From: an uncultured Candidatus Binatia bacterium
Lineage (GTDB): Bacteria > Desulfobacterota > Binatia > UBA9968 > JAJDTQ01
DNA length: 64,000 nucleotides
NCBI GenBank assembly: GCA_965215605.1
Contig: OZ244070.1
Coordinates: 192,001 to 256,000, forward strand
Direction of reading: 5' to 3'
Below, piece by piece: positions 1 to 64,000 of the stretch. The position numbers were made by a program, and so were the translations under genes. How positions within the stretch are numbered: the first letter of the stretch is position 1; every line of letters begins with the position of its first letter. Below the pieces are notes generated by a model. That model ran no database searches, was not told where the DNA came from, and worked only from the letters and a program-made list of their open reading frames with translations.

Positions 1-1
1 G

Positions 2-196
2 GGAGCCGCCATCGCCGGCGGACGGCTGCGGGCGTCGAGCATCTACGACTGGTTCCAGGCCGACTTCGGCGGCAACAGGGACGGCGTCGTGCAGCATCTG
101 AAGCAGCACGCGAAACCGGCGCTGCGGAAACGGCTGGAAGGCTACGGCGGAAAGCTCGACTTCCACTACGACTGGAGCCTGAACGCCGGCCGGTAA
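2..196 (+). CDS. DUF547-like protein, C-terminal fragment (5' truncated by window edge)
   Basis: Frame 2 reads ...RASSIYDWFQADFGG...HYDWSLNAGR*; SSIYDWF and terminal YDWSLN are typical of DUF547 proteins. Confidence 0.7.
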   Translation, partial: GAAIAGGRLRASSIYDWFQADFGGNRDGVVQHLKQHAKPALRKRLEGYGGKLDFHYDWSLNAGR

Positions 197-226
197 CGGC
201 GCCGGTACTCCGAGGAGGCATGTTTC

Positions 227-925
227 ATGAACCAACGGATCGTCAAGATAGCAGTAGTCGTGCTGGTGGCGGCCCTCATCGCCGCCTTTTTCATCTTCGA
301 CCTCGGACAGTACTTCAATCTGGAATTCATCAAGGCCCAGCGCGACGCCTACCAAAGCTACTACCAGCAGAACCCGGTGATCACCATCGCGGCCTACGCC
401 GTGATCTACATCGCGGTGACGGCCCTCTCGCTCCCGGGCGCGGCGATCATGACGCTGCTGGGCGGCGCGCTGTTCGGAGTGGTCACGGGCACCATCATCG
501 TTTCCTTCTGCAGCACCATCGGCGCCACCCTGGCGTTCCTGGTGGCGCGCCTTCTCCTGCGGGACAGCATCCAGAGCAAGTTCGGAGACAGGCTCGAGAC
601 CATTAACAACGGCATCGCCAGGGAGGGCATGTTCTACCTCTTCACCATGCGACTGATCCCGGCGATCCCATTCTTCGTCATCAACCTCGTCATGGGGCTC
701 ACGCCCATCCGCACGGTGCAGTTCTTCTTCGTGAGCCAACTGGGGATGTTTCCGGGCACCATCGTCTTCGTCAACGCGGGCACCCAACTGGCCCAGATCG
801 ATTCCTTGGCCGGCATCCTCTCGCCCGCGCTGTTGCTTTCGTTCGTGCTGTTGGGGCTGTTCCCTCTCATCGCCAAGAAAGCCATCGGGCTGGTCAACAG
901 GCGGAGGCAGCCGAAGGCGTCGTAG
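227..925 (+). CDS. TVP38/TMEM64 (VTT/DedA superfamily) membrane protein
   Basis: ALSLPGAAIMTLLGGALFG, GATLAFLVAR and RLIPAIPFFVINL motifs; GGAGG upstream. Confidence 0.88.
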   Translation: MNQRIVKIAVVVLVAALIAAFFIFDLGQYFNLEFIKAQRDAYQSYYQQNPVITIAAYAVIYIAVTALSLPGAAIMTLLGGALFGVVTGTIIVSFCSTIGATLAFLVARLLLRDSIQSKFGDRLETINNGIAREGMFYLFTMRLIPAIPFFVINLVMGLTPIRTVQFFFVSQLGMFPGTIVFVNAGTQLAQIDSLAGILSPALLLSFVLLGLFPLIAKKAIGLVNRRRQPKAS

Positions 926-990
926 GTAGACGGACCGCGAGGTTTCGCGCAGGCGACCTGCTTATAGGAAAGGACCGGGAGAACACACTC

Positions 991-2520
991 ATGCGCAACA
1001 TTCCACAACTGTCGCCGCTGGACGAATACAACCAGGTGCTGGGGTCCAACACGCACCCGGCGGACTGGACCAACCCCACCCCGGCCGACCGCTACAACCT
1101 GGTGGTGATCGGCGCCGGGACGGCCGGGCTGGTGACCGCCGCGGGCGCGGCCGGCCTCGGCGCCAAGGTCGCCCTCATCGAGCGCCACTACCTGGGCGGC
1201 GACTGCCTGAACGTCGGCTGCGTGCCGTCCAAGTGCCTCATCCGCTCGTCGCGAGTGGTGGCGGAGATCCGCGACGCCGACCTGTTCGGCATCGGCCGCC
1301 CGGACGACGTGCAGGTGGACTTCGCGGCGGTGATGGAACGCATGCGCCGGATCCGCTCCCACATAAGCCACCACGACTCGGTGAAGCGTTTCAGCGAGCT
1401 GGGCGTCGACGTATTCCTGGGCGATGCCAGCTTCACCGGCCCGGAGACGGTGGAGGTGGACGGCCAGTCGCTGCACTTCAAGAAGGCCGTCATCGCCTCC
1501 GGCGCCCGGGCGGTGGCGCCGCATCCGCCCATCGAAGGGATCGAGGAGGCAGGCTATCTCACCAACGAAACCGTCTTCTCACTCACCGAGCGCCCGGAAA
1601 AGCTGGCGGTCATCGGCGCCGGCCCCATCGGCTGCGAGCTGGCGCAGACCTTCCAGCGCCTAGGCTGCCAGGTGGTGCTGTTCCACAACGGCGACCACAT
1701 CCTCAACCGCGAGGACGCCGAAGCCGCGGACATCGTGCAGAAACAGTTCCTGCGGGAGGGCGTTCAACTGGTGCTCAACAGCGCCATTACCCGCGTGGCC
1801 GCTGAGAACGGCCGCAAGGTGGTCCATTTCGAGGCCGGCGGCAACGCCGACTCGGTGGCCGTGGACGAGATCCTGGTGGGGGCGGGGCGGGCGCCCAACG
1901 TGGACGGCCTGAACCTCGAAGGCGTCGGCGTCGAGTTCCACCCGTTCCGCGGCGTGGTGGTCAACGACTACCTGCAGACCACCAACCCGCGTATCTTTGC
2001 CGGCGGCGACGTCTGCATGGACTGGAAGTTCACCCATGCGGCCGACGCGGCCGCGCGCATCATCATCCAGAACGCGCTCTTCTACAAGAGCAAGAAGCTG
2101 AGCTCGCTGATCATGCCCTGGGCCACCTACACCGACCCGGAGATCGCCCACGTGGGCATGTACGAACGGGACGCCGAGAGCAAGGGCGTGGCCATCGACA
2201 CCTTCACCCGGGAACTCAAGGAAGTGGACCGGGCGCTGGCGGACGGCGAGGAGGAGGGGTTCGTCAAGATCCACGTCCTGAAGGGCAAGGACAAGATCGT
2301 CGGCGGCACCATCGTGGCGCGTCATGCCGGCGAGATGATCAGCGAGATCACCCTGGCCATGGCCGGAAAGGTCGGCCTCGGCACCGTCGCCAACGTCATC
2401 CACCCCTACCCCACCCAGGCCGAGGCCATCAAGCAGACCGGCGACGCCTTCAACCGCACCCGGCTGACGCCGCTGGTGAAGAACATATTCGGGCGCTGGC
2501 TGGCTTGGACCCGGCGGTAG
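991..2520 (+). CDS. Class-I pyridine nucleotide-disulfide oxidoreductase (mercuric-reductase-like/LpdA-like)
   Basis: GAGTAG FAD motif, GGDCLNVGCVPSK redox disulfide, GAGPIGCE, HPYPTQAE; no C-terminal Cys-Cys of true MerA. Confidence 0.88.
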   Translation: MRNIPQLSPLDEYNQVLGSNTHPADWTNPTPADRYNLVVIGAGTAGLVTAAGAAGLGAKVALIERHYLGGDCLNVGCVPSKCLIRSSRVVAEIRDADLFGIGRPDDVQVDFAAVMERMRRIRSHISHHDSVKRFSELGVDVFLGDASFTGPETVEVDGQSLHFKKAVIASGARAVAPHPPIEGIEEAGYLTNETVFSLTERPEKLAVIGAGPIGCELAQTFQRLGCQVVLFHNGDHILNREDAEAADIVQKQFLREGVQLVLNSAITRVAAENGRKVVHFEAGGNADSVAVDEILVGAGRAPNVDGLNLEGVGVEFHPFRGVVVNDYLQTTNPRIFAGGDVCMDWKFTHAADAAARIIIQNALFYKSKKLSSLIMPWATYTDPEIAHVGMYERDAESKGVAIDTFTRELKEVDRALADGEEEGFVKIHVLKGKDKIVGGTIVARHAGEMISEITLAMAGKVGLGTVANVIHPYPTQAEAIKQTGDAFNRTRLTPLVKNIFGRWLAWTRR

Positions 2521-2554
2521 CGGCCCCTCTGTCACGTGGAGCGGGATTCGCAGG

Positions 2555-4108
2555 CTATTGCTTCAGCCGCCGGCCCAGTGCGATCAGGAACATGACGCTC
2601 TTGCCGGCGGCGTGGGGCGAGAAGAACTCCGTCACGTCGTCGTCGAAGAAGGTGAGCCCCGAGGCGCCGAAACCCTGGGCATAGGCCGCCAGGTAGAGGC
2701 GGCCGGCGGTGACGCTGGCCTCCATGTGCGCCAGGCGGTAGCCGCGGTTGCCGTAACGCGCCAGCACCGGCTCCAGGTCGGCCATGAAGTAGACGTTGAC
2801 GCTGGCGTCGGCAGGGATCTCCTGACCCAGCCCGAGGAAGCCAGCCTCACGGCGGAACTCCCCCTCCTTCAGAAGCTGAAGGCATCCTCTTTCGCGGTCC
2901 AGGACGTAGGTGCCGGGAGCCGCGCCGTCCACGTGGTTGACGATGAGGTAGAGCTGGTTGAGCGGCCGCGCCCCGCCGGGGTCGACGTCCATGGCGACGC
3001 CCCGCGTGGCGTAGTGCAGCGCGTTGGACAAGTGCGCGAAGGTGATGGCCTCGTGGGAGAAACGCCGGGTCGAGCCGCGGCGCACGATCACCTGCTCGAT
3101 GCTGCCGGCGGGAAGCGATGCCGTCGGGACGGTTTCCAGCGGGAGCTCGCGGATGATGGCGACGCTCTCGTCCGCCCCGGCCGCATCGGCGGCGGCCGCC
3201 GGTTCCGCATCCTCTTCCCGCCAACTCCGCACCTCGGCGCCGCTCTCCAGGCTGGACGCCGCGTGCATCTCCCGGATGGAGGGATAGTCCACCTCCTGGC
3301 GGGACAGAGGCCGCGTGACGAAGTCCAGGGCCGGCAAGGGCTCGCCGGACGGCGCCGTGGGCGCACCCGCACGGCCCACGGGCACCAGGCACAAGGCCGC
3401 CTCCTTGTCCGGGTTCAAGCCCAGCAGACGGTTCACCGAGGCTTCGGCGAACCCCATCACCGTGCGAACCGGGATATCCCGCGCCGAGGCCGCCGCCAGG
3501 CAGTTGGCCAGGATGGTGCCGCCGTCCCAGAAGCAGTGCCGGTAGGCGCGGTCGCGATACTTCCAGCTATTGCGCCAGAACGTGGACGCGAAGACCAGGA
3601 CGGCCGGGGCATGGGCCACCGCCGGCTCGCCGCCGCTGGCCTCCACCAGCGCGCCCCGGTGGTCGCCCTTGCGCAAGGGGTTCAGGGCGAACCGCTCGGG
3701 CGCGAAGTGATAGACGCCCGCGTCGAGATCCAGCAGCGGCCCGGCGACAACGTAGATATCGATATGGTAAAGCGCGCCCGTGCACGCCGCCGCCCGGAAG
3801 AGCATCTCGCCGCCGAAATAGCGCCGGCGGCGGGTGACTCCGGCGCAAAGGAACAGCAACTCGCCGAACTCCTTGGGGGTGACCTCACGCTCCCGCTGCG
3901 GCGCGGACCGGGACATGGCCGCCAGGGCGGACACGCCGGACGATGTCAGGTGCTCCTCCAGCGGCAGTGAGTCCAGTTCCTCGTAGACCTTGAAGGGGTG
4001 CGGCTGGTTGTCCCAGTCTAGGTAGTGCGGGCCGCTGCGGATGCTCACGGGAGAGTGCTTGGTCCGCTCATGATAGTCCTTGGCGGACGCGATGTCCCGA
4101 TTACCCAT
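2555..4108 (-). CDS. SagB/ThcOx-family dehydrogenase (tandem nitroreductase-like domains)
   Basis: YHERTKH, LDWDNQP, RAAACTGALY, WRNSWKYRDRAYRH, second domain RRGSTRRF and YGNRGYR; start moved to ATG 4108 after GGAGG. Confidence 0.82.
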   Translation of the reverse strand: MGNRDIASAKDYHERTKHSPVSIRSGPHYLDWDNQPHPFKVYEELDSLPLEEHLTSSGVSALAAMSRSAPQREREVTPKEFGELLFLCAGVTRRRRYFGGEMLFRAAACTGALYHIDIYVVAGPLLDLDAGVYHFAPERFALNPLRKGDHRGALVEASGGEPAVAHAPAVLVFASTFWRNSWKYRDRAYRHCFWDGGTILANCLAAASARDIPVRTVMGFAEASVNRLLGLNPDKEAALCLVPVGRAGAPTAPSGEPLPALDFVTRPLSRQEVDYPSIREMHAASSLESGAEVRSWREEDAEPAAAADAAGADESVAIIRELPLETVPTASLPAGSIEQVIVRRGSTRRFSHEAITFAHLSNALHYATRGVAMDVDPGGARPLNQLYLIVNHVDGAAPGTYVLDRERGCLQLLKEGEFRREAGFLGLGQEIPADASVNVYFMADLEPVLARYGNRGYRLAHMEASVTAGRLYLAAYAQGFGASGLTFFDDDVTEFFSPHAAGKSVMFLIALGRRLKQ

Positions 4109-4155
4109 GGCGCCTCCCAAATTCGTGTGGAAACCTGGTGCCGCGGCCCGAGCCG

Positions 4156-5109
4156 TCACACCGCGATCTGCCAGAAGTGCTTCACCACCGTCCCCAGGGC
4201 ATAGGTCACGGCCACCGCCACCGCCACCAGGAGGACGTTCTGCAGCACGCGGCGCCGGACTTCCATGCCGGACATGAACGACAGCAGCATGGTCACCACC
4301 GCCACCATGCCGCCGCCGACGACGATGGACCACAGCGGGCTGGCGGCGCCCATGAGCACCGGCAGGATCGGGAACAGCGCGCCAAAGAAGTAGGAGGCCG
4401 CCACGGCGACGGCCGCCGACAGCGGACGGGTCTCCTCGGCCGCCTCGGCGTCGGGATCGAAGAAGTGGCGTTTCGCGTTCTCGATCCGTTGAACCTCGAG
4501 CTGGGACCGGGACGAGGCCAGCACGCCCGCCGCCATGGAGATGGAGCCGGCCACCGCCACCGTGAGACTGGCCACCAGCACATAGACGGGATCGCCGAAC
4601 GAGGCATAGAAACCGCTGACGCTGCCCAGCACCTCCACCAGGCCGTCGTTCAGCCCCAGGAAGATATCCCGGACGCGTTCGGCGTTGAGCCGCCTGCCGG
4701 TGAGGTCGGCGACGATCTCGTCCTCGTGGCCGAACTCGTCCCGCAGGATGGCCTTTATCCTCGGGCCCTGCGGCGTGTCCTTGTACTGCTCCCAGAGCGT
4801 CCAGTACTTCTTGATGCCGTAGATCTCGATGGCCTCGAGGATGAGGAAAGTCATGCCGACGCCGAAGAGCCTCCGCATGAGGATGAAGACGCCCAGCCTG
4901 AACCGTTGAAAACGGTTCAGCGACACGTCCTTGAGCCCCGCCATATCGGACCAGAAGGTGACGTGTCCCCGCTCCACGTTCACCAGCTTCGACAGGACGT
5001 TGCGGACCTCGCCGGTCTCCAGGTCGCGAAGCCTGACGTACAGGGCCAGGTCGAACGCTTCGTCCCGGGCGGCCTTGCGGATGAGGCTGTGGTCCTGCGG
5101 TCCGGTCAC
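4156..5109 (-). CDS. Rubrerythrin/ferritin-like domain fused to VIT1/CCC1 iron transporter (MbfA-like)
   Basis: N-terminal ExxH di-iron motifs (ERGH, EFGH) followed by VIT1 signature RDIFLGLNDGLVE and AGSISMAAG; GTG start overlaps upstream stop (GTGA). Confidence 0.8.
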   Translation of the reverse strand: MTGPQDHSLIRKAARDEAFDLALYVRLRDLETGEVRNVLSKLVNVERGHVTFWSDMAGLKDVSLNRFQRFRLGVFILMRRLFGVGMTFLILEAIEIYGIKKYWTLWEQYKDTPQGPRIKAILRDEFGHEDEIVADLTGRRLNAERVRDIFLGLNDGLVEVLGSVSGFYASFGDPVYVLVASLTVAVAGSISMAAGVLASSRSQLEVQRIENAKRHFFDPDAEAAEETRPLSAAVAVAASYFFGALFPILPVLMGAASPLWSIVVGGGMVAVVTMLLSFMSGMEVRRRVLQNVLLVAVAVAVTYALGTVVKHFWQIAV

Positions 5110-5516
5110 GACACCTGCCCCAGCGCCTTGCGCCGGGCTTCGGCCGGGTCGCAGTCCGAGCCCCGGTCCCGAGTGATCAGGGAGCGCATGCTCTCGGTGT
5201 GGTCGAGCCACGCCGCGCGCACGGCGTCGGGGACCTGGAACTCGTCGAGGGTCTCGCGCAGGATCTGCAGGCGGCGGGCGAACTGTCCGCCCATGATGGG
5301 ATGGGGGGCGTGGGCCTGTTCAAGGGGGCGGCCCTCGTACTCGATGTCCGCGCCGAGGACGCGGGCCGTAAACTGGAATTCCAGTTCCTTGATCCGGCCG
5401 CGGTCGGCGTTGCGGAAAAAGAAGCCGATCATGAGGTCATCGAAGATCCGGTCCACGAAGACGTCGATGACCTCACGCAGGCGCTTCGCGCCGATATCTT
5501 CGAACAGGGAGGGCGT
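5106..5516 (-). CDS. Group I truncated (2/2) haemoglobin; start codon uncertain (ACG at 5516)
   Basis: SLFEDIG...FVDRIFDDLMIGFFF, YEGRPLEQAH; the conserved N-terminal helix lies upstream of the first GTG (5456). Confidence 0.75.
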   Translation of the reverse strand, partial: TPSLFEDIGAKRLREVIDVFVDRIFDDLMIGFFFRNADRGRIKELEFQFTARVLGADIEYEGRPLEQAHAPHPIMGGQFARRLQILRETLDEFQVPDAVRAAWLDHTESMRSLITRDRGSDCDPAEARRKALGQVS

Positions 5517-5534
5517 AGGGTTCTCTCCCCGAGC

Positions 5535-5855
5535 CTACTCCTCGGCAGGGTTGAGCAGCGACTCCAGCTCGCCCCGCTCATGCAGCTCGTGGACGATGTC
5601 GCAGCCGCCCACGAACTGCCCGTCGATGTAGACCTGCGGGATGGTGGGCCACTTGGAGTACTGCTTCACGCCATCCCGGACGGCCGGGTCCGACAGCACG
5701 TCGAAGCTCTCGAACTCCGCGTTGTGGGCGCGCAGGATCTCCACCGTGTGGGCCGAGAAACCGCATTGCGGGAAGTTGGGGGTCCCCTTCATGAAGACCA
5801 TCACCCGGTTGTTCTTGACCTGCTCTTCGATCCTGCTGAGTGCGTCATCCGCCAT
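5535..5855 (-). CDS. grxD: Monothiol CGFS glutaredoxin (Grx4)
   Basis: FMKGTPNFPQCGFS, WPTIPQVYIDGQFVGGCD. Confidence 0.95.
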   Translation of the reverse strand: MADDALSRIEEQVKNNRVMVFMKGTPNFPQCGFSAHTVEILRAHNAEFESFDVLSDPAVRDGVKQYSKWPTIPQVYIDGQFVGGCDIVHELHERGELESLLNPAEE

Positions 5856-5913
5856 GGCTTCGCTCCTTTATTGGTTTGGCATCGGCGCCTGCTTCATGGG
5901 CCCGGCCGACCCG

Positions 5914-6222
5914 TCAGACCTCGACCTCGATGTCGGCCCCCTCCACCCGGACGTTGAACGTGTCGACGCCCGTGTCCGCCGGAGGTCCCGACGCCTCGCC
6001 CGTGGTGATGTCGAACATCGCGCCGTGCCACGGGCACTGGACGTCCTTACCCATCACCTCTCCCTCGGAGAGCGGCGCGCCGCGATGCGTGCAGAAGTCG
6101 TCGATGGCGTAGAAACTCCCATCCACGTTGAACAGCGCGACCCTCCGGCCGTTGACCTCCACCAGCTTGGGCTTGCCGGGTTCCACCTGATCCGTGGTCG
6201 CGACCTTGACATACTCTGCCAT
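5914..6222 (-). CDS. Rieske-type [2Fe-2S] ferredoxin
   Basis: CTH...CPWHG Rieske ligands. Confidence 0.92.
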   Translation of the reverse strand: MAEYVKVATTDQVEPGKPKLVEVNGRRVALFNVDGSFYAIDDFCTHRGAPLSEGEVMGKDVQCPWHGAMFDITTGEASGPPADTGVDTFNVRVEGADIEVEV

Positions 6223-6234
6223 GCCATGTCTCCC

Positions 6235-6738
6235 CTATCCCTGATTCACGGCCGCCGCCGATCCCTTGACCAGCCAGCGCTCCCGCATCACCTTGTCCTG
6301 AATCCGCAACAAACCCTCGGTCAACGCCTCTGGCCGCGGCGGACAGCCGGGAACGTAGACGTCCACGGGCACGATCTTGTCGACCCCCTTGCATACCGAA
6401 TACGCCATCTGGAACAAGCCGCCGCAGTTGGAGCAGCTCCCCATGGAGATGACGTACTTGGGATCGGGCATCTGGTCGTAGAGCAACCGGGTACGCTTGG
6501 CCATCTTGTAGGTCAGTGTCCCGGCCACGATCATCAGGTCCGACTGGCGCGGCGTCGCCCGCGGCACGCAGCCGAAACGGTCCAGATCCGCCCGCGGCCC
6601 GCCGGTCTGCATGAGCTCGATGGCGCAACAGGCCAGTCCGAACAGCATATACCACTGGGACGATGCCCTGCCCCAGTTCAACAGATCGTCGACCCGGGTG
6701 GTGAAAACCGTCTCGGGCAGACTGTTGGTAATCGGCAT
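6235..6738 (-). CDS. nuoB: NADH-quinone oxidoreductase subunit B
   Basis: [40 protein letters not shown]; ATG 6738 after GGAGG. Confidence 0.92.
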
Positions 6739-6891
6739 CGAAACCTCCTGACTGAAACCGCCGCTGAATCGCGCTACGGGCGCCTGCAGCACACAAGACG
6801 CTAGTAAAGATAGACCACCGCGACGTGCCTTTCAAGTCCGCGCTCGGGGCCGCCATTGCAATATCCCGTGCGCTCCCCTAAGAGTGAAACC

Positions 6892-7785
6892 ATGCGCATC
6901 TGCACCCTGCTGCCGAGCGCGACGGAGATCGCCTTCGCCCTGGGCCTGGGCGACTCGGTGGTGGCCGTCAGCCATGAATGCGACTTCCCTCCCGGTGCCC
7001 GGGAGAAGCCCGTGGCGGTGCGCGGCCGGATCGACTCGGACAACCGCACCAGCCGCGAGATCGACACCCTGGTTCAGCAGCATTTGAGCCGCGGCGAAGG
7101 GCTCTACGGCCTGGACCTCGAACTGCTGCGCGGCCTCAACCCCGACCTCATCGTCACCCAGGGGCTGTGCGACGTCTGCGCCGTGGGCCACGACGACGTC
7201 ATGGCCGCCGCCGGCACGTTGAAGCCGCCGGCGAGGGTGCTGTCGCTGTCGCCGAGCTCCCTCGGAGAGGTATTGTCGGACATCACGCGGGTAGGGAACG
7301 CCACCGGGACTTCGGGACGGGCGGAAACCCTGGCCGGCGCGCTGCGGGAACGCGTGGGACGCGTCGCCGCCCGGGTTCCCCAGGACGGCCCCAGACCGCG
7401 GGTGGCCTGCCTCGAATGGCTGGATCCGCTGTACGCGGCCGGTCACTGGGTACCCGAAATGGTGGAGCTGGCGGGAGGCACGGACGTACTGGCCGCGAAA
7501 CACGAACCCTCGGCGCGGGTGTCCCTGGAAACGCTGGTGGAAGCGGCGCCGGAGGTCCTGGTGCTCATGCCCTGCGGTTTCGACGAGAGCCGGACCCTGA
7601 AGGAGTGGGAACCGCTCAAGGACCTTCCCGCCTGGCAGGACATTCCCGCGGTTGCCAGCGGCCGCGTCTTCGCCGTGGACGGCTCCAGGTTCTTCAACCG
7701 GCCCGGACCCCGATTGGTGGACGGGCTCGAGATCCTCGCCGAGTGCATCGGCACTGAGACAGCGCCGGATGCGGTCCGGCCGTAG
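6892..7785 (+). CDS. BtuF-like cobalamin/Fe-siderophore-binding family protein (no signal peptide)
   Basis: MRICTLLPSATEI, VSHECDFP, TQGLCDVCAV, LEWLDP, GHWVPEMV, FNRPGPRL. Confidence 0.85.
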   Translation: MRICTLLPSATEIAFALGLGDSVVAVSHECDFPPGAREKPVAVRGRIDSDNRTSREIDTLVQQHLSRGEGLYGLDLELLRGLNPDLIVTQGLCDVCAVGHDDVMAAAGTLKPPARVLSLSPSSLGEVLSDITRVGNATGTSGRAETLAGALRERVGRVAARVPQDGPRPRVACLEWLDPLYAAGHWVPEMVELAGGTDVLAAKHEPSARVSLETLVEAAPEVLVLMPCGFDESRTLKEWEPLKDLPAWQDIPAVASGRVFAVDGSRFFNRPGPRLVDGLEILAECIGTETAPDAVRP

Positions 7786-7808
7786 CACCTGCCGCCCTCC
7801 CGGGAGCC

Positions 7809-8213
7809 ATGTTCGCACGACTCTTCCTGCTATTCACCGTCATCCCCCTGATCGAGCTCTATCTCCTCATCGAGGTGGGCTCGGTGATCGGCGGGTTGTA
7901 CACCATCCTGCTGGTGCTCGGCACGGGCGCGCTGGGGGCGTTCCTCGCCAAGCTGGAGGGTCTCCGGACCCTGGGCCAGATCCAGCGTAACCTCAACCAG
8001 GGCATCGTCCCGGCCGAGGAGATGCTGGACGGCGTGATCATCATGGCGGCGGGCCTGCTGCTGATCACGCCCGGGATACTCACGGACGCCTTCGGCTTCC
8101 TGATGCTCATTCCGGCCACGCGGAACGTGTTCAAGCGCTGGCTCAGGCGCCGCTTCGACCGCGCCACCGCGCGCGGCCGCATCTACACTCAAGGCGGGCC
8201 CGGTCATCTCTGA
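7809..8213 (+). CDS. fxsA: FxsA family membrane protein
   Basis: PLIELYLLIEVG, LLLITPGILTDAFGFL. Confidence 0.9.
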   Translation: MFARLFLLFTVIPLIELYLLIEVGSVIGGLYTILLVLGTGALGAFLAKLEGLRTLGQIQRNLNQGIVPAEEMLDGVIIMAAGLLLITPGILTDAFGFLMLIPATRNVFKRWLRRRFDRATARGRIYTQGGPGHL

Positions 8214-8310
8214 CGCCCCCGACGCCGCCACCCCCAACGCTCCGTCCTCGGACAGCCGGGACCTTTGGCGGCTCACCGTCCCGGCCTCCCTGGCCATCGC
8301 CAGCGAGCCG

Positions 8311-9591
8311 GTGCTGAACATCGCGGACACGGCCATGATCGGCCACCTGGGGGTGGAGCCGCTGGCCGCCAAGGCCATCGCCACGAGCCTCATCGGCGCG
8401 GTGATCTGGATCTTCGCGTTCCTGATCTTCGGCACCACCAGCTTGGTGGCCAGCCAATACGGCTCGCGCAACTACCTGGCCTGCGGCGAGATCTTCCGCC
8501 ACGCCCTGGTGCTTGCGGTGGGCGGCGGAGTGCTGGTGGCCTCCCTCTGTTTCCTGTCCGCCCCCGGACTGTACGCCCTCATGGGGGCGACACCCGAAGT
8601 GGCGGCCGAGGGCGTCCCCTATTTCCGCATCCGTTGCGCCACCATTCCGATGCTGTTCTCCATCTATGCGGCGGTGGGCTTCCTGCGCGGCATACAGAAC
8701 ACCTTCTCCCCCATGCTGGTGGCGTTCCTGATGAGCGGCACGAACATCGTGCTGGACTACGCGCTGATCTACGGCGGGCTCGGGTTTCCGGCCTTGGGCC
8801 TGCGCGGCGCGGCGGTGGCCGCGGTGGCGGCCCACGCCCTGGGCGCCGCCCTGTACCTGCGGCTGCTGTTCTTCTCCGAATACGCGGACCTGTACCAACT
8901 GAAGAGCCGGCAACTACGCTTGGGCCGGTTCCGCGACATATCGAGGATCGCGGGACACCTGGCCGTGCGCACGGCCGGACTCCGGCTCTCGCTGGTGTTC
9001 GCCACCGCCGTGGTGGCGCGCATGGGGCCGGTGTATCTGGCGGCCTACGAGATCGTGTTCCAGCTCTTCATCTTCTGCTCCGACACCGTCGACGGGCTGG
9101 CGGTGGCCGGACAGACCCTGGTGGCGCGGCACCTGGGCGGCGGCGACGTCCGCCGGGCGCGGCGCCTGGGCCGGATGCTGGTGATATGGGGCTGCGCCGG
9201 CGGCGCGGTTTTCGGCGCGGCCTACCTGCTGTTCCAGGAACCGCTGCTTGCGCTCTTCACCTCTTCGGCGGTGGTGGCGGAGCTGGCCCGAAGCGAGGCC
9301 TTCCTGCTGCTCATCGTCTTCCAGCCCTTGAACGGTATCGTTTTCGCCCTGGACGGTTTCATCCTGGGCGCCCACGACACCCGCTTTCTCATGTGGGCCA
9401 TGCTGGCGGGCGGACTCTTGCTGTTCGTCCCCCTGACGGGCCTTTCCTTCTACCTGGGGCTGGGGCTCTTCGGAGTCTGGGCCGGGTTCAGCCTGTTCAT
9501 GCTTCACCGGCTCGCGGCCAACCTGTGGCGTCTGTGGAGCGGACGGTGGGAAGGCGCCTTCGCCGCGTACCACGCGCCCCGAGGGGGTTGA
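8311..9591 (+). CDS. MATE (DinF-like) efflux transporter; true start probably near 8206
   Basis: DTAMIGHLG, GFLRGIQNT, LGLRGAAVA, DGLAVAGQTLV; about 12 hydrophobic segments. Confidence 0.88.
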   Translation: MLNIADTAMIGHLGVEPLAAKAIATSLIGAVIWIFAFLIFGTTSLVASQYGSRNYLACGEIFRHALVLAVGGGVLVASLCFLSAPGLYALMGATPEVAAEGVPYFRIRCATIPMLFSIYAAVGFLRGIQNTFSPMLVAFLMSGTNIVLDYALIYGGLGFPALGLRGAAVAAVAAHALGAALYLRLLFFSEYADLYQLKSRQLRLGRFRDISRIAGHLAVRTAGLRLSLVFATAVVARMGPVYLAAYEIVFQLFIFCSDTVDGLAVAGQTLVARHLGGGDVRRARRLGRMLVIWGCAGGAVFGAAYLLFQEPLLALFTSSAVVAELARSEAFLLLIVFQPLNGIVFALDGFILGAHDTRFLMWAMLAGGLLLFVPLTGLSFYLGLGLFGVWAGFSLFMLHRLAANLWRLWSGRWEGAFAAYHAPRGG

Positions 9592-9723
9592 GGGACGGCG
9601 CTCTCCCTTGCTTTTCCGCCCGGGCCGGGATATGGATCGGCTGGCTGGAACGCGGGCTCCGCGTCGGATACCGCGCTGGCATCACCCCGCACGGGAACCG
9701 CACACAAGGAGGAACGTATCACC

Positions 9724-10452
9724 ATGGCGGAAGTCGCAATCGTAACCGGAGGAGCCGGCGGTCTGGGATCGTCGGTCTGCACCGCGCTGGCTGAAGACGG
9801 GCTCAAGGTCGTGGTCGCCGATTACAACGGAGAGGGAGCGCAGGCGCTGGCCGCCAAGCTCAAATCCGAAGGCCGGGAGGCGCTGGGCGTGGGCGTGGAC
9901 GTGGGCGACAAGCAGAGCGTCGAGGCCATGATTCAAAGCGCCGTGGACACCTACGGGCAGGTTGACTGCCAGATCAACTTCGCGGGCCTCATGGGCCGCT
10001 TCTCCATCGCGGACATGACCGAAGAGGAGTGGGACAGAGTCATACGCGTGAACCTGCGGGGCGTCTTCCTGTGCAGCCAGGCCGCCGCCGCGGCCATGCG
10101 GCCGCGCAAGCAGGGGCGTATCCTCAACGTCGCCTCGGGCCGAGGGGTCGCCGGGGCGCCCTACTCCGCGCACTACTCCGCCTCCAAGGCCGGGGTCATC
10201 GCCTTCACCAAGTCCATGGCCGTGGAGGTGGCGTCGGACAACATCCTGGTGAACAACATCTGCCCCGGACGCACGGAGACGCCCATGGCCCGGGCCGGCT
10301 ACACCGAAGAGCAGTGGGCGGCCATCAAGGCGGTGGATCCGTTGCAGGGCGGCCTCACCCAGAAGGACGAGATCACCGGCCTGGTGCGCTATCTCGTGTC
10401 GGATGCGGCGCGTTATATCACCGGGCAGACGTTCCTGTTGCGGACGCCGTGA
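9724..10452 (+). CDS. Short-chain dehydrogenase/reductase
   Basis: TGGAGGLG, YSASKAG catalytic YxxxK. Confidence 0.92.
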   Translation: MAEVAIVTGGAGGLGSSVCTALAEDGLKVVVADYNGEGAQALAAKLKSEGREALGVGVDVGDKQSVEAMIQSAVDTYGQVDCQINFAGLMGRFSIADMTEEEWDRVIRVNLRGVFLCSQAAAAAMRPRKQGRILNVASGRGVAGAPYSAHYSASKAGVIAFTKSMAVEVASDNILVNNICPGRTETPMARAGYTEEQWAAIKAVDPLQGGLTQKDEITGLVRYLVSDAARYITGQTFLLRTP

Positions 10453-10500
10453 CGGGAACGCGCAAGAGGAATTCTCATTCACTGAGCCTTGGGAGGTGAC

Positions 10501-11229
10501 ATGTCACAGGTCGTGGTGGTAACCGGCGGCGCCGGGGGCATCGGATCGTCCATATGCCGGGCGCTGGCCCAGGACGGCCACAGCGTGGTGGTGGCCGATT
10601 TCAACGGAGAGGGGGCGCAGGCCATCGTTACGGAAATCGGCAACGAGGGCGGCGAGGCCTTGGCCGTGGCAGTGGACGTCGGCGACAAGGCCAGCGTCGA
10701 CGGCATGGTCAAGGCGGCCATCGACAAGTACGGCCACATCGACGTGCAGCTCAACGCCGCGGGAGTCATCAAGCGCTGCCCGGTGCTGGAGATGCCGGCG
10801 GAGGAATGGGAGCGGGTGATCCGGATCAATCTGACCGGACTCTTCCTTTGCTCGCAGGCCGCGGCCAGGCACATGGCCGAGCGCAAGTCCGGCCGGATCA
10901 TCAACGTCGCCTCGGGCCGGGGCGTCACGGGGCAGCGGCTGGGTTCCCACTACGCCGCGTCCAAGGGTGGCGTCATCACCTTCACCAAGACCCTGGCCAT
11001 GGAGCTGGCGACCTACAACGTCACCGCCAACGCCATCGGACCCGGCGCCACCGAAACCGACATGGCCAGGGCGGGCATGTCAGAAGAACAATGGACCCTG
11101 AAACAGTCCACCTCTCCGCTCATGGGTGGATTTACGCAGAAGGACGAGATCACCGGACTGGTCCGCTATCTGATATCCGACGCCGCGCGCTATATCTCGG
11201 GCCAGCTCTTTCTCTTGCGCACGGCGTAA
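10501..11229 (+). CDS. Short-chain dehydrogenase/reductase (paralogue of the preceding gene)
   Basis: TGGAGGIG, YAASKGG; GGAGG before ATG 10501. Confidence 0.92.
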   Translation: MSQVVVVTGGAGGIGSSICRALAQDGHSVVVADFNGEGAQAIVTEIGNEGGEALAVAVDVGDKASVDGMVKAAIDKYGHIDVQLNAAGVIKRCPVLEMPAEEWERVIRINLTGLFLCSQAAARHMAERKSGRIINVASGRGVTGQRLGSHYAASKGGVITFTKTLAMELATYNVTANAIGPGATETDMARAGMSEEQWTLKQSTSPLMGGFTQKDEITGLVRYLISDAARYISGQLFLLRTA

Positions 11230-11285
11230 CGCCGGAGTCCCTGGCCGGGACGGCAACTCGCGCATAGCACCGAAGACCGGAAGCC

Positions 11286-12965
11286 ATGTACACCGAGAAC
11301 GCCATGAAGGCCGTCTACACCGTCCTGATGGTGGTGATCGGCTTCGTCATTCTCGTTCCCGTGCTGGCGCTGGTCTTCGGCAGCTTCTGGTCGTCCTCGC
11401 CGGTGGCCGCGGGCCACGTCACCCTGGACAACTGGGTCCGGGCCCTCAACATCAGCATCCCTGCGGACATCCCCACGCTGGTCTTCAACTCGCTGGTGTT
11501 CGCCTTCATGACGGCCGCCATCTCGGTGGTCCTGGGCGTCACCATGGCGTTTCTGGTGGTGCGCACCGACATGCCCTACGGCAACGTCTTCGCGAAGCTG
11601 GGGATCGTGCCCCGGGCCTTTCCGGTGATCATCGCCGCGTTGGCCTGGATCCTGCTCCTGAGCCCGCGCATCGGCGTCCTCAACGTCCTGTTCCGGGAGC
11701 TCTTCGGCACCAACCTGTTCAACATCTACTCGTTCCCGGGGATGATCTTCATCATGGTGCTCTACGAGTCACCGATCGTGTTCCTCATCGCGCTGAACGC
11801 TTTCCGGCTCATGGACCCGTCGCTGGAAGAGCAGTCCATCGCCTGCGGCAACACGGTCATGGGGACGCTGCGCCGGGTGACCTTGCCGGTGCTGCGCCCG
11901 CTGATCCTTTCGTCGTTCCTGCTGGTCTTCGTCATCGGGCTGATCACCCTGGAGGTGCCGATCCTCATCGGCGCGCCCGGCGGCATCTTCGTCTTCACCT
12001 CCGCCATCTTCAACATCATCGCATCGGACTACCAGTCGCTGATCTACTACAACACCGCCGCGGCGCTGGCCATGATGGTGATCCCACTGAGCCTGATCTC
12101 GCTGTTCCTCTACCGCCACATGGTGCGGCGGGCCGAGAGCTTCGTCACCGTCACCGGCAAGGCCCGGCCGGAGAACGTCCACCACATGGGCCGGTGGCGC
12201 TATGTGGCCTTCGTGGGCGCCTCGCTGTACTTCGGCGTGGTGATCGTGCTTCCGGCCGTGGTGATCGTGCTGCTGTCGTTCTCCCAGTTCGTGGCCACTC
12301 CCAGCCTGAGCGTGCTGACGCAACTCACCCTCAACCACTGGAATGCCGCCCTGAACGACGCGGTTTTCTGGCGCGCGCTGGGCAATACGCTGCTTCTGTG
12401 CTTCGCCGCCGCCACCGCCACCGTCACCATCGCACTCGGGGTGGGCTACCTGCTGGTACGCAGCGGCGTCAAGCTCAAGGGACCCATCGAGGCCGCCACC
12501 ATGCTGCCGCTGGCCTTCCCGGGCACCATCCTGGCCGTGGGCTTCGTCTGGGCCTACATCCGGACGCCGGTATACGGCACCCTGTGGATCCTGCTGCTCT
12601 ACTTCATCGGCAACTACCTGCCGTTCGCTCTGCGGACCCTGAGCCCGTTCCTGTTCCAGTTCCACAAGGAGTTCGAGGAAGCTTCGTGGACTTCCGGCGC
12701 CAGCGCGCTGGGCACGATCACGCGCATCGTCATCCCGTTCCTCCGGAGCGGGCTGTTCTCCGTGTGGGTCCTGCTGTTCCAGATCTACCTGCGCGAATTC
12801 GCCGGCGCCGTCATCCTGTTCACCTACGGCAACGAGGTACTCTCCACCCTGCTCTTCCAGCGCGCCTTCGACGAGGGCCAGTTCGGCATCGGCGCCGTCA
12901 TCGGCGTGCTGATGCTGTTGATGTCGCTGGGGCTGCACCTGCTGGTGTCGCGGCGGGAGGCGTAG
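11286..12965 (+). CDS. FbpB/ThiP-type ABC transporter permease (two fused TM domains)
   Basis: Two EAA-like loops (DPSLEEQS..CG, KEFEEASWTSGAS). Confidence 0.88.
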   Translation: MYTENAMKAVYTVLMVVIGFVILVPVLALVFGSFWSSSPVAAGHVTLDNWVRALNISIPADIPTLVFNSLVFAFMTAAISVVLGVTMAFLVVRTDMPYGNVFAKLGIVPRAFPVIIAALAWILLLSPRIGVLNVLFRELFGTNLFNIYSFPGMIFIMVLYESPIVFLIALNAFRLMDPSLEEQSIACGNTVMGTLRRVTLPVLRPLILSSFLLVFVIGLITLEVPILIGAPGGIFVFTSAIFNIIASDYQSLIYYNTAAALAMMVIPLSLISLFLYRHMVRRAESFVTVTGKARPENVHHMGRWRYVAFVGASLYFGVVIVLPAVVIVLLSFSQFVATPSLSVLTQLTLNHWNAALNDAVFWRALGNTLLLCFAAATATVTIALGVGYLLVRSGVKLKGPIEAATMLPLAFPGTILAVGFVWAYIRTPVYGTLWILLLYFIGNYLPFALRTLSPFLFQFHKEFEEASWTSGASALGTITRIVIPFLRSGLFSVWVLLFQIYLREFAGAVILFTYGNEVLSTLLFQRAFDEGQFGIGAVIGVLMLLMSLGLHLLVSRREA

Positions 12966-13019
12966 CCGGCTCCTTTGCCGACCCCTATCCACGGCCGGAG
13001 GGTCGTGGGCATTTTCTGG

Positions 13020-13071
13020 TTGACTCTAAAATACTCATGAGTATTTTAGGGTATGGTAGAAAATACTCATG
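13020..13071 (+). promoter_or_regulatory. Putative promoter/operator: perfect 24-bp palindrome plus extra half-site
   Basis: TTGACT at 13020-13025, CTAAAATACTCATGAGTATTTTAG at 13026-13049, AAAATACTCATG repeated at 13060-13071. Confidence 0.6.
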
Positions 13072-13094
13072 GACGCGCCAGCACAGCCAACAGG

Positions 13095-14234
13095 ATGGAG
13101 CAGCGCTACATCAAGGACAGCATCGAAGCGGATCTCTCGGACCGGATGGTCTTCGTCGGCGGACCACGCCAAGTCGGCAAGACGACGCTGGCATTGTCTC
13201 TGCTGGAGGGGCAGCAAGACGAGTCATCGCCAGCCTATCTGAATTGGGACGTGCTGGCAGACCGCGAGAACGTCATGGCGGAACGGTTGCCCTCGGGCCA
13301 GCCGCGCGTCATTTTCGACGAGATCCACAAGTACGCGAATTGGCGGAATCTGATGAAGGGCCTGTACGACAAGAACAGGAGTTCCATCTCCTTCATTGTC
13401 ACCGGCTCGGCTCGGCTCGACTACTACCGCAAGGGCGGCGATTCCCTGCAGGGGCGGTACCACTACTATCGGCTGCATCCGTTCACGGCCGCGGAACACG
13501 ACAAGGAGCCCAACCAAGGCCTCGTGGAACAGCTACTCCGATTCGGAGGGTTCCCCGAACCCTTTCTCAGGGGCGATGTGCGTTTTCATCGACGGTGGCT
13601 TCGCGAGCACTCCACAAGAGTCCTCTATGAGGACCTCCGCGACCTGGAGAACGTGCGGGAGATTTCCGCGCTGGAGCTGCTTCTGTCGCATCTCCCGGCG
13701 TGCGTGGGGTCCCCGCTTTCAGTGAACAGCCTCAGCCGACTGTTACAGGTGAACCACGCATCCATCGAGCGCTGGCTGGGGATATTCGAGCGGCTTTACC
13801 TCTGTTACCGCATTCCGCCGTTCGGAGCCGGTAGAATCCGCGCCGTCCGCAAGGAAAGGAAACTGTATTTCTGGGATTGGTCGCGCGTCGAGGACCGAGG
13901 CGCCCGCTTCGAGAACATGGTGGCCGGCCACCTGTTGAAGTACTGCCACTACGTCGAGGACACCGAAGGCCACGACATGGAACTGCGCTTCATCCGGGAT
14001 ACCGACAAACGCGAGGTGGACTTCGTCGTTCTGCGCGACGGCGCCGCGGAGTTTGCCGTCGAGTGCAAGAGCGGCGACCGCCGCGCGGCTCCCGCCTGCG
14101 GCTACTTCAGGGAGCGGACGGATATCCCGCGTTTCTACCAAGTGCACCTCGGCACCAGGGAGTTCGGCAGTGCCGAAACCAACACACGCGTCCTGCCCTT
14201 CTGGAAGTTCTGCCGTGAGGTGGCCGTGCCTTGA
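13095..14234 (+). CDS. AAA_14 ATPase with DUF4143 C-terminal (PD-(D/E)xK-like) domain
   Basis: GPRQVGKTT Walker A, IFDEIH Walker B, TGSARL, GGFPEPF, KLYFWD, FENMVA, REVDFVV..VECK. Confidence 0.88.
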   Translation: MEQRYIKDSIEADLSDRMVFVGGPRQVGKTTLALSLLEGQQDESSPAYLNWDVLADRENVMAERLPSGQPRVIFDEIHKYANWRNLMKGLYDKNRSSISFIVTGSARLDYYRKGGDSLQGRYHYYRLHPFTAAEHDKEPNQGLVEQLLRFGGFPEPFLRGDVRFHRRWLREHSTRVLYEDLRDLENVREISALELLLSHLPACVGSPLSVNSLSRLLQVNHASIERWLGIFERLYLCYRIPPFGAGRIRAVRKERKLYFWDWSRVEDRGARFENMVAGHLLKYCHYVEDTEGHDMELRFIRDTDKREVDFVVLRDGAAEFAVECKSGDRRAAPACGYFRERTDIPRFYQVHLGTREFGSAETNTRVLPFWKFCREVAVP

Positions 14235-14279
14235 ACCCAGGCGGCGATTCTCCATCATGCCTGCCAATGCAGACGATGG

Positions 14280-15380
14280 TCACACCCGCGCCGCCACCCA
14301 GTCGTGCATGAACGGGAAGATCTCGGCGTGGTTGTCGTAGGAGCAGTGGACGGCGCCGGGCTCGCCGGCGCGGAGGAAGCGCAGCTCCTTTTCGCACTTG
14401 GCTTCGTCGTAGGTCTGGTGCGCGCAGCGGGGGTCGGTAATGATGTCGTCCTCGCCGTGGAGGATGAGGAGCGGGCACTCGACCTTATCGATGCTGCCGG
14501 CGAGGGTGAACTGGCCCAGGCGGTGGCGGACCTCGTCTTCGGTGCTCGATCCGGTGATCCAGCGGAACTGTCCTCTCAGGGGCTCGTAGAACTGGTAGAT
14601 GTCACGGTAGCAGTCGTAGGGACCGAAATGGGAAACGCAGCACTTGACGCGCTTCTCGTATGCGGCGGCGCGGGTGACGTAGTAGCCGCCCATGCTCATG
14701 CCCATGAGGGCGACCCGGTTCATGTCGACGTCGCCGCGGTTTTCCAGGTAGTCCACCATGGCCGTGATCGGCCGTTCGAAGTCGGGGATCGCCAGGCTGT
14801 TGCGCAGCCTTAGCATCCCGCCGCGGCCGGGGCCGTCGACGATCAGGAGAGCGAGGCCCCGCTTGGCTGCTTCTGGCCCGCCGACGAAGTAGACCTCCTC
14901 GGCGGTGGAGTCGGCGCCGCCGGTGAAGATCAGCACCGGCGGCTTCGCGCCGGCGCCCTCCGGGGCGTGAAAGAAGTAGCCGGGCATGGAGGTGTCCTCG
15001 TAGGGTACCTCGACGCGCTCGATGCCGGGCGACAGCTCCGCGGCGGCCTGGAAGCTCCCGGCGGACTTGCGATAGGTAGGAACCTTCCGGTCGTCGGTGA
15101 ACGGAAGGAGGAATTCAGCGACCCGGTAGTAGTTGGCGGCCCGGAAGAACGCCTTGCGCGCGCTCTCGGGACGGCCGCCGGCCTGTTGCGCTTGACCGTG
15201 GGCGGCGACCCGCTCGGCGGTTTCACGCCACTCGGCGTGCCAGCTTTCGGTGTCGCCCGGCTTGATTCGCTGGACCGTGCGGTGGATCTCGTTGAACTCG
15301 CCGCCGCCGTAGTAGCTCTCGGCCAGCAGCCGGACGCACGCGAAGGACCAGCTTCGGTTCCCCGGGAAGAATTCGAACAT
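14280..15380 (-). CDS. Alpha/beta hydrolase (FrsA/2,6-dihydroxypseudooxynicotine hydrolase-like)
   Basis: GGADSTAEE, DGPGRG, GMSMGG nucleophile elbow, HGEDD, GAVHC. Confidence 0.85.
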   Translation of the reverse strand: MFEFFPGNRSWSFACVRLLAESYYGGGEFNEIHRTVQRIKPGDTESWHAEWRETAERVAAHGQAQQAGGRPESARKAFFRAANYYRVAEFLLPFTDDRKVPTYRKSAGSFQAAAELSPGIERVEVPYEDTSMPGYFFHAPEGAGAKPPVLIFTGGADSTAEEVYFVGGPEAAKRGLALLIVDGPGRGGMLRLRNSLAIPDFERPITAMVDYLENRGDVDMNRVALMGMSMGGYYVTRAAAYEKRVKCCVSHFGPYDCYRDIYQFYEPLRGQFRWITGSSTEDEVRHRLGQFTLAGSIDKVECPLLILHGEDDIITDPRCAHQTYDEAKCEKELRFLRAGEPGAVHCSYDNHAEIFPFMHDWVAARV

Positions 15381-15416
15381 GGCCCTTCGCGTCGTTCCAG
15401 CGCCCGCGTCTTCAGG

Positions 15417-16457
15417 CTACTGGTAGAGCGCCTGGATACGCTTCGTCCACGCGTCCTTGTTGTTGCTGACCTCGTTGGCGATGATCTCCGGCGCCTTGGC
15501 GAAGAACTTGACGCCTTCGAGCTCCTTGATGAGGGATCCCCTCGGCTTCATGGAGCTGTCGGCCGGGATCAGCCCCTCGTTGACGAAGTGCTTCTGTCCC
15601 TCGGCGCTGATGGCGTAGTCCATGAAGAGCTTGGCGGCGTTGGGGTGGGGAGCCTTCCCATGAATCGCCAGCATGTTGGGCCACCAGATGGCCGGTTCCC
15701 GGAACGTGGAGTAGCCGAGCCCTGGATAGCTTCGGCCGAAGGTGAACGGCGTGTACGGCAGGGTGAAGATGCCCAGGGGAAACTCCTTGAGACCCACCGC
15801 CTGGTGGAGCGGCCCCCACTTGGGCTCGTAGCGCCCTACGTTGACCTTGAACGCCTTCCAGTAGCTGGCCCACTTCTCCTCGTTGCCGCCGAACCACGCC
15901 TGCAAGGACGCGATGTGCACGAGATAGTTGGACCCGAGCCACGGCGTGCGCGAGATGATCTTGCCCTTGTACTTGGGCTTGATCAGCTCCTGGATGCTGC
16001 GAGGCGCCTGCTCCGGCGGGATCAGCTCCTTGTTGTAGGACGCTCCCACCACGTGGATGAACACCGGCACCAGGTTCCAGTCCTTCGGCAGCGCCTTCAT
16101 GTGATGCGCGACCTTCTCGTAGCCGGCGGGCTTGTAGGGCTGGGTCAGGTGGTTGAGCCCGCTCAGCGGCCCCGGGGAGGCGCCGAACATGTCGATGGCG
16201 GATATCCCCGCCTGGGACTCCTGGCTCACCGTGCGGAGAACGCCGGGCGCGCCCACGTAGGTGCCCTCCACCGTGATGCCGTATTTCTTCTGGAAGGATT
16301 CGGCGGCCTTCCTGAAGCTGGAGAACGTGATCAGCCGCAGCTTGCCTTCCTTCTTGGCCGCGGCGATCAGCTCGGCACTCGACGCCAGCGCCATGCCGGA
16401 AAGGCACAGAACCAAGCCGAGTGACAACGCCATCGTCTTTGTGATCAAGCTTCGCAT
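15417..16457 (-). CDS. ABC transporter substrate-binding protein (AfuA/FbpA-like family)
   Basis: Signal peptide, AAAKKEGKL, APHPNAAKLFMDY..SAEGQ. Confidence 0.85.
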   Translation of the reverse strand: MRSLITKTMALSLGLVLCLSGMALASSAELIAAAKKEGKLRLITFSSFRKAAESFQKKYGITVEGTYVGAPGVLRTVSQESQAGISAIDMFGASPGPLSGLNHLTQPYKPAGYEKVAHHMKALPKDWNLVPVFIHVVGASYNKELIPPEQAPRSIQELIKPKYKGKIISRTPWLGSNYLVHIASLQAWFGGNEEKWASYWKAFKVNVGRYEPKWGPLHQAVGLKEFPLGIFTLPYTPFTFGRSYPGLGYSTFREPAIWWPNMLAIHGKAPHPNAAKLFMDYAISAEGQKHFVNEGLIPADSSMKPRGSLIKELEGVKFFAKAPEIIANEVSNNKDAWTKRIQALYQ

Positions 16458-16544
16458 GGTACCTCCCTCGATCCGTCACAAACTTTGCCGCCAGACTATA
16501 GAGCGGCAGGGGTAGGCGTCAAGACCTCACCCTCCCCCCTCCGG

Positions 16545-16577
16545 ATCCCGGATCAAGCCTGGCCCGTGGTCCGGGAT
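16545..16577. repeat. REP-like intergenic palindrome
   Basis: ATCCCGGA(TCAAG...)TCCGGGAT inverted repeat, resembling the GGATCCCGGATCAAGTCCGGGATGAC class. Confidence 0.45.
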
Positions 16578-16584
16578 GATGGGG

Positions 16585-17469
16585 TCACGAAACGAACGCG
16601 GTGGAAAGGTCCACCCGCCCCTCCAGCCGGCCCGTCTCGATGAGCATCTCCATGGTGGCTTCCGCTTCCTTGCGCTCGGTGTCGGTGAAGGTGAACTCGA
16701 TCCTGGGGTAGCCGGCGGAGGCCAGGATGTCCTGCTTGTCGCCGCCGTACCTGGCGATGAACTTGTCGGCCACCTCCTCCAGATGAGCGTCGCTGTAGGC
16801 GATGGACTTGCGGCACGCGTCGAGGATCTGGCCGGCGAACTCCGGATGCTCGGCCAACAGGTCCTCGCGGGTGGCGAGCATGTGCTTGATGATCTCCGGC
16901 AGGCCGTGGAGGCCGCGCCAGGCGTCGCCGTCGGTGTAGAGGCAGCGGACATCGGGGTCCTTCTCGCCGTGCCAGAAGACCTGGTCGATGAGCGTCACGG
17001 CGTCGGCCTTGCCCTCCTTGAGGATCGCCACGAGCTCCTCCTGGGGATGGGACTCCCAGCGGATGCTGGAGTCGTCCACCTTGTAGTGCTTGCGCAGAAG
17101 GAAGCAGTGCATGGCGTGGGGGTCGGAGTGGTGGCTGGCGATGAGACGGCCCTCCAGGTCCTTGGGGGTCTGGACCGGGCCGTCCTTGAGCACGAAGACG
17201 CCGTTGCCCTTGGAGGTGGACTTCCACTCCGTGGACAGGCCCACGATGGGGGCGCCGCCGAGCTTCCGCTTGAGAAAGTTCGGCAGATAGACGTTGGCGA
17301 ACGCCACCTCGCCCCGGATCAGCACCTCCTCCAGCTCGTGGCTGGGCGGGTCGGCCACCTCGATGACCTTCAGGTCGAAGCCCTCGGGTTTCACGATGCC
17401 CTCCGCCAAGGCGTAGTAGGTGCGGAACATGCAGAAACGATTGCGGTAGTGTGCGAGTGTCAGTTCCAT
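16585..17469 (-). CDS. Periplasmic-binding-protein type-2 fold protein (SsuA/MqnA-D/4,5-dihydroxyphthalate decarboxylase-like), no signal peptide
   Basis: LTLA..RTYYALAEGIVKPEGFDL N-terminus, VQTPKDLEGRLIA, GKADAV. Confidence 0.65.
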   Translation of the reverse strand: MELTLAHYRNRFCMFRTYYALAEGIVKPEGFDLKVIEVADPPSHELEEVLIRGEVAFANVYLPNFLKRKLGGAPIVGLSTEWKSTSKGNGVFVLKDGPVQTPKDLEGRLIASHHSDPHAMHCFLLRKHYKVDDSSIRWESHPQEELVAILKEGKADAVTLIDQVFWHGEKDPDVRCLYTDGDAWRGLHGLPEIIKHMLATREDLLAEHPEFAGQILDACRKSIAYSDAHLEEVADKFIARYGGDKQDILASAGYPRIEFTFTDTERKEAEATMEMLIETGRLEGRVDLSTAFVS

Positions 17470-17481
17470 GGGGACTCCTGA

Positions 17482-18723
17482 TCAGTCCAGGCCCAGCTCC
17501 GCGCGAGTCTTGCTGCAGATGTCCAGGGCCGCCAAGGCGTAGACGCTGCTGCAGCGGATCATGTTGTTGATGCCGACGCCGCGGCGGGTGCCGGACGGCC
17601 GGTCCCATTCGGCGCCGGTCTCCTGCTCGTCCGGATCCACCAGGTGGGTGCCGAAGCCGGCGCCGTAGGTGATCACCGACACGCCGTACTGGTTGATGCG
17701 CGAGCCGTCGCTGGTAATGCCGTAGCGCACAGGCTCGGAGAACTCCATGTCCCTGCCGTCGTTGACCTCCTTGTGGGCCCCGCCCATGGCCTGGACCACG
17801 TAGTCGGTCTCGGGGATCTCGTAGCCGTCGGTGGTGAGGTAGAGCTTCACCTTGGTGGTGATGTCCCCTTCCCTGGCGGCAACGGCCGCGGCGACCTTCT
17901 CCAGCTCCCGCTGGATCTTCATGGTGGGCACGTGGGGCAGGGTCTTGACGATGACGTAGATCTTGCACACCGGGTTGGTGCCGGGCTTGAAGGGATTGCC
18001 GCCGTCGATGGCGCCGATCTGGACGGTGGGAAGCATGAACGGATGCGGGAACATTTTCTGGTAGTCGGCCTCCCACGCCTGTATCGCCTTGGCCACCTCG
18101 GCGGCCTTCAGGACAAAGGTCTTGGCCGGCCCTTCCACGGTCACCTCGGCCCACGCCAACCCGGCGTTGCCGATCTGCATGCGCAGTCCCGTGGGCTCGC
18201 CGATGATGCACATGTCGGCGGTGACCCCGTGGTCCATGAGGTAGCGCGCACCCACGCCCGCGCCCCGGTAACTCTTGCCGTGGAAGCGGTTGACCTGGGC
18301 CTTCTCGATCTCGCCCACCACGCCGGAGATGATGACGTCGCCCTTGAGCTCCGCCTTGGCCTTCACCAGCATGTCCACCGCGGTGATGTAGCAGGGAAAC
18401 GCGCACTTCATGTTCACCAGGCCGCGCCCGTAAACCCGGTCCTCCGTCACCCGGGTGGGCTCGGGGTTGTCGAAGTGGTCCATGTGTCCGTTGAACATCA
18501 ACACCGGCCCCTCGCCGGAGCCCCTTAACGTGCCGATGACGTTGGGCCGCCCCTCCTCCACCTCCTGGTACTCCACCTCCATGCCCAGGCGCTCGAACTC
18601 GCGTCCCAGATACTCTGCCACCGGCGCTTCCTCACCCGTTATCGTGACGATATCGGCAAGGTCCCGGGTCATTTCCACCAGATGCGCGCGGTCGAGTTGC
18701 GCCAAAACCTGCTTGCTGTCCAT
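17482..18723 (-). CDS. M20/ArgE-DapE family metallo-hydrolase (atypical ligands)
   Basis: GRPNVIG, FNGHMDH, YGRGLVNMK, IIGEPT. Confidence 0.82.
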   Translation of the reverse strand: MDSKQVLAQLDRAHLVEMTRDLADIVTITGEEAPVAEYLGREFERLGMEVEYQEVEEGRPNVIGTLRGSGEGPVLMFNGHMDHFDNPEPTRVTEDRVYGRGLVNMKCAFPCYITAVDMLVKAKAELKGDVIISGVVGEIEKAQVNRFHGKSYRGAGVGARYLMDHGVTADMCIIGEPTGLRMQIGNAGLAWAEVTVEGPAKTFVLKAAEVAKAIQAWEADYQKMFPHPFMLPTVQIGAIDGGNPFKPGTNPVCKIYVIVKTLPHVPTMKIQRELEKVAAAVAAREGDITTKVKLYLTTDGYEIPETDYVVQAMGGAHKEVNDGRDMEFSEPVRYGITSDGSRINQYGVSVITYGAGFGTHLVDPDEQETGAEWDRPSGTRRGVGINNMIRCSSVYALAALDICSKTRAELGLD

Positions 18724-18750
18724 GTGATCGAACCTCCTTGATTGCTATGA

Positions 18751-19146
18751 TCAATCTTTTTGATGTTTTAAAGATGCCGAATTAATACAATACCTTAGGT
18801 ATGTCGGGGCCGGACCGTCGTCGAATACATGCCCCAGATGGGCATCACAGACGCTGCACAGCACCTCGACCCGACGCATGCCGAAGGCGCGGTCCTCCTC
18901 GGTGGCCACGTTCTCCTCGTTCACCGGCGCCCAGAAGCTCGGCCATCCGGTACCCGAGTCGAACTTGGTGGCGGCGTCAAACAGGTCCGTGCCACAGCAC
19001 ACGCAACCGTAGACGCCAGGCTCCTTGGAGCCGTTATACTGGCCGGTGAACGGCCTCTCGGTGGCCTTCTTGCGGGTGACCTGAAACTGCTCGTCGGTGA
19101 GCTGCTGGCGCCATTCCTCGTCGGTCTTGGTGACTTTATCCTTCAT
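18751..19146 (-). CDS. msrB: Peptide-methionine (R)-S-oxide reductase
   Basis: [34 protein letters not shown]. Confidence 0.96.
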
Positions 19147-19264
19147 CGAACGTCGTCCTCCCGCAGTATCCGTGTCTACCGTCAGGCTTAATGATATAGG
19201 ACTTTCACGGCAAGAATGCGAATCGGCGGGGCGTCTCGTCCCGGCCCGTCACCTCCCCCGCGCA

Positions 19265-20152
19265 TCATTTCACGATCAGCAGGGCCGTGCCGAGCACGAT
19301 GCCGATGGCCCCCACCGCCACCTTCCAATTGACCGACTCGTGGGCCTGCAGGAATATCCAGGACACCAGCAGCACGAACAGAGGCCGAGCCTGGGCGATG
19401 GGCTGCACCACCACCAACGGCGCGTACCTGAGCGCGAAATAGCCGCAGGTGGTGCCGATGGCGGACACCAGCCCCACCAACCATATGTATCGCCAATGCC
19501 GGGACGACCAGTCCGCGACGCTGCGCAGCGGCCGGTTGGGGATGGCGGGCAGGAAACTCGGCAGCGCGATGAGGCTCGCGTAGAAGTTGGCGCCCAGGGG
19601 CGACGAGAACTCGTGAACCACCATCCTGGTCAGGGCCGCCGACAGGGCCATGGCGAAGGCGCTGCCCAGGGCAAAGGCCATCCCGGCGACGTGGCGGGTC
19701 CATGCCTGCCCGGCGGCGCCCTGGGCGCGGCTCATGGCCACCAGCACGCAGCCTGCTACCACCAGGATGGCCCCGGCAGTCAGAAGATAGGTCAGGTTCT
19801 CCGCGAGAAAGAACACGCCCAGGAACATGGCGAAGAACACGTTGGTGGCGCTGAAGCTGCTGGCGCGGGCCGCCCCGATGTACTTGATGGCGGTGAACAA
19901 CGTGGTGCGGCCGACGGTGATGCGGAGGATCCCGGCCAGCCCGATCATGAACAGCGGCCATCCCCAGCCCGGGAAGCCCGCGTGCAGGTCGCCGTTCAGG
20001 AGGGCCGCCAACGTCAGTATCACCAGCCCCGTGAACGCCGTGGCCGCCGTGCCCAGCACCGGATCGATGTCGCGGGTCGCCATGCGGCCGAAGATGTCCC
20101 GCAACGCCAGGAAGAACGCCGTCCCCAAGGCATAGACGATGGCGATGTCCAT
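19265..20152 (-). CDS. DMT/EamA family transporter
   Basis: About 10 TM segments in two EamA repeats; AIKYIGAARAS. Confidence 0.82.
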   Translation of the reverse strand: MDIAIVYALGTAFFLALRDIFGRMATRDIDPVLGTAATAFTGLVILTLAALLNGDLHAGFPGWGWPLFMIGLAGILRITVGRTTLFTAIKYIGAARASSFSATNVFFAMFLGVFFLAENLTYLLTAGAILVVAGCVLVAMSRAQGAAGQAWTRHVAGMAFALGSAFAMALSAALTRMVVHEFSSPLGANFYASLIALPSFLPAIPNRPLRSVADWSSRHWRYIWLVGLVSAIGTTCGYFALRYAPLVVVQPIAQARPLFVLLVSWIFLQAHESVNWKVAVGAIGIVLGTALLIVK

Positions 20153-20285
20153 GACCGTCAGATGTAGCACGCCGGATCGGCTTCGTAAGCAGGGGCGGAC
20201 GGCTGCGGCGGCAGCCTTCGTGGTTGATCGGGCCAACCGAAACCGCTATACCCCTCCCAACCCAACCTCACCGCCGGGAGCCGCC

Positions 20286-20747
20286 ATGAATTTCGAGGGC
20301 ACCATTACCGTAGAGCATCCGCGAGACGCCGTCTGGGACTTCGTGCTGGACATCGACAAGTTCTCCGCCTGCATGCCCGGTCTCGATTCCATCGACAAGA
20401 TCGACGAGACCACCTTCGACGGCGTCATCAGCGCCAAGGTGGGACCCATGGCCGGGAAGTTCAACTTCCGCTCCACCATCACCGACAGCAATCCCAAGGA
20501 AGCCCTCACCGTGAAGATCGAGGGCAACGACTCGGTGACCAAGAGCACGGTGGTGGCGGGCGTGGACGCCCGCATGGAGGAACCCCGGGAGAACTGCACC
20601 GAGCTCAAGTACAACGCGCAGGTTGAGATCAAGGGACGCCTGGCCATCGTCGGCGACATGATACTGCGCGCCACCACCTCGCTCATCCTGGACGAGTTCA
20701 GGAAGCGGCTGAGCAAGGCGCTGGACGACGAGGCGGCGCAGCCCTAG
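20286..20747 (+). CDS. CoxG/SRPBCC domain protein
   Basis: VWDFVLD...ACMPG, KVGPM, VEIKGRLAIVG. Confidence 0.82.
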   Translation: MNFEGTITVEHPRDAVWDFVLDIDKFSACMPGLDSIDKIDETTFDGVISAKVGPMAGKFNFRSTITDSNPKEALTVKIEGNDSVTKSTVVAGVDARMEEPRENCTELKYNAQVEIKGRLAIVGDMILRATTSLILDEFRKRLSKALDDEAAQP

Positions 20748-20755
20748 CGGGCTGT

Positions 20756-20778
20756 GTAGGCGCGGGTTTCAAACCCGC
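20756..20778 (+). repeat. GTAG-class REP-like palindrome
   Basis: GTAGG-C-GCGGGTTT-C-AAACCCGC. Confidence 0.5.
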
Positions 20779-20852
20779 CGCGCCCAGCCACGCACCGACG
20801 GCCTCCGCAGGCCCCTGAAGCCGTGCGGCCGCGAAACGAAAGGACAGGTTCC

Positions 20853-22370
20853 ATGGCTGAACAATACGATGTCATCATCATCGGCGGAGGCTCCGCGGGC
20901 TGCGCGGCCGCCAGCCGGCTCTCGGAAGACCCCGGGCGAAAGGTGCTGCTGCTGGAGGCGGGGCCGGACCCGCGGCCCATTCCCGAGATGGTGGCCGAGG
21001 CCAAGAACCAGATCCGCCTGCTGATGGAGACCGACTACCTGGCGATGTACCCCAGCCCCCGGGATCTCGACGGCAGCATCTGCTACAAGCTGGCCGGCAG
21101 GATCATGGGCGGCGGCTCGTCGGTGAACGTCATGGCCGCGCCCCGGCCCATGAGGGCCGACATGGACAATTGGGTGGCCGCCGGCAACCCGGACTGGTCC
21201 TGGGAGAACGTCCTGCCCATTCTCAAGCGGCTGGAATCGGACCAGGACTTCCCGGACAGCCCCATTCACGGCAACGACGGGCCGCTGTACGTGAAGCGCC
21301 CCTTCACCTTTGAGACCCCCAACGCCGCCGACCCGGTGCAGGCGTTCATCGAGGCCGGCCAGCAGAAGGGACTGCCGCTCCTGGAGGACACCAACATCCC
21401 CGATGCCGAGGGCGTCGGACACCCGCCCTTCAGCATCAAGGACGGCAAGCGGCAGTCCACGGTGGTGGCCTACCTCGACCCCGCCCGCGGCCGGGAGAAC
21501 CTCACCATCGTGTCCGAGGCCCAGGTCACCCGCCTGGACGTCTCCGGCAACCGCGTGACGGGCGTTCGCTATGAGAAGGACGGCCGTCAGGAGACCGTTT
21601 CCGGCAACCAGGTGGTGGTGAGCGCCGGCGTCTACTACTCGGCCCAACTCCTCATGCTGTCGGGCATCGGCCGCGCCGAGGATCTCAAGAAGGTGGGCAT
21701 CCAGGTGGTCAAGGACGTGCCCGGGGTGGGACAGAACTACCAGGACCACGCGGTGGTGTTCATGACCTTCGAGTGCAAGGAGGATTTCGACGCCGACTGG
21801 ATCATTCCGCGCATCCGCTACATCTACAAGAGCCACGCCGACCGAGACTGCTCCAACTTCCACATCTCGCTACGGCCGCCGACCCAGATCGAGGGCATCA
21901 AGCCCACCATCCCGCTGTCGGCCTCGCTGCTGGAGCAGATGAGCCGCGGCCGTCTCTACCTCCAGAGCAGCGATCCGCGCGAGTTTCCGGTGATCGAGTC
22001 TGCCATGCTGGAGGACCCGCAAGACATCGAATCCATGACCAAGGCCATGTCATTCATCAAGGAGATCACCGAGACCCCGGCCATGCGGGAGCTCTACGGC
22101 GAGCTGCTGACGCCCACCCCGAGCGAAGACTGGGCCAAGTTCGCCCGGGCCACCTACGACAGCTACCACCACGGCGTCGGCACCTGTCTCATGGCCCCGG
22201 CGTCCAACCCGGAGGCGGTGGTGGATCAGAACCTCAAGGTGCACGGCATGGACAACCTCTGGGTCGCCGACGCCTCCATCATGCCTACGGTGGTGCACGC
22301 CAACACCAACGTCACCTGCATCATGATCGGCGAACGTCTGTCGGACTTCGTGAAGGCCGCGGGCGGCTGA
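20853..22370 (+). CDS. GMC (choline dehydrogenase-like) oxidoreductase
   Basis: GGGSAG, GGGSSVN, GVGQNYQDH, YHHGVGTC, VADASIMP, NTNVTCIMIGER. Confidence 0.92.
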   Translation: MAEQYDVIIIGGGSAGCAAASRLSEDPGRKVLLLEAGPDPRPIPEMVAEAKNQIRLLMETDYLAMYPSPRDLDGSICYKLAGRIMGGGSSVNVMAAPRPMRADMDNWVAAGNPDWSWENVLPILKRLESDQDFPDSPIHGNDGPLYVKRPFTFETPNAADPVQAFIEAGQQKGLPLLEDTNIPDAEGVGHPPFSIKDGKRQSTVVAYLDPARGRENLTIVSEAQVTRLDVSGNRVTGVRYEKDGRQETVSGNQVVVSAGVYYSAQLLMLSGIGRAEDLKKVGIQVVKDVPGVGQNYQDHAVVFMTFECKEDFDADWIIPRIRYIYKSHADRDCSNFHISLRPPTQIEGIKPTIPLSASLLEQMSRGRLYLQSSDPREFPVIESAMLEDPQDIESMTKAMSFIKEITETPAMRELYGELLTPTPSEDWAKFARATYDSYHHGVGTCLMAPASNPEAVVDQNLKVHGMDNLWVADASIMPTVVHANTNVTCIMIGERLSDFVKAAGG

Positions 22371-22432
22371 GGATCCGACCCCCGGCTGTTGCGGATGAGG
22401 ACTCGGGCGCCGGCGGGCCGTTCCAACGTGGC

Positions 22433-24118
<1,686 letters not shown>

Positions 24119-24208
24119 GCCCCCTCCCGCGGCCGGGTTTGTAAACGCCGCCCGGCAACCCTACTATACTCGTACGACCCGGCTCGTGAAAATCCGCCGG
24201 ACTGCCAC

Positions 24209-24835
24209 ATGACCACCCATCCGCTGCCACCCCAAGCCTTCGCCCGCATGGACGAGTCCCCGGACGAGGAGTTCTACGGGGAACCCCGGCTGGTGACCCA
24301 CATCGACGAGCGCGCCATCGCCGCGGTCACCCAACTCTACCGGGACACGCTGCCGGCGGGCGGCGCCGTCCTGGACGTCATGAGCAGCTGGATCAGCCAT
24401 CTGCCCCCGGAGATGAGCTTCAGGAAGGTCGTGGGGCTGGGCATGAACGAGGAGGAGCTCCGGGCCAACCCCCGTCTCCACGCCTACACCGTCCACAACC
24501 TGAACGACCACCCCGGCCTTCCCTACGCCGACAACGAGTTCGACGCCGCGTGCATCTGCGTCTCCGTGGACTACCTCGTCAACGCGGTTGAGGTCATCCG
24601 TGACATCGGCCGCGTCGTGACCCCCGGCGGGCCGCTGGTCATCACGTTCTCGAACCGCTGCTTCCCTACCAAGGCCGTGGCCATCTGGCACCGGCTCACC
24701 GGCGCGGGACAGCAGCAGCTCGTGGAGTCCTACTTCAGAGAGGCCGGGAACTGGAACGACGTGCGGTCGCTCACGCCCGTCCCCGAGGACTTCCGGGGAG
24801 ACCCCCTCTACGCCGTGCTGGGAAATCGGCGTTAG
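24209..24835 (+). CDS. Class I SAM-dependent methyltransferase (type 11-like)
   Basis: FYGEPRLVTHID, LDVMSSWISHLP, GLGMNEEEL, SVDYL, FSNRCFPTKAV. Confidence 0.85.
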   Translation: MTTHPLPPQAFARMDESPDEEFYGEPRLVTHIDERAIAAVTQLYRDTLPAGGAVLDVMSSWISHLPPEMSFRKVVGLGMNEEELRANPRLHAYTVHNLNDHPGLPYADNEFDAACICVSVDYLVNAVEVIRDIGRVVTPGGPLVITFSNRCFPTKAVAIWHRLTGAGQQQLVESYFREAGNWNDVRSLTPVPEDFRGDPLYAVLGNRR

Positions 24836-24982
24836 CGCCTAACACCTGTGATAGCGGTGAGATCGGTGAGATCGGTGATGCCGATGACGGCCGATCCCGT
24901 GGCGGGGATGGTCATCGCGTCCACGGGCATGGACCGGCCTTGGCGCGCCCGGACGGAGCCAGATTCCGGCCGCCGCGCGACG

Positions 24983-25207
24983 CTAACGCGCCTCCCCCTC
25001 CATAGCCGCCAGCCGTTCCCGCGCCTTGGCCGCGAAGGGACTGTCCGGATGGTCACGCAGGATGCGGTCGTAAAGTTGCCGGGCGTGCTCCCTGTTGTTC
25101 TGGACCTCCTCGAACTGCGCGGTCTCGAACATTTCTTCCGCCCCGTCGCCGCAACCCGCCAGCGGCAGCGCCAGCGTCGAAACCAGCAGCATGCGTAGAC
25201 ACAACAT
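24983..25207 (-). CDS. Small putative lipoprotein with TPR-like helix pair
   Basis: Lipobox LAGC; FETAQFEE..NREHARQLYDRILRDHPDSPFA; start uncertain. Confidence 0.65.
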   Translation of the reverse strand: MLCLRMLLVSTLALPLAGCGDGAEEMFETAQFEEVQNNREHARQLYDRILRDHPDSPFAAKARERLAAMEGEAR

Positions 25208-25329
25208 ACGTATAGCGCGGAAGGTGGTCATTTGCATTGGGCTAATTTGACAGGAACCGGCGATTGTGGCGAACTGAACGCCACATCGCGCATCCATACG
25301 GGCCAAACCTGCGAGCCGGGAGGAGAGCC

Positions 25330-26403
25330 ATGCCGATCATCGACGCCGACGCTCACGTGGTGGAAATCGACGAGACTTGGGAGTATCTCGCTCCCTCCGA
25401 GCGCGAGTACAAGCCCGGGGTGGTCTACGAAAGACTGGAGAACGGCGAGACCCTCAAGTACTGGGTCATCGGCGACAACAAGGTGGGCACGCCCTGGCCC
25501 GGGGGCGGCGCCCGGAGCGACGCCATCACCGGCACCTTCATCGGCAACGTACCGCTGGACGTCAAGGCCAAGTACATGCTGGACGTGGACGCCCGGGTGG
25601 CGCACATGGACGAGCTCGGCACCGACACACAGGTGCTCTTCCCCACTTTGTGGGTGCACCCTCTCACGGACCAGCCGGCGGTGGAGAATGCCCTGTGCTG
25701 GAGCTTCAACCGTTGGATGGCCGACATCTACTCACGGGGCCACGGCCGGTTCCGCTGGGCCGCGGTCGTCTCGCTGAGCGACATCCCGGAAGCGCGCCGG
25801 CAACTGCGTTTCGCCCGGGACCACGGCGCCGTGGCGGTAAACACCTCGGGGCTCGACTACCGCAACCGCCTCATCAACGACCCCGACTTCTTCCCCCTCT
25901 ACGAGGAAGCCAGCGACCTCGACATGCCCGTGTGCATCCACTCGGGAACCAACAGCCCGGACATGGACCGGGTCTGGGGACAGCCCCTGTGCGGCTACCA
26001 GCGCAACAAGTTCGTGGGCCTCGGCGCGTTCCACCTGCTGATCATGTCGAACCTGCCGGACCGCTTCCCGAAGCTCCGCTGGGGCATCATCGAGCTGAGC
26101 GCGGGCTGGCTCCCGTACCTCATCAACGACCTGCGGCGGCGCGTGGAGCGGCGCGGCGGCAAGCTCAAGGAGCGCATCCTGGCCGACAACAACATCTGGG
26201 TCGCAGCCCAGATGAACGACGACCTGGAGCACGTCATCAAGTACGTGGGCGACGACCGCCTGGTCATGGGCACCGACTACGGCCACGCCGACTCCTCCAC
26301 CGAGATCCAGGCGCTGCAACTGCTGCAACGGCACGAGTTCGTCTCCCCCGAGAGCGTCTCGCGCATCCTCTACGACAACCCGGTGGAGCTATACGCGCTG
26401 TAG
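25330..26403 (+). CDS. Amidohydrolase family 2 protein
   Basis: IDADAHV, PVCIHSG, MGTDYGHAD. Confidence 0.9.
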   Translation: MPIIDADAHVVEIDETWEYLAPSEREYKPGVVYERLENGETLKYWVIGDNKVGTPWPGGGARSDAITGTFIGNVPLDVKAKYMLDVDARVAHMDELGTDTQVLFPTLWVHPLTDQPAVENALCWSFNRWMADIYSRGHGRFRWAAVVSLSDIPEARRQLRFARDHGAVAVNTSGLDYRNRLINDPDFFPLYEEASDLDMPVCIHSGTNSPDMDRVWGQPLCGYQRNKFVGLGAFHLLIMSNLPDRFPKLRWGIIELSAGWLPYLINDLRRRVERRGGKLKERILADNNIWVAAQMNDDLEHVIKYVGDDRLVMGTDYGHADSSTEIQALQLLQRHEFVSPESVSRILYDNPVELYAL

Positions 26404-26437
26404 CGTGACGCGACCTGAGGTCTCAGGAGTTCAACAC

Positions 26438-28669
26438 ATGGCAGACACGACCGAGCTGGATCCCGTCAGATACGAGATGTTCCTGCACCGCCTCTGGGCC
26501 ATCGGCGAGGAGGGGCGTTCCTCCATCCAAAAGGTGACCGCGTCCCCCATAGTGGCACAGGGGGGCGAGTGCATGGCGTCGTTCTATACCGCCGCGGGCG
26601 AGATGATCCTGGCCTGTTCGGGCCACCTCCGCTTCGCGGCGGCGACCTCGGACGCCATCAAGAAGGTCATCGAGTGGTACGGCGAAAGCCCGGGCTTCTT
26701 CGACGGCGACCAGCTCTTCTTCAACGACCCTTACATCGCCGGCGCCCACACCTATGACATGCTGATCATGAAGCCCATCTTCCATGACGGCGCGCTCACC
26801 AACTGGATCGCGTCGAGCATCCATACCGCGGACACCGGCGGCTCCATGCGGGGCGTGGCCACGGAGATCTACCACGAGGGCATCCGCATTCAAGGCGCCA
26901 AGGTCGTGGAGAAGGGCGAGTTCCGCGAGGACGCGTTCCGCTGCCTGACGCAGCAGTGCCGGGACCCGGAGTACGTGGGCCAGGACATCCGCTCGCAGAT
27001 CGCCTCCAACAACGTGTGCGCCCGTGGTTTCCTGGAGTTGGTGGAGAAGTTCGGCCTGGACTTCATCGAGAGCGCGGGACGGAAGGTCATCGAGGACTCC
27101 GAGCGCATGGCCCGGGCGCGGCTCAGGGACCTGCCGGACGGGGCGTGGACGTCGGTGATTCCGGGAACCGCCTGGGACCGCAAGGGCGGCGGGGTCAAGC
27201 CCTACCACGTGGCGTGCCGGCTGGAGAAGAAGGGCGAGGAGATGCATCTCGACTTCAGCGGCACCAGCGGCCAGATGAACGACATGTCCAATTCAACGCT
27301 GGCCGGCACCATGGCCCAGTTGGCGGTGGCGCTGACCGACTTCCTCTTCTGGGACGTTCCCTGGAGCGACGGCAAGTTCAAGCCCGTCTCGGTCACCATC
27401 CCCGAGGGCAGCATCCTCAACTGCCGCTTCCCCGCGGCCTGCGGCAACGCGCCGGCGGTGGGGGTCACGGCCAAGGTGGCGCTCAGCGACTGCATCGCCC
27501 GCATGCTCTACACCGGCGGCAGCGATGACATCAACGCCGCCTGGCAGGGCATCTGGTACGGCGGCGGGCCGCTGGCGTTCTACGGGGGCCACAACCGCGA
27601 GGGGCTGGTAACCGCCCAGGGGCTCTACGACGGCCACGGCGCCGGCTTCGGCGCTACGCCGGTGCGGGACGGCGTTCCCTGCGGCGGCAACATGAACATC
27701 CCCGGGGGCGGCATCAGCGACATCGAGCGCATCGAGATGCAGTACCCGTTCATCTACTTCACCCGCAACCATCACGTGGACGGCGGCGGAGCGGGCGAGA
27801 ACGCCGGCGGCACCGGCAGCTACCGGATCTACATGATCTTCGGCACCCAGGACTGCAGCGTAAACTATCCGCCCTACGGCTGCCTGCCCGAGGGCGCCGG
27901 CCTGTTCGGGGGCTACCCCACCGGCATCGGCGGCACCCGGGCGGTGTTCCACACCGACGGCAAGTCCCTGATGGAGCGGCTTCGCGCCGGGGAATACCCC
28001 ACTCAACCCGCGCAACTCGAGCCCGAGGGTTGGGGCGCCCTGGCCCATCCGGAGCAGATCCAGGGGCGAGTCCCGCTGCCGGAGTACTGCATCGTGGCTG
28101 ACTTCGTGGGCGGCGGCGGCGGCTTCGGCGACCCGCTGGAACGCGATCCAGAGAAGGTCCGGCGGGACATCCGCGTGGGCGTCGCTTCGCGGCGCATCGC
28201 CGAGGAAGTCTTCGGGGTGGTGATGACGGCGGATGGTGCGGTGGACGCCGAGGGCACGGCCGCCAGGCGCGAGGCCATCCGCGCCGAGCGCCTGGCCCAA
28301 GGCGCGCCCCTGGCGGGCATCACCAGCGCGGTCCCCAACGGAACCCAAGCCACGCACGGGAGCGCGGACGAGCTGCGCTTCCATCCGTGCATGGCCATCG
28401 CCAGGGAGGACGGCCGCCAGGTGATCCGCTGCACCCGCTGCGGCCACCGCTACTGCGAGGCCCACGACAACTACAAGCGCTACGCTCTGAGGCGGCAACG
28501 CGACCTGGAGGAACTGTCCGGCCAGAAGGTGCCGTCCGGCGAGCCCTACATCGCCAGCTTCATCGAGTACTACTGCCCCGGTTGCGCGGCCATGCTCCAG
28601 GTAGACACGTTCTGCCCGGAACTGGACAACGACAGCGAGCCGGTTCAGGACTTCGGGTTGGAGGCGTAG
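26438..28669 (+). CDS. Hydantoinase B/oxoprolinase fused to an acetone-carboxylase gamma-subunit-like Zn domain
   Basis: NDPYIAGAH, HTADTGG, EIYHEGIRI, GGGGGFGDPLERDP; C-terminal CTRCGHRYC..NYK..EYYCPGC. Confidence 0.85.
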   Translation: MADTTELDPVRYEMFLHRLWAIGEEGRSSIQKVTASPIVAQGGECMASFYTAAGEMILACSGHLRFAAATSDAIKKVIEWYGESPGFFDGDQLFFNDPYIAGAHTYDMLIMKPIFHDGALTNWIASSIHTADTGGSMRGVATEIYHEGIRIQGAKVVEKGEFREDAFRCLTQQCRDPEYVGQDIRSQIASNNVCARGFLELVEKFGLDFIESAGRKVIEDSERMARARLRDLPDGAWTSVIPGTAWDRKGGGVKPYHVACRLEKKGEEMHLDFSGTSGQMNDMSNSTLAGTMAQLAVALTDFLFWDVPWSDGKFKPVSVTIPEGSILNCRFPAACGNAPAVGVTAKVALSDCIARMLYTGGSDDINAAWQGIWYGGGPLAFYGGHNREGLVTAQGLYDGHGAGFGATPVRDGVPCGGNMNIPGGGISDIERIEMQYPFIYFTRNHHVDGGGAGENAGGTGSYRIYMIFGTQDCSVNYPPYGCLPEGAGLFGGYPTGIGGTRAVFHTDGKSLMERLRAGEYPTQPAQLEPEGWGALAHPEQIQGRVPLPEYCIVADFVGGGGGFGDPLERDPEKVRRDIRVGVASRRIAEEVFGVVMTADGAVDAEGTAARREAIRAERLAQGAPLAGITSAVPNGTQATHGSADELRFHPCMAIAREDGRQVIRCTRCGHRYCEAHDNYKRYALRRQRDLEELSGQKVPSGEPYIASFIEYYCPGCAAMLQVDTFCPELDNDSEPVQDFGLEA

Positions 28670-28691
28670 AGGGCGCCCGCGCCAGGACCCG

Positions 28692-29498
28692 TCACCCCTT
28701 CAGGAATTCCACCGCCCTGCGGTCGTACGCCTCGCCCGCGTCCCACATGAGCATGTGACAGGCCTGGTCGATGATCTCCAGCCGGAGCCCGGGCATCAAC
28801 TCCTTGAGCTTGGCGCATTTCTCCGCAGCCTGGTTGCGGTCCTGTTTCCCGTAGAGCAGCAGCAGCGGCGCTTGCACCTCCGTGAGCCGCTCCCACAACC
28901 GCGGCCCCTCCCGCTTGGGCTCCACCACCCGCTGCCGCTCCAGGAACCGTTCCAGGTTCCTGCCCAGGCTCAGGCTGTGCCGCTGCTCCAGCACCTCGGG
29001 AGTGATGAGCTCCTTGTGGTAGAGGTTCGACTCCAGGAGCGCCCTGGAGTCCTCCAGGGTCGGCGGCGCGTCGGTGGCCTCGCTGCTGGCGTGGGCCGGC
29101 GGAGGAAAACCCGGAAGTCCCTGCAGCAGGCTGCCGCTGCACACCACCAGCACATTGGCCACCCGGTCGGGATGGTCCAGGGCGGTCTGCACCACGATGC
29201 CGCCGGCCTGGGAGTGGCCGATGAGCGCGGCCTCGTTCGCGTCGATGGCGCTCATGAACCGCGGCAGGAACCGCGTCCGGTAGGCCAGCGTGTAATCCTC
29301 GGGAGCGTCGGAGAGGCCGAAACCCGGCTGGTCGTACGCCACGGCGCGGAACCCGGCGTCCGCCAGTGGGCCCATGTGCCGCCCGAACACGTCCGCGGAC
29401 GAGCCCAGGGAAGCGCCGTGCAACATGATCACCGGCATTCCCGACCCCTCCTCCAGATAACGGACCTTGAGGCCGTCTACAGTAACTTCGCGCTCCAT
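28692..29498 (-). CDS. Alpha/beta fold hydrolase
   Basis: LHGASLG, DQPGFGLSD, GHSQAG, GKQD, ACHMLMWD. Confidence 0.88.
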   Translation of the reverse strand: MEREVTVDGLKVRYLEEGSGMPVIMLHGASLGSSADVFGRHMGPLADAGFRAVAYDQPGFGLSDAPEDYTLAYRTRFLPRFMSAIDANEAALIGHSQAGGIVVQTALDHPDRVANVLVVCSGSLLQGLPGFPPPAHASSEATDAPPTLEDSRALLESNLYHKELITPEVLEQRHSLSLGRNLERFLERQRVVEPKREGPRLWERLTEVQAPLLLLYGKQDRNQAAEKCAKLKELMPGLRLEIIDQACHMLMWDAGEAYDRRAVEFLKG

Positions 29499-29617
29499 AT
29501 TGCTTTCCTCCATCGACGATGAGCCAGAATAGCAGTGGCCTGTACCACACCAGCGGTGGCACAGGCCACCCGTCTCCCGCACCCCATTCGTGAGACACCA
29601 CCCAGACCGTGTGATCG

Positions 29618-30160
29618 TCAGATCACCCGGACCCGGACCCCCTCGGCGGGCAGCAAGGAATCGCACACGGCGGGGTCCAGTCCGCAGGCATGCCCGAGGG
29701 CGCAAAGCACGAGGTCCGCGGCCACCCGCTCCTCGCCCGCGCGGTCCCTGGCATTCTTCTCCAGTGTCACGGAGCGGACTTCGACGGAGCCTCCGGCGCA
29801 TACCGCCACGTGAGCGCGATGCTCGCCCTTCCTGGGCCGGTCCGTCACCAAGGCGGCGGTGCAGGCGATGCCCCATACCGGCGCCTCGGGACTCGTCCTC
29901 AACCGCAGCGCGCGCTCGTAAGCCTTGCGCGCCAGCGCCGCGGCGGTCTCCGCCGACACCGTCTGCGACGGCCGGCGCCCCAGAAACTCGTCCATTGACG
30001 GTTCGCTGTACGGCACCAGCGCCTCCAGCACCGTTCGTGAGGCTCCCGGTACGACGAACAGGTCCGCCAACGCCTGCGAGCCGCCGGCGACCACCAGCAC
30101 GACCCTGGCGGGGCTACGGTGAATCTCGGCGATCAAGTCGGCGCGGGACGGAACGTTCAT
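29618..30160 (-). CDS. CinA-C-like domain protein
   Basis: PGASRTVLEALVPYS, SAETAAALA, TDRPRKGEHRAHVA. Confidence 0.6.
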   Translation of the reverse strand: MNVPSRADLIAEIHRSPARVVLVVAGGSQALADLFVVPGASRTVLEALVPYSEPSMDEFLGRRPSQTVSAETAAALARKAYERALRLRTSPEAPVWGIACTAALVTDRPRKGEHRAHVAVCAGGSVEVRSVTLEKNARDRAGEERVAADLVLCALGHACGLDPAVCDSLLPAEGVRVRVI

Positions 30161-30179
30161 GGCGGTCCGCGATATCCGT

Positions 30180-31346
30180 TCAGACGACGCCGCGCCGGCG
30201 CAGGCTCCGGATGGCTTCGCCGTCGTAGCCCAAGCCCTCCAGCAACTCGTCGGTGTTCTCTCCCACCAGAGGCGCCGGCCGCACGAATCGCGGCGGCGTC
30301 GCCGACAGGTTCACGCTGCTGCCGATGAGCCGGGTCGCGCCTCGCTCCGGGTGACGGATCTCCCGCGGCAGGCCCAGGTGCCTGACCTGTGGGTCTTCGA
30401 AGACCTCCTCGGCGGCGTATATGGGAGCGTGGCTCAGGTCCTCCCGGCCCAGCCGCTCCAGCCAGGCTGCCCGCGGCGCCAGGGCGAATTCCCCGCGCAG
30501 GATCTCCATCAACTCTTCGTGATGAGCGACCCGGTCCTCGTAGGCGGCGAACCGCGGGTCGTCCATCAGATCCGGCCGCTCCACCACGCGGGCCAAGGCT
30601 TCCCAGGACCGCCGGTGGGTGGCGAGATGCACCAGCAACGGCCGCCCGTCCTTCGCCGTCAGGCAGAACAGCCGGCCGCGCTGGAAGTTGTTCGGGGTGA
30701 CGGCGTCGCCGCCGTTCAGGAACTCGGCGAAATGCGACTCGATGAAACCCATGCTGGCCTGCAGCAGCGACGCGTCCACGAACTGGCCGGCGCCGGTCCG
30801 GGTCCGCGCCGCGAGCGCGGCCAGGATGCCGTAGGCCGCGAAGACGCCGGTGGCGTGAGCGGTGATGGAGAACCCGCCCATCTTCGGATCGTCCGGGTCG
30901 GTGAGCAGGCTCAGCATGCCGCTGACCGCCTGGCCGATGGACTCGAAACCGGCTCTGTCCTCGTAGGGGCCGCTCTGGCCGAAGGCCGTGACCGAGCAGT
31001 GGATGAGCCCCGGATTGCGCCGGCGCAGCGCTTCGTAGTCGAGCTCCAGGGACCTCCGCGTGCCGGGCCGGAAGCTCTCGATGAGGACGTCCGCCGACTC
31101 CAGCAGGCGGTGCAGGATGTCCCGGGCCTCGGGCTCGCGCAGATTGAGCGTGAGGCTCTTCTTGTTCCGGTTGAGCGCCCGGAACACCGGACTGTAGCTG
31201 TCACGTCCCCGGGCCGGATCTCCCTTGTCCGGAAGCTCCACCTTGACGACCTCGCAGCCGAGGTCCCCCAGGAGACTCCCGGCGTAAGGGCCGGCCACGT
31301 GCCCGCTGGCGTCGATGGCCACCGTGCCGTCCAGCGCTCCGTTCAT
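30180..31346 (-). CDS. CaiB/BaiF family (class III) CoA transferase
   Basis: AGPYAGSLLGDLG.EVVKVE, NRNKKS, ESFRPG, FGQSGPY, APLVGENT. Confidence 0.92.
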   Translation of the reverse strand: MNGALDGTVAIDASGHVAGPYAGSLLGDLGCEVVKVELPDKGDPARGRDSYSPVFRALNRNKKSLTLNLREPEARDILHRLLESADVLIESFRPGTRRSLELDYEALRRRNPGLIHCSVTAFGQSGPYEDRAGFESIGQAVSGMLSLLTDPDDPKMGGFSITAHATGVFAAYGILAALAARTRTGAGQFVDASLLQASMGFIESHFAEFLNGGDAVTPNNFQRGRLFCLTAKDGRPLLVHLATHRRSWEALARVVERPDLMDDPRFAAYEDRVAHHEELMEILRGEFALAPRAAWLERLGREDLSHAPIYAAEEVFEDPQVRHLGLPREIRHPERGATRLIGSSVNLSATPPRFVRPAPLVGENTDELLEGLGYDGEAIRSLRRRGVV

Positions 31347-31388
31347 GTCGGACTCGACTCCACCCATCCCGGTCGTTCCCCTTTGTGC

Positions 31389-31431
31389 CCCTCCACCCCT
31401 GGATTCCCGTACTCGCGGGACTGATGGAGGG
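31389..31431. repeat. REP-like intergenic palindrome
   Basis: CCCTCCA..CTGGATTCCCGTACTCGCGGGACTGA..TGGAGGG nested inverted repeat. Confidence 0.4.
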
Positions 31432-31448
31432 TAGAGCGGGCGGACGTG

Positions 31449-31664
31449 TCAGAACGGCTTGTTGAAGAAGGGTTTCCCCTCGCGCATCCGGAAGATCCCC
31501 ACGAAGCCCAGCAGTCCGCCGATGAAGCCGCCCAGAAAGATCACGGTGGCCACGAAATCGGTCATGGAACCCGGCGCCAGGAGCGCGTACACGACCGCCC
31601 GGGCCACGAGTCCGACGACGAGCGCCGCCACCAGCCCGACCGCGGTGAGGGTCCTGTACTTCAT
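31449..31664 (-). CDS. Small 2-TM hypothetical membrane protein
   Basis: 71 aa, GGAGGAG RBS, two hydrophobic segments. Confidence 0.6.
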   Translation of the reverse strand: MKYRTLTAVGLVAALVVGLVARAVVYALLAPGSMTDFVATVIFLGGFIGGLLGFVGIFRMREGKPFFNKPF

Positions 31665-31815
31665 CGACGCGACTCCTCCAAAGCCCCTCCGATGCTGTCC
31701 AAGGCAACGTTGACAGCGGTTGCAGGATTGCATACCCTCGTTGGCCGTTGCAACTCGTTGCCGCGGGTTCGGGACCAGCCGAGGCCGCCATCAGTGTCAT
31801 GGAGGATGCCCGGAC

Positions 31816-32439
31816 ATGGAAAACGACAAGCCCAATGCCCTTGAACGGTTCGTCGACAAGACCCGCGCGCTGTTCGCGGCGGAACCGGAACTGGACAAGC
31901 GCTGGACCGCGCTGGAGCCGGTGCTGGCGGAACTGTTGACCGATCCCGAGGTGCTGGAGGCCTCCAGAAAATGGCCCGACTGCGTGCCCCGGGACGGCCG
32001 CGCCGAGAACCTGCTCTTCTACGAGGACCCCGACTACGGCTTCGCCGTCAACGGCCTGACCAAGGGCGCGTCCCGCCAGGGTGTGCGCGCGCGCATCCAC
32101 GATCACGCGCACATCTACACCCTCTACGGCGTCCTGGACGGCCACGAACGCATCGAACGGTATGACCGGCTCGACGACCGCTCGAAACCCGATTACGCCG
32201 AAATCCGGCTGGCCAGCGACAAGCAGGTGGGGCCGGGGGAGATCGACTTGGTCCGGCCCTACGAGGTGCACACGGAGAATACCGTGGGCGAGCGGACCGT
32301 GGCCGTCATCATCCGGAGCCAGAAAGGCGGCAGCTTCAACCAGGGCCGCTACAAGCCCGAGACCAACGAGTACTACGAGAGCCTCGGCCCGCGTCAGACG
32401 CCGGTGGAGATGCTTCCCGCAAGAACCGCCGGCGCGTGA
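31816..32439 (+). CDS. Cysteine-dioxygenase-like cupin
   Basis: LFYEDPDYGF, IHDH, YGVLDG.E..ERY, EVHTE (3-His-type cupin). Confidence 0.7.
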   Translation: MENDKPNALERFVDKTRALFAAEPELDKRWTALEPVLAELLTDPEVLEASRKWPDCVPRDGRAENLLFYEDPDYGFAVNGLTKGASRQGVRARIHDHAHIYTLYGVLDGHERIERYDRLDDRSKPDYAEIRLASDKQVGPGEIDLVRPYEVHTENTVGERTVAVIIRSQKGGSFNQGRYKPETNEYYESLGPRQTPVEMLPARTAGA

Positions 32440-32442
32440 CGC

Positions 32443-34194
32443 ATGGACGCCATCAAGCTCGAGGTCATCTACAACGCCACCAACCAGATCGCGTACGAGC
32501 TGACGCAGAAGCTCATGCGCAACGGCTACTCGTCCATCGTCAAGGAGAGCCAGGACCTGGCCCTGAGCATCTGCGACAGTCAGGGACGGAACGTCGGACA
32601 ATACTCGCCCAACCCGGTGGGACTGGGGGTGGTGGGTTCCCAGCTCAAGGGTATCCTGCAGGACTTCACCGGGGCCATCGGCGAGGGCGACACCTTCATC
32701 CTGAACCACCCCTACCGCTACTGCCAGAACCACCCCAGCGACGTCACGCTCATTTCTCCGGTGTTCCACGACGGGCGGCTCGTCGCTTTCGTCGGCAACA
32801 CGGCCCACAAGCCGGACATCGGCGGCAAGGTGCCCGGCACCAACGCCGGCGACGCCACCGAGGTGTTCCAGGAGGGGCTGCTGATACCGCCCATCAAGCT
32901 CTACGCGGAGGGTATCCTCAACGAGGCGGTGAAAGAGCTTATATGTGCCAACACCCGCATCCCGGAAGTCACCTGGGGCGACATCCGCGCGCAGGTGACG
33001 GCGAACCTCCACGGCATCGAGCGGCTCGCCGCGCTGGTGGACCGCTTCGGCCTGGACGACGTGCTCGCCTGCTGGGAGGAGCGCATCGCCATCACCGAGC
33101 GGGAACTGCGCTCGCGCATCGCGGCCATGCCGCCGGGAACCTACGGCCCGGTCACCGACTACATCGACGACGACGGCGTGGAGCTGGACCAGCCCTTGGC
33201 GGTCACGGCAGCGCTGCACGTGCGCGGCGACGAACTGGAGTTCGAGTTCGCCTCCGCCAAACAGTCCCGGGGCCCGCTGAACCTGCGCCCCTGCGTCGTA
33301 CGGGCGGTGGCGGAGTACTGCGTGCAGGCCGCCATCGGACCGGACCTGCCCAAGAACCAGGGCTGCTCCGCGCCCATCCGCATCACCCTCCCCGCCCCCG
33401 GACACCTGCTGAACCCCGAGTTCCCGGCCGCGGTGAACATGTACGCCACCACCTGCCACCGGCTGGCGCCCGTAATCATGATGGTACTGGCCCAGGCCCT
33501 GCCGGACCGGGTGGCCGCGCCCCAGAGCAGCTCCGGCGGCGCGGTTTCCTTCAACGGCCTGGAGCCGGGCGGCGGTCGGCGCTACTCGCAGTACGAGATC
33601 CTGTGGGGAGGCTACGGCGCCCGGCCCGGCAAGGACGGCGTCAGCGGATGCGCCGCCGACATCAGCAACGTGATGAGCACGCCGGTGGAAGCGCTGGAAA
33701 ACGAGTTCCCGGTGCGGATGCAATGCTTTGAGATCAACCCCGATTCCGCCGGGGCGGGAAAGTACCGGGGCGGCCTGGGGATTCGGCGCGCCTGGCAGGT
33801 GCTGAACGACGACGTCACCCTCAACCTGCGGCTGGACCGCTTCAAGTTTTCCTCGCCGGGCCTGTTCGGCGCCCGCCCCAGCGCCCCGGCGCGCTGCACC
33901 CTCAATCCCGGCACCCCGGACGCGCGCCCGCTCCACTCCAAGGCCGCCAACATCCGGCTGGCCAAGGGTGACACCCTGTTGCTGGAGTTGGGCGGCGGCG
34001 GCGGCTGGGGCGATCCCATGACGCGGGAGCCGGAGCACGTGCTGGACGACGTGCGCAACGGTTACGTATCGCCGGAAACGGCGCGGGACGTGTACGGCGT
34101 CGTCATCGACCCCGCCACCCTGACCGTCGACACGGCGGCCACGGAACGGCAACGCGAGGAAACAGGCGGTCGCCTTGCTGCGCATAGGGATTGA
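32443..34194 (+). CDS. Hydantoinase B/oxoprolinase family protein
   Basis: SSIVKESQD, NHPY..NHPSD, HKPDIGG, FQEGLLIPP, GGGGGWGDP. Confidence 0.92.
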   Translation: MDAIKLEVIYNATNQIAYELTQKLMRNGYSSIVKESQDLALSICDSQGRNVGQYSPNPVGLGVVGSQLKGILQDFTGAIGEGDTFILNHPYRYCQNHPSDVTLISPVFHDGRLVAFVGNTAHKPDIGGKVPGTNAGDATEVFQEGLLIPPIKLYAEGILNEAVKELICANTRIPEVTWGDIRAQVTANLHGIERLAALVDRFGLDDVLACWEERIAITERELRSRIAAMPPGTYGPVTDYIDDDGVELDQPLAVTAALHVRGDELEFEFASAKQSRGPLNLRPCVVRAVAEYCVQAAIGPDLPKNQGCSAPIRITLPAPGHLLNPEFPAAVNMYATTCHRLAPVIMMVLAQALPDRVAAPQSSSGGAVSFNGLEPGGGRRYSQYEILWGGYGARPGKDGVSGCAADISNVMSTPVEALENEFPVRMQCFEINPDSAGAGKYRGGLGIRRAWQVLNDDVTLNLRLDRFKFSSPGLFGARPSAPARCTLNPGTPDARPLHSKAANIRLAKGDTLLLELGGGGGWGDPMTREPEHVLDDVRNGYVSPETARDVYGVVIDPATLTVDTAATERQREETGGRLAAHRD

Positions 34195-36199
34195 CACCGG
34201 CGGCACGTTCACCGACCTGAGCGTGTTCGACGAAGACGACGGACGGGTCTGCTTCACCTGGAAGCTGCCCTCGCAACCGCGGAATCCCACCGAAGCCATC
34301 GTGGCGGGGCTCCGCGAGATCGCCGCCCGGCTGCCGGAGAAGGCTCGTTACGTCCTCCACGGCACCACCATCGGCCTCAACACGCTGCTGGAAGGCCGCG
34401 AGCCGGCGCCGGGCCTCCTGGTCACCGAAGGGTTCCGCGACATCCTGGAGCTGGACCGGCAATGGCGCGGCGAGCAGGTATACAACCTGCTGTTCGACCG
34501 CCCGCGGCAACTCGTGCCCCGGCACCTGGTGCGCCCGGTGCGGGAACGCGTGGACTCCCGCGGCCGGGAGGTGCTGCCCCTGGATGTCGAGCAAGCCCGA
34601 GCCGGCGTGAAGGAGCTTCTGGACGCGGGGGTGCGGTCGGTGGCCGTGAGCCTGCTCTTCTCCTTCGCCGACCCCGGGCACGAAAGGCAGCTCCGGGCGA
34701 TCCTCGAAGAGCTGGCCCCGGACGTCTACGTGACCTTGTCGTCCGAGGTGGACCCGCAGTTCCGGGAGTTCGAGCGCACCAGCACCGCGGTGGTCAACGC
34801 GTTCATCGGCCCCCGGGTCAGCAGTTACGTGGGCACCATCGAAGCCGCCATCGCCGACGTGCTAGAAGGCGCCCGGGTGCTGATCATGCAATCCAACGGG
34901 GGCGTGGCCACGCCCCCGGTCATCGCCCGGGCGCCGGTGCAGACACTCATGTCAGGGCCGGTGGCCGGGGTGGTGGGGACCCAGCGGCTGTGCCGGGAGA
35001 TGGGCCGCGCCAACGCCATCTCCCTGGACATCGGCGGCACGAGCTGCGACATGTCGGTGATCCCCGGTGAGCTTCTGACCGCGCCCCAGAGCAAGGTGGC
35101 GGGCTACACCGTGCGGGCCGCCACCGTCGACATCGAAACCATCGGCAGCGGCGGCGGCAGCATCGCCCGTGTGGAGTCCGGCCGCATCCTCAAGGTCGGG
35201 CCGCAGAGTGCCGGCGCGGTGCCCGGCCCCGCGTGTTACGGCGCCGGCGACCAGCCCACCCTGACCGACGCCCTGGTGGTGCTGGGACACCTGAACCACG
35301 AGGCGCTGCTGAACGGCGCCATGCCCATCAAGGCCGCCGCCGCCCGCAACGCCATTGCCGGCGCCATCGCCAAGCCGCTGGAAATGACGCCCGAGCGGGC
35401 CGCCGCCGGCATCGTCGAGGTGCTGGCCGCCCAGGTGGCCATGTCCATGCGTTCGGTCACCATCGAGAAGGGCTACGACCCCAGGGACTTCATCCTGGTG
35501 GCCTACGGCGGCGCCGGACCCACGGTGGCCTGCCCCATCGCCCGGGAGTTGGAGATCCCGGAGATCTGCATCCCGCGGGACCCGGGCAACTTCTGCGCCG
35601 CCGGCATGCTGCTCACGGACCTGATCCGAAGCCACTCCATCACCCGCATCGGCGCGCTGGACAAGACCCCGGAGAGCGCCATCCGCGAAGCGCTGAAGGA
35701 ACTCCGCGACAGGGGCGTCCGGGAACTTGAGGAGCAAGGCGTGAGCCCGGACCGCATCGAAACCGAATACTTCCTCGACATGCGCTATCCCGGGCAATCC
35801 TATGAAGTCACGGTGCCGGCGAAGGAAACCCGCAAGGAGGATCTCACCCGGCTCTTCCACGAGGCCCACGGGCGGCTGTACGGCCACACCGCGGAGGATG
35901 AGTCCCTGGAGATCGTCACCTACCGCGCGCGTTGCACCGGACGCCTGCCCAACATGACCTTCGCCGCCGCACCCTCGGCCAACAGCGCGGCGCAGCCCGA
36001 GAGCCGACGGTCCGCGCTCTTCCCGGGCGCTGACGCTCCGTTGGAGGCGCCCGTCTACCGCCGGGCCGACCTCGCCCACGGCTTCCGCATCCCCGGCCCG
36101 GCCATCGTCGAGGAATACACCTCCACCACCGTCGTCTACCCCTCCTTCGAGCTGTCCGTGGACGGCCGCGGGAATCTCAGGCTGCAGAGCGCCGCGTAG
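34175..36199 (+). CDS. Hydantoinase A/oxoprolinase family protein
   Basis: GIDTGGTFTD, HGTT, EFERTSTA, SGPVAGV, DIGGTSCD, GPQSAGAVPGPACYG. Confidence 0.93.
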   Translation: MLRIGIDTGGTFTDLSVFDEDDGRVCFTWKLPSQPRNPTEAIVAGLREIAARLPEKARYVLHGTTIGLNTLLEGREPAPGLLVTEGFRDILELDRQWRGEQVYNLLFDRPRQLVPRHLVRPVRERVDSRGREVLPLDVEQARAGVKELLDAGVRSVAVSLLFSFADPGHERQLRAILEELAPDVYVTLSSEVDPQFREFERTSTAVVNAFIGPRVSSYVGTIEAAIADVLEGARVLIMQSNGGVATPPVIARAPVQTLMSGPVAGVVGTQRLCREMGRANAISLDIGGTSCDMSVIPGELLTAPQSKVAGYTVRAATVDIETIGSGGGSIARVESGRILKVGPQSAGAVPGPACYGAGDQPTLTDALVVLGHLNHEALLNGAMPIKAAAARNAIAGAIAKPLEMTPERAAAGIVEVLAAQVAMSMRSVTIEKGYDPRDFILVAYGGAGPTVACPIARELEIPEICIPRDPGNFCAAGMLLTDLIRSHSITRIGALDKTPESAIREALKELRDRGVRELEEQGVSPDRIETEYFLDMRYPGQSYEVTVPAKETRKEDLTRLFHEAHGRLYGHTAEDESLEIVTYRARCTGRLPNMTFAAAPSANSAAQPESRRSALFPGADAPLEAPVYRRADLAHGFRIPGPAIVEEYTSTTVVYPSFELSVDGRGNLRLQSAA

Positions 36200-36205
36200 A
36201 CAGCG

Positions 36206-36460
36206 TCAATAGTGATAGCGGCACTGGGCGATCATCACCGACTCGCTTTCCACCTTGTAGACGAGCCGGTGCTCATCGTTGATGCGGCGCGACCAGTAGC
36301 CGGCCAGGCCATGTTTCAGGGGTTCGGGTTTACCGATGCCTTCAAACGGTGAGCGGAGAATCTCCCGGATCAGCAGGTTGGCCCGGTTGAGCAATTTTCG
36401 GTCCGTCTTCTGCCAGTGGAGGTAATCGTCCCACGCGTCCTGGGAGAATATCAACCTCAC
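36206..36460 (-). CDS. yoeB: Txe/YoeB family mRNA interferase toxin
   Basis: AWDDYLHWQ, PFEGIGKPEPLK, WSRRINDEHRLVY, CRYHY. Confidence 0.95.
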   Translation of the reverse strand: MRLIFSQDAWDDYLHWQKTDRKLLNRANLLIREILRSPFEGIGKPEPLKHGLAGYWSRRINDEHRLVYKVESESVMIAQCRYHY

Positions 36461-36708
36461 TCGATGAGTTCTCTCGCCGTGCCCCCAACGGATTCGAGCT
36501 CGGCGATGGACTTCAGAAGACGCCGCGCGTTTCTCGGGCCGTGGAGAAGGTAGGCGGTTTCCTCCAACGCATGATAGTCCTCCAAGGACATCATCACCAC
36601 GGATCGGTTGTTATTTCGAGTGATGACCACCGGCGCATGGTCGTCGCAGACCTTCTCCATGGTCTTGGCGAGCCGTGCCCTGGCGTCAGAGTATGCGATC
36701 GTATCCAT
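36457..36708 (-). CDS. yefM: Phd/YefM antitoxin
   Basis: YSDARARLA, PVVITR, MSLEDY.ALEETAYLL..P.NARRL. Confidence 0.95.
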   Translation of the reverse strand: MDTIAYSDARARLAKTMEKVCDDHAPVVITRNNNRSVVMMSLEDYHALEETAYLLHGPRNARRLLKSIAELESVGGTARELIE

Positions 36709-36725
36709 GGCGCCCCTTCAGTAAA

Positions 36726-36745
36726 TTGTACAGTAAATAGTACAA
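36726..36745 (-). promoter_or_regulatory. Putative YefM-YoeB operator
   Basis: TTGTACAGTAAATAGTACAA immediately upstream of yefM; GTACA repeats 12 bp apart as in known yefM-yoeB operators. Confidence 0.65.
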
Positions 36746-36798
36746 CCATCACGTGCCGGTCGCAAGCAAGGGCGGCAGACCACCCGTGTGCCCCGGCA

Positions 36799-37356
36799 TC
36801 AGTTGAACTGGATCATGTCGAGCCGGGTGAACTTCATGCGGTCGGCGGCGCCGGCGGGGATGACGCTGAGCTGGTGGATGGCGTACTCGTGCTCGTAGGT
36901 GCTCTTGGCGTTGACGCCGTCCAGCGGGATGATGACGTTGTAGCGGTGAACGCGCGCGGCGGCGGTGGCGGTGTAGAGCACGGCGACGTTGGTGAGGGAG
37001 CCGGTCACGATGAGGTTCTCGGCGCCGGCGCCGCTGAGGATCGCCCGGAGCTCGCCGCCGGCGAACTTGTCGAAGGCGTCGGGATAGAGCACGGGCTCGG
37101 TTTCCCGGCGCTTGAGGGGCGCCGCCGCCTCGCCCAAGGGCGTGCCCCTGAATTGCAGCGAGATGGTGAACACCACGGGGACGGAGGCCTCCCGGACCCG
37201 CTCCAGGAAACCGCCCAGCGGCTCCATCAACTGCGAGCAGACATCCTCCGGGTCCTGGCACCGTGCGTTCAGGTCGAGCACCACCACGGCGGTCTTGGCC
37301 GCGTCGAGCGAGACGGGTTTCGGTTCGGGCCGGTTGGGGCCGGTGATTTCGGTCAT
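36799..37356 (-). CDS. Isochorismatase/cysteine hydrolase family protein (catalytic Cys absent)
   Basis: TAVVVLD, DKF, LIVTGSLTNVAVLYTA (Ala where Cys is usual). Confidence 0.75.
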   Translation of the reverse strand: MTEITGPNRPEPKPVSLDAAKTAVVVLDLNARCQDPEDVCSQLMEPLGGFLERVREASVPVVFTISLQFRGTPLGEAAAPLKRRETEPVLYPDAFDKFAGGELRAILSGAGAENLIVTGSLTNVAVLYTATAAARVHRYNVIIPLDGVNAKSTYEHEYAIHQLSVIPAGAADRMKFTRLDMIQFN

Positions 37357-37405
37357 GGGTTTCCTTTCCTCGATTCGTGTGACGCCCTCTACCCCTCTGT
37401 CCCGG

Positions 37406-39253
37406 CTAATCCGCGACCCGGCGTTGGCGCAGCCGCTCACGCAACCCGTGGGTCGCGGCCTCGTCGACCTTCAAGGTCCCCTCTTCCATCACCACGCCGT
37501 AGATCTCCTCGGCAACGCCCGTGGACACCCGCTCGTTCAACACGCTCTCCGCCACCGTTTCCGGGTCCCGGTCCAGCGGGTCGCCGTAGCCGCCGCCGCT
37601 CCCCAGCCGCAGGTAGAGCACGTCATCCTTGCCGATCTCGAACTCGCAGTAGGGCAGCAGCCGCCTCTCGCCTTCCAGAACGGGGATGTCGTCGATGCAC
37701 CGGTGAGCGGCCAGCAACTCGTTGACGCGCGTCCCTTCGAGCAACACCAACAGGCTCGGTGCGCCGGGGTAGCCGCCGAACATGCCCACGCCGGAGTTCC
37801 TCAGGCCTGCCACCCCGAAGGCCACGCCGCGGATCTTGTCCTCCGGTGCGTCGTGAAGCTTCACGGTGGCTTCCACTCCCACGCCGCCGGCGAACCTGCC
37901 GGCGCCGCCGCCGTCCTTCAGGTGGCGGCGGAAGAGGTACATGAGCGGGAAGTTCAGCTCGAGCCACTCGACGTTGTGGCACGTGAGGTAGCCGCCGGAA
38001 TCGATGCCGTCGCCGTGGGGGCTGGCGCCGGAGCCGCTCAACTCCAGCAGCGTGGAGACGTAGAAACGGCCGTACTGGTTGGCGCCGGCGTGGCGCACGA
38101 CGCGGAACCCCAGGGTCAGGGCCGTGACCTCGTCCTTCCAGCTCTCGCTGCCCGCGAGCATCTGGGCCAGCACCGAGGCGGACACGTAGGAGACCGTCTT
38201 GAGCCCCGAGGTGGTGTTCATGGACACGGGCCCGGGATACTGCACGTTCACAACGGTGCCCTCCGGCGCGATGACCTCGATGGGGCCGAAGGCGCCGTAG
38301 TTCTTGGGAAGGTCATAGCCCAGCGCGGTGAGCACCGCCTCGAAGACCCCGCCGAAGGTGGCGTGGTACGGCAGGTTGATGCCCTGGCGCGCCTGCGTGT
38401 CGCTGCCGGTGAAGTCGAAAGTCATGCGGTCGCCGCGCTTGCGCAGCTCGACGCACACCCGGCGGGTCTCGTTGGCGACGATGGTGCCCTCGTCGCGCCA
38501 GGTGCCGTCTGGTATCTCCCGGAGACGCTTCCCCAGGACATCCCGGGAGTAGCGGATCATTTCGGCGGACACCGCGGTGATGAGATCCGGGCCGTACTGC
38601 GCGAACATCTCCTCCATGCGCGAGCGGGCAACGTTGTTGGCCGCCAGCTCGCACTTGAGGTCCAGTCCCACCAGCACCGGCTGCCGGGTCATGTTGATGA
38701 GGGTGTCGAAGACGTCCTGGCGCATCCGGCCCCGCTCCACCAGCTTGAGGCCGGGTATCCTGAGCCCCTCGTGGCAGATCTCGGTGGCGCCGGGCGAGTT
38801 GCCGCCCGGCGACATGGCGCCGATGTCCATGACGTGGACGAAGGTGGCGCTCCAGGCCATCAGCCGGTCCTCATGGTGAATCGGCGCGATCATGTAGATG
38901 TCGGACTGGTGGATGGCGGCGAGATAGGGATCGTTGAGCAGGAAGACGTCGCCGGGATAGATCCCGCCGTTCTCTTCGAAGCGCTCGATGATCCGCTTGA
39001 CCGCGAACCCGGCGCAGGCGGCGTGCCGGATCATCGACTCGCCCACCGACAGCACGTCACCGCTGGCCATGTAGAGGGACGCCATGTAGTCGTGGAGCTG
39101 GGTGGTGTTCACCGTCCCGCCCACGCGCTCCAGGGTGGCGCCCATCTCGCGCGTGATCTCGTGGAGCCGGTGCGAGAGGATCTCGAAGGTGACGGGGTCC
39201 AACTGCCTGCCCGCGGCGTCCGTCGTGTCCCTCGCGTCCATTGTCGCGTCCAT
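37406..39253 (-). CDS. Hydantoinase B/oxoprolinase family protein
   Basis: LDPVTFEIL, NDPYLAAIHQSD, HVMDIGAMSPG, EGLRIP, GSGGGYGDPLDRDP. Confidence 0.92.
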   Translation of the reverse strand: MDATMDARDTTDAAGRQLDPVTFEILSHRLHEITREMGATLERVGGTVNTTQLHDYMASLYMASGDVLSVGESMIRHAACAGFAVKRIIERFEENGGIYPGDVFLLNDPYLAAIHQSDIYMIAPIHHEDRLMAWSATFVHVMDIGAMSPGGNSPGATEICHEGLRIPGLKLVERGRMRQDVFDTLINMTRQPVLVGLDLKCELAANNVARSRMEEMFAQYGPDLITAVSAEMIRYSRDVLGKRLREIPDGTWRDEGTIVANETRRVCVELRKRGDRMTFDFTGSDTQARQGINLPYHATFGGVFEAVLTALGYDLPKNYGAFGPIEVIAPEGTVVNVQYPGPVSMNTTSGLKTVSYVSASVLAQMLAGSESWKDEVTALTLGFRVVRHAGANQYGRFYVSTLLELSGSGASPHGDGIDSGGYLTCHNVEWLELNFPLMYLFRRHLKDGGGAGRFAGGVGVEATVKLHDAPEDKIRGVAFGVAGLRNSGVGMFGGYPGAPSLLVLLEGTRVNELLAAHRCIDDIPVLEGERRLLPYCEFEIGKDDVLYLRLGSGGGYGDPLDRDPETVAESVLNERVSTGVAEEIYGVVMEEGTLKVDEAATHGLRERLRQRRVAD

Positions 39254-39377
39254 TGGATTCCCGGGCGTCCGATTCCCCTTGCCCGGTATTTCCGGGCCGT
39301 TGACCCCCGCCTCCCCGTTCTGTAACACTCGAACCATTGAACGGTCGCACAGAGGAAAGGGCCGCGAGGGGCATTCG

Positions 39378-40409
39378 ATGGATTTCGAATTTCATTACTA
39401 TATGACTTACCTGATCGCCGCCAGAGCGGGCTTCGATCCTGACAACGCCCGTTTGCTGGCCCATTCCTCGCAGTTCATCGACGACAACGACATGGTCTTC
39501 GAGATCGACAAGGGAAAGAGCTCCGCGTACGGCAACTACATCAGTCAGACCATGAACATCCTCAAGCCGAAGCGGGAGCTGTTTCGCATCTACCCGCTCT
39601 TCCACTTCATTCCCGGAGACCCCAAGGCCAGGACCGCGTGGCGCAAGGACGGCAAGATGCACTGGCTGTGCACGACACCCGACAGCCGGAACGCGAACGC
39701 CATCATGGACGATGCGCTCAGGTCGAGGAACGTCTATCGGATCGGGATCGCGGCCCACGGATACGCCGACACCTGGGCGCATCAGAACTTCACCGGCTAC
39801 TACGAGGATTTCAACGCCATGAACACGGGCCTCGGCCTCATCACCCCCAACATCGGACACGCGGACGCCGGGCACAACCCGGATTGGCCCGCCCTGCGCT
39901 GGCGCGATCCGCGGCTGTTGAGCGAGGCGGTGGACAACAAGGCGCGTTTCCTGGCCGCGGCGCGGCGCCTGTACGAAAAATTCGCCGGATTCGTCGACCC
40001 CAGGATATCCGACGCGGTTCTCAAGCGGACGCAGCGCGCGCTGTCACGCGATCTCGCGAAGGCCATCGGCGGGCGGGACCAAACGAACGGCCACTCTTCG
40101 ACACGCGTGTCGCGCTATCTGGAGTTGGCCAAACGCCCTGACTACGGCGGACGCGACTTGCCCGAGTACGACGAAGACCACTGGTTCGGCGAGGCGGTGA
40201 ACGAAGACGTGCGCGGCCTTCGCGACCGCAACGACAACGTTCTCTTGCGCTTCGACCCGTTGACGGACAGGTACACGTGGAAGTCCGGCCAACGTCACAA
40301 ACTCACCCACTGGTATCGGTTCCAGGAGGCCATCAAGACCCAGCAGGAGCATGCGTGGGCCATCTTGCGACGCTCCAATCTCAGGGGTCTCGCGTTGGGA
40401 AACTGGTGA
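39378..40409 (+). CDS. DUF6765-like hypothetical protein (His/Asp-rich putative metallohydrolase)
   Basis: MDFEFHYYMTY..A..AGF, SSQFIDDN, FHFIPGD, GIAAHGYADTWAHQNFTG, IGHADAGHNPD. Confidence 0.65.
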   Translation: MDFEFHYYMTYLIAARAGFDPDNARLLAHSSQFIDDNDMVFEIDKGKSSAYGNYISQTMNILKPKRELFRIYPLFHFIPGDPKARTAWRKDGKMHWLCTTPDSRNANAIMDDALRSRNVYRIGIAAHGYADTWAHQNFTGYYEDFNAMNTGLGLITPNIGHADAGHNPDWPALRWRDPRLLSEAVDNKARFLAAARRLYEKFAGFVDPRISDAVLKRTQRALSRDLAKAIGGRDQTNGHSSTRVSRYLELAKRPDYGGRDLPEYDEDHWFGEAVNEDVRGLRDRNDNVLLRFDPLTDRYTWKSGQRHKLTHWYRFQEAIKTQQEHAWAILRRSNLRGLALGNW

Positions 40410-42528
40410 ATCCTTTCCCCACGAAGATCCGCACGTTGCGGAACCCGTCGATCTCGGCCCGGTCCCGCGGGTTCACCACCACCGTGGTCACCGGGGTCTC
40501 GATGACCGCCGGGCCGGACAGTTCCATGCCCGGGCACATGCGCTGGAAGTCGTAGATGCGGGTGGGGGCGAACTCGCCCAGCTCCTCGAAGAACACGTTG
40601 CGGGGCGGTTTGAGGGCCTCGTCCGCGGGCGCCTTGCGCGCCGGCTCCTTCCTGACCCGGGGCTTCGCCAACAACCCCACCGCGGTGACCCGGAAGGTGA
40701 GAATCTCCTTGCCCGCCTCCCGGTAGCCGGAGCCCTTGCCGTAGGCCTTCTCGTAGGCGTCGTCGAACTCGGCGTAGAGCCGCTCCAGGTCGACCTCCGC
40801 CAGGGACGAGGTTCCCGCAGGCAGCGGTACGTTCAGTTCGTGCACTTGATAACGGTAGCGCATGTCGGCGCTGCGCGTGATCGCCATTTCGGAAGGGCCG
40901 AAACCGGCGGCGCCCAGGTCCGCCCGCGCCCTGCGGATCAGCTCGTCGAAGTTCGCGTTGACGCGGCCGGGATCGGCCGGCACCTGGAGGTGATCGGACT
41001 TGCCGTACTCGTGGACGACGTCGGAGCTGATGAGGCCCGTGGCGCCGTGCACCGAGGCCGTGGGCGGGATCACCACCTGCCGGACGCCGAGGTCGGCGGC
41101 GTAGCGGCTGGCGTGCACCGGCCCGGCACCGCCGAAGGCGAACAGCACGAACGAGCGCGGATCGTGCCCCTTCTCCACCGTCGCGCGGCGGATCAGATCG
41201 CTCATGTGCGCGTTGGAGATGCGGTAGATGCCGCGGGCCGCCTCGGACGCGCTCATGCCCAGGGGCTGCGCGATCCGCCTTGTCACCGCCCCAAGCGCGG
41301 CGTCGCGGTCCAGCCGCATGCGCCCGCCGAGGAAGTAGTCGGGGTTGAGGTAGCCGAGGACGAGATCCGCGTCGGAGACCGTGGGCTCGGCACCGCCGAG
41401 GCCGTAGCACACCGGCCCCGGACGGGCGCCAGCGCCCTCGGGCCCCACCTTGAGAAGGCCGGTCTCTTCCTCGATCCAGGCGACGCTGCCGCCGCCGGCG
41501 CCCACGGACTCGACCCAGATCTTGGGGGCCAGCACCCGGTGGCGGAGCACCACCGGCGTGTAGTCGCGCTCGATCCGCCCTTCCCGTACCACGCCCACCT
41601 TGAACGTGGTGCCGCCCATGTCGGTGGCCAGGATGTCGTGCTCGCCGATCAGCTCGCCCAGGAAACGGGTCCCCACCACCCCCGACACGGGTCCGGATTC
41701 GATGGTGCCCACGGCGTTGCGGCAGGTGGCCTCGATGTCGAGCACGCCGCCGTAGGCCTGCATGATCATCGGCGGCTTGGCCAGCCCCTTGCCCCGCAGC
41801 ACCTGATGGAGATTGACGAGGTAAGCGGAGATGCGCGGGCCGATGTAGGCGTTGAACACCGTGGTGGCGGTGCGCTCGTACTCGCCGACGAACGGCGCCG
41901 TGGCACTCGAAAGGGTGACGTAGACGCCTGGATGACGGCGCCGCAGGATGCCGGCCACCGCCTTCTCGTGGGCGTCGTTGGCCACGGACCAGAGCAGGCA
42001 CACGGCGACGGACTCGACGCCGCGCGCCACCAAGTCGTCCAGGGCGGCGGCGGCCTGCTCCTCGTCCAGGGGCACGGTAACGGCGCCCTTGTAGTCCACG
42101 CGTTCGTTCACCTCGGCCACCAGGGAGCGGGGAACGAAGGGCTCGGGCTTGCGCAGCCAAGCCAGCCGGCCGGCCTCGGCCTCGGTAAGCCCGTCGGTCA
42201 CCTTGCCGCGCATCATGAGCAGCGTATCCGGAAAGCCCCGGGTCGTCACCAGGCCGGTCCTCGGACCGGAGCGGGTGATCAGGGTGTTCTCGCCGATGGT
42301 GCAGGCGTGGAAGAAAAGCGTGGTTTGCCGGAGGAGATCCTCCTCGTCGCCAAGGCCGATATTGCGGGCCGCGTCCCGCACCGCGTCGGCAGCGCCGACG
42401 GAATAGTCCGGCGGCGTGGAAAGCGACTTGCCCACCACCATCTCGCCTTGGTCGTTGACCACGACGCAGTCGGTAAAGGTGCCGCCGATGTCCACGCCGA
42501 CCACGTATCGACCTCGGTAATCACTCAT
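40381..42528 (-). CDS. Hydantoinase A/oxoprolinase family protein
   Basis: GVDIGGTFTD, EYERTATT, SGPVSGV, DMGGTTFKVG, GPEGAGARPGPVCYG. Confidence 0.93.
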   Translation of the reverse strand: MSDYRGRYVVGVDIGGTFTDCVVVNDQGEMVVGKSLSTPPDYSVGAADAVRDAARNIGLGDEEDLLRQTTLFFHACTIGENTLITRSGPRTGLVTTRGFPDTLLMMRGKVTDGLTEAEAGRLAWLRKPEPFVPRSLVAEVNERVDYKGAVTVPLDEEQAAAALDDLVARGVESVAVCLLWSVANDAHEKAVAGILRRRHPGVYVTLSSATAPFVGEYERTATTVFNAYIGPRISAYLVNLHQVLRGKGLAKPPMIMQAYGGVLDIEATCRNAVGTIESGPVSGVVGTRFLGELIGEHDILATDMGGTTFKVGVVREGRIERDYTPVVLRHRVLAPKIWVESVGAGGGSVAWIEEETGLLKVGPEGAGARPGPVCYGLGGAEPTVSDADLVLGYLNPDYFLGGRMRLDRDAALGAVTRRIAQPLGMSASEAARGIYRISNAHMSDLIRRATVEKGHDPRSFVLFAFGGAGPVHASRYAADLGVRQVVIPPTASVHGATGLISSDVVHEYGKSDHLQVPADPGRVNANFDELIRRARADLGAAGFGPSEMAITRSADMRYRYQVHELNVPLPAGTSSLAEVDLERLYAEFDDAYEKAYGKGSGYREAGKEILTFRVTAVGLLAKPRVRKEPARKAPADEALKPPRNVFFEELGEFAPTRIYDFQRMCPGMELSGPAVIETPVTTVVVNPRDRAEIDGFRNVRIFVGKGFTSFPTRDP

Positions 42529-43505
42529 ATAGGGTTGATATAATTACGGTTTTTAAGGGATCTGACCTGCGGATCGCCAGGCATCTCCACGCCCCAGTCA
42601 AGCATCTTCTCGTAGCGCCAGGATGACGTTCTGCCATCCGGATACATCGTTGGAATTTCGGCCTGGTATCTTGATTTTCGGCCTGCCGGATCTTCTTCGG
42701 CAAAGACCGCGACCACGCGGGCTTCGACAGAACGCCGCCTTGGCGCATCCTCCCGTGTCGTCGGATCGTTGAAGGCGGTGTGAAAGGTGACCCGGGAGGC
42801 CAGATCCTCGATGCGGGAATCGTATTGCCTGAAGATCATCGCCTCATTCGGCTCCATCCGTGGAAAGTAATGCCAGTTCTGGGCCATGTCATGAACAAGG
42901 CGGTACAATACCAGGCGGGTGGCCGGCTCGGTCAGGCGCCATCCATCGGAACTGATCATGTCATCGGCCAAGATGGTCGAATGGTCGCACAACGCAAGGG
43001 GTTTTGACTCGATTGCCTGCAGGGGGTCCGTGCTGCGCCAGACAGTGTAGACGCCGAAGTGATGGCCATCAGGTATGTCGAGCACTTCCTCGACATAGGG
43101 AGTCAGATCCGCGTGGGGCGTCTCCGCATAGGTCCCGGCGCCGTTGGGCGAACTTGGCACGCCGGTGCGAAACTCGTGCTGCATGGTCCGTGCACGAAGG
43201 CATCCGGTTGCCGCCATGACCAACTCCGCGCACTGGTCGTAGAACCGGGAAACGACATCGTCATGATTGCCGTAATCGATATCGATCGGCGCATGCACAA
43301 GCTCGAATCCCATGCGCCCGATGGTGGCGGCCGGTTCGAGGGCGCGCGCATCGTGAACGCGGATCGGCTTGACAACGAGCACTTCCGAATGATCGGCCCC
43401 ATCACCGTGGCATGGCAGCCGGAACCCCCGGTATCTCGGATTCACGAAGGCACTTTCCGAAACAACAAACGACGTATCGGGAAACAATGGCAGAGTTCTC
43501 ATCAT
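42525..43505 (-). CDS. CmcJ/NvfI/AsaB-like Fe(II)/2-oxoglutarate-type oxidoreductase (copy 1)
   Basis: IRVHDAR..GFEL, HAD metal motif, VWRS, PLALCD, WHYFPRM, QYDS, FHTAFNDP, RRSVEARV. Confidence 0.82.
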   Translation of the reverse strand: MMRTLPLFPDTSFVVSESAFVNPRYRGFRLPCHGDGADHSEVLVVKPIRVHDARALEPAATIGRMGFELVHAPIDIDYGNHDDVVSRFYDQCAELVMAATGCLRARTMQHEFRTGVPSSPNGAGTYAETPHADLTPYVEEVLDIPDGHHFGVYTVWRSTDPLQAIESKPLALCDHSTILADDMISSDGWRLTEPATRLVLYRLVHDMAQNWHYFPRMEPNEAMIFRQYDSRIEDLASRVTFHTAFNDPTTREDAPRRRSVEARVVAVFAEEDPAGRKSRYQAEIPTMYPDGRTSSWRYEKMLDWGVEMPGDPQVRSLKNRNYINPI

Positions 43506-45016
43506 GACGTCGGCAGGTCCTGGAATTCGGGCGGTTGTGCCTTGCAGTAATCGTCAATGAATTGCTGGTGGTCCGGAAACTGGTCCACCTGCTTGTCGAC
43601 ATTTTCGTGGATGTCAGCCAGGTATTGCCCGAACTCCTCGTCGCTCATCGCATTGGCGATCGGGTGATACTGTTCCGGAATCAGACCCTGGCCCAGCATG
43701 ACCTGCGCCCATGACGTGGTGCCGAACAGTTCCGCCTGGTTCCACGCTATCCGGCCCGTTTGACGAAACAGCTTGATCCGGTGTTCGAGGGAGTCGGGAA
43801 TCTTCATGGTCCGGCACTGCCGCCAGAACGGCGTATCCGAGCGGTTGGTCACATGGTAGTGCAGGATGATGAAATCCCGGATATTGTCGATTTCAAGCTG
43901 CATGTGGGAATTGAACTCTGCGATCCCGGCTTCGCGAATTCCGTTATCGGGGAACATCTGGACCAGGCGGGTGATGCCGCGCTGAATGAGGTGGATGCTG
44001 GTCGATTCGAGCGGTTCGATGAAACCGGATGCCAGTCCCACGGCAACGCAGTTCTTGTGCCAGCACCTGTGCCTCTGGCCGGCTCTGAAACGGATCAGCC
44101 GCGGCTCTGCAAGCACCCGGCCCTGCACATTGTCGAGCAGCCGTGCCCTTGCCTCGTCGTCGGACCAGTGCCGGGAGGAGAACACCATGCCGTTCCCGAC
44201 CCGGTGCTGCAGCGGAATGCGCCATTGCCACCCCGCTTCACGGGCTATCGAGCGGGTATATGGATGCGCGGCTCCGGACGATTCGGTTGGCACCGCGATT
44301 GCGCGGTCACAGGGCAACCAGTCGCCATAATCATCGAAGCCGACATCGAGGGTTTGGCCGATCAGGAGCCCGCGAAAGCCGGTGCAGTCGATGAACAGGT
44401 CGCCGGTGACGAGTTGCCCGGTTTGCAGGCGCAGACCGGTTATGAATCCACTGGCCGGATCCTGTTCCACCTGCTCAATTCGTCCTTCATGCCGGACAAC
44501 GCCAAGCTCCTCGGCAATACCTCGCAGGAATTGTCCGTACAGTCCGGCATCAATATGATAGGCGTAGTTCAGAACGTTGTGCAGGCTGATTGCAAACCGG
44601 TCGCGCAGCGCCGCCGCTGTTTCCGGACAATATTCGCCATAATCCCGGGCCAGGCCCAGCAAATGGCCCCTCAGCCAGTAATGCTGAAAGCCGGCGGTCC
44701 AGCGCTCCCTGCCGACCCACCCGAAGGAATGGAAGTAGTCTTCGCCCAGGTCCCGCCAGTTCTCGAACGAAATTCCAAGCTTGAAGGTACCCTGTACGGC
44801 CCGCAGGAAATCAGTCTCCCTGACATCCATGTATTCGTGAAAAAGTCGCAGCGGTGGAATCGTCGCTTCACCCACCCCGACAGTGCCGATATCGTCGGAT
44901 TCGACCAGGACAATGTCCAGGGTTTCGCCAAGTTGCCGGGCAAACATTGCCGCAGCCATCCATCCGGCAGTCCCACCTCCGGCGATCACGAGTTTCCTGA
45001 TTTTCCTATTGTGCAT
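43502..45016 (-). CDS. Flavin-dependent tryptophan-halogenase family protein (full length, 504 aa)
   Basis: GGGTAG, VGVGEATIP, GTFKLGI catalytic Lys, YAYHIDA, GWQWRIP, FIEPLESTSIH. Confidence 0.93.
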   Translation of the reverse strand: MHNRKIRKLVIAGGGTAGWMAAAMFARQLGETLDIVLVESDDIGTVGVGEATIPPLRLFHEYMDVRETDFLRAVQGTFKLGISFENWRDLGEDYFHSFGWVGRERWTAGFQHYWLRGHLLGLARDYGEYCPETAAALRDRFAISLHNVLNYAYHIDAGLYGQFLRGIAEELGVVRHEGRIEQVEQDPASGFITGLRLQTGQLVTGDLFIDCTGFRGLLIGQTLDVGFDDYGDWLPCDRAIAVPTESSGAAHPYTRSIAREAGWQWRIPLQHRVGNGMVFSSRHWSDDEARARLLDNVQGRVLAEPRLIRFRAGQRHRCWHKNCVAVGLASGFIEPLESTSIHLIQRGITRLVQMFPDNGIREAGIAEFNSHMQLEIDNIRDFIILHYHVTNRSDTPFWRQCRTMKIPDSLEHRIKLFRQTGRIAWNQAELFGTTSWAQVMLGQGLIPEQYHPIANAMSDEEFGQYLADIHENVDKQVDQFPDHQQFIDDYCKAQPPEFQDLPTS

Positions 45017-45236
45017 AACCTGCCTCTGGAGGGTCGACTTGGCGTATTCGCGCCATTGCCGGACTGGTACAGGGCGGTTCAGGGCGGTTCAGTGTGGGCA
45101 AAATCTGCAGTCTGACATACGAGGCATCGACCAGGCCCGGAAGTCGGGGACCGGGCATCATGGGAATGGCGACACTGGCGTGCACCCATGACCGGCAGCG
45201 TTGGAGGATGGAAGTCCCGCTGGAAGAGACGGCAGC

Positions 45237-45305
45237 TCACCCGAAGGGAATGGTGCAGACTCCAGACCGGTCTGCCTGTGCCTCGATCTGTGACGGTGAG
45301 TTCAT
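45237..45305 (-). pseudogene. Internally deleted NHLP precursor remnant (MNSPSQIEAQADRSGVCTIPFG*)
   Basis: Upstream ATGTTCAGAGAA and coding TCACAGATCGAGGC are shared with the precursor at 45410-45670; similarity stops after codon 10. Confidence 0.65.
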
Positions 45306-45364
45306 GTCCGTTCGCCCTGTTCTCTGAACATTGGCACAACGGCATTGCTTGGCAGGAAGAATGG

Positions 45365-45397
45365 CTCCGGCAGAAAATCAGCAGATCACTGCCGGAG
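45365..45397 (-). terminator. Stem-loop just downstream of precursor 1 (terminator or mRNA-stabilising hairpin)
   Basis: CTCCGGCAG...CTGCCGGAG 9-bp stem, 12 nt after the stop. Confidence 0.5.
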
Positions 45398-45409
45398 ACC
45401 CGACAATGC

Positions 45410-45670
45410 TCACCAGGTGTGGATGTCACCAATCCCGCCGGCAACGCCGCTGATTTCCTCATCCGACAGGCTGCGGCCCGCCGGTGGCAGGACCAGGTGA
45501 TAGTCGGTGGCGTTGTCTTCAAGGACATGGATGTTGATGCCGTCCGGAACCGAAAGCCCGGTCGCGTCCTTGATGGCTGCCTTCGGGTCATTCAGGAGCC
45601 GGGCGCGGAATTCTCCGTCCTCGTCGGCCTTGGCAAGTACCTGCGCCTCGATCTGTGATTGTCTGCTCAT
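45410..45670 (-). CDS. NHLP-leader RiPP precursor 1; predicted core IGDIHTW
   Basis: AKADEDGEFRARLLNDPKAAI, HLVLPP, LSDEEISGVAGG double-Gly site; AAGGAG RBS; 86 aa. Confidence 0.92.
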   Translation of the reverse strand: MSRQSQIEAQVLAKADEDGEFRARLLNDPKAAIKDATGLSVPDGINIHVLEDNATDYHLVLPPAGRSLSDEEISGVAGGIGDIHTW

Positions 45671-45858
45671 GTCTTTCTCCTTATTCTCTGAACATCGCCA
45701 TAGCGACATGACGTCCTGCCGTTTTCCACGGCCATTGAACCTCAACTACTTCAGGTCATTGTTCGAGTCAACCCGATTGTTGCAAACTCTGGCGTTCCGT
45801 AAGCGTAAGCGAAACGTAAGCAACTGGCAGCAGAACGGGGCCAGCCGCACACCGGCGG

Positions 45859-46776
45859 CTATCCCGCGTTCCAATCGAGCATCACTTCGTGACGCGACGC
45901 CGCCGGGGTGCCGTCGAGATGGACTGTCGGAACCTCGGCCTGGAATCTGGCCCTTCTGACTTCGCGCTCCGTGTCGTCCTCGCGGAAGACCGCGACGACG
46001 CGCGCCTCCACTGATCGACGCAACGGCGCGTCCTCCCGGGTCGTCGGATCCTTGAAGGCGGAATGAAAGGTCATCCTGCGATTCGGCTCCTCCCGGCGCG
46101 AATCATACTGCACGAAGATCAGCGCCTCGTCCGGCGTCATGCGCGGAAAGTAGTACCAGCACTGACCGAGATTGTGGACAAGGCGGTAGTCCACCAACAG
46201 CGTTGGCGGTTCGGTCCGTCGCATACTGTCGGCGCAGACCATGTCGGTGCGGGATACGGTGGCGCCGTCGCAAAGGGCCAGCGGCATGAACTCTATTTCC
46301 CGTTCCGGATCGATACTGCGCCAGACGTTGAACAGGCCGAAATGCCGCCCTTCCGGGATATCCACGACGTCCTCGATGTAGGGGGTCACGTCGCCGTGGG
46401 CCGGCAGTCCATAGGCGCCGTTGGGGGTTCCATCCCTGAACTCATGTTGCATGACCTCCGCGGCCAGGCATCCGGTCGCCGCTCTGACAAGGTTCAAACA
46501 ATATTCGTAGAAGCGCGTCTTGACGAGCTCCCTGTTGGAGAAATCGATGCGAATGGGAGCTTCCACCAACTGGAAGCCCTGGTCATCGAGACTCGGAGCC
46601 TGCTCGAGCGCGCGGGCGTCATGGACCCGGATCGGCTTGCGGAGAAACATCTGCCGCCTCTCATCCAGATCGAGGGTTTGCTCGTACCCCAGGCGCTTGC
46701 CGCGATACTTTGGGTTCGCGAAGATCGTGTCCGAGATTACCGAGGGCGCGTCTGCCAAGGCCGGGATTCGTCTCAT
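45859..46776 (-). CDS. CmcJ/NvfI/AsaB-like Fe(II)/2-oxoglutarate-type oxidoreductase (copy 2)
   Basis: IRVHDAR..SLDDQGFQL, HGD motif, NVWRS, PLALCD, WYYFPRMTPDE, FHSAFKDP, RRSVEARV. Confidence 0.82.
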   Translation of the reverse strand: MRRIPALADAPSVISDTIFANPKYRGKRLGYEQTLDLDERRQMFLRKPIRVHDARALEQAPSLDDQGFQLVEAPIRIDFSNRELVKTRFYEYCLNLVRAATGCLAAEVMQHEFRDGTPNGAYGLPAHGDVTPYIEDVVDIPEGRHFGLFNVWRSIDPEREIEFMPLALCDGATVSRTDMVCADSMRRTEPPTLLVDYRLVHNLGQCWYYFPRMTPDEALIFVQYDSRREEPNRRMTFHSAFKDPTTREDAPLRRSVEARVVAVFREDDTEREVRRARFQAEVPTVHLDGTPAASRHEVMLDWNAG

Positions 46777-46797
46777 GCTTCCATCTCCGGGTTGATC

Positions 46798-49758
46798 TCA
46801 AGCCATTTGCCGCGATGCAAGGTCACGGAACGGACCGTCCGCGTTGAACAGCTCGTCGAAACGGCCGACCTGCACCACGCGGCCGCCCTTCAGCACGTAG
46901 ATCCGATCCGCCTTGCGGATGGTGGACAGCCGGTGGGCAATGACGAAACGAGTGCCGGTGGATTCCTCGACGGCCTTCATCGTCTGCGCCTGGCTCTTGG
47001 TGTCGAGCCAGCTCGTGGGCTCGTCGAGGAAGACGATGCGCGGGTTCCGCACCAGCGCGGCGGCGAGGCCGATGCGCTGACCCTGACCACCCGAGAACGT
47101 CGCCGCGTTCTCGCCTACCGTGGTGTAGAGCCCCATCGGCATGTTGCGGATGTCCTGGTCGACGGCCGCCAGGCGGGCGGCGCGCCACGCATCGACCGTG
47201 GTCAGATCGTTGCCGATGCCGATGATGTTGGTGAGAATGGTGCCGGCCTGGAGCGAGCCGTTCTGCATGACCACGCCGATCTGCCGCCGCACGGCGCCGA
47301 CGTCCAGTTGGGCCAGGTCCTGACCGTCGTAGTACACCGCGCCCGACGACGGCTTCTCCAGCCCCAGCGCAAGCCGGAACACCGTGCTCTTGCCGGCGCC
47401 CGATTCGCCCACCACCGCGACGAACTCGCCGGGCTTCGCGTGAATCGAGACCTCTTGCAGTATCCTGGGGCTGCCCTCGGAATAACTGAAGCTCACCTTG
47501 TCGAGGACGACTTCCCCTTCGAGTGTCGGCCGGATGCCGCGTCGGGCTCCGGCGTCCACCGGGCTCGCGAGTATCGGAAGCACCTGCTCGCATGCCGGCT
47601 TGATGAATGCCACGGCCCTGGCCGAATTGCCCAGCATCACGATGGACAGGCAAAAGACCATGGCCGCGATGTGGACGGCCACGAAGCCCGCCGCCGGGAG
47701 TCCACCGGCGCCTTGCGACGCCACCACCGAGAACAGGACGGCGCTGGCCAGCGCGGGCACTCCGGCGCTGAAGGCGGTGAGGCGTTCGCCGAGGACGGCT
47801 ATCCGGATCTCCGCCTGCTTGTGTTCCCGGTAGCGCTTCGCCCAGGCGGCGAAAGCCGAGTCTTCCGCGCCGGTGGCGCGCAGCTTGGCGATGCCGTTCA
47901 GGAACTGGTGCATGTCGCCGGCGAGTTGGCGCGCCGTTTCGAGGTGGCGCCGCTGCGGTTCGACATTGAGGATGCAAAAGACGGCCGTGGCGCCGAGCAC
48001 GACCATGCCCAGAAACACCATGGCCCAGCCCAGCGCCGCGCTGTGGTAGAACAGCAGCCCGAAGGCAGGCAACACGAACAACGTCGACAACACCGCGTCG
48101 GCCGTGACTCCGGCGACATTGTCCCTGATTTCCTGGAAGACCATGGACCGCGCCACCAGCTCGCCCGCGGTGAAGCGGCGAAAGAAGGCCGATGGCAGGC
48201 GCAGCAGACGGTCCCATACGGTCGAGACGAGCCGCGCGGCCAGACGCCCCTCCAGACGCATGAGCGCAGTGCCGCGGAGGACGTGCGCCGCCGCCGCCAC
48301 GAAGGCCAGCCCCACCAGAACGGCCGAGAACTGAATCAGCGCGGCCGCGTCGCCCGCGGGGATCACCCGGTCGACCAGCAGGTCGACGGCCACGGCCGGC
48401 GCGAGACTCAGCAAACCGGCGCCGAGGCCCGCGGCCACGAGCCGGCCGGTCTCGGTGGCGGCCTTTGTGCCGCCGACACGGAACAACTCGCGCAGTCCGG
48501 CGGCGCCCTCGGCGTGGAGCCTGGGATACAGCAGGCGAGCGTCGCGAATCTCGTGGGTCGTCTCGGCGCTGGCGGGTGTGGACTCACCGGTCACCGGATC
48601 CACCACGCGGTACCGGCCCGCCCGGCCGGGCAGCAGGACGACAGGACGGTCATCGTCGCGCCGAAAGGCCAGCAGCGCGCCGCTGTCCCCCAGGTACCAA
48701 CGGTCTTCCACCAACAGCCGGACTCGGCGCTCACGCACTCCCGACGCCTCGCAGTAATCGCGGAGCGACGGTTCCGCCCCGGCGCCGACGGCCGGCGTAC
48801 TGAATCGGATGCCTTCGTGCCGGCCGATGATCCGCAATGCGTTCCCGAGGGCCGTACCGTCCAACGCCGTCTCGTCACCGGCGTCAGACAGGCTCGACAG
48901 GTTCCGCCTGGCCAAGGCCTTGTCGTGGCGGCGCTGCGAAGCCTGCGCCACCTGCAGATTGGCGTCGTCGACCCGCAGCAGCCGCCGGTGCATGGACTCG
49001 GCGCCGAGAACCAACCGATGAAACTCCGGCAAGGCTGAGGTCAGCAGCGTGGCGATGTCGATCTCGCCGGTGGACACCCCGGTAATGTCCGTGGCCGAAT
49101 GCAGCCTGAGCCAGGTATCCCGGGTCAGGGGCATCATGCCGGGACCGTCCCTCCCCCCGGTGTCCGCCAGATCGAGGAAGGTAGCCTGGAGGTCGTCGGC
49201 CACAACCCAGACCACGCCGCGCTCGGCCGACACGATGCCGCTGCCCGCCGCACCTCCGGGAAGGAGCCGATGCTCGGTTCGGGGATGCTCCTCCATTTCG
49301 CGAACCACGGCGCCGCCCAGGTCCTCGATCCAGGCATCGACCTGCGCGCGCAGCGCGCACGAGAGCCGGTCGGCGTCGTCGCTCCGCTGCGCCGCGTCCA
49401 GCAACCGGTGGAGGGACAAGCAACGCAAGGAGGACCCTTGCAGTCCCTTCGCGATCAGTTTCAGGGAATGAGCGGCCGCGCCGGCGCCGAACGCCAGCCG
49501 GCCCTGCTCCAGGCGCACGACATGCCTGAAGGGCGACTGCATCTGGTCATCGGCGTACTCTGCCGCCAGGACGTCGATGGCTCCTCGTTCGACGAACCAG
49601 ACGACGCCGGCGTCCTGCAGGTGGATCGGGCGGCTTGCGGCGGCTTCCCGTGGCTCGCCGAACGCCGCGGCGAACTCGGCCAGCACGTCCCTCGGTTGTT
49701 CGTCATTCGCCACGAAGCAGCCCGTGGTAGAAGGTGCCGGCGGCGTGGAGCTCGTCAT
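46798..49758 (-). CDS. NHLP bacteriocin export ABC transporter permease/ATPase (TIGR03797-like)
   Basis: N-terminal cNMP-like/degenerate peptidase region, WDRLLRLP..FFRRFTAGEL, GESGAGKS, FSGGQ, LDEPTSWLD. Confidence 0.9.
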   Translation of the reverse strand: MTSSTPPAPSTTGCFVANDEQPRDVLAEFAAAFGEPREAAASRPIHLQDAGVVWFVERGAIDVLAAEYADDQMQSPFRHVVRLEQGRLAFGAGAAAHSLKLIAKGLQGSSLRCLSLHRLLDAAQRSDDADRLSCALRAQVDAWIEDLGGAVVREMEEHPRTEHRLLPGGAAGSGIVSAERGVVWVVADDLQATFLDLADTGGRDGPGMMPLTRDTWLRLHSATDITGVSTGEIDIATLLTSALPEFHRLVLGAESMHRRLLRVDDANLQVAQASQRRHDKALARRNLSSLSDAGDETALDGTALGNALRIIGRHEGIRFSTPAVGAGAEPSLRDYCEASGVRERRVRLLVEDRWYLGDSGALLAFRRDDDRPVVLLPGRAGRYRVVDPVTGESTPASAETTHEIRDARLLYPRLHAEGAAGLRELFRVGGTKAATETGRLVAAGLGAGLLSLAPAVAVDLLVDRVIPAGDAAALIQFSAVLVGLAFVAAAAHVLRGTALMRLEGRLAARLVSTVWDRLLRLPSAFFRRFTAGELVARSMVFQEIRDNVAGVTADAVLSTLFVLPAFGLLFYHSAALGWAMVFLGMVVLGATAVFCILNVEPQRRHLETARQLAGDMHQFLNGIAKLRATGAEDSAFAAWAKRYREHKQAEIRIAVLGERLTAFSAGVPALASAVLFSVVASQGAGGLPAAGFVAVHIAAMVFCLSIVMLGNSARAVAFIKPACEQVLPILASPVDAGARRGIRPTLEGEVVLDKVSFSYSEGSPRILQEVSIHAKPGEFVAVVGESGAGKSTVFRLALGLEKPSSGAVYYDGQDLAQLDVGAVRRQIGVVMQNGSLQAGTILTNIIGIGNDLTTVDAWRAARLAAVDQDIRNMPMGLYTTVGENAATFSGGQGQRIGLAAALVRNPRIVFLDEPTSWLDTKSQAQTMKAVEESTGTRFVIAHRLSTIRKADRIYVLKGGRVVQVGRFDELFNADGPFRDLASRQMA

Positions 49759-51922
49759 GCGTTCCCTGCTCCACGATGCGGCCCTTGTCGACGACGATGA
49801 TCCGGTCGGCGTCGCGGATGGTGCTCAGCCGATGCGCGATGATCAGACAGGAGCATCCGCGACGCCGGATTCGATCGTCGATGAGCAACTCGGTTACGGG
49901 GTCGAGGGCGCTGGTGGCTTCATCGAGGATCAGCAGCGACGGGTTGTTGACCAGCGCCCGGGCGATTTCCAGGCGCATGCGCTGTCCGCCGCTGAAGTTG
50001 CGTCCTCCCTCTTCCACCATGGACTCGTAGCCCGCCGGGCGGCCGATGATGTCCTCATGAACCGCGGCGTCGCGGGCCGCGGCGGTCACATGGTGATCCG
50101 GTATCGTCGCGGTCCACATGGTGAGGTTGTTGCGTATGGTCGTGGCGAACAGGACCGCATGCTGATCGACCATGGAGACGGACCGGCAGAATACCTCCCG
50201 CGGGATATCGACTTGCGGGTGGCCGTCGAAGAGCACTTCCCCGGACCAGGGCCGATGCAGACCCGCCGCCAGAAGCGCCAACGTGGACTTGCCCGAACCG
50301 CTGGGCCCCACCACCGCAACGCGCTGGCCGGGCTCGATGGTCAGGTTGAAGTCCTCGACGAGCGGCGCACGGTTCCGCTGGAAACCGAACGTGACGCCCC
50401 GCATCTCCAATCGTCCGACCAGACGCAGCCGGCCGTCGAGCGTCATGACCCGCTGTTGCGCGTCGGCGGCATGGTCGGGATAGGACATCTCCTGCGGCGC
50501 ATTGACCACGTCGTCCATCCTTGCCATATCGGCCTCCAGCGTCTCCAGCAGATCGGAGAACTGGGAAACCCGGGCCACGGGACCCAGAAAATTACCGGCG
50601 AGAACGTAGAATCCCATCAACCCGCCAAGGGTCATCTCGCCCGACATCGTGCGCCAGCCGCCAAGGCCGAACACCGCCGCCGCCGCGAGTATCTGAAACA
50701 GTTGCGGCAGCGCCGCGGCCACATGACCGAGTTCCACGAACGCCTGCCGCGCGCTCAGCTCGCGAGCCTGTCTGCCACTCCACAGCGAGAAGAAATCGGC
50801 CTCGCGGGCGGTTGCCTGCAAGGTCTCGATCATCTTGACGCCCGCCGTGCCCACCCCGAACGATATGCCCTGCTCGCGCCGTAGTCGATGGTTCTTGTCC
50901 CGGCGGAGGCGGGTCAGCACCTGTATCGACGCGACGCTGGCAACTCCCAAACCCCCAACCACAAGCGCCAGCCAGACATCGTATGCCACCATGACAACCA
51001 GAAAGGTCGCGCTCATGATGAGATCTACGGACAGCCGCACCATCTGGCCGGCTCCGGTGTCGGCGATCTGGTCGATGGTCCGCATGCGCAACGCCAGGTC
51101 TCCGGCGAGCCGGTGGGCGAAGAACCGCATGGGAAGCCGAAGCAAACGATCCAGGAAGTAGTCTGATTGGCTTATGGCAAGCCGGACGATGAGTTCGCGC
51201 AGGGAACGCATCTGGAGCCAGGTCAACAGGCAGATCAGCACGCTGGCGGCGAACATCGCCGCGATCAGCGCCCTGCTCTGACCCATCTGCTGGTCCTGAA
51301 AAACGCGATCCACGAATTCCGCAAGCAATACCGGCGGCGCCAGCAAGGTCAAGGCAAGGAGCAGGCCGTAGACGGCGGTGCGGGTCAGGAGGGAGCGATG
51401 GCCTCGCAACCACGGCCACAGGCGGCGCGCGACACCCGGACGCGCCCCGCCGGGCCGAAACGTGGGGCCCGGCTCGAGAATCAGGCCGACGCCCGTAAAC
51501 TCCTGACCGAAGTCACGCGCGTCGACGACGCGATGACCTTCGGCGGGATCATTCAGATAGTAGCGCCCGCGCGCGATGCCCTCCAGGACCACGAAGTGCC
51601 TGAATCCCCAATACAGGACCATCGGCTTCGGCAGCTTGGCGAGGCCATGGACCTGGCTGCTCCAGCCGGTGGCCTTCAGGCCGTATTTCCTGGCGGCGAT
51701 GGCGATGTCTTCGAGCGTCGAACCGTCACGCCCGACTCCGCAGTCGTCACGCAGAACTTCCAGGGGCACCCTGCGCCCGAAATGGGCGAGCACGGCGCCA
51801 AGGCATGCCGCGCCGCAGTCGGCCGCCTCCAACTGCATGAACAACGGTGTGCGGCGCGGTCTCCGCCAGCGCCCGAGCGTCCCGGGAGCAGCGGAGAATT
51901 TTGATTCGGCAGGATCAGCCAT
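49703..51922 (-). CDS. C39 peptidase-containing ABC transporter of NHLP systems (TIGR03796-like)
   Basis: RTPLFMQLEAADCGAACL catalytic Cys, HFVVLEG His, GPSGSGKS, FSGGQRMRLEIAR, LDEATSALD. Confidence 0.93.
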   Translation of the reverse strand: MADPAESKFSAAPGTLGRWRRPRRTPLFMQLEAADCGAACLGAVLAHFGRRVPLEVLRDDCGVGRDGSTLEDIAIAARKYGLKATGWSSQVHGLAKLPKPMVLYWGFRHFVVLEGIARGRYYLNDPAEGHRVVDARDFGQEFTGVGLILEPGPTFRPGGARPGVARRLWPWLRGHRSLLTRTAVYGLLLALTLLAPPVLLAEFVDRVFQDQQMGQSRALIAAMFAASVLICLLTWLQMRSLRELIVRLAISQSDYFLDRLLRLPMRFFAHRLAGDLALRMRTIDQIADTGAGQMVRLSVDLIMSATFLVVMVAYDVWLALVVGGLGVASVASIQVLTRLRRDKNHRLRREQGISFGVGTAGVKMIETLQATAREADFFSLWSGRQARELSARQAFVELGHVAAALPQLFQILAAAAVFGLGGWRTMSGEMTLGGLMGFYVLAGNFLGPVARVSQFSDLLETLEADMARMDDVVNAPQEMSYPDHAADAQQRVMTLDGRLRLVGRLEMRGVTFGFQRNRAPLVEDFNLTIEPGQRVAVVGPSGSGKSTLALLAAGLHRPWSGEVLFDGHPQVDIPREVFCRSVSMVDQHAVLFATTIRNNLTMWTATIPDHHVTAAARDAAVHEDIIGRPAGYESMVEEGGRNFSGGQRMRLEIARALVNNPSLLILDEATSALDPVTELLIDDRIRRRGCSCLIIAHRLSTIRDADRIIVVDKGRIVEQGTHDELHAAGTFYHGLLRGE

Positions 51923-51929
51923 GCGGGGC

Positions 51930-52100
51930 TTACGGCCACAACGTAACTGCGGCCCAGGCTACGAGCATCAGCAACGGGACCAGAAGCGCCGCCACGAAAA
52001 CGCGCTCATGCGGTGCCGTCACGCGCAACAGGTCGTCCACTGCCTCGGGTTGCACGCTGCGGATGAGCGCTTCCTGGCGGTAAACGGAGGGGGCCGGCAT
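51930..52100 (-). CDS. 56-aa ORF matching only the N-terminal anchor of the NHLP HlyD-family secretion protein (mini-protein or truncated gene)
   Basis: MPAPSVYRQEALIRSVQPEAVDDLLRVTAPHERVFVAALLVPLLMLVAWAAVTLWP*; resembles the FRxEAL...PEQLDxLxxVTxP-TM start of TIGR03794-type proteins and sits in the expected gene position. Confidence 0.7.
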   Translation of the reverse strand: MPAPSVYRQEALIRSVQPEAVDDLLRVTAPHERVFVAALLVPLLMLVAWAAVTLWP

Positions 52101-52118
52101 CAGGCAAGGAAGGGGTGA

Positions 52119-52140
52119 GCGGCGCGTCTACCCGCGCCGC
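52119..52140 (-). terminator. GC-rich hairpin downstream of precursor 2
   Basis: GCGGCGCG-N6-CGCGCCGC. Confidence 0.5.
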
Positions 52141-52164
52141 CCCTCATTGAACCGGTCTAAGCGA

Positions 52165-52425
52165 TTACCAAAGAGCGCTCCAGGAACCACCGGCGGCCGC
52201 GCGCATTTCTTCGTCCGAGAGAGCACCCCCGGCCGGCGGCAGGACCAGATGAACGTCCGTGGCGCTCTCTTCGTGAACGTGGACGGTCAGGTCCTCCGGC
52301 ATGGCCAACCCCGTGGCTTGCTCAATGGCCTTCCTCGGATCTTCCAGGAGCAGGGCACGGAATGCTTCGTCCTCGTCCGCCTTCGCTCGCACGAGAACCT
52401 CGACCTCTGGTGAAGAATTTGCCAT
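52165..52425 (-). CDS. NHLP-leader RiPP precursor 2; predicted core SWSALW
   Basis: AKADEDEAFRALLLEDPRKAI, HLVLPP, LSDEEMRAAAGG; AAGGAGGA RBS; 86 aa. Confidence 0.92.
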   Translation of the reverse strand: MANSSPEVEVLVRAKADEDEAFRALLLEDPRKAIEQATGLAMPEDLTVHVHEESATDVHLVLPPAGGALSDEEMRAAAGGSWSALW

Positions 52426-52540
52426 TGAATCCTCCTTTACGTTCGCCGTTAGGGGTGAATTTCCAGGCCTCGGCTTCGCCCGCGGCCGCTCCAGGAGGGC
52501 CGCCGAACCGGCGCTGAAGGCCCACATCAGCACAAATCCA

Positions 52541-52569
52541 CTGATACACGCACCGCTTGCGAGAGTCAA
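52541..52569 (-). promoter_or_regulatory. Putative sigma70 promoter for the precursor-2/exporter operon
   Basis: On the - strand: TTGACT-17 nt-TATCAG. Confidence 0.35.
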
Positions 52570-52669
52570 GGCAGCCTGCGACCGACGGTGCGCCCATGGT
52601 GGCAACGGCAACGGTGAGCGGCTATAGGAAAAGGGGACCGAACTGCTTCACCCCTGAGGGTTTCGTGCA

Positions 52670-53944
52670 ATGGTACAGCCGGGCGCCGAGTCTTTACGGA
52701 AAATCGCCGTTGTGGGGCGAGGAACCGCCGGGTCCATGGCGACCGCCAGCATCACACATGCCCTCCGGGACACGGACCACGAGCTGCACCACATCTACGA
52801 CTCGCGCATTCCGGTCATCGGCGTGGGTGAAGGCAGTTGGCCAAGCCTTGTTCGTGAGTTGCAGCGACTGACGCATCTTCCCCTTGACGCGATTCAAATG
52901 CGCGTGAAGGGAACCCGCAAGTACGGCGTGGCATTCGAGGGCTGGGGCCGGCGCAACCAAAACTTCATCCATTACTTCATGCCGCGCCATGAGTCCTACG
53001 GCTACCATCTGTCTGCCGACTTGATGGCGGACCTCCTGCGGGAACACACGAGAGCGCGCCACATCGACGCCAAAGTGCTTGACATCACCAGGGTGGAGGA
53101 CGGCGCCCGGGTGGAATTCGAGAATCTGGCGCCGGAACGCTACGATCTGGTCTTCGATGCCCGCGGTTTTCCGAGAGAACTTCATCCCGACCAGCACATC
53201 CACATCCCCTTCATCCCCACCAATACGGCCGTCATCCGGCGCTGTCCGGCGATCTTCGAGGAAGCGCAGGACGGGCCGGTTCTGCAACACACCTTTACCC
53301 GCGCCGTCGCGCGTCCCCACGGCTGGATATTCGTGATTCCGCTTACCACGCACACGTCCTGCGGGTACATCTTCAACCGCGACGTATCGAGCCCCGCCGC
53401 GGTCGAGTCCGACTTCGACGCGTTCCTCAAGACGGAAGGAATATCCGAATTCGAGCAACGCGCCGTCATTCCGTTCCCGAATTTCGTCCATCGCGCCATG
53501 TATGACGGCGCAATAGCACGCATCGGCAATGCGGCGACGTTCATGGAACCCCTTGAAGCGACGGCGATCGGGGGCGCCGGGGCCCAGATCGGACTGGTGC
53601 TTCACGCGCGCCTCAGCCGTCCGGTGGAAAAACTCGAAGAGGACGCACCGGTGGTCAACCGGTTTCTCGTCAAAAACATGCTCTCCTTCGGCCTGTTCGT
53701 CGGTTGGCACTATGCCCGCGGCTCGAACTACGACAGCGGTTTCTGGCGCCATGCTCGTGATCACGCCTGGCCGCGGCACCGCAGGGCGTTGGACACCGAG
53801 CCGGCGGGTTCCCCCGCGCTCCGGAGTTTCGACGAGATGATCGAAGCGACGGCCCGCACCGTCATCGATGCAGCGGACTGGAAACGGGAATGCGGGTTCC
53901 CGTTCAGCAGCTATTACCAGATGTCTCAGGGCCTCGGCTGTTGA
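52670..53944 (+). CDS. Short, divergent flavin-dependent halogenase family protein (424 aa)
   Basis: GRGTAG, IGVGEGSWP, GTRKYGV (Lys retained), YGYHLSA, GWIFVIP, FMEPLEATAI. Confidence 0.82.
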   Translation: MVQPGAESLRKIAVVGRGTAGSMATASITHALRDTDHELHHIYDSRIPVIGVGEGSWPSLVRELQRLTHLPLDAIQMRVKGTRKYGVAFEGWGRRNQNFIHYFMPRHESYGYHLSADLMADLLREHTRARHIDAKVLDITRVEDGARVEFENLAPERYDLVFDARGFPRELHPDQHIHIPFIPTNTAVIRRCPAIFEEAQDGPVLQHTFTRAVARPHGWIFVIPLTTHTSCGYIFNRDVSSPAAVESDFDAFLKTEGISEFEQRAVIPFPNFVHRAMYDGAIARIGNAATFMEPLEATAIGGAGAQIGLVLHARLSRPVEKLEEDAPVVNRFLVKNMLSFGLFVGWHYARGSNYDSGFWRHARDHAWPRHRRALDTEPAGSPALRSFDEMIEATARTVIDAADWKRECGFPFSSYYQMSQGLGC

Positions 53945-54038
53945 CAACGTTCCCGCAATTTCACTAAGGTCTGCACCTATCCGGCTTCGGCCGAGGCATC
54001 AACCGGTCGGGAAAGCCCCGGCAAAGGAGGGTATACGG

Positions 54039-55025
54039 ATGAAGAAGATTGCACTCGGGGTGTTCGTCGCCCTGTTCGTTCTGGCCGCATCCGCGCAGGC
54101 GGAGGTCACGATAAAACTCAGCACCTGCCTGGCAAAAACCCACGACCAGGTGGAAACGTATTTCCAGGCCTTCTTCGACAAGTTCAACGAAGCGGCCAAG
54201 GGCGAGGCCAGGATCCAATACGTGGGCGGCCCGGAAGTTTCGCCGCGACAGAAGCAGGGTCCGGCGCTCAGGCGCGGCCTGGTGGACATGATCTTCTGTC
54301 CCATGGGCTACTACGAGGGAATGGTGGCGGAAGCCGGCCTGACCTCGGTGACCAACCTGTCCACCAAGGAGCTCCGTAACAACGGCGCCATCGACCAGCT
54401 CCAACCGGTGTGGGCCAAGAAATTCAACGGGATGATCCTGGGCTGGTGCTGCTACGGCGTCGACTTCCACATCTACACCACCTTCAAACCCAAGACGAAC
54501 ACCAAGACCGGCCTTGATCTGTCGGGCCACAAGATGCGCTCCACCGCGACGTACAGACCCTTCCTCAGCGCCATGGGGGCCATTCCCGTCACCATGGCAG
54601 CCGCGGAAATGTACACCGGTCTGCAGCGAGGCGTGGTGCAGGGGCTCGCATGGCCGGAGGGAGCACTGGCCAAGTACGGGGTCCAGAAGTTCCTCAAGTA
54701 CCGCGTCTACCCCGGATTCTATCGCAGCGGCTCCATGGTCGTGATCAACCTGGACAAGTTCAAGTCCTATCCCAAGTCCGTGCAGGACAAGCTGGTCCAG
54801 GCGGGTCTGGCGTTCGAGCAAGGCAGCGAGCCCATCCTCCGCGCGAAGGCCGACGCGGACAACAAGAAGCTGTGGGCTTCGGGCCTTCAGAAGCTGGAGC
54901 TCAAGGGCGAAGAGCGAAAGGCTTATCTGCGCACCGTGTACGAGCTCGCCTGGGACGTACGGAAGGACAAGCCGTATACCGTCCCGTTTGCAAAGCTCAA
55001 GGAGAAGATGTACCGCGCGCCCTGA
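54039..55025 (+). CDS. dctP: TRAP transporter substrate-binding protein
   Basis: Signal peptide, GGPEV, ALRRGLVDM, DLSGHKMR, EMYTGLQRGVVQG. Confidence 0.9.
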   Translation: MKKIALGVFVALFVLAASAQAEVTIKLSTCLAKTHDQVETYFQAFFDKFNEAAKGEARIQYVGGPEVSPRQKQGPALRRGLVDMIFCPMGYYEGMVAEAGLTSVTNLSTKELRNNGAIDQLQPVWAKKFNGMILGWCCYGVDFHIYTTFKPKTNTKTGLDLSGHKMRSTATYRPFLSAMGAIPVTMAAAEMYTGLQRGVVQGLAWPEGALAKYGVQKFLKYRVYPGFYRSGSMVVINLDKFKSYPKSVQDKLVQAGLAFEQGSEPILRAKADADNKKLWASGLQKLELKGEERKAYLRTVYELAWDVRKDKPYTVPFAKLKEKMYRAP

Positions 55026-55046
55026 GGGCCGCACGGTCCAAACAGC

Positions 55047-55093
55047 AAAAAACGCCCCCGATCCGCAGTGCCGGATCGGGGGCGTTTTCTTTT
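55047..55093. terminator. Bidirectional intrinsic terminator
   Basis: AAAAAACGCCCCCGATCCG-loop-CGGATCGGGGGCGTTTTCTTTT between convergent dctP and dctM. Confidence 0.85.
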
Positions 55094-55142
55094 CGGGTGC
55101 GCGGGACGTCCCGCGCGAGGACGCCCGCCGTTGTCCCTCTTC

Positions 55143-56453
55143 TCAATCCATCAGATTGGGGAGCCACAGCGCGAGTTGGGGTTCCCAGATCAGGATGAGG
55201 ATCAGGATCAGATCGCAGATCAGGAACGGGATCGCCGCGTTGGCCACCTGCAGCAGCGTGGTGCCCTTGGGCGCCACCCCCAACATGACGTAGAGCAGCA
55301 GCCCGAAGGGCGGCGTAGTGCCCGCCATCTCCAGCGTCATGAGCACGAACAGGCCGAACCAGATCAGGTCGAAGCCCAGGGCCTCGGCAAGGGGAAAGAA
55401 GATCGGCACGGTGATGAGCATCATGGAGGTGGCGTCCATGAACATGCCCAGCACGATGAGGATCAGGAACATGACCGCCAGCACCACCAGGCGGGACACC
55501 TCGAAGCCGGTGGCCCAGTCCAGCATCCCGGCGGTGGCGCCCGAGTAGGCCAGAAGCTGGCTGAACACCGTCGAGTTCATGATGATGAGGAACACCATGC
55601 CGGCCACCCGCACGGTGCCCGACAGGGAGGTGCGAATCGCCTCCCACTTGAGCACGCGGAAGGCCGTGGCCAGGATGGCGACGCCCAGCACGCCGCAGGC
55701 GGCGGACTCGGTGGGGGTGGCGAGGCCCAGGATGATGAAGCCGATGACCATGAAGATCACCAGGCTCACCGGCAGGATGTTGAAGGTGACGAACTTGATC
55801 TTTTGGGCCCACGTGGTGGGCGGCACGTCATAGGCCGGCGCGCCCGCGGGGTTGATGACGATCTGGAGATACAACATGCCGGCATACAGCAGGGCCAGGA
55901 CGAAGCCCGGCAGAAACCCGGCGATCAGCAAACGGCCCACGTCGATGTTGGCGACGCTGGCGAGAAGCACCGCCAGCGCCGACGGCGGGATGATCATGGC
56001 CAGTCCGCCGGTGCCCAGGATCGGCCCCATGGACATGCGCCAGTTGTAGCCCCGCCGCTGCATCTCCGGCACCAGCAGCGATCCCAGCATCGCGGTGTTG
56101 GCCATGGAGGAGCCGGTGAGGGTGGAAAAGATGGTGCCGCCGGCCACCGTCAGATAGCAGAGCCGGCCCCTGAGCTTGCCGAACAGCGAATCGAGCCCGT
56201 CGAACACGCGGATCGCCAGGCCGGTATGAAAGAACAGCGCGCCCATGAGGATGAACATGGGCACGGGACCCAGGGTGAAGCGGGTGATCAGCACGGTGGA
56301 GTTGTCCGCCACCTGGATGAAGCCGTGGACGCCGGCAAAGATGAAGATGCCGACGAAGTTCGTGGTGATGAAGGCGAAGGCCACGGGGACCCCGATGGCC
56401 ATCAGACAGACGACCATGCCCACGAGAAAAGCAAATGCCCAGTACCATTCCAT
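55143..56453 (-). CDS. dctM: TRAP transporter large permease
   Basis: VPMFILMG, GSSMANTA, LAMIIPPS, ATPTESAA, TPPFGLLL. Confidence 0.92.
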   Translation of the reverse strand: MEWYWAFAFLVGMVVCLMAIGVPVAFAFITTNFVGIFIFAGVHGFIQVADNSTVLITRFTLGPVPMFILMGALFFHTGLAIRVFDGLDSLFGKLRGRLCYLTVAGGTIFSTLTGSSMANTAMLGSLLVPEMQRRGYNWRMSMGPILGTGGLAMIIPPSALAVLLASVANIDVGRLLIAGFLPGFVLALLYAGMLYLQIVINPAGAPAYDVPPTTWAQKIKFVTFNILPVSLVIFMVIGFIILGLATPTESAACGVLGVAILATAFRVLKWEAIRTSLSGTVRVAGMVFLIIMNSTVFSQLLAYSGATAGMLDWATGFEVSRLVVLAVMFLILIVLGMFMDATSMMLITVPIFFPLAEALGFDLIWFGLFVLMTLEMAGTTPPFGLLLYVMLGVAPKGTTLLQVANAAIPFLICDLILILILIWEPQLALWLPNLMD

Positions 56454-56965
56454 CACACGTTCTCCCGCACCGCGGTGCGCGAGGTATACATGGTGTCCAC
56501 GCCTGTCAGGAACCGGAGGAACTCGAAGGCGATCATGGCGAACGACACCGGCATGGGCGCGAGGAGCATCCAAAGCGGTTGGGCTTCACCGCGGATGTCC
56601 ATCTCGCCCGAAAGAAACGCGTCGATGAGGAGGTCGGTGGAAAAGTAGATGAAGAAAAGGCAGCAGACGATGCAGATGACGTAGACGAGACGGGCCAGCA
56701 CCGCCTGCACGATCTCGGGCAGCAGTTGCACCAGTGAGTCCACGAACACGTGGCCTTTCATGCGCACCAGCCACGGCGCTCCCAGCATGGTGAACCACAG
56801 GAGCCCGTACTCGACCACGCCCAGCGTGTAGGAGGAGGGCTGGAGCCCCACGAGACGTACGAACACCTCGGTGACGATGAGAAAAAAGATCAGAAAGACG
56901 ACCACCTCCGCGCCGATCTTGAAAGCGTTGAGGAGCCATTCGTACGCTCGCGCCAAGCTCTGCAT
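56453..56965 (-). CDS. dctQ: TRAP transporter small permease
   Basis: 4 TM segments, GAPWLVRMKGHVFVD; overlaps dctM start. Confidence 0.88.
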   Translation of the reverse strand: MQSLARAYEWLLNAFKIGAEVVVFLIFFLIVTEVFVRLVGLQPSSYTLGVVEYGLLWFTMLGAPWLVRMKGHVFVDSLVQLLPEIVQAVLARLVYVICIVCCLFFIYFSTDLLIDAFLSGEMDIRGEAQPLWMLLAPMPVSFAMIAFEFLRFLTGVDTMYTSRTAVRENV

Positions 56966-57210
56966 CCTGCCTCCATCCTGGCCCGGACCGGACCCGTGTT
57001 TGCCACCCCCGTAAACGGAAGTTTTCTGCTTTTATCGTCTCCCAACACGGCTGTCAAAGCAGTTTGCGGCAAAATCGCCATTTCTTGACGGGAAACGCCG
57101 CCCGGTGATACCACCTTGGAGCGGAGGCCCCGCCTCGCGACAAGAGGCGGCGTGGCAGGGACGACAGCGGGCACCGTATCCCGCGCGCAGACCCGTTCAG
57201 GAGGTTCGAC

Positions 57211-58041
57211 GTGAGAATTCTGGTCACCGGGGGCTTGGGCAAGGTCGGCGAGCATGTTGTGGACGAGTTGCTGCGCGGCGGCCATGAGGTGACGGTGCTG
57301 GACCGCCTGCCCGGCCCCCGGGACGGCGGCGGCGCCAAGTACCTGGTGGGAGAGGTTCAGGACCTCGGGCAGGTCATCGAGGCGGCCGCGGGAACCGACG
57401 CCATCATCCATCTGGCCGCGGTGCACAACCCCCACGTCGCCCCCACCGGCGTCGTCTTCGAGACCAACGTCAACGGCACCTTCAACGCCCACCACGCGGC
57501 GTTCCGGCTGGGCATCCCGCGGGTGGTCTCCACCAGCAGCAACGCCGCCGTCGGATGGGCCTATAGCGAAGGCGCGTTCATGCCTGACTACCTTCCCATC
57601 GACGAGGAGCACCCGTTGAGGCCCATCGACCCCTACGGCCTGTCGAAGCAGATCGGCGAGACCATCGCCCGCTCCTACAGCCTCAAGGGCGTGGAGTCGG
57701 TCGTCATCCGCCCCAGCGGCGTGGTGACCCCGGAGGCGCTGGAGCAGATCCGCCGCACCGGCGGCCGGGAGCCCGAGGGCTGGCGCGAGTACAGCTACAT
57801 CGACGTGAGGGATCTGGCCGTGGCCTTCCGGCTCGCGGTGGAGAAACCCCTGCCCGGCTGCACCGTGACGTTCGTGGTGGCGGACGACAGCACCGTGGCC
57901 GAGCCCCTGTGCGATCTCCTGCCACGGCTCAAGCCTGCCATCGGCGACCGCGCCGCCAAGCTCACCGGCACCCAAGGTGTGTTCAGCAATGCCCGGGCCA
58001 GGGAGCTGCTTGGATGGCAACCCGTACACACATGGCGGTGA
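57211..58041 (+). CDS. NAD-dependent epimerase/dehydratase family protein
   Basis: TGGLGKVG, HLAA, YLPIDEEHP, YGLSK, YIDVRD. Confidence 0.9.
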   Translation: MRILVTGGLGKVGEHVVDELLRGGHEVTVLDRLPGPRDGGGAKYLVGEVQDLGQVIEAAAGTDAIIHLAAVHNPHVAPTGVVFETNVNGTFNAHHAAFRLGIPRVVSTSSNAAVGWAYSEGAFMPDYLPIDEEHPLRPIDPYGLSKQIGETIARSYSLKGVESVVIRPSGVVTPEALEQIRRTGGREPEGWREYSYIDVRDLAVAFRLAVEKPLPGCTVTFVVADDSTVAEPLCDLLPRLKPAIGDRAAKLTGTQGVFSNARARELLGWQPVHTWR

Positions 58042-58050
58042 CAACCGAAT

Positions 58051-58090
58051 CGTCATTCCTGCGAAACCTGTCCCCGACCCCGATCGGGGA
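58051..58090. repeat. REP-like intergenic element (CGTC class)
   Basis: CGTCATTCCTGCGAAACCTG followed by TCCCCGA-N6-TCGGGGA. Confidence 0.45.
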
Positions 58091-58144
58091 GCCCCCGGCA
58101 CGGACCCGGCGGCTGACACCGCCCCGCGGCGAAAAGGAGTTGTC

Positions 58145-58687
58145 ATGTTCCCGCATCTCACCCGTTTCAATCTCAGGAACTGGATCGACGAGAACCGGGG
58201 CGACTGGGGCCGGCGGAGGGTCATCTGGGAAGACTCGGACTTCATCGTCTTCGTCACCCGAGGCCCCAACACCCGCACCGACTTCCACATCAACCCGGGA
58301 GACGAGATCTTCTACCAGCTCGAGGGCGAGTTGAACCTCCACTACCTGACCCCGGACAACAAGCCGGAGGTAGCGGTGCTCAAGGAGGGCGAGTTGTTCC
58401 TGCTGCCCCGCTTCGTGCCCCATTCGCCGCGCCGGGAGGACGGTTCCTACACCCTGGTGGTGGAACGGGTGCGGCGGCCGGACGAGGACGACCGCTTCGT
58501 CTGGGTATGCCGCAACTGCACCCATCAGCTCTACGAGACCACGGCCCACTTCAACGATCCCGCGGACGCGGTCGCGAAAGCCTACGAGGCCATGGCCGAG
58601 GACGAGGCCCTGCGCCGTTGCGCCCAATGCGGGCAGACCGAACCCGCGGTAAGGAGCGAGGGGCCCGCCTTCGTCTGGAGAGGGTAA
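58145..58687 (+). CDS. nbaC: 3-hydroxyanthranilate 3,4-dioxygenase family
   Basis: GPNTRTDFHINPGDEIFYQLEG, VPHSPRR, rubredoxin-like CRNC and CAQC. Confidence 0.88.
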   Translation: MFPHLTRFNLRNWIDENRGDWGRRRVIWEDSDFIVFVTRGPNTRTDFHINPGDEIFYQLEGELNLHYLTPDNKPEVAVLKEGELFLLPRFVPHSPRREDGSYTLVVERVRRPDEDDRFVWVCRNCTHQLYETTAHFNDPADAVAKAYEAMAEDEALRRCAQCGQTEPAVRSEGPAFVWRG

Positions 58688-58781
58688 CGGCAACGACAGC
58701 AACCGCTCGGGCGCTGTACGGGTTTTGGACAGGCCACCGCGCATCGGGGCAGGGCGTCTGTGGCAGCCCATCATACGGATT

Positions 58782-60005
58782 TCAGTTCGATTCCGGTAAA
58801 TGTGAAAATATTTCTCGCCACTTGGTGCAACGTCGCGCATCACGTTCTTCATAAACACGCAATGCACACCGAGGTTCCAGCGTGAACGTGCTCTCCCTAT
58901 CCTCTCCCAATGCCGTTATGCGCATGGTATACCACGCCGTTACCCCGCCCCGAGGTGGCGATTGGAACGTCGGAAACTCAGGATCACCACCTTCCTCGGT
59001 CAACCAGATCTCCGCGAGTCGCGTATCAAGAACCATGGCACGCGCTAGACCCACGATGTCGACAGCACCGCTGGCCACGGCAGCCACGGCCTGGTCGCGG
59101 CGTTCAAAGCCCCCCGTCAACATCAGCGGCACATCGGTTACCCCTTTGGCGCGTCTGGCAAATTCAAAGAAGTATGGCCCGCCATCCGATGACCCATCGG
59201 AGCTTGACTTCGCTCCGGGGAAATAGGTCCCGCCGCTAATGTCAATCAGATCGATTGAGGTTTGATCCAGAAGGCGAATCACCTCCAAGGCATCAGCCTC
59301 TGTCAATCCACCTTCCAGTCTGTCCGTCGAGTTGATCTTGATCCCGACGGGAAGCGACGGACCAACGGCACGGCGCACTTCGTCGATCACTTCGAGCACT
59401 ATTCGGCATCGTGCCTCGATCGAACCGCCGTAGCCATCGTCCCGGCGGTTGAACAGTGGAGACAGGAACTGACTGAGCAAGAATCCGTGCCCAGCGTGAA
59501 GTTGAACGCCGCTAAATCCTGCGTCTTTTGCGTATGCTGCGGTTCTTGCATACATGGCGGGCAATTCCTGGATGTCTTGAAGTGACATCCCTCCGCATTG
59601 GAGACCTTGGATATTCAGCGCCGATGGACCCTTGGGACGACTAATCGGCAGGTGCGAAAGAGCACCGGCATGACCGAGTTGCGGCCATATATGAGCGCCC
59701 TCAATCGTGGCACGGCTGACCAAGGAATGTATCGCCCGCTGATCGGTATGAGCTCCGAACACCAGATTCCCGGGCTTCTCCGGATAGCGAGGATCACCCT
59801 GTACCTCACCAATGATCGATGCCGCTACTCCGCCTTCCGCCCATCTCTCGTAGAGTCGAATCTGAGCCTCGGTGGGATCACCTTGGCCGTTCCCAAGCGA
59901 ATCCGACATGGCTGACTTTGCCAGTCGATTTTTCAGGATTGCGCCACAAGGAAGTTCCAGGGAGCTTCCAAGTACCTTGTCGGGATTCGAGGTTTCACGC
60001 TCCAA
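58782..60005 (-). CDS. NADH:flavin oxidoreductase (Old Yellow Enzyme family)
   Basis: LKNRLAKSAMS, QLGHAG, GVQLHAGHGFLLSQFLSP.FNRRDDGYGGS, ISGGTY; TTG start inferred. Confidence 0.88.
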   Translation of the reverse strand: MERETSNPDKVLGSSLELPCGAILKNRLAKSAMSDSLGNGQGDPTEAQIRLYERWAEGGVAASIIGEVQGDPRYPEKPGNLVFGAHTDQRAIHSLVSRATIEGAHIWPQLGHAGALSHLPISRPKGPSALNIQGLQCGGMSLQDIQELPAMYARTAAYAKDAGFSGVQLHAGHGFLLSQFLSPLFNRRDDGYGGSIEARCRIVLEVIDEVRRAVGPSLPVGIKINSTDRLEGGLTEADALEVIRLLDQTSIDLIDISGGTYFPGAKSSSDGSSDGGPYFFEFARRAKGVTDVPLMLTGGFERRDQAVAAVASGAVDIVGLARAMVLDTRLAEIWLTEEGGDPEFPTFQSPPRGGVTAWYTMRITALGEDRESTFTLEPRCALRVYEERDARRCTKWREIFSHLPESN

Positions 60006-60990
60006 GGTTCGTTCGCTCAGGCGCTTGCAGCAGCCGGCGGGCATTGCCGCCGAGAACTCCCTCAAACTCGGCCTCCGGCCAGGAGCGATCGCGTAGCGCG
60101 GCGAGGACGCCCTTGCTGCCGCCGGGCACGTGGGGCTCGTCGGTGCCGTAGACGAGGCGGTGGGCGCCGAAGGTGGCGCGGGCGCAGTCGAGAGCCGGAC
60201 CGGAAAAGGTGACGGTGTCATAGTAGCATCGGCGCAGGTACTCGCTCGGCGGACGCAGGCATTTCTCGTAGCGGCGGTAGCCCCGGTCGATGCGGTCCAG
60301 CACCATGCACAGGCCGCCGCCGCAGTGGGACCAGACGATACGGACGTCAGGGCACTCTTCGAGCACGCCGCCAAGGGCCAGCTTGGCAGCCGCCATGGCG
60401 GTCTCGCCAAGGTAGCCCACGGAGAGATACTCGCCCCGGTCGTTGGCCGGGCCGCCCATGGGGAACGTCGGGTGCACCAGCACCAGCAGGTGGCGGCGGT
60501 GGGCCTCGCCCCAGAACTCCCGGAGTTCTGGGGCCTCGAGCGTGTGGCCGCCGACGGTGGTGGTGATGCAGGCGCCGACAGCTCCCAGACCCTTGGCCCG
60601 GTCCAGCTCGTCGACCAGCGCGGCGGTGCTCGTGAAAGGCAGCGCGGCGACGAAACGGAAACGGTCCGGGTGCTCCCGACAGACCGCCGCCAGGCCATCG
60701 TTGACGAGCCGCGCGGTGGCCGGTCCGGTCCAGCCGGTGTCGAGGGCGCCAACGGACAGCACTTCGACCTTGACGCCCGCCTCGTCCATGGTCCGCAGCC
60801 GGCCGGTCACGCCGGCTTCGAAGGGCGCGGACATGGTGTGGCTGCCTCGGCAGGTGAGCGACAGCCCGCGTCCGGACCGGACCAGGGCGAACTCGGACCT
60901 GGCCTTCAGCACCTCGTCGAAGCAGCCGTCCGGATAGACGTGGGCATGCATGTCGACGATGTCGCCGGGTGCAATACGATTGTCTGTCAC
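59995..60990 (-). CDS. Amidohydrolase-2 (ACMSD/6-methylsalicylate decarboxylase-like)
   Basis: VDMHAHVYP, LVHPT, SHCGGGL, YYDTV, YGTDEPH. Confidence 0.85.
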   Translation of the reverse strand: MTDNRIAPGDIVDMHAHVYPDGCFDEVLKARSEFALVRSGRGLSLTCRGSHTMSAPFEAGVTGRLRTMDEAGVKVEVLSVGALDTGWTGPATARLVNDGLAAVCREHPDRFRFVAALPFTSTAALVDELDRAKGLGAVGACITTTVGGHTLEAPELREFWGEAHRRHLLVLVHPTFPMGGPANDRGEYLSVGYLGETAMAAAKLALGGVLEECPDVRIVWSHCGGGLCMVLDRIDRGYRRYEKCLRPPSEYLRRCYYDTVTFSGPALDCARATFGAHRLVYGTDEPHVPGGSKGVLAALRDRSWPEAEFEGVLGGNARRLLQAPERTNLGA

Positions 60991-61077
60991 GGCCGTGTCC
61001 TCACACCGGCCCTCCCCTTCGGTCCAATTCCATTACCCGTCCGAACCAGAGATGACAGGTTTCGGGTATCGGCGCGC

Positions 61078-63381
61078 TCAGCCCTTCTCCGCGGTATCCA
61101 TCAACTCCAGCAGGTAGCCCGGTTTGAGCGGTAGCCGCGTGACCTCCACCCCCAGGGCGTGGGAGACCGCGTTGGCCAAGGCCGCGCCGGCGGCGGTGAT
61201 GCCGCCCTCCCCCGCTCCCTTGACCCCCAATGGGTTGTGGGGCGACGGGAAGTTTTCGGTGGAGATGAACCGGCCCTGGGGTATGTCCATGGCCGTGGGC
61301 ATGAGGTAGTCCATGAAGCTCGTGGCTTGGGGCTGGCCGTCCTGGTCGAAGACGAACTCCTCCAGCAGCGCTCCGCCGATGCCCTGGGCCAGGCCGCCGG
61401 CCATCTGGCCCTCCACGATCATGGGGTTGATCTTGCGACCGATGTCTTCCATCACGAGGTAGTCCAGGATCTCGATCATGCCCGTCTCCCGGTCCACCTC
61501 CACCAGGGCCACATGGACGCCGTAAGGGAACGGCCGCTTGTCGGTGGCGAAGAAGTGCTCCTCCGAGATGCCGGGGGTGAAGCCCCGGGCCAGCGCCGGC
61601 CCTGGCAGCGCCAGCCGGGCCAGCGCGGCGAAGTCCAGGCTCCGCTCCGGCGCGCCCTTGACGCTGATGCGGCCATCCGCCAGCACGAGATCGCCCGCGT
61701 CGATCTCCAACTCCGCCGCGGCCAGCCGCAGGAGCTTGTCCCTGACCTTCCGGCACGCGCCCACGGCGGCGCTGCCGCCCATGACCGTGGAGCGGCTGGC
61801 GTTGCTGCCGTTGCCGTAGGGCACCTTGGCGGTATCGCCGTGCACCACCCGCACGTCATCGATGGACACGCACATCTCGTCGGCGACGATCTGGCTCAGC
61901 GCGGTGGCGATACCCTGTCCCACGGAATTGATGCCGCAGTAGAGCACCACGCCGCCGTTGTTGCCCACCTCCACCCGGGCGTACTCCCAGGGTCCGATGC
62001 CGCTGGTCTCCACGAAGCAGCCGATGCCCACGCCCATGGCCCGGCCTTCGGCCCGGGCCGCCGCGCACCGCCGCTGAAGCTCCTCGTAGTCCATGTGGCG
62101 CAAGGCCGCGTCGAGTTGCCCCGGCAGATCGCCGCTGTCGTACACGTTGTAGTGGTACGGGTTACGGCCGAGGTCGTAGGGCATTTCCTCCGGGCGGATC
62201 ATGTTGCGCCGCCGCAGCTCAGCGGGATCGAGCCCGAGGCGATGAGCCGCCATGTCCAGGAGCCGCTCGCGCACGAAGTTGGCCTCGTAACGGCCCGGGC
62301 TCCGGTAGGTGCCCACCGGAGTCTTGTTGGTGAGCACGCAATGGATCTCGCAGCGGTAGTTCGGAATGCGCAGCGGCCCCTGGAGCATGGCGGATGACGA
62401 CACGACGGGCGTGCCGCCGTGGGTGCGCGTGTAGCCGCCCATGTCGAACAGGATCTCCGCGTCCATGGCCACGATGGCGCCGTCGTTGCGGAGGCCCAGC
62501 CGCACCCGATAGGACTGCTGCCGCGAATGGTTGGTGGCCTTGAGATGCTCCGAGCGGTCCTCGATCCAGCACACGGGCGCGCGGAAGCGCATGGCGGCAA
62601 AGGGGATCAGGAAGTCTTCGGGGTAGAACTCGCCCCGGGCGCCAAAGCCGCCGCCCACCGCCGGCTCGATGAAATGGATCGCGCTCTGGGGCAAGCCGCT
62701 CAACTCCGAGAGGATGCGCCAGTTGGTGTGGGTCATCTTGGTGGGACCCCACACCGTGAGCATGCCGCGGGCCTCGTCGTACTCCGCCACGAGCCCGCGG
62801 GTCTCCAGCGGCACCGCGGCATGACGATTGGTCTCGAAGGTTTCCTCGATGACAAGGTCGCACTCAGCCAACGCGCGCGTCACGTCCCCCCTCTCCACCT
62901 GAAACCCGGCGGGCGCGTTTCCCGGCACCGCTTCATGGAGCCGGGGCGCGTCTGGCGCCATGGCAGCGCGGGCGCCGGTCACCGCGGGCAGCTCTTCGTA
63001 GACCACCTCCACCAACTCCTGCGCGTCCTCGGCCACGTAGCGATCTTGCGCCACCACCACGGCCACGGGCTCACCCACGTAACGCACGCGGTCCGTGGCG
63101 ATGGGCGTCTGCTGCGAGCGCTCCAGGCCGGGCAACTGGCTGGTGCGCATGGGAATGGTCTTGAGGCCGGGCATGTCCGCCGCCGTGAGCACGCCCACGA
63201 CGCCGGGCAGCGCCAAGGCCGCGGAGGCGTCGATGCCGGAAAGCCGGGCGTGGGCGCGGGTGCTCCGGAGGACGGCGGCGTGCACCATCCCCGGCCGCCG
63301 GATGTCGCCGACGTACTTGCCGATGCCCCGGAGCAGCGGCACGTCCTCTATCCGCTTCACGCTGGAGCCGATGTAGGGCAT
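61078..63381 (-). CDS. Xanthine dehydrogenase/CoxL-family molybdopterin-binding subunit
   Basis: VGGGFGAR, GQGIATAL.QI, INPMIVEGQ, GVKGAGEGG; active-site loop TYRSPG (not form-I CODH). Confidence 0.92.
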   Translation of the reverse strand: MPYIGSSVKRIEDVPLLRGIGKYVGDIRRPGMVHAAVLRSTRAHARLSGIDASAALALPGVVGVLTAADMPGLKTIPMRTSQLPGLERSQQTPIATDRVRYVGEPVAVVVAQDRYVAEDAQELVEVVYEELPAVTGARAAMAPDAPRLHEAVPGNAPAGFQVERGDVTRALAECDLVIEETFETNRHAAVPLETRGLVAEYDEARGMLTVWGPTKMTHTNWRILSELSGLPQSAIHFIEPAVGGGFGARGEFYPEDFLIPFAAMRFRAPVCWIEDRSEHLKATNHSRQQSYRVRLGLRNDGAIVAMDAEILFDMGGYTRTHGGTPVVSSSAMLQGPLRIPNYRCEIHCVLTNKTPVGTYRSPGRYEANFVRERLLDMAAHRLGLDPAELRRRNMIRPEEMPYDLGRNPYHYNVYDSGDLPGQLDAALRHMDYEELQRRCAAARAEGRAMGVGIGCFVETSGIGPWEYARVEVGNNGGVVLYCGINSVGQGIATALSQIVADEMCVSIDDVRVVHGDTAKVPYGNGSNASRSTVMGGSAAVGACRKVRDKLLRLAAAELEIDAGDLVLADGRISVKGAPERSLDFAALARLALPGPALARGFTPGISEEHFFATDKRPFPYGVHVALVEVDRETGMIEILDYLVMEDIGRKINPMIVEGQMAGGLAQGIGGALLEEFVFDQDGQPQATSFMDYLMPTAMDIPQGRFISTENFPSPHNPLGVKGAGEGGITAAGAALANAVSHALGVEVTRLPLKPGYLLELMDTAEKG

Positions 63382-63390
63382 GGGCGTTCT

Positions 63391-63900
63391 TCAGTCCTTT
63401 CGAGGCGCGGAGGCGGCCGCCTTCCCCTCCGACATCAGTTCCGCGGCCTCGCGAATCGCCGTCACGATGTTCCTGTAGCCGGTGCAGCGGCACAGGTTGC
63501 CGCTGATCCACTCACGGATCTCGGTGTCGTCGGGAGCGGGGTTCTCCCGCAGCAGCGCCCGGGCGGTGAGCAGGATGCCGGGCGTGCAGAAGCCGCACTG
63601 GAGGCCGTGCCGTTCCTGGAACTTCTCCTGCAGCGGATGCAGCGTGTCCGCGTCCGGCGCCAACCCCTCCACGGTGTCGATCTCGGCGCCGTCGGCCTGC
63701 ACCGCGAACATCAGGCAGGAACGCACCGGATCGCCGTTGAGCAGCACCGTACAGGCGCCGCACACGCCGTGCTCGCAGCCTACGTGGGTGCCGGTGAGGG
63801 CCAGGTCGTCGCGGATGAAGTCGCTCAAGAGCTTCCGCGGCTCCGTCTCCCCGTGCCGCTCGACCCCGTTGATCCGTACCGTGATGTTGCGCGTGCTCAT
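63391..63900 (-). CDS. (2Fe-2S)-binding subunit (CoxS-like)
   Basis: GCEHGVCGACTV, QCGFCTPG, NLCRCTGY. Confidence 0.93.
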   Translation of the reverse strand: MSTRNITVRINGVERHGETEPRKLLSDFIRDDLALTGTHVGCEHGVCGACTVLLNGDPVRSCLMFAVQADGAEIDTVEGLAPDADTLHPLQEKFQERHGLQCGFCTPGILLTARALLRENPAPDDTEIREWISGNLCRCTGYRNIVTAIREAAELMSEGKAAASAPRKD

Positions 63901-63998
63901 GGGGAGTCCTTCATGGCCGTCGCGGCCCTTTGGGCGGCCTCGGCCAAGGCCCGCCGGGCCAGGGCCTCGCACGCGCGACGGCGGTAGCCGGCGCTCGC
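63897..63998 (-). CDS. FAD-binding (CoxM-like) subunit, C-terminal fragment (truncated by window edge)
   Basis: ASAGYRRRACEALARRAL; stop overlaps the CoxS-like ATG (ATGA). Confidence 0.7.
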   Translation of the reverse strand, partial: ASAGYRRRACEALARRALAEAAQRAATAMKDSP

Positions 63999-64000
63999 GT

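What the first reader, a model, noticed from the sequence alone, without database searches (positions are those of the whole stretch)
42525..53944. Candidate new RiPP class: NHLP precursors matured only by halogenases and CmcJ/NvfI-like oxidases
Seen: two NHLP-leader precursors, two flavin-dependent halogenases, two CmcJ/NvfI-like proteins, a C39-PCAT and partner ABC transporter and a mini-HlyD. There is no YcaO, LanM, radical SAM, methyltransferase or flavin reductase in the cluster. Knowledge: NHLP (proteusin) precursors are cleaved after GG by C39 transporters, and in the sponge-microbiome srp pathway SrpI brominates a C-terminal Trp of an NHLP substrate, but there alongside a YcaO and a Cys-rich core. 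Inference: products are 6-7-residue halo-Trp peptides further oxidised by Fe/2OG enzymes, a combination I do not know to be described.
Basis: partly seen in the sequence, partly recalled or inferred. Interest (0 to 1): 0.9.

Follow-up and report, generated by a model that had tools for sequence, protein, structure and literature searches.

The report
Trp-ended peptide halogenase-oxygenase cluster
A compact bacterial gene cluster that encodes two very short secreted peptides ending in tryptophan, together with halogen-adding enzymes and an iron-dependent oxygenase type not so far linked to such peptides; the same kit recurs in unrelated bacteria, so it looks like an undescribed family of modified peptides.

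Summary
The cluster has two units. Unit B (45859-53944) holds an SrpI-type halogenase, precursor B (core SWSALW), a 56-aa mini-HlyD, a C39 transporter, a partner ABC and CmcJ2. Unit A (42525-45858) holds precursor A (core IGDIHTW), an Xcc4156/BrvH-type halogenase and CmcJ1. Unit A is an insertion relative to a same-genus genome.

Of 15 CmcJ-type genes examined in 11 genomes, 14 sit beside NHLP parts.

All 82 precursor homologs end in an aromatic residue: 47 of 47 type A in Trp and 35 of 35 type B in Trp or Tyr.

The halogenase is optional. One complete genome with the cluster has none. The constants are the CmcJ-type oxygenase and a C-terminal aromatic residue.

Best reading (0.7): leader-guided halogenation of the C-terminal Trp, Fe/2OG oxidation of the core, cleavage after GG, then export. 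The chemistry is inferred and nothing was measured.

I found no paper linking CmcJ/NvfI enzymes to RiPPs. The original srp paper and all supplements could not be read.

Verdict: a new variant of the srp/proteusin kind, interest 0.7.

The parts
42525..43505 (-). CmcJ1: CmcJ/NvfI-family Fe(II)/2-oxoglutarate oxygenase, 326 aa (unit A)
   Evidence: NF041278 scores 151.8 bits against a cut-off of 80. H131-x-D133, H242 and R257 are invariant in 57 homologs. The AF2 model has pLDDT 90, and its best PDB folds are NvfI (TM 0.64-0.78) and CTB9. The start overlaps the Hal1 stop by 4 nt.
43502..45016 (-). Hal1: flavin-dependent halogenase of the Xcc4156/BrvH lineage, 504 aa (unit A)
   Evidence: PF04820 scores 628 bits. 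The best solved relatives are 6y1w at 631 bits, 9luq and 6frl. Motifs present: GGGTAG13, K79, WQWRIP263, FIEPLE332.
45410..45670 (-). PrecA: NHLP-leader precursor, 86 aa, leader ending LSDEEISGVAGG, core IGDIHTW
   Evidence: TIGR03793 scores 74.6 bits against a cut-off of 50.9. All 47 of 47 database homologs end in Trp; the commonest core is IGDIDTW.
45379..45394 (-). Weak terminator-like hairpin 16 nt after the PrecA stop
   Evidence: Six-pair stem followed by a T-run. Terminator-like sites in the region are not above chance (9 found against 7.8 expected), so this is only a pointer.
45859..46776 (-). CmcJ2: CmcJ/NvfI-family Fe(II)/2-oxoglutarate oxygenase, 305 aa (unit B), 56% identical to CmcJ1
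   Evidence: NF041278 scores 168.6 bits. phmmer against NvfI 7de2 gives E 1e-13, with HxD, the distal His and Arg aligned. H127-x-D129, H238 and R253 are present. 66 database clusters reach E<=1e-30.
46798..49758 (-). ABC2: NHLP-type export ABC permease/ATPase without a peptidase domain, 986 aa, with a roughly 300-aa N-terminal extension of no known family
   Evidence: TIGR03797 scores 665 bits over residues 302-985. Walker A and the ABC signature are present. The N-terminal 300 aa have no Pfam hit at E<=5.
49703..51922 (-). PCAT: C39 peptidase-containing ABC transporter, 739 aa
   Evidence: Peptidase_C39 scores 101.7 bits. TIGR03796 scores 849.7 bits against a cut-off of 853.3. DCGAAC at 35 and HFVV at 109 are present (the reading of these motifs as catalytic is recalled). 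Its 3' end overlaps the ABC2 start by 56 nt.
51930..52100 (-). Mini-HlyD: 56-aa protein with only the N-terminal cytoplasmic stretch and one hydrophobic helix of an NHLP HlyD
   Evidence: No Pfam or NCBIfam family. It is 41% identical over 44 aa to the N-terminus of the HlyD at L020:1792-2700. It is a short ORF of 49-72 aa in 8 of 8 loci.
52165..52425 (-). PrecB: NHLP-leader precursor, 86 aa, leader ending LSDEEMRAAAGG, core SWSALW
   Evidence: TIGR03793 scores 64.3 bits. All 35 of 35 database homologs end in an aromatic residue, 23 in Tyr and 12 in Trp.
52670..53944 (+). Hal2: SrpI-type peptidyl-tryptophan halogenase, 424 aa, transcribed divergently from PrecB
   Evidence: PF04820 scores 142 bits. 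K80, K84, Y102, P105, S109, Y110 and K135 coincide with the residue numbers published for SrpI. Motifs present: GRGTAG16, WIFVIP219, FMEPLE291.

Best explanation
This is a working gene cluster for ribosomal peptides, built from two units that share one export machine.

Proposed pathway:
1. Each 86-aa precursor has a folded NHLP leader, an L-x4-(I/M) motif at positions -12 to -7, a GG cleavage site, and a 6- or 7-residue core ending in Trp.
2. While the leader is still attached, a flavin-dependent halogenase halogenates the C-terminal Trp. Hal2 (SrpI-type) acts on SWSALW. By homology this is probably bromination at indole C6. Hal1 (Xcc4156/BrvH-type) acts on IGDIHTW.
3. The unit's own CmcJ/NvfI-type Fe(II)/2-oxoglutarate oxygenase oxidises the core. 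The most likely site is at or near the C-terminal aromatic residue. The reaction could be hydroxylation, desaturation or another oxidative change.
4. Reduced flavin comes from flavin reductases encoded elsewhere in the genome.
5. The C39 domain of the PCAT cuts after GG. PCAT, ABC2 and the mini-HlyD export the modified hexa- or heptapeptide.

Shown here: the genes, their family membership, intact catalytic motifs, and recurrence of the gene set with enzyme clade matching core type.
Inferred: every chemical step, the order of steps, the halide used and the site of oxidation.
For: - Family assignments and intact motifs.
- Hal2 is colinear with SrpI at seven published residue positions. SrpI is a leader-dependent brominase of C-terminal Trp on penta- to heptapeptide cores (passages read in PMC12615548, and PMC10286304).
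- Both leaders carry L at -12 and I or M at -7. This is the motif that SrpI needs (PMC10858898; alignment).
- Hal1 matches Xcc4156 (6y1w) at 631 bits over nearly its full length; about 62% identity is my own rough estimate from the printed alignment, not a computed figure. Xcc4156 does not halogenate free Trp, only brominates, and has an open site 'possibly even for peptides' (PMC7336383).
- Recurrence: 14 of 15 CmcJ-type genes in 11 genomes lie beside NHLP parts, 13 of 15 have a precursor in the locus and 11 of 15 have a halogenase. The record titles span Binatia, Pseudomonadales, Rhodobacterales, Rhodospirillales and Gammaproteobacteria.
- All 82 of 82 precursor homologs end in Trp or Tyr.
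- The CmcJ tree splits into an A clade and a B clade (support 1.0). These match A-type cores in 9 of 9 cases and B-type cores in 4 of 4.
- Ten CmcJ database clusters share their exact longest-contig length with a precursor cluster (my comparison of the tables).
- Two flavin reductase genes lie elsewhere in the genome.
Against: - No product, mass or transcript was seen. No RNA run holds the region.
- Every characterised member of the CmcJ/NvfI/CTB9 family that I know of acts on a small molecule, not a peptide (recalled; PDB titles). A peptide substrate is therefore inferred from gene context only.
- One CmcJ gene (L029) is an orphan next to a transposase fragment.
- Hal1-like halogenases at 51-70% identity also occur with no NHLP gene in the fetched stretch (L035, L036, L040).
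- The halogenase is missing from two related clusters, so halogenation is not essential to the family.
- PCAT and ABC2 score just under NCBIfam's equivalog cut-offs.
- Related genomes share labels by descent, so the match between clade and core is not independent evidence.
- The binding prediction for CmcJ and precursor could not be run (nine tries).
Confidence: 0.7

Rival explanations
1. Scaffold pathway. The peptides are carriers. The C-terminal Trp or Tyr is halogenated and oxidised on the peptide and then released as a small aromatic metabolite. One route would be C-alpha hydroxylation by the CmcJ-type enzyme followed by collapse of the bond. The short peptide would then be a by-product or would be recycled.
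For: - The only feature shared by all 82 cores is the last aromatic residue.
- CmcJ itself hydroxylates the carbon next to an acylated nitrogen in cephalosporins (recalled).
- Pathways that build small molecules on a C-terminal Trp of a peptide exist. The ammosamide work appeared in the listing, where I read the abstract only.
Against: - The other core positions are strongly conserved. Of the 47 type-A cores, 17 are IGDIDTW and most of the rest are close variants; [WF]APT[DNS][DS]SY dominates type B. A mere carrier would not need that.
- A dedicated C39 exporter for the GG-cleaved peptide is conserved.
- No extra protease or PEARL-like gene lies in the cluster.
Confidence: 0.12
2. The enzymes do not touch the peptides. 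The halogenases and CmcJ-type oxygenases act on free indole, Trp or another small molecule, and merely travel with NHLP/transporter genes on a mobile island.
For: - Xcc4156 and BrvH brominate free indole in vitro (PMC7336383), and SrpI does too.
- Known CmcJ/NvfI/CTB9 enzymes act on small molecules (titles; recalled).
- Unit A behaves as a mobile cassette, with a second copy on contig C6 beside methylase and restriction genes.
Against: - The tight three-gene cassette of precursor, halogenase and CmcJ is kept across phyla.
- The enzyme clade tracks the core type.
- SrpI does not brominate free Trp and needs the leader.
- All precursors end in the residue that such halogenases attack.
Confidence: 0.06
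3. The cluster is a silent or decaying acquisition with no product in this organism.
For: - It is present in only 2 of 25 same-genus genomes.
- Degenerate precursor remnants lie beside the C6 copy and in L024 and L032.
- No RNA holder is listed. This is a blank result, not evidence.
Against: - All nine ORFs are intact and all catalytic motifs are present.
- The cluster is 97% identical at nucleotide level to the G021 copy with the frames kept.
- Coding overlaps suggest translational coupling.
Confidence: 0.05

Closest known systems
srp (sponge-derived RiPP proteusin) clusters: SrpE precursor, SrpI brominase, SrpC YcaO
   Same: - NHLP precursor with a GG site and an L-x4-L-type motif.
- A 5-7-residue core ending in Trp.
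- An SrpI-type halogenase. Hal2 matches the published SrpI residue numbers K80, K84, Y102, P105, S109, Y110 and K135.
- NHLP-type PCAT and ABC2 export.
- Spread across phyla.
   Different: - No YcaO and no Cys in the cores. A CmcJ/NvfI-type oxygenase stands in its place.
- HlyD is reduced to a 56-aa stub.
- The srp-like YcaO cluster exists separately in the same genome (L020, core LCCCGI) and in G041, G043 and G044.
- I could not read the original srp paper, so its full gene list is unchecked.
Xcc4156 (PDB 6y1w) and BrvH (6frl): brominating flavin-dependent halogenases with unknown native substrate
   Same: Hal1 aligns end to end with Xcc4156 at 631 bits; about 62% identity is my rough estimate from the printed alignment. 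It also matches BrvH at 486 bits. The catalytic Lys, WxWxIP and Glu motifs are kept.
   Different: Hal1 sits in a conserved cassette with a Trp-ended NHLP precursor and a CmcJ-type oxygenase. This gives a concrete candidate substrate. No such context is reported for Xcc4156 or BrvH in the passages I read. Hal1-like genes without NHLP neighbours also exist.
NvfI (endoperoxidase), CTB9 and CmcJ: the CmcJ/NvfI family of Fe(II)/2OG oxygenases
   Same: - NCBIfam NF041278 scores above the cut-off.
- The HxD...H triad and Arg are aligned with NvfI.
- The fold match has TM 0.64-0.78.
   Different: - Only 17-25% identity to the solved members.
- This is a distinct bacterial subfamily, with 66 clusters at 47% identity or more.
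- It is tied to peptide precursors rather than to terpenoid, polyketide or beta-lactam pathways.
- The reaction is unknown.
MibH in NAI-107 (microbisporicin) biosynthesis
   Same: A flavin-dependent halogenase acting on a Trp within a ribosomal peptide. Hal1 and Hal2 both hit 5uao, at 194 and 72.6 bits.
   Different: MibH works after the leader has been removed, on a lanthipeptide, and chlorinates. Here the SrpI-type precedent predicts leader-dependent action on a linear core.

Membership tests
NHLP-leader (proteusin-type) RiPP precursor, TIGR03793 | Match to the NHLP leader model above its curated cut-off | tested here: met
   PrecA scores 74.6 bits and PrecB 64.3 bits against a cut-off of 50.9.
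NHLP-leader (proteusin-type) RiPP precursor, TIGR03793 | Double-glycine leader end, with hydrophobic residues at -12 and -7 (the L-x4-L motif) | tested here: met
   The leaders end ...LSDEEISGVAGG|IGDIHTW and ...LSDEEMRAAAGG|SWSALW. G78 and G79 are invariant and L68 is conserved in 13 of 13 precursors. Position -7 is I or M rather than L.
NHLP-leader (proteusin-type) RiPP precursor, TIGR03793 | Co-located NHLP-type export set: PCAT (TIGR03796), ABC2 (TIGR03797) and HlyD (TIGR03794) | tested here: inconclusive
   PCAT scores 849.7 against 853.3 and ABC2 665 against 709.4. Both are best hits but fall just under the equivalog cut-offs. HlyD is present only as a 56-aa N-terminal stub.
srp cluster (SrpE/SrpI/SrpC) | SrpI-type leader-dependent halogenase of a C-terminal Trp | tested here: met
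   Hal2 has K80, K84, Y102, P105, S109, Y110 and K135, with no other Lys between 85 and 134. This fits the published SrpI residues and the LysC peptides 81-135 and 85-135. The match is indirect: no SrpI sequence was available to align.
srp cluster (SrpE/SrpI/SrpC) | YcaO cyclodehydratase with a Cys-rich core (LCCCW) | tested here: not met
   No YcaO was found among the nine proteins. A tblastn of the genome's own YcaO against the window gave no hit. The cores contain no Cys. The cluster is therefore not filed as srp.
Flavin-dependent tryptophan halogenase, PF04820 | GxGxxG, catalytic Lys, WxWxIP and the conserved Glu (motifs recalled) | tested here: met
   Hal1 has GGGTAG13, K79, WQWRIP263 and FIEPLE332. 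Hal2 has GRGTAG16, K84, WIFVIP219 (WxFxIP, a variant) and FMEPLE291. Pfam scores are 628 and 142 bits against a cut-off of 21.
Flavin-dependent tryptophan halogenase, PF04820 | Halogenating activity, halide preference and regiochemistry | not testable with these tools
   This needs an enzyme assay. Bromination at C6 is only an analogy to SrpI and to Xcc4156.
CmcJ/NvfI family Fe(II)/2OG oxygenase, NF041278 | Model match above the cut-off, with the HxD...H iron triad and the 2OG-binding Arg | tested here: met
   Scores are 151.8 and 168.6 bits against a cut-off of 80. H131, D133, H242 and R257 (CmcJ1 numbering) are invariant in 57 of 57 sequences and align with NvfI.
CmcJ/NvfI family Fe(II)/2OG oxygenase, NF041278 | Fold of the solved members | tested here: met
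   The AF2 model has pLDDT 90.1. Foldseek ranks 1-10 are all NvfI or CTB9, with E 5e-21 to 2e-16 and TM 0.64-0.78.
HlyD-type membrane fusion protein, TIGR03794 | Periplasmic lipoyl, hairpin and barrel domains | tested here: not met
   The ORF is 56 aa and ends after one hydrophobic helix. Only the N-terminal 44 residues resemble HlyD. There are no family hits.

The most novel reading that the evidence does not exclude
The CmcJ-type oxygenases are the class-defining enzymes of a widespread, undescribed family of 6-9-residue peptides. They act on the C-terminal Trp or Tyr by beta-hydroxylation, alpha,beta-desaturation or oxidative decarboxylation to an enamide. With the C6-brominase, this would give termini of the bromo-dehydrotryptophan or dehydrotryptamine kind, which are known from orphan brominated peptide alkaloids of marine invertebrates (recalled). 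On the same reading, Trp-ended NHLP peptides are the long-sought native substrates of the Xcc4156/BrvH halogenase lineage.
Probability: 0.25. Interest if true: 0.85.

Novelty: new variant of a known kind. Interest (0 to 1): 0.7.

Why it matters
1. It would add a new enzyme family (CmcJ/NvfI-type Fe/2OG oxygenases) to peptide maturation. It comes with ready-made, very small substrates: IGDIDTW-like and WAPTDDSY-like cores on a well-behaved NHLP leader.

2. It offers a concrete, testable native substrate for the Xcc4156/BrvH brominases. The authors of the Xcc4156 structure paper describe the native substrate of these enzymes as unknown (PMC7336383).

3. It shows that the srp-type kit is modular. 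The parts are the NHLP leader, the SrpI-type halogenase, PCAT/ABC2 export and an ABBA prenyltransferase-like protein. The YcaO can be exchanged for an oxygenase, and both versions coexist in single genomes.

4. Leader-guided halogenases are already used for peptide cross-coupling chemistry. A second, unrelated leader-linked halogenase and an oxygenase would widen that toolbox.

Tried and rejected
- Metagenome scan with the CmcJ alignment: 597 pattern matches, none a relative. I did not use the second scan.
- Expression: the look-up of sequencing runs listed no RNA holder. Eight DNA-type rows from two studies hold 0.44-0.57 of the words, and they may include the source sample.
- Binding of CmcJ1 to PrecA: complex prediction with alignments A3 and A2 was sent nine times. 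Each time the machine was busy, so there is no result of any kind.
- The original srp paper (PMC8780398) is not held. Its gene list and figures are therefore unchecked, and it could in principle already show CmcJ-type neighbours.
I did not ask for them. The SrpI sequence in the supplement of PMC10286304 would have allowed a direct alignment.
- Promoter and terminator scan: 5 promoter-like sites against 1.5 +/- 1.3 expected, and 9 terminator-like sites against 7.8. This is too weak to define operons.
- The N-terminal 300 aa of ABC2 and the mini ORF have no Pfam family even at E<=5. The only hit is a chance-level RanGAP1_C match at E 0.11.
- I considered whether the unknown 350-aa protein of related loci lies in the window. 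It does not.
- I considered that L025 lacked a precursor and a halogenase. This was wrong: they lie just beyond the fetched flank.
- I considered a cross-link between two aromatic residues as the CmcJ reaction. I rejected it as a general rule, because IGDIDTW-type cores have only one aromatic residue.
- Literature searches that found nothing on this combination:
  - 'CmcJ' + 'RiPP': 3 irrelevant papers.
  - The core strings: 0 papers.
  - 'NvfI' + 'precursor peptide': 1 irrelevant paper.
  - 'nitrile hydratase-like leader' + 'ketoglutarate' + 'tryptophan': 2 reviews.
  - 'proteusin/halogenase/sponge/dioxygenase': 58 papers with at least 3 of the 4 terms, of which 25 were listed. I read term-matched passages in two of them (PMC9426513, and the 2026 preprint 10.64898/2026.08.03.742642); neither describes this combination. 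The other listed papers were seen only as titles and abstract openings.

Full report
**What is there.**
- Minus strand: CmcJ1 (42525-43505), Hal1 (43502-45016), PrecA (45410-45670), CmcJ2 (45859-46776), ABC2 (46798-49758), PCAT with a C39 domain (49703-51922), a 56-aa ORF (51930-52100) and PrecB (52165-52425).
- Plus strand: Hal2 (52670-53944).
- Both precursors pass the NHLP leader model (74.6 and 64.3 bits against a cut-off of 50.9). They end ...AGG|IGDIHTW and ...AGG|SWSALW.
- Both CmcJ-like proteins pass NF041278 (151.8 and 168.6 bits against 80).
- The flanks are hydantoinase A/B, DUF6765 and a TRAP transporter, so the boundaries are right.
- No YcaO, LanM, radical SAM, methyltransferase or flavin reductase is in the cluster.
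- Two flavin reductase genes lie elsewhere in the genome.

**Are the enzymes intact?**
- Hal1 has GxGxxG, K79, WQWRIP and the EPLE glutamate. Hal2 has the same set, with WIFVIP in place of WxWxIP (which motifs matter is recalled).
- The PCAT has the DCG...C and HFVV motifs of an active C39 domain, plus Walker A and the ABC signature.
- In an alignment of 57 CmcJ-subfamily proteins, H131, D133, H242 and R257 are invariant. These residues align with the iron triad and the Arg of NvfI.
- An AlphaFold2 model of CmcJ1 (pLDDT 90.1) matches NvfI and CTB9 at TM 0.64-0.78. It matches nothing else better than TM 0.4.

**The two halogenases are of different kinds.**
- Hal2 is SrpI-type. The SrpI papers give the catalytic Lys84, self-brominated Tyr102 and Tyr110, a leader-binding loop P105-Q-Q-V-S109, and LysC peptides 81-135 and 85-135 (PMC10286304; PMC10858898; passages read).
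- Hal2 has K80, K84, Y102, P105, S109, Y110 and K135, with no other Lys from 85 to 134. That is a colinear match at seven positions. Loop residues 106-108 differ.
- SrpI brominates indole C6 of a C-terminal Trp. It needs the attached NHLP leader, in particular its L-x4-L motif, accepts penta- to heptapeptide cores, and does not brominate free Trp.
- PrecA and PrecB carry L at -12 and I or M at -7.
- Hal1 matches Xcc4156 (PDB 6y1w) at 631 bits over nearly its full length; about 62% identity is my own rough estimate from the printed alignment. It is also close to BrvH (6frl).

**Two units, one of them mobile.**
- Against the same-genus genome G021 (locus L021), window 45852-55112 is 97% identical. 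In G021 the hydantoinase gene follows CmcJ2 directly.
- The roughly 3.3-kb cassette CmcJ1-Hal1-PrecA (42525-45858; lower G+C of 0.60) is therefore an insertion here.
- G021 has that cassette about 70 kb away.
- The window's genome holds a second copy, 96-97% identical, on contig C6. Its core is IGDINTW, and it lies beside DNA methylase and restriction-type genes.
- Only 2 of 25 genomes of the genus carry these CmcJ orthologs. The others have only paralogs at about 35% identity.

**Recurrence.** A scan of one genome per species found ten loci. Their record titles are Candidatus Binatia, Pseudomonadales (2), Boseongicola, Alphaproteobacteria (3), Rhodospirillales, Gammaproteobacteria and Rhodobacter. 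Adding the window, C6 and two further loci fetched later gives 15 CmcJ-type genes examined.
- 14 lie beside NHLP parts.
- 13 have a precursor in the locus.
- 11 have a halogenase.
- 1 (L029) is an orphan next to a transposase fragment.
- 1 (L030) is cut by a contig end.
- The string mini-ORF, PCAT, ABC2, CmcJ is kept in 8 loci.
- The mini ORF is short (49-72 aa) in all 8. It resembles only the first 44 residues of the genome's full NHLP HlyD (41% identity).

**What is constant and what is not.**
- The CmcJ proteins form an A clade and a B clade (support 1.0).
- A-clade enzymes go with Hal1-type halogenases and with cores of the form [IVF][GS]D[IM]x[TS]W.
- B-clade enzymes go with variable cores.
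- In the 5.8-billion-protein collection, 47 of 47 PrecA homologs end in Trp. IGDIDTW occurs 17 times, and IGDIHTW and IGDINTW 4 times each.
- 35 of 35 PrecB homologs end in an aromatic residue, 23 in Tyr and 12 in Trp. [WF]APT[DNS][DS]SY dominates.
- Ten CmcJ database clusters share the exact longest-contig length with a precursor cluster (my comparison of the tables). This points to the same contig but does not show adjacency.
- The halogenase is dispensable. L022 (core WAPTNDSY) has none in the locus. The genome that holds L028 (core FSGQAW; a 4.2-Mb chromosome-length contig) has no PF04820 hit anywhere.
- The invariants of the family are therefore the CmcJ-type oxygenase, the NHLP leader and a C-terminal aromatic residue. 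Halogenation is a frequent extra.

**Relation to srp.**
- The same genomes also carry classical srp/mpr-like clusters. These contain a YcaO, a PCAT, an ABC2 and a Cys-rich core: LCCCGI in the window's genome at C1:480-496 kb, and LSCCL, LSCCM and RCCC elsewhere.
- The two cluster types share one more part, a protein of about 350-375 aa with no Pfam or NCBIfam family. It is present in 6 of the CmcJ loci and beside the YcaO in 4 genomes.
- Its model (pLDDT 82) matches only ABBA aromatic prenyltransferases in the top 45 ranks, including CloQ, EpzP, PagF, AmbP1, LimF, NphB/Orf2 and DMATS1. TM is 0.38-0.52 normalised to the query, up to 0.54 to the target.
- A language-model search pointed the same way, at lead level only.
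- This protein is not in the window.
- The picture is a modular kit in which a YcaO and a CmcJ-type oxygenase are alternative core-modifying enzymes.

**Mechanism, with its status.**
- Shown: gene content, family membership, intact motifs, recurrence, and the match between clade and core type.
- Inferred by homology: Hal2 brominates the last Trp of PrecB while the leader is attached, and the C39 domain cuts after GG.
- Inferred from context only: Hal1 does the same on PrecA, and each CmcJ oxidises its unit's core.
- Because the last aromatic residue is the only feature common to all cores, it is the most likely site.
- The reaction type (hydroxylation, desaturation, oxidative decarboxylation or something stranger, as with NvfI and CTB9) cannot be told from sequence.
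- The stub HlyD suggests export across the inner membrane without an outer-membrane duct. This too is inference.

**Rivals.**
- A scaffold pathway that releases a modified aromatic small molecule (0.12). It is weakened by the strong conservation of the other core positions and by the dedicated exporter.
- Enzymes acting on free small molecules (0.06). It is weakened by the conserved cassette and by SrpI's known leader dependence.
- A silent relic (0.05). It is weakened by intact frames and motifs.

**Novelty.**
- I found no paper that links CmcJ/NvfI-type enzymes with NHLP or any RiPP precursor, and none that contains these core sequences.
- A 2022 survey of sponge RiPP clusters mentions NHLP together with cupin-4 enzymes, halogenases and oxidoreductases in general terms (PMC9426513; passages read).
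- A 2026 preprint sets RiPPs aside.
- The founding srp paper and all supplements could not be read, so prior mention there cannot be excluded.
- I file this as a new variant of a known kind: an srp-like proteusin pathway with a different core enzyme. Interest is 0.7.

**Limits.** There is no expression or product evidence (one search listed no RNA holder). The CmcJ-precursor binding prediction never ran (nine tries). Related genomes are not independent samples.

Noticed in passing
G000:C1:480000-496000 (locus L020), about 240 kb from the window: A second, srp/mpr-like NHLP cluster in the same genome. It holds a 302-aa HlyD, a PCAT, an ABC2, a precursor ending ...SAGLCCCGI, an HAE3/MMPL-type transporter, an FAD oxidase, a methyltransferase, a 375-aa unknown protein and a SagD-type YcaO. 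It has no halogenase.
   Followed up: partly
L027:10885-11946(-), L026:14465-15517(+), L023:10564-11679(-), L033:3275-4327(-), L028:11001-12074(-), L022:8009-9088(-); paralogs L020:14085-15212(-), L034:2019-3140(+), L037:5771-6892(-): A protein family of about 350-375 aa with no Pfam or NCBIfam model, always inside NHLP clusters next to a CmcJ or a YcaO. The AF2 model (pLDDT 82) matches only ABBA aromatic prenyltransferases (CloQ, PagF, LimF, NphB and others; TM 0.38-0.52 to the query, up to 0.54 to the target). It is probably an unannotated peptide Trp/Tyr prenyltransferase. It is absent from the window.
   Followed up: partly
G000 contig C6 (L019) 405-3881, and 7594-13569: A third precursor-halogenase-CmcJ cassette (core IGDINTW), 96-97% identical to window 42586-45771. 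Degenerate precursor fragments lie beside it. The 17-kb contig also carries a DNA cytosine-methylase-like gene and helicase/restriction-type genes. It is closest to the cassette of G021/G045 (L032).
   Followed up: partly
L031:3416-4464 (genome G042, just beyond L025): Three tandem precursors beside one Hal1-type halogenase. Their cores are IGDINTW and TNNYGPWGW, plus a longer GG-less tail ending ...GTPTW. One enzyme set appears to serve several cores.
   Followed up: no
L029:9929-11068 and 12409-12877: An orphan CmcJ1-type gene with a changed, Gly/Ser-rich C-terminus. It has no NHLP parts within 10 kb. It lies next to an ankyrin-repeat gene and a transposase-like fragment at the contig end.
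   Followed up: no
L036:3903-8739 and L040:2394-7223: Pairs of Trp-halogenase-family genes, one 68-70% and one 34-36% identical to Hal1, lie near an ABC transporter gene with no NHLP precursor in the fetched stretch. This is another context for the Xcc4156/BrvH lineage.
   Followed up: no
window 39363-40409 (+): A DUF6765 protein (236 bits) lies between the two hydantoinase/oxoprolinase genes on the opposite strand. It is unrelated to the cluster.
   Followed up: no
window 43502-43505 and 49703-49758: Coding overlaps: the Hal1 stop overlaps the CmcJ1 start by 4 nt, and the PCAT end overlaps the predicted ABC2 start by 56 nt. This suggests translational coupling, or a later true start for ABC2.
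   Followed up: no

Follow-up and report, generated by a model that had tools for sequence, protein, structure and literature searches.

Two paralogous oxygenases of the CmcJ/NvfI family, P0001 and P0002, are encoded within an NHLP (proteusin-type) RiPP cluster of an uncultured Candidatus Binatia bacterium, and there is good reason to believe that they are tailoring enzymes acting on the precursor peptides of this cluster. The closest relatives of these enzymes are found almost always beside NHLP genes, the enzyme clades track the classes of core peptide, and a complex of P0001 with its precursor is predicted with confidence scores far above those of the controls.

Organization of the cluster

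The DNA is taken from assembly GCA_965215605.1 (contig OZ244070.1, positions 192,001-256,000 of the forward strand), and the whole stretch of 64,000 nt is called the window here. The cluster occupies 11.4 kb (42525-53944) and contains two precursors, two flavin halogenases, an exporter and the two oxygenases (Table 1). The preliminary description of this DNA was concerned with positions 42525-46776, where a single intact precursor gene and a 22-codon remnant of another are located, while precursor 2 and the shorter halogenase fall beyond that range. The genes of P0001 and the P0003 halogenase overlap by 4 nt, and 21 nt separate the ABC2 stop (46798) from the start of P0002, which is consistent with the translational coupling and the spacing pointed out in that description.

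Table 1. Features of the NHLP cluster, with positions in the window.
Feature	Position	Strand	Basis
P0001, CmcJ/NvfI-family Fe/2OG oxygenase, 326 aa	42525-43505	-	NF041278
P0003, flavin-dependent tryptophan halogenase, 504 aa	43502-45016	-	PF04820, E 9.6e-189
Truncated second tandem precursor gene, 22-codon remnant	45237-45305	-	5' region repeats that of precursor 1 (D1/D2 repeats)
NHLP precursor 1, 86 aa, leader ending GG, core IGDIHTW	45410-45670	-	TIGR03793, alignment A2
P0002, CmcJ/NvfI-family Fe/2OG oxygenase, 305 aa	45859-46776	-	NF041278
NHLM ABC2 permease/ATPase, 986 aa	46798-49758	-	TIGR03797, E 1.3e-199
NHLM ABC1 exporter with N-terminal C39 peptidase domain, 739 aa	49703-51922	-	TIGR03796, PF03412
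Conserved 56-aa single-helix protein upstream of ABC1	51930-52100	-	Positional homologues
NHLP precursor 2, 86 aa, core SWSALW	52165-52425	-	Precursor profile, E 4.9e-43
Second, shorter flavin halogenase-like protein, 424 aa, divergent	52670-53944	+	PF04820, E 2.5e-41

Among the other genes, the best solved relative of the P0003 halogenase is 6y1w (E 1.2e-188). The second halogenase matches tryptophan halogenases in the PDB at E 5e-21 and weaker, and its gene is conserved in the related locus L001. ABC1 scores 849.7 bits against the TIGR03796 cut-off of 853.3, and ABC2 scores 665 bits with TIGR03797, just below the equivalog cut-off of 709. The Peptidase_C39 domain of ABC1 (PF03412, E 3.5e-29) is expected to cut after the GG of the leader. 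The 56-aa protein has no NCBIfam match and looks like the stub of a HlyD-type adaptor.

Two oxygenases of the CmcJ/NvfI family

P0001 and P0002 are 55% identical over 308 columns (E 1e-118), far above chance. Both ORFs are present as originally described, and both pass NF041278, the CmcJ/NvfI family model of NCBIfam (151.8 and 168.6 bits, respectively; cut-off 80), while neither has a match in the copy of Pfam that was searched. Direct reading of the two sequences recovers the catalytic motifs reported before (HAD/HGD, FHTAF/FHSAF and RRSVEAR), as well as the shared N-terminal (FVNPRYRG/FANPKYRG) and C-terminal (RYQAEIPT..DG..MLDW/RFQAEVPT..DG..MLDW) motifs. The iron triad and the 2OG-binding Arg are H131, D133, H242 and R257 in P0001, invariant in 38 sequences, and H127, D129, H238 and R253 in P0002, invariant in 44 sequences.

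The AF2 model of P0002 has a pLDDT of 93.4. When it was searched with Foldseek, the top 10 matches were all chains of NvfI or CTB9 (E 5e-21 to 2e-18), with NvfI at E 4.9e-21 (TM 0.70/0.76) and CTB9 at E 4.4e-19. In addition, the sequence alignment with NvfI (E 1e-13) lines up HxD, the distal His and the 2OG-binding Arg. By family, predicted fold and retained iron and 2OG residues, P0001 and P0002 are thus assigned as Fe(II)/2OG oxygenases, for which 2OG-dependent turnover is predicted. With NvfI, CTB9 and CmcJ they share the HMM family, the double-stranded beta-helix (TM ~0.7) and the aligned HxD...H and Arg residues, although identity in the structural alignments with NvfI and CTB9 is just 19-26%. 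NvfI, CTB9 and CmcJ act on small molecules, whereas P0001 and P0002 are located in a RiPP cluster and carry N- and C-terminal extensions.

Gene neighbourhoods of the relatives

Of 305 loci, 80 were examined, comprising the 45 closest (~50% identity or more) and 35 from a sister clade. A RiPP marker, that is, an NHLP precursor, an NHLM ABC pair or a halogenase, occurs in 41 of the 45 closest loci and in 24 of the 25 with full 10-kb flanks; these loci are partly non-independent, since L005 overlaps L029 and L034 overlaps L040, and three pairs (L016/L017, L020/L022 and L025/L026) come from MAGs that nearly duplicate each other. Three of the four loci without a marker are clipped by contig ends, and the fourth, L040, has a cluster ~17 kb away on its contig. 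In the 45 loci, intact NHLP precursors were found in 34, the ABC pair in 37, homologues of the 56-aa protein at the equivalent upstream position in 35, and halogenases in 18; an ABBA aromatic-prenyltransferase-like gene is present in 27 and a methyltransferase gene in 11. The loci of this clade lie in MAGs with names typical of sponge symbionts.

The sister clade (38 rows, 35 loci, 37-49% identity) presents a different picture. None of its 35 loci has an NHLP precursor, ABC pair, halogenase or any other marker, and its neighbours are sugar-type genes (GFO/IDH/MocA, sulfatase, ThuA and Zn-ADH). In the tree, a quick IQ-TREE version, the split of this non-RiPP clade has an SH-aLRT of 93, under the 95 mark. 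The closest homologues therefore lie overwhelmingly in NHLP neighbourhoods, rather than mostly away from NHLP genes. The "RiPP-dedicated subfamily" of the preliminary description is nevertheless not supported as worded, since the sister clade carries the extensions as well. Since the extension-bearing sister clade is found without RiPP context, the fold alone does not imply a peptide substrate.

Precursors and core peptides

Precursor 1 passes TIGR03793 (leader_NHLP) with 74.6 bits against a cut-off of 50.9. Where the window has the 22-codon remnant, the second precursor is intact in L028, L033, L014 and L043. Forty-four intact typical precursors were collected in the loci examined. Their cores are 6-10 residues long and fall into at least 10 distinct classes, in which the only conserved position is the C-terminal residue, Trp in 32 and Tyr in 12. 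A divergent NHLP gene, shared by L005 and L029 through their overlap, has GCVN at its end instead of W or Y.

The enzyme clades track the core classes. P0001 sits in a 19-row clade linked to IGDIxTW-type cores, which are present in 13 of its 14 loci with a precursor, and a 10-row clade has xAPTxxSY cores in 7 of 7. In L001, a protein 94% identical to P0002 follows ABC2 beside a precursor with the same SWSALW core. Precursor 2 is likely the substrate of P0002.

Which residue of the core would be oxidized? The last one is the somewhat favoured candidate, because the clade nearly always accompanies short precursors ending in Trp or Tyr. The prenyltransferase-like and methyltransferase genes in related loci also fit an aromatic residue as the modification site. 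It is rather unlikely that an internal residue is hit instead, for example by beta-hydroxylation of Asp, Asn, His or Thr, or that two core residues are cross-linked oxidatively. Asp is indeed frequent in the cores (IGDIxTW, xAPTxDSY), and proteusin and lanthipeptide pathways include Fe/2OG enzymes, such as PoyI, EreI, PhaI and DivX, that hydroxylate Val, Asn and Asp, according to the available part of PMC9505594. However, Asp and Asn are both absent from SWSALW, AVPTSGGW and FGHGGFAW, and internal positions are not conserved across core classes, while W or Y ends 44 of the 44 typical precursors. A fixed cross-link from end to end is also at odds with the first core residue, which can be I, S, F, W, Y, A, G, T or C.

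Predicted complex of P0001 and precursor 1

The complex of P0001 with full-length precursor 1 was predicted from custom-built alignments, with the model confidence as the score. The scores were 0.65, 0.65 and 0.67, compared with 0.00 for the best control; of 157 solved complexes, 116 reach the mark adopted for such scores, as do 2 of 215 mismatched pairs. Partner pLDDT did not fall below 80 in these runs, which had at least 69% of their contacts in common. The complex prediction, a check suggested in the preliminary description, thus passed its controls, and the model lends support to a putative binding of P0001 to its precursor. The predicted contacts include residues 127, H131 and D133 of the enzyme, and residues 83-86 (IHTW) and 60-73 of the precursor. 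The Pro-rich/LxxxxL segment of the leader is placed on P0001, and the SrpI brominase binds the equivalent leader region, a Pro-rich stretch with LXXXXL (PMC10858898, available text). It should be noted that the 25 lowest-error residue pairs are all leader contacts; therefore, the position of the C-terminus at the iron is read from the residue lists alone.

The terminal extensions are another matter. General family members match profile positions ~45-270 of 311, and the ends are covered by only ~20 of 5,530 representatives. F20, R26, G27 and R29 of the N-terminal motif and R276, R279, A282, D290 and G291 of the C-terminal motif are conserved in both the NHLP and the sister clade, and the final MxDW is the only NHLP-clade-specific part of the motifs. 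Being shared with the clade outside RiPP clusters, these motifs are not specific to the leader. The earlier idea that they may bind the leader is not borne out by the predicted interface either, which is formed by residues 3-13 and 39-47, outside the cited motifs and the C-terminal extension. This interface shows no enrichment for NHLP-clade-specific positions (3 of 18, with the interface making up 30 of 326 residues; p = 0.22).

That lack of enrichment, together with the small-molecule substrates of NvfI, CTB9 and CmcJ, would suit enzymes that act after leader removal or independently of the leader, on the exported or released 6-7-mer or a fragment of it, in the manner of the leader-independent MibH chlorinase, which requires that the leader be taken off first (PMC10858898, available text). 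We consider this quite improbable in view of the extensive leader contacts in the predicted complex. Moreover, no signal peptide was noticed in an informal look at P0001 and P0002, and the C39 domain of the exporter would not remove the leader until export, by which time the cytoplasmic enzymes would have done their work.

A mobile module

The precursor, the halogenase and P0001, as the last gene, form a 3.3-kb module, which is absent from the corresponding site in L001. Its identity is 96% to L018 and L087 and 92-95% to alphaproteobacterial loci, whose ABC genes show merely 67%. Identities of 92-96% at the DNA level across phyla indicate that the module is horizontally mobile. The 917-nt gene of P0001 itself is 95-97% identical to those of L018, L087, L014 and L043, and the homology stops at their stop codon; judging from this alignment, the last ~19 residues of P0001 are read-through into junction sequence. 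The P0001 gene also shares 4 nt with a hydantoinase gene. Hydantoinase genes come in pairs that belong to the host (GC3 0.91 vs. 0.68-0.78), and such pairs are also present elsewhere in the window. Because the module homology ends at the native stop and the hydantoinase pairs are of host type, the overlap is a junction artefact.

It is therefore very unlikely that the oxygenases are unrelated to the peptide and, merely linked to the exporter, serve a small metabolite, immunity or regulation, as the hydantoinase overlap and the sister clade of presumably small-metabolite enzymes might suggest, since the overlap is an artefact, the core classes match the enzyme clades, precursor, halogenase and oxygenase have been transferred as one unit, and the co-location is conserved over three phyla (as named by the tree tool).

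Comparison with known RiPP systems

PoyI, EreI and PhaI are, like P0001 and P0002, Fe(II)/2OG oxygenases whose genes lie next to those of NHLP precursors. PoyI, EreI and PhaI modify the core; they hydroxylate Val or N-methyl-Asn in long cores, whereas the cores here have 6-10 residues and an invariant C-terminal aromatic residue (PMC9505594, available part). The srp clusters, which encode sponge-derived RiPP proteusins, also combine an NHLP precursor with a short Trp-ending core and a flavin halogenase. Their SrpI brominates the C-terminal Trp in a leader-dependent manner via the Pro-rich/LXXXXL region (PMC10858898, PMC12615548), which corresponds to the leader segment of the predicted P0001 interface. 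However, the srp core is LCCCW and is accompanied by a YcaO cyclodehydratase, while IGDIHTW and SWSALW are without the Cys triplet, and a scan of 61 window ORFs against Pfam or NCBIfam turned up no YcaO. The cluster thus matches srp in the Trp-ending NHLP precursor and the flavin Trp halogenase, but not in the LCCCW-type core and the YcaO. The passages covered of PMC10858898 and PMC12615548 make no mention of a CmcJ/NvfI-type gene in srp.

Proposed pathway and reaction

We propose that P0001 and P0002 are oxygenases of the CmcJ/NvfI/CTB9 fold that were co-opted for the leader-guided tailoring of NHLP peptides. P0001 would be paired with precursor 1 and the adjacent Trp halogenase, and P0002 with precursor 2 and the second halogenase. 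The enzyme would grip the Pro-rich/LxxxxL segment of the leader and feed the short core to the iron site for oxidation of the invariant C-terminal aromatic residue, which is Trp here and Tyr in one other clade. The C39 domain of ABC1 would then cleave past GG, and ABC1/ABC2 would export the modified peptide of 6-7 residues.

As for the reaction, beta-hydroxylation is a tentative candidate, decarboxylation-assisted desaturation to a C-terminal enamide is doubtful, and a reaction of some other type has nearly an even chance. In isonitrile pathways, the decarboxylating Fe/2OG desaturases IsnB and PvcB turn a free carboxylate derived from Trp or Tyr into a vinyl product. They belong to another Fe/2OG family and use small-molecule substrates, and could serve as a mechanistic precedent only, but a similar decarboxylation would explain the need for a C-terminal aromatic residue. 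It is unlikely, though conceivable, that the whole clade carries out such desaturation of a free C-terminal Trp or Tyr and, together with the adjacent brominase and, in other loci, with a prenyltransferase and a methyltransferase, gives ribosomal 6-10-mers ending in a (bromo)indolyl- or hydroxystyryl-enamide. Peptides with C-terminal dehydrotryptamine and dehydrotyramine occur in marine invertebrates.

Significance

Fe/2OG hydroxylases are already known in proteusin pathways (PMC9505594, available part). Full-text literature searches, with the original srp paper and supplements outside their scope, found no link between the CmcJ/NvfI fold and RiPPs. The clade defines a compact cluster family. 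In each cluster the oxygenase and two ABC exporters are joined by a small membrane protein and by an NHLP precursor whose core of 6-10 residues has Trp or Tyr at its end, while halogenase, prenyltransferase-like and methyltransferase genes are optional members. This family spans three phyla in the loci examined, and moves between phyla at 92-96% DNA identity. If desaturation is true, the reaction would be new to both the CmcJ/NvfI family and RiPP biosynthesis, and the dehydrotryptamine and dehydrotyramine peptides of marine invertebrates would have a ribosomal, horizontally mobile origin. The enzymes could also provide a new leader-guided C-terminal modification, useful beside the SrpI bromination toolkit.

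Two paralogous oxygenases in an NHLP gene cluster

The two open reading frames given in the preliminary description are confirmed as the paralogous oxygenases P0001 and P0002 (55% identity, E 1e-118), with every motif quoted for them. The gene spacing is also as described there: there is a 4-nt overlap between P0001 and the gene of the flavin-dependent Trp halogenase P0003, and 21 nt lie between ABC2, the second gene of the NHLM exporter pair, and the start of P0002. Both proteins exceed the cut-off of 80 bits for the CmcJ/NvfI family in NCBIfam (NF041278), with 152 and 169 bits, respectively; the Pfam search returned no match for either, and the label PF27522 is found only as precomputed annotation. 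P0002 can be aligned with NvfI (E 1e-13), where the HxD motif, the distal His and the RxS Arg fall into matching columns, and the top ten PDB matches of its AF2 model (44-sequence alignment, pLDDT 93.4, pTM 0.91) in Foldseek are all NvfI or CTB9 chains (E 5e-21 to 2e-18, TM about 0.7). In the 44-sequence alignment, H127, D129, H238, R253, E257 and R259 (P0002 numbering) are invariant. P0001 and P0002 are both regarded as intact Fe(II)/2OG oxygenases. The window's own genome (G000) has further, distant CmcJ-family matches, of which L084 (C1:3119192-3119917) and L085 (C1:3337163-3337804), at 36-38% identity, contain one in-frame TAG each, and a third, L086 (30%), is intact.

Features of the NHLP cluster and its surroundings in the window
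Feature	Position	Strand	Remarks
YefM/YoeB toxin-antitoxin pair	36206-36708	-	between hydantoinase gene pairs
Hydantoinase A region	40417-43247		compared with L001 10262-13050
Overlap of P0001 with hydantoinase A start	42525-42528		4 nt
Read-through end of P0001	42525-42586	-	last about 19 codons
P0001	42525-43505	-	326 aa, CmcJ/NvfI-family oxygenase
Trp halogenase P0003	43502-45016	-	PF04820 E 1e-188
Precursor remnant, tandem copy	45237-45305	-	truncated duplicate of precursor gene
Hairpin	45394-45379		just 3' of precursor 1
NHLP precursor 1	45410-45670	-	TIGR03793 74.6 bits; core IGDIHTW
P0002	45859-46776	-	305 aa, CmcJ/NvfI-family oxygenase
NHLM ABC2	46798-49758	-	exporter
NHLM ABC1	49703-51922	-	C39 peptidase domain
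Small single-helix ORF	51930-52100	-	56 aa
NHLP precursor 2	52165-52425	-	core SWSALW
Short Trp-halogenase-like gene	52670-53944	+	424 aa; PF04820 E 2.5e-41

The cluster extends from 53944 down to 42525 on the minus strand, except for the short halogenase-like gene, and the GC3 of the genes in the range of the preliminary description (42525-46776) is 0.68-0.78 compared with about 0.9 for the flanking genes of this high-GC genome. No YcaO, radical-SAM or lanthionine-synthetase gene was found among the window ORFs scanned, and a promoter and terminator scan gave counts not above those of shuffled sequence. In a search of sequencing runs, no RNA run was listed, and the best DNA run contained 0.36 of the sampled words. 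To the left lie hydantoinase A/B pairs, several of which occur in the window, and to the right a TRAP transporter; both flanks are host genes. The hydantoinase genes were considered as cluster members and rejected, since their GC3 is host-like, further pairs lie elsewhere in the window, a hydantoinase gene is nearby in only 3 of 45 related loci, and the 4-nt overlap with P0001 is a junction read-through.

The short halogenase-like protein has GWIFVIP in place of the GWQWRIP of P0003 and keeps the Lys of GTRKYG; its gene is paired with precursor 2, and both, which lie beyond the range of the preliminary description, are kept in L001, the related locus of a Binatia MAG. The single-helix ORF belongs to a family of 49-56 aa, in which YRxEALIRxxQPEALDDLLRVTAPHER is followed by a single hydrophobic helix. 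It looks like the N-terminal stub of a HlyD-type adaptor, and none of these clusters showed a HlyD gene of full length.

Genomic neighbourhoods of the relatives

A word-indexed search returned about 66 proteins with at least 47% identity along their whole length, followed by a sharp drop to 33% identity at 77% coverage. A profile searched against 1.84 billion representatives retrieved 5,530 family members with E no higher than 0.001. Of these, only about 20 match it at the N- and C-terminal ends, and just one (486 bits) spans the whole of it. A scan of species-representative genomes gave 305 loci with a relative, and the best 80 of them (L001-L080) were kept and examined. Nearly all are from MAGs, several of which, judged by names alone, are named like sponge symbionts (Poribacteria, Poriferihabitaceae). 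ORFs were called in the 80 loci and searched with the window's own proteins and a precursor-built profile. The loci form two groups, with about 50-94% (L001-L045) and 37-49% (L046-L080) identity to P0002.

The two groups have very different neighbours. Among the 45 close loci, an intact NHLP precursor occurs in 34, the ABC pair in 37, the small single-helix protein directly upstream of ABC1 in 35 and a halogenase in 18, compared with 0/35 for each of them in L046-L080. At least one of precursor, ABC pair and halogenase is found in 41/45 versus 0/35, with loci that are partly non-independent owing to overlaps and near-duplicate MAGs. Therefore, the closest homologues do not occur mostly apart from NHLP genes. 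For the close loci with full 10-kb flanks the fraction is 24/25. Of the four marker-less close loci, three (L006, L008 and L037) are truncated at contig borders; the fourth, L040, shares a contig with the L034 cluster at a distance of about 17 kb.

The genes next to the L046-L080 oxygenases, in Poribacteria and Gammaproteobacteria MAGs, encode GFO/IDH/MocA oxidoreductases, sulfatases, ThuA, Zn-ADH and MFS proteins, which suggests a sugar-related small molecule as the substrate of this sister clade. An 81-aa ORF family beside the poribacterial members was weighed as an alternative precursor and is without the NHLP signature. In a quick IQ-TREE tree of 88 rows with six distant outgroups (three rows, two identical and one partial, were dropped), L046-L080 fall on one side of one branch with an SH-aLRT of 93, under the 95 mark. 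The proposal of a RiPP-dedicated subfamily thus fits the NHLP clade, but not the extension-bearing subfamily as a whole, which includes the sister clade.

Precursor cores and the putative target residue

In all 44 intact typical precursors, the leader ends in GG (or AG) and is followed by 6-10 residues, the last of which is Trp in 32 and Tyr in 12. The cores fall into at least ten unrelated-looking classes, such as IGDIxTW, FGHGGFAW, TNNYGPWGW, ..TGTPTW, SWSALW and xAPTxxSY, and further CGDCGLGDY, AVPTxGW, FAPGGDSW/YAAAGDSW, YAPSNGNW/YLPANGNY, YYSDSW and FSGQAW. Apart from the C-terminal aromatic residue, no core position is conserved among these precursors. One divergent NHLP gene outside this set, common to the overlapping loci L005 and L029, ends in GCVN.

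Enzyme clades and core classes go together. In the 19-row clade of P0001 (support 100), IGDIxTW cores are found in 13 of the 14 precursor-bearing loci; a 10-row clade (support 100) has xAPTxxSY cores in 7/7; and P0002, like its 94% orthologue in L001, is paired with SWSALW. The enzymes of L019 and L034 are sisters, of which one goes with a Trp terminus and the other with Tyr. The oxygenase is the sole tailoring gene that these clusters all share. Because the sole shared tailoring gene and the sole constant of the core coincide, the last core residue is proposed as the target of the oxygenase, a reading that we hold to be slightly better than an even bet.

The second precursor copy, a truncated remnant in the window, is likewise degraded in L018 and on C6, a contig of the genome to which the window belongs, and intact in L028, L033, L014 and L043, where it carries other cores (FGHGGFAW, TNNYGPWGW). 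In the Nitrospirota loci L010 (9073-10933) and L013 (9012-10933), two tandem oxygenase genes of the clade follow ABC2, with the cores AVPTGDW and AVPTSGGW; they may act as a heterodimer or in two successive oxidations.

Genes elsewhere in the close loci fit the aromatic residue as the modification site. A protein of about 355 aa, absent from the window, is encoded in 27/45 of them (e.g., L010 10949-12016 on the minus strand). It has no Pfam or NCBIfam match, and its AF2 model (pLDDT 84) matches 6-DMATS (E 6.5e-7), then TleC, DMATS1, CloQ and Orf2, with TM about 0.5. The top of the structure list contains aromatic prenyltransferases only, and a language-model search pointed the same way; an ABBA aromatic-prenyltransferase fold is therefore predicted. 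A class-I methyltransferase, also absent from the window, is present in 11/45. The 355-aa gene often adjoins the methyltransferase gene or that of an about 340-aa protein without assigned family (6 loci).

Predicted complex and terminal extensions

The complex of P0001 (38-row alignment) and precursor 1 (18-row alignment) was predicted together with three controls. P0001 and precursor 1 scored 0.65, 0.65 and 0.67, versus 0.00 in 3/3 controls, with a partner pLDDT of at least 80 and a contact agreement between runs of at least 69%. In the calibration of the tool, 116/157 solved complexes and 2/215 mismatched pairs attained this mark, which is only a rough guide here, as the alignments were user-supplied. 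The predicted contacts involve enzyme residues 3-13, 19, 39-40, 43-47, 127, 131, 133, 189-190, 198, 200 and 205-208, among which H131 and D133 are iron ligands, and precursor residues 3-11, 39-47, 60-73 and 83-86. Within these, enzyme 3-13, 43-47 and 205-208 are predicted to face leader 39-45 and 62-68. Precursor residues 83-86 correspond to IHTW, the C-terminal four of the core, and residues 60-73 form the segment VLPPAGRSLSDEEI, with a Pro-rich stretch and an LxxxxL-type motif; the same leader region of SrpE/MprE has been shown to bind the SrpI brominase (PMC10858898). The lowest-error pairs are leader contacts only, and therefore only the residue lists place the C-terminus at the iron. The model supports a putative binding of precursor 1 by P0001.

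The extensions shared by the two oxygenases had been suggested to bind the leader, which is not borne out for their motifs. F20, R26, G27 and R29 of the FxNPxYRG motif and R276, R279, A282, D290 and G291 of the RFQAEVP..DG motif are conserved in the NHLP as well as the non-RiPP clade; therefore, the motifs are taken to serve structure or catalysis throughout the wider subfamily, not leader binding. Specific to the NHLP clade are 18 positions, including P6, A127, R190 (95% of the NHLP clade versus 0% of the sister clade) and the terminal E299, M301, D303 and W304. These positions are not enriched in the predicted interface (3/18, p = 0.22).

A putative mobile tailoring module

L001 is collinear with the window from 56714 to 45852 (96-97% identity) and past 45852 runs directly into hydantoinase genes; therefore, it is without the unit (3.3 kb) made up of precursor 1, the remnant, the halogenase gene and P0001. 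The unit is also found at L018, 73 kb off in the L001 record, and again in the genome of the window itself, at L087 on contig C6 (core IGDINTW), both about 96% identical to the window. It is 92-95% identical to the Alphaproteobacteria loci L014 and L043; the ABC genes of these two loci reach only 67% identity. The homology stops exactly at the stop codon of the other copies (L018, L087, L014); P0001 has lost this native stop and ends in read-through of AT-rich junction sequence, up to the start of hydantoinase A. The unit thus has the behaviour of a putative tailoring module, self-contained and horizontally mobile, that would dock onto an NHLP export system already in place. In the hydantoinase A region, identity to L001 falls to about 79%, compared with 90-97% for its flanks.

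Implications

The full-text literature search found no paper tying NvfI/CmcJ-type enzymes to RiPPs, and the supplements of the original srp paper, which lie outside such a search, may bear on novelty. In the srp work, NHLP precursors carry an LCCCW core and are described together with a YcaO and SrpI, which brominates the C-terminal Trp (PMC10858898, PMC12615548, 10.1101/2023.06.09.544420). A survey of sponge metagenomes reports numerous NHLP clusters but not this enzyme (PMC9426513), and a survey of sponge halogenase clusters leaves out RiPPs by design (preprint 10.64898/2026.08.03.742642). Fe/2OG hydroxylases known from proteusin pathways, PoyI, EreI and PhaI, are from other families (PMC9505594).

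Taken together, the two oxygenases are probably RiPP tailoring enzymes, for which any single reaction type is at best a doubtful guess. They would represent a Fe/2OG oxygenase fold without prior tie to RiPPs, in a tight clade dedicated to NHLP peptides that end in an aromatic residue.
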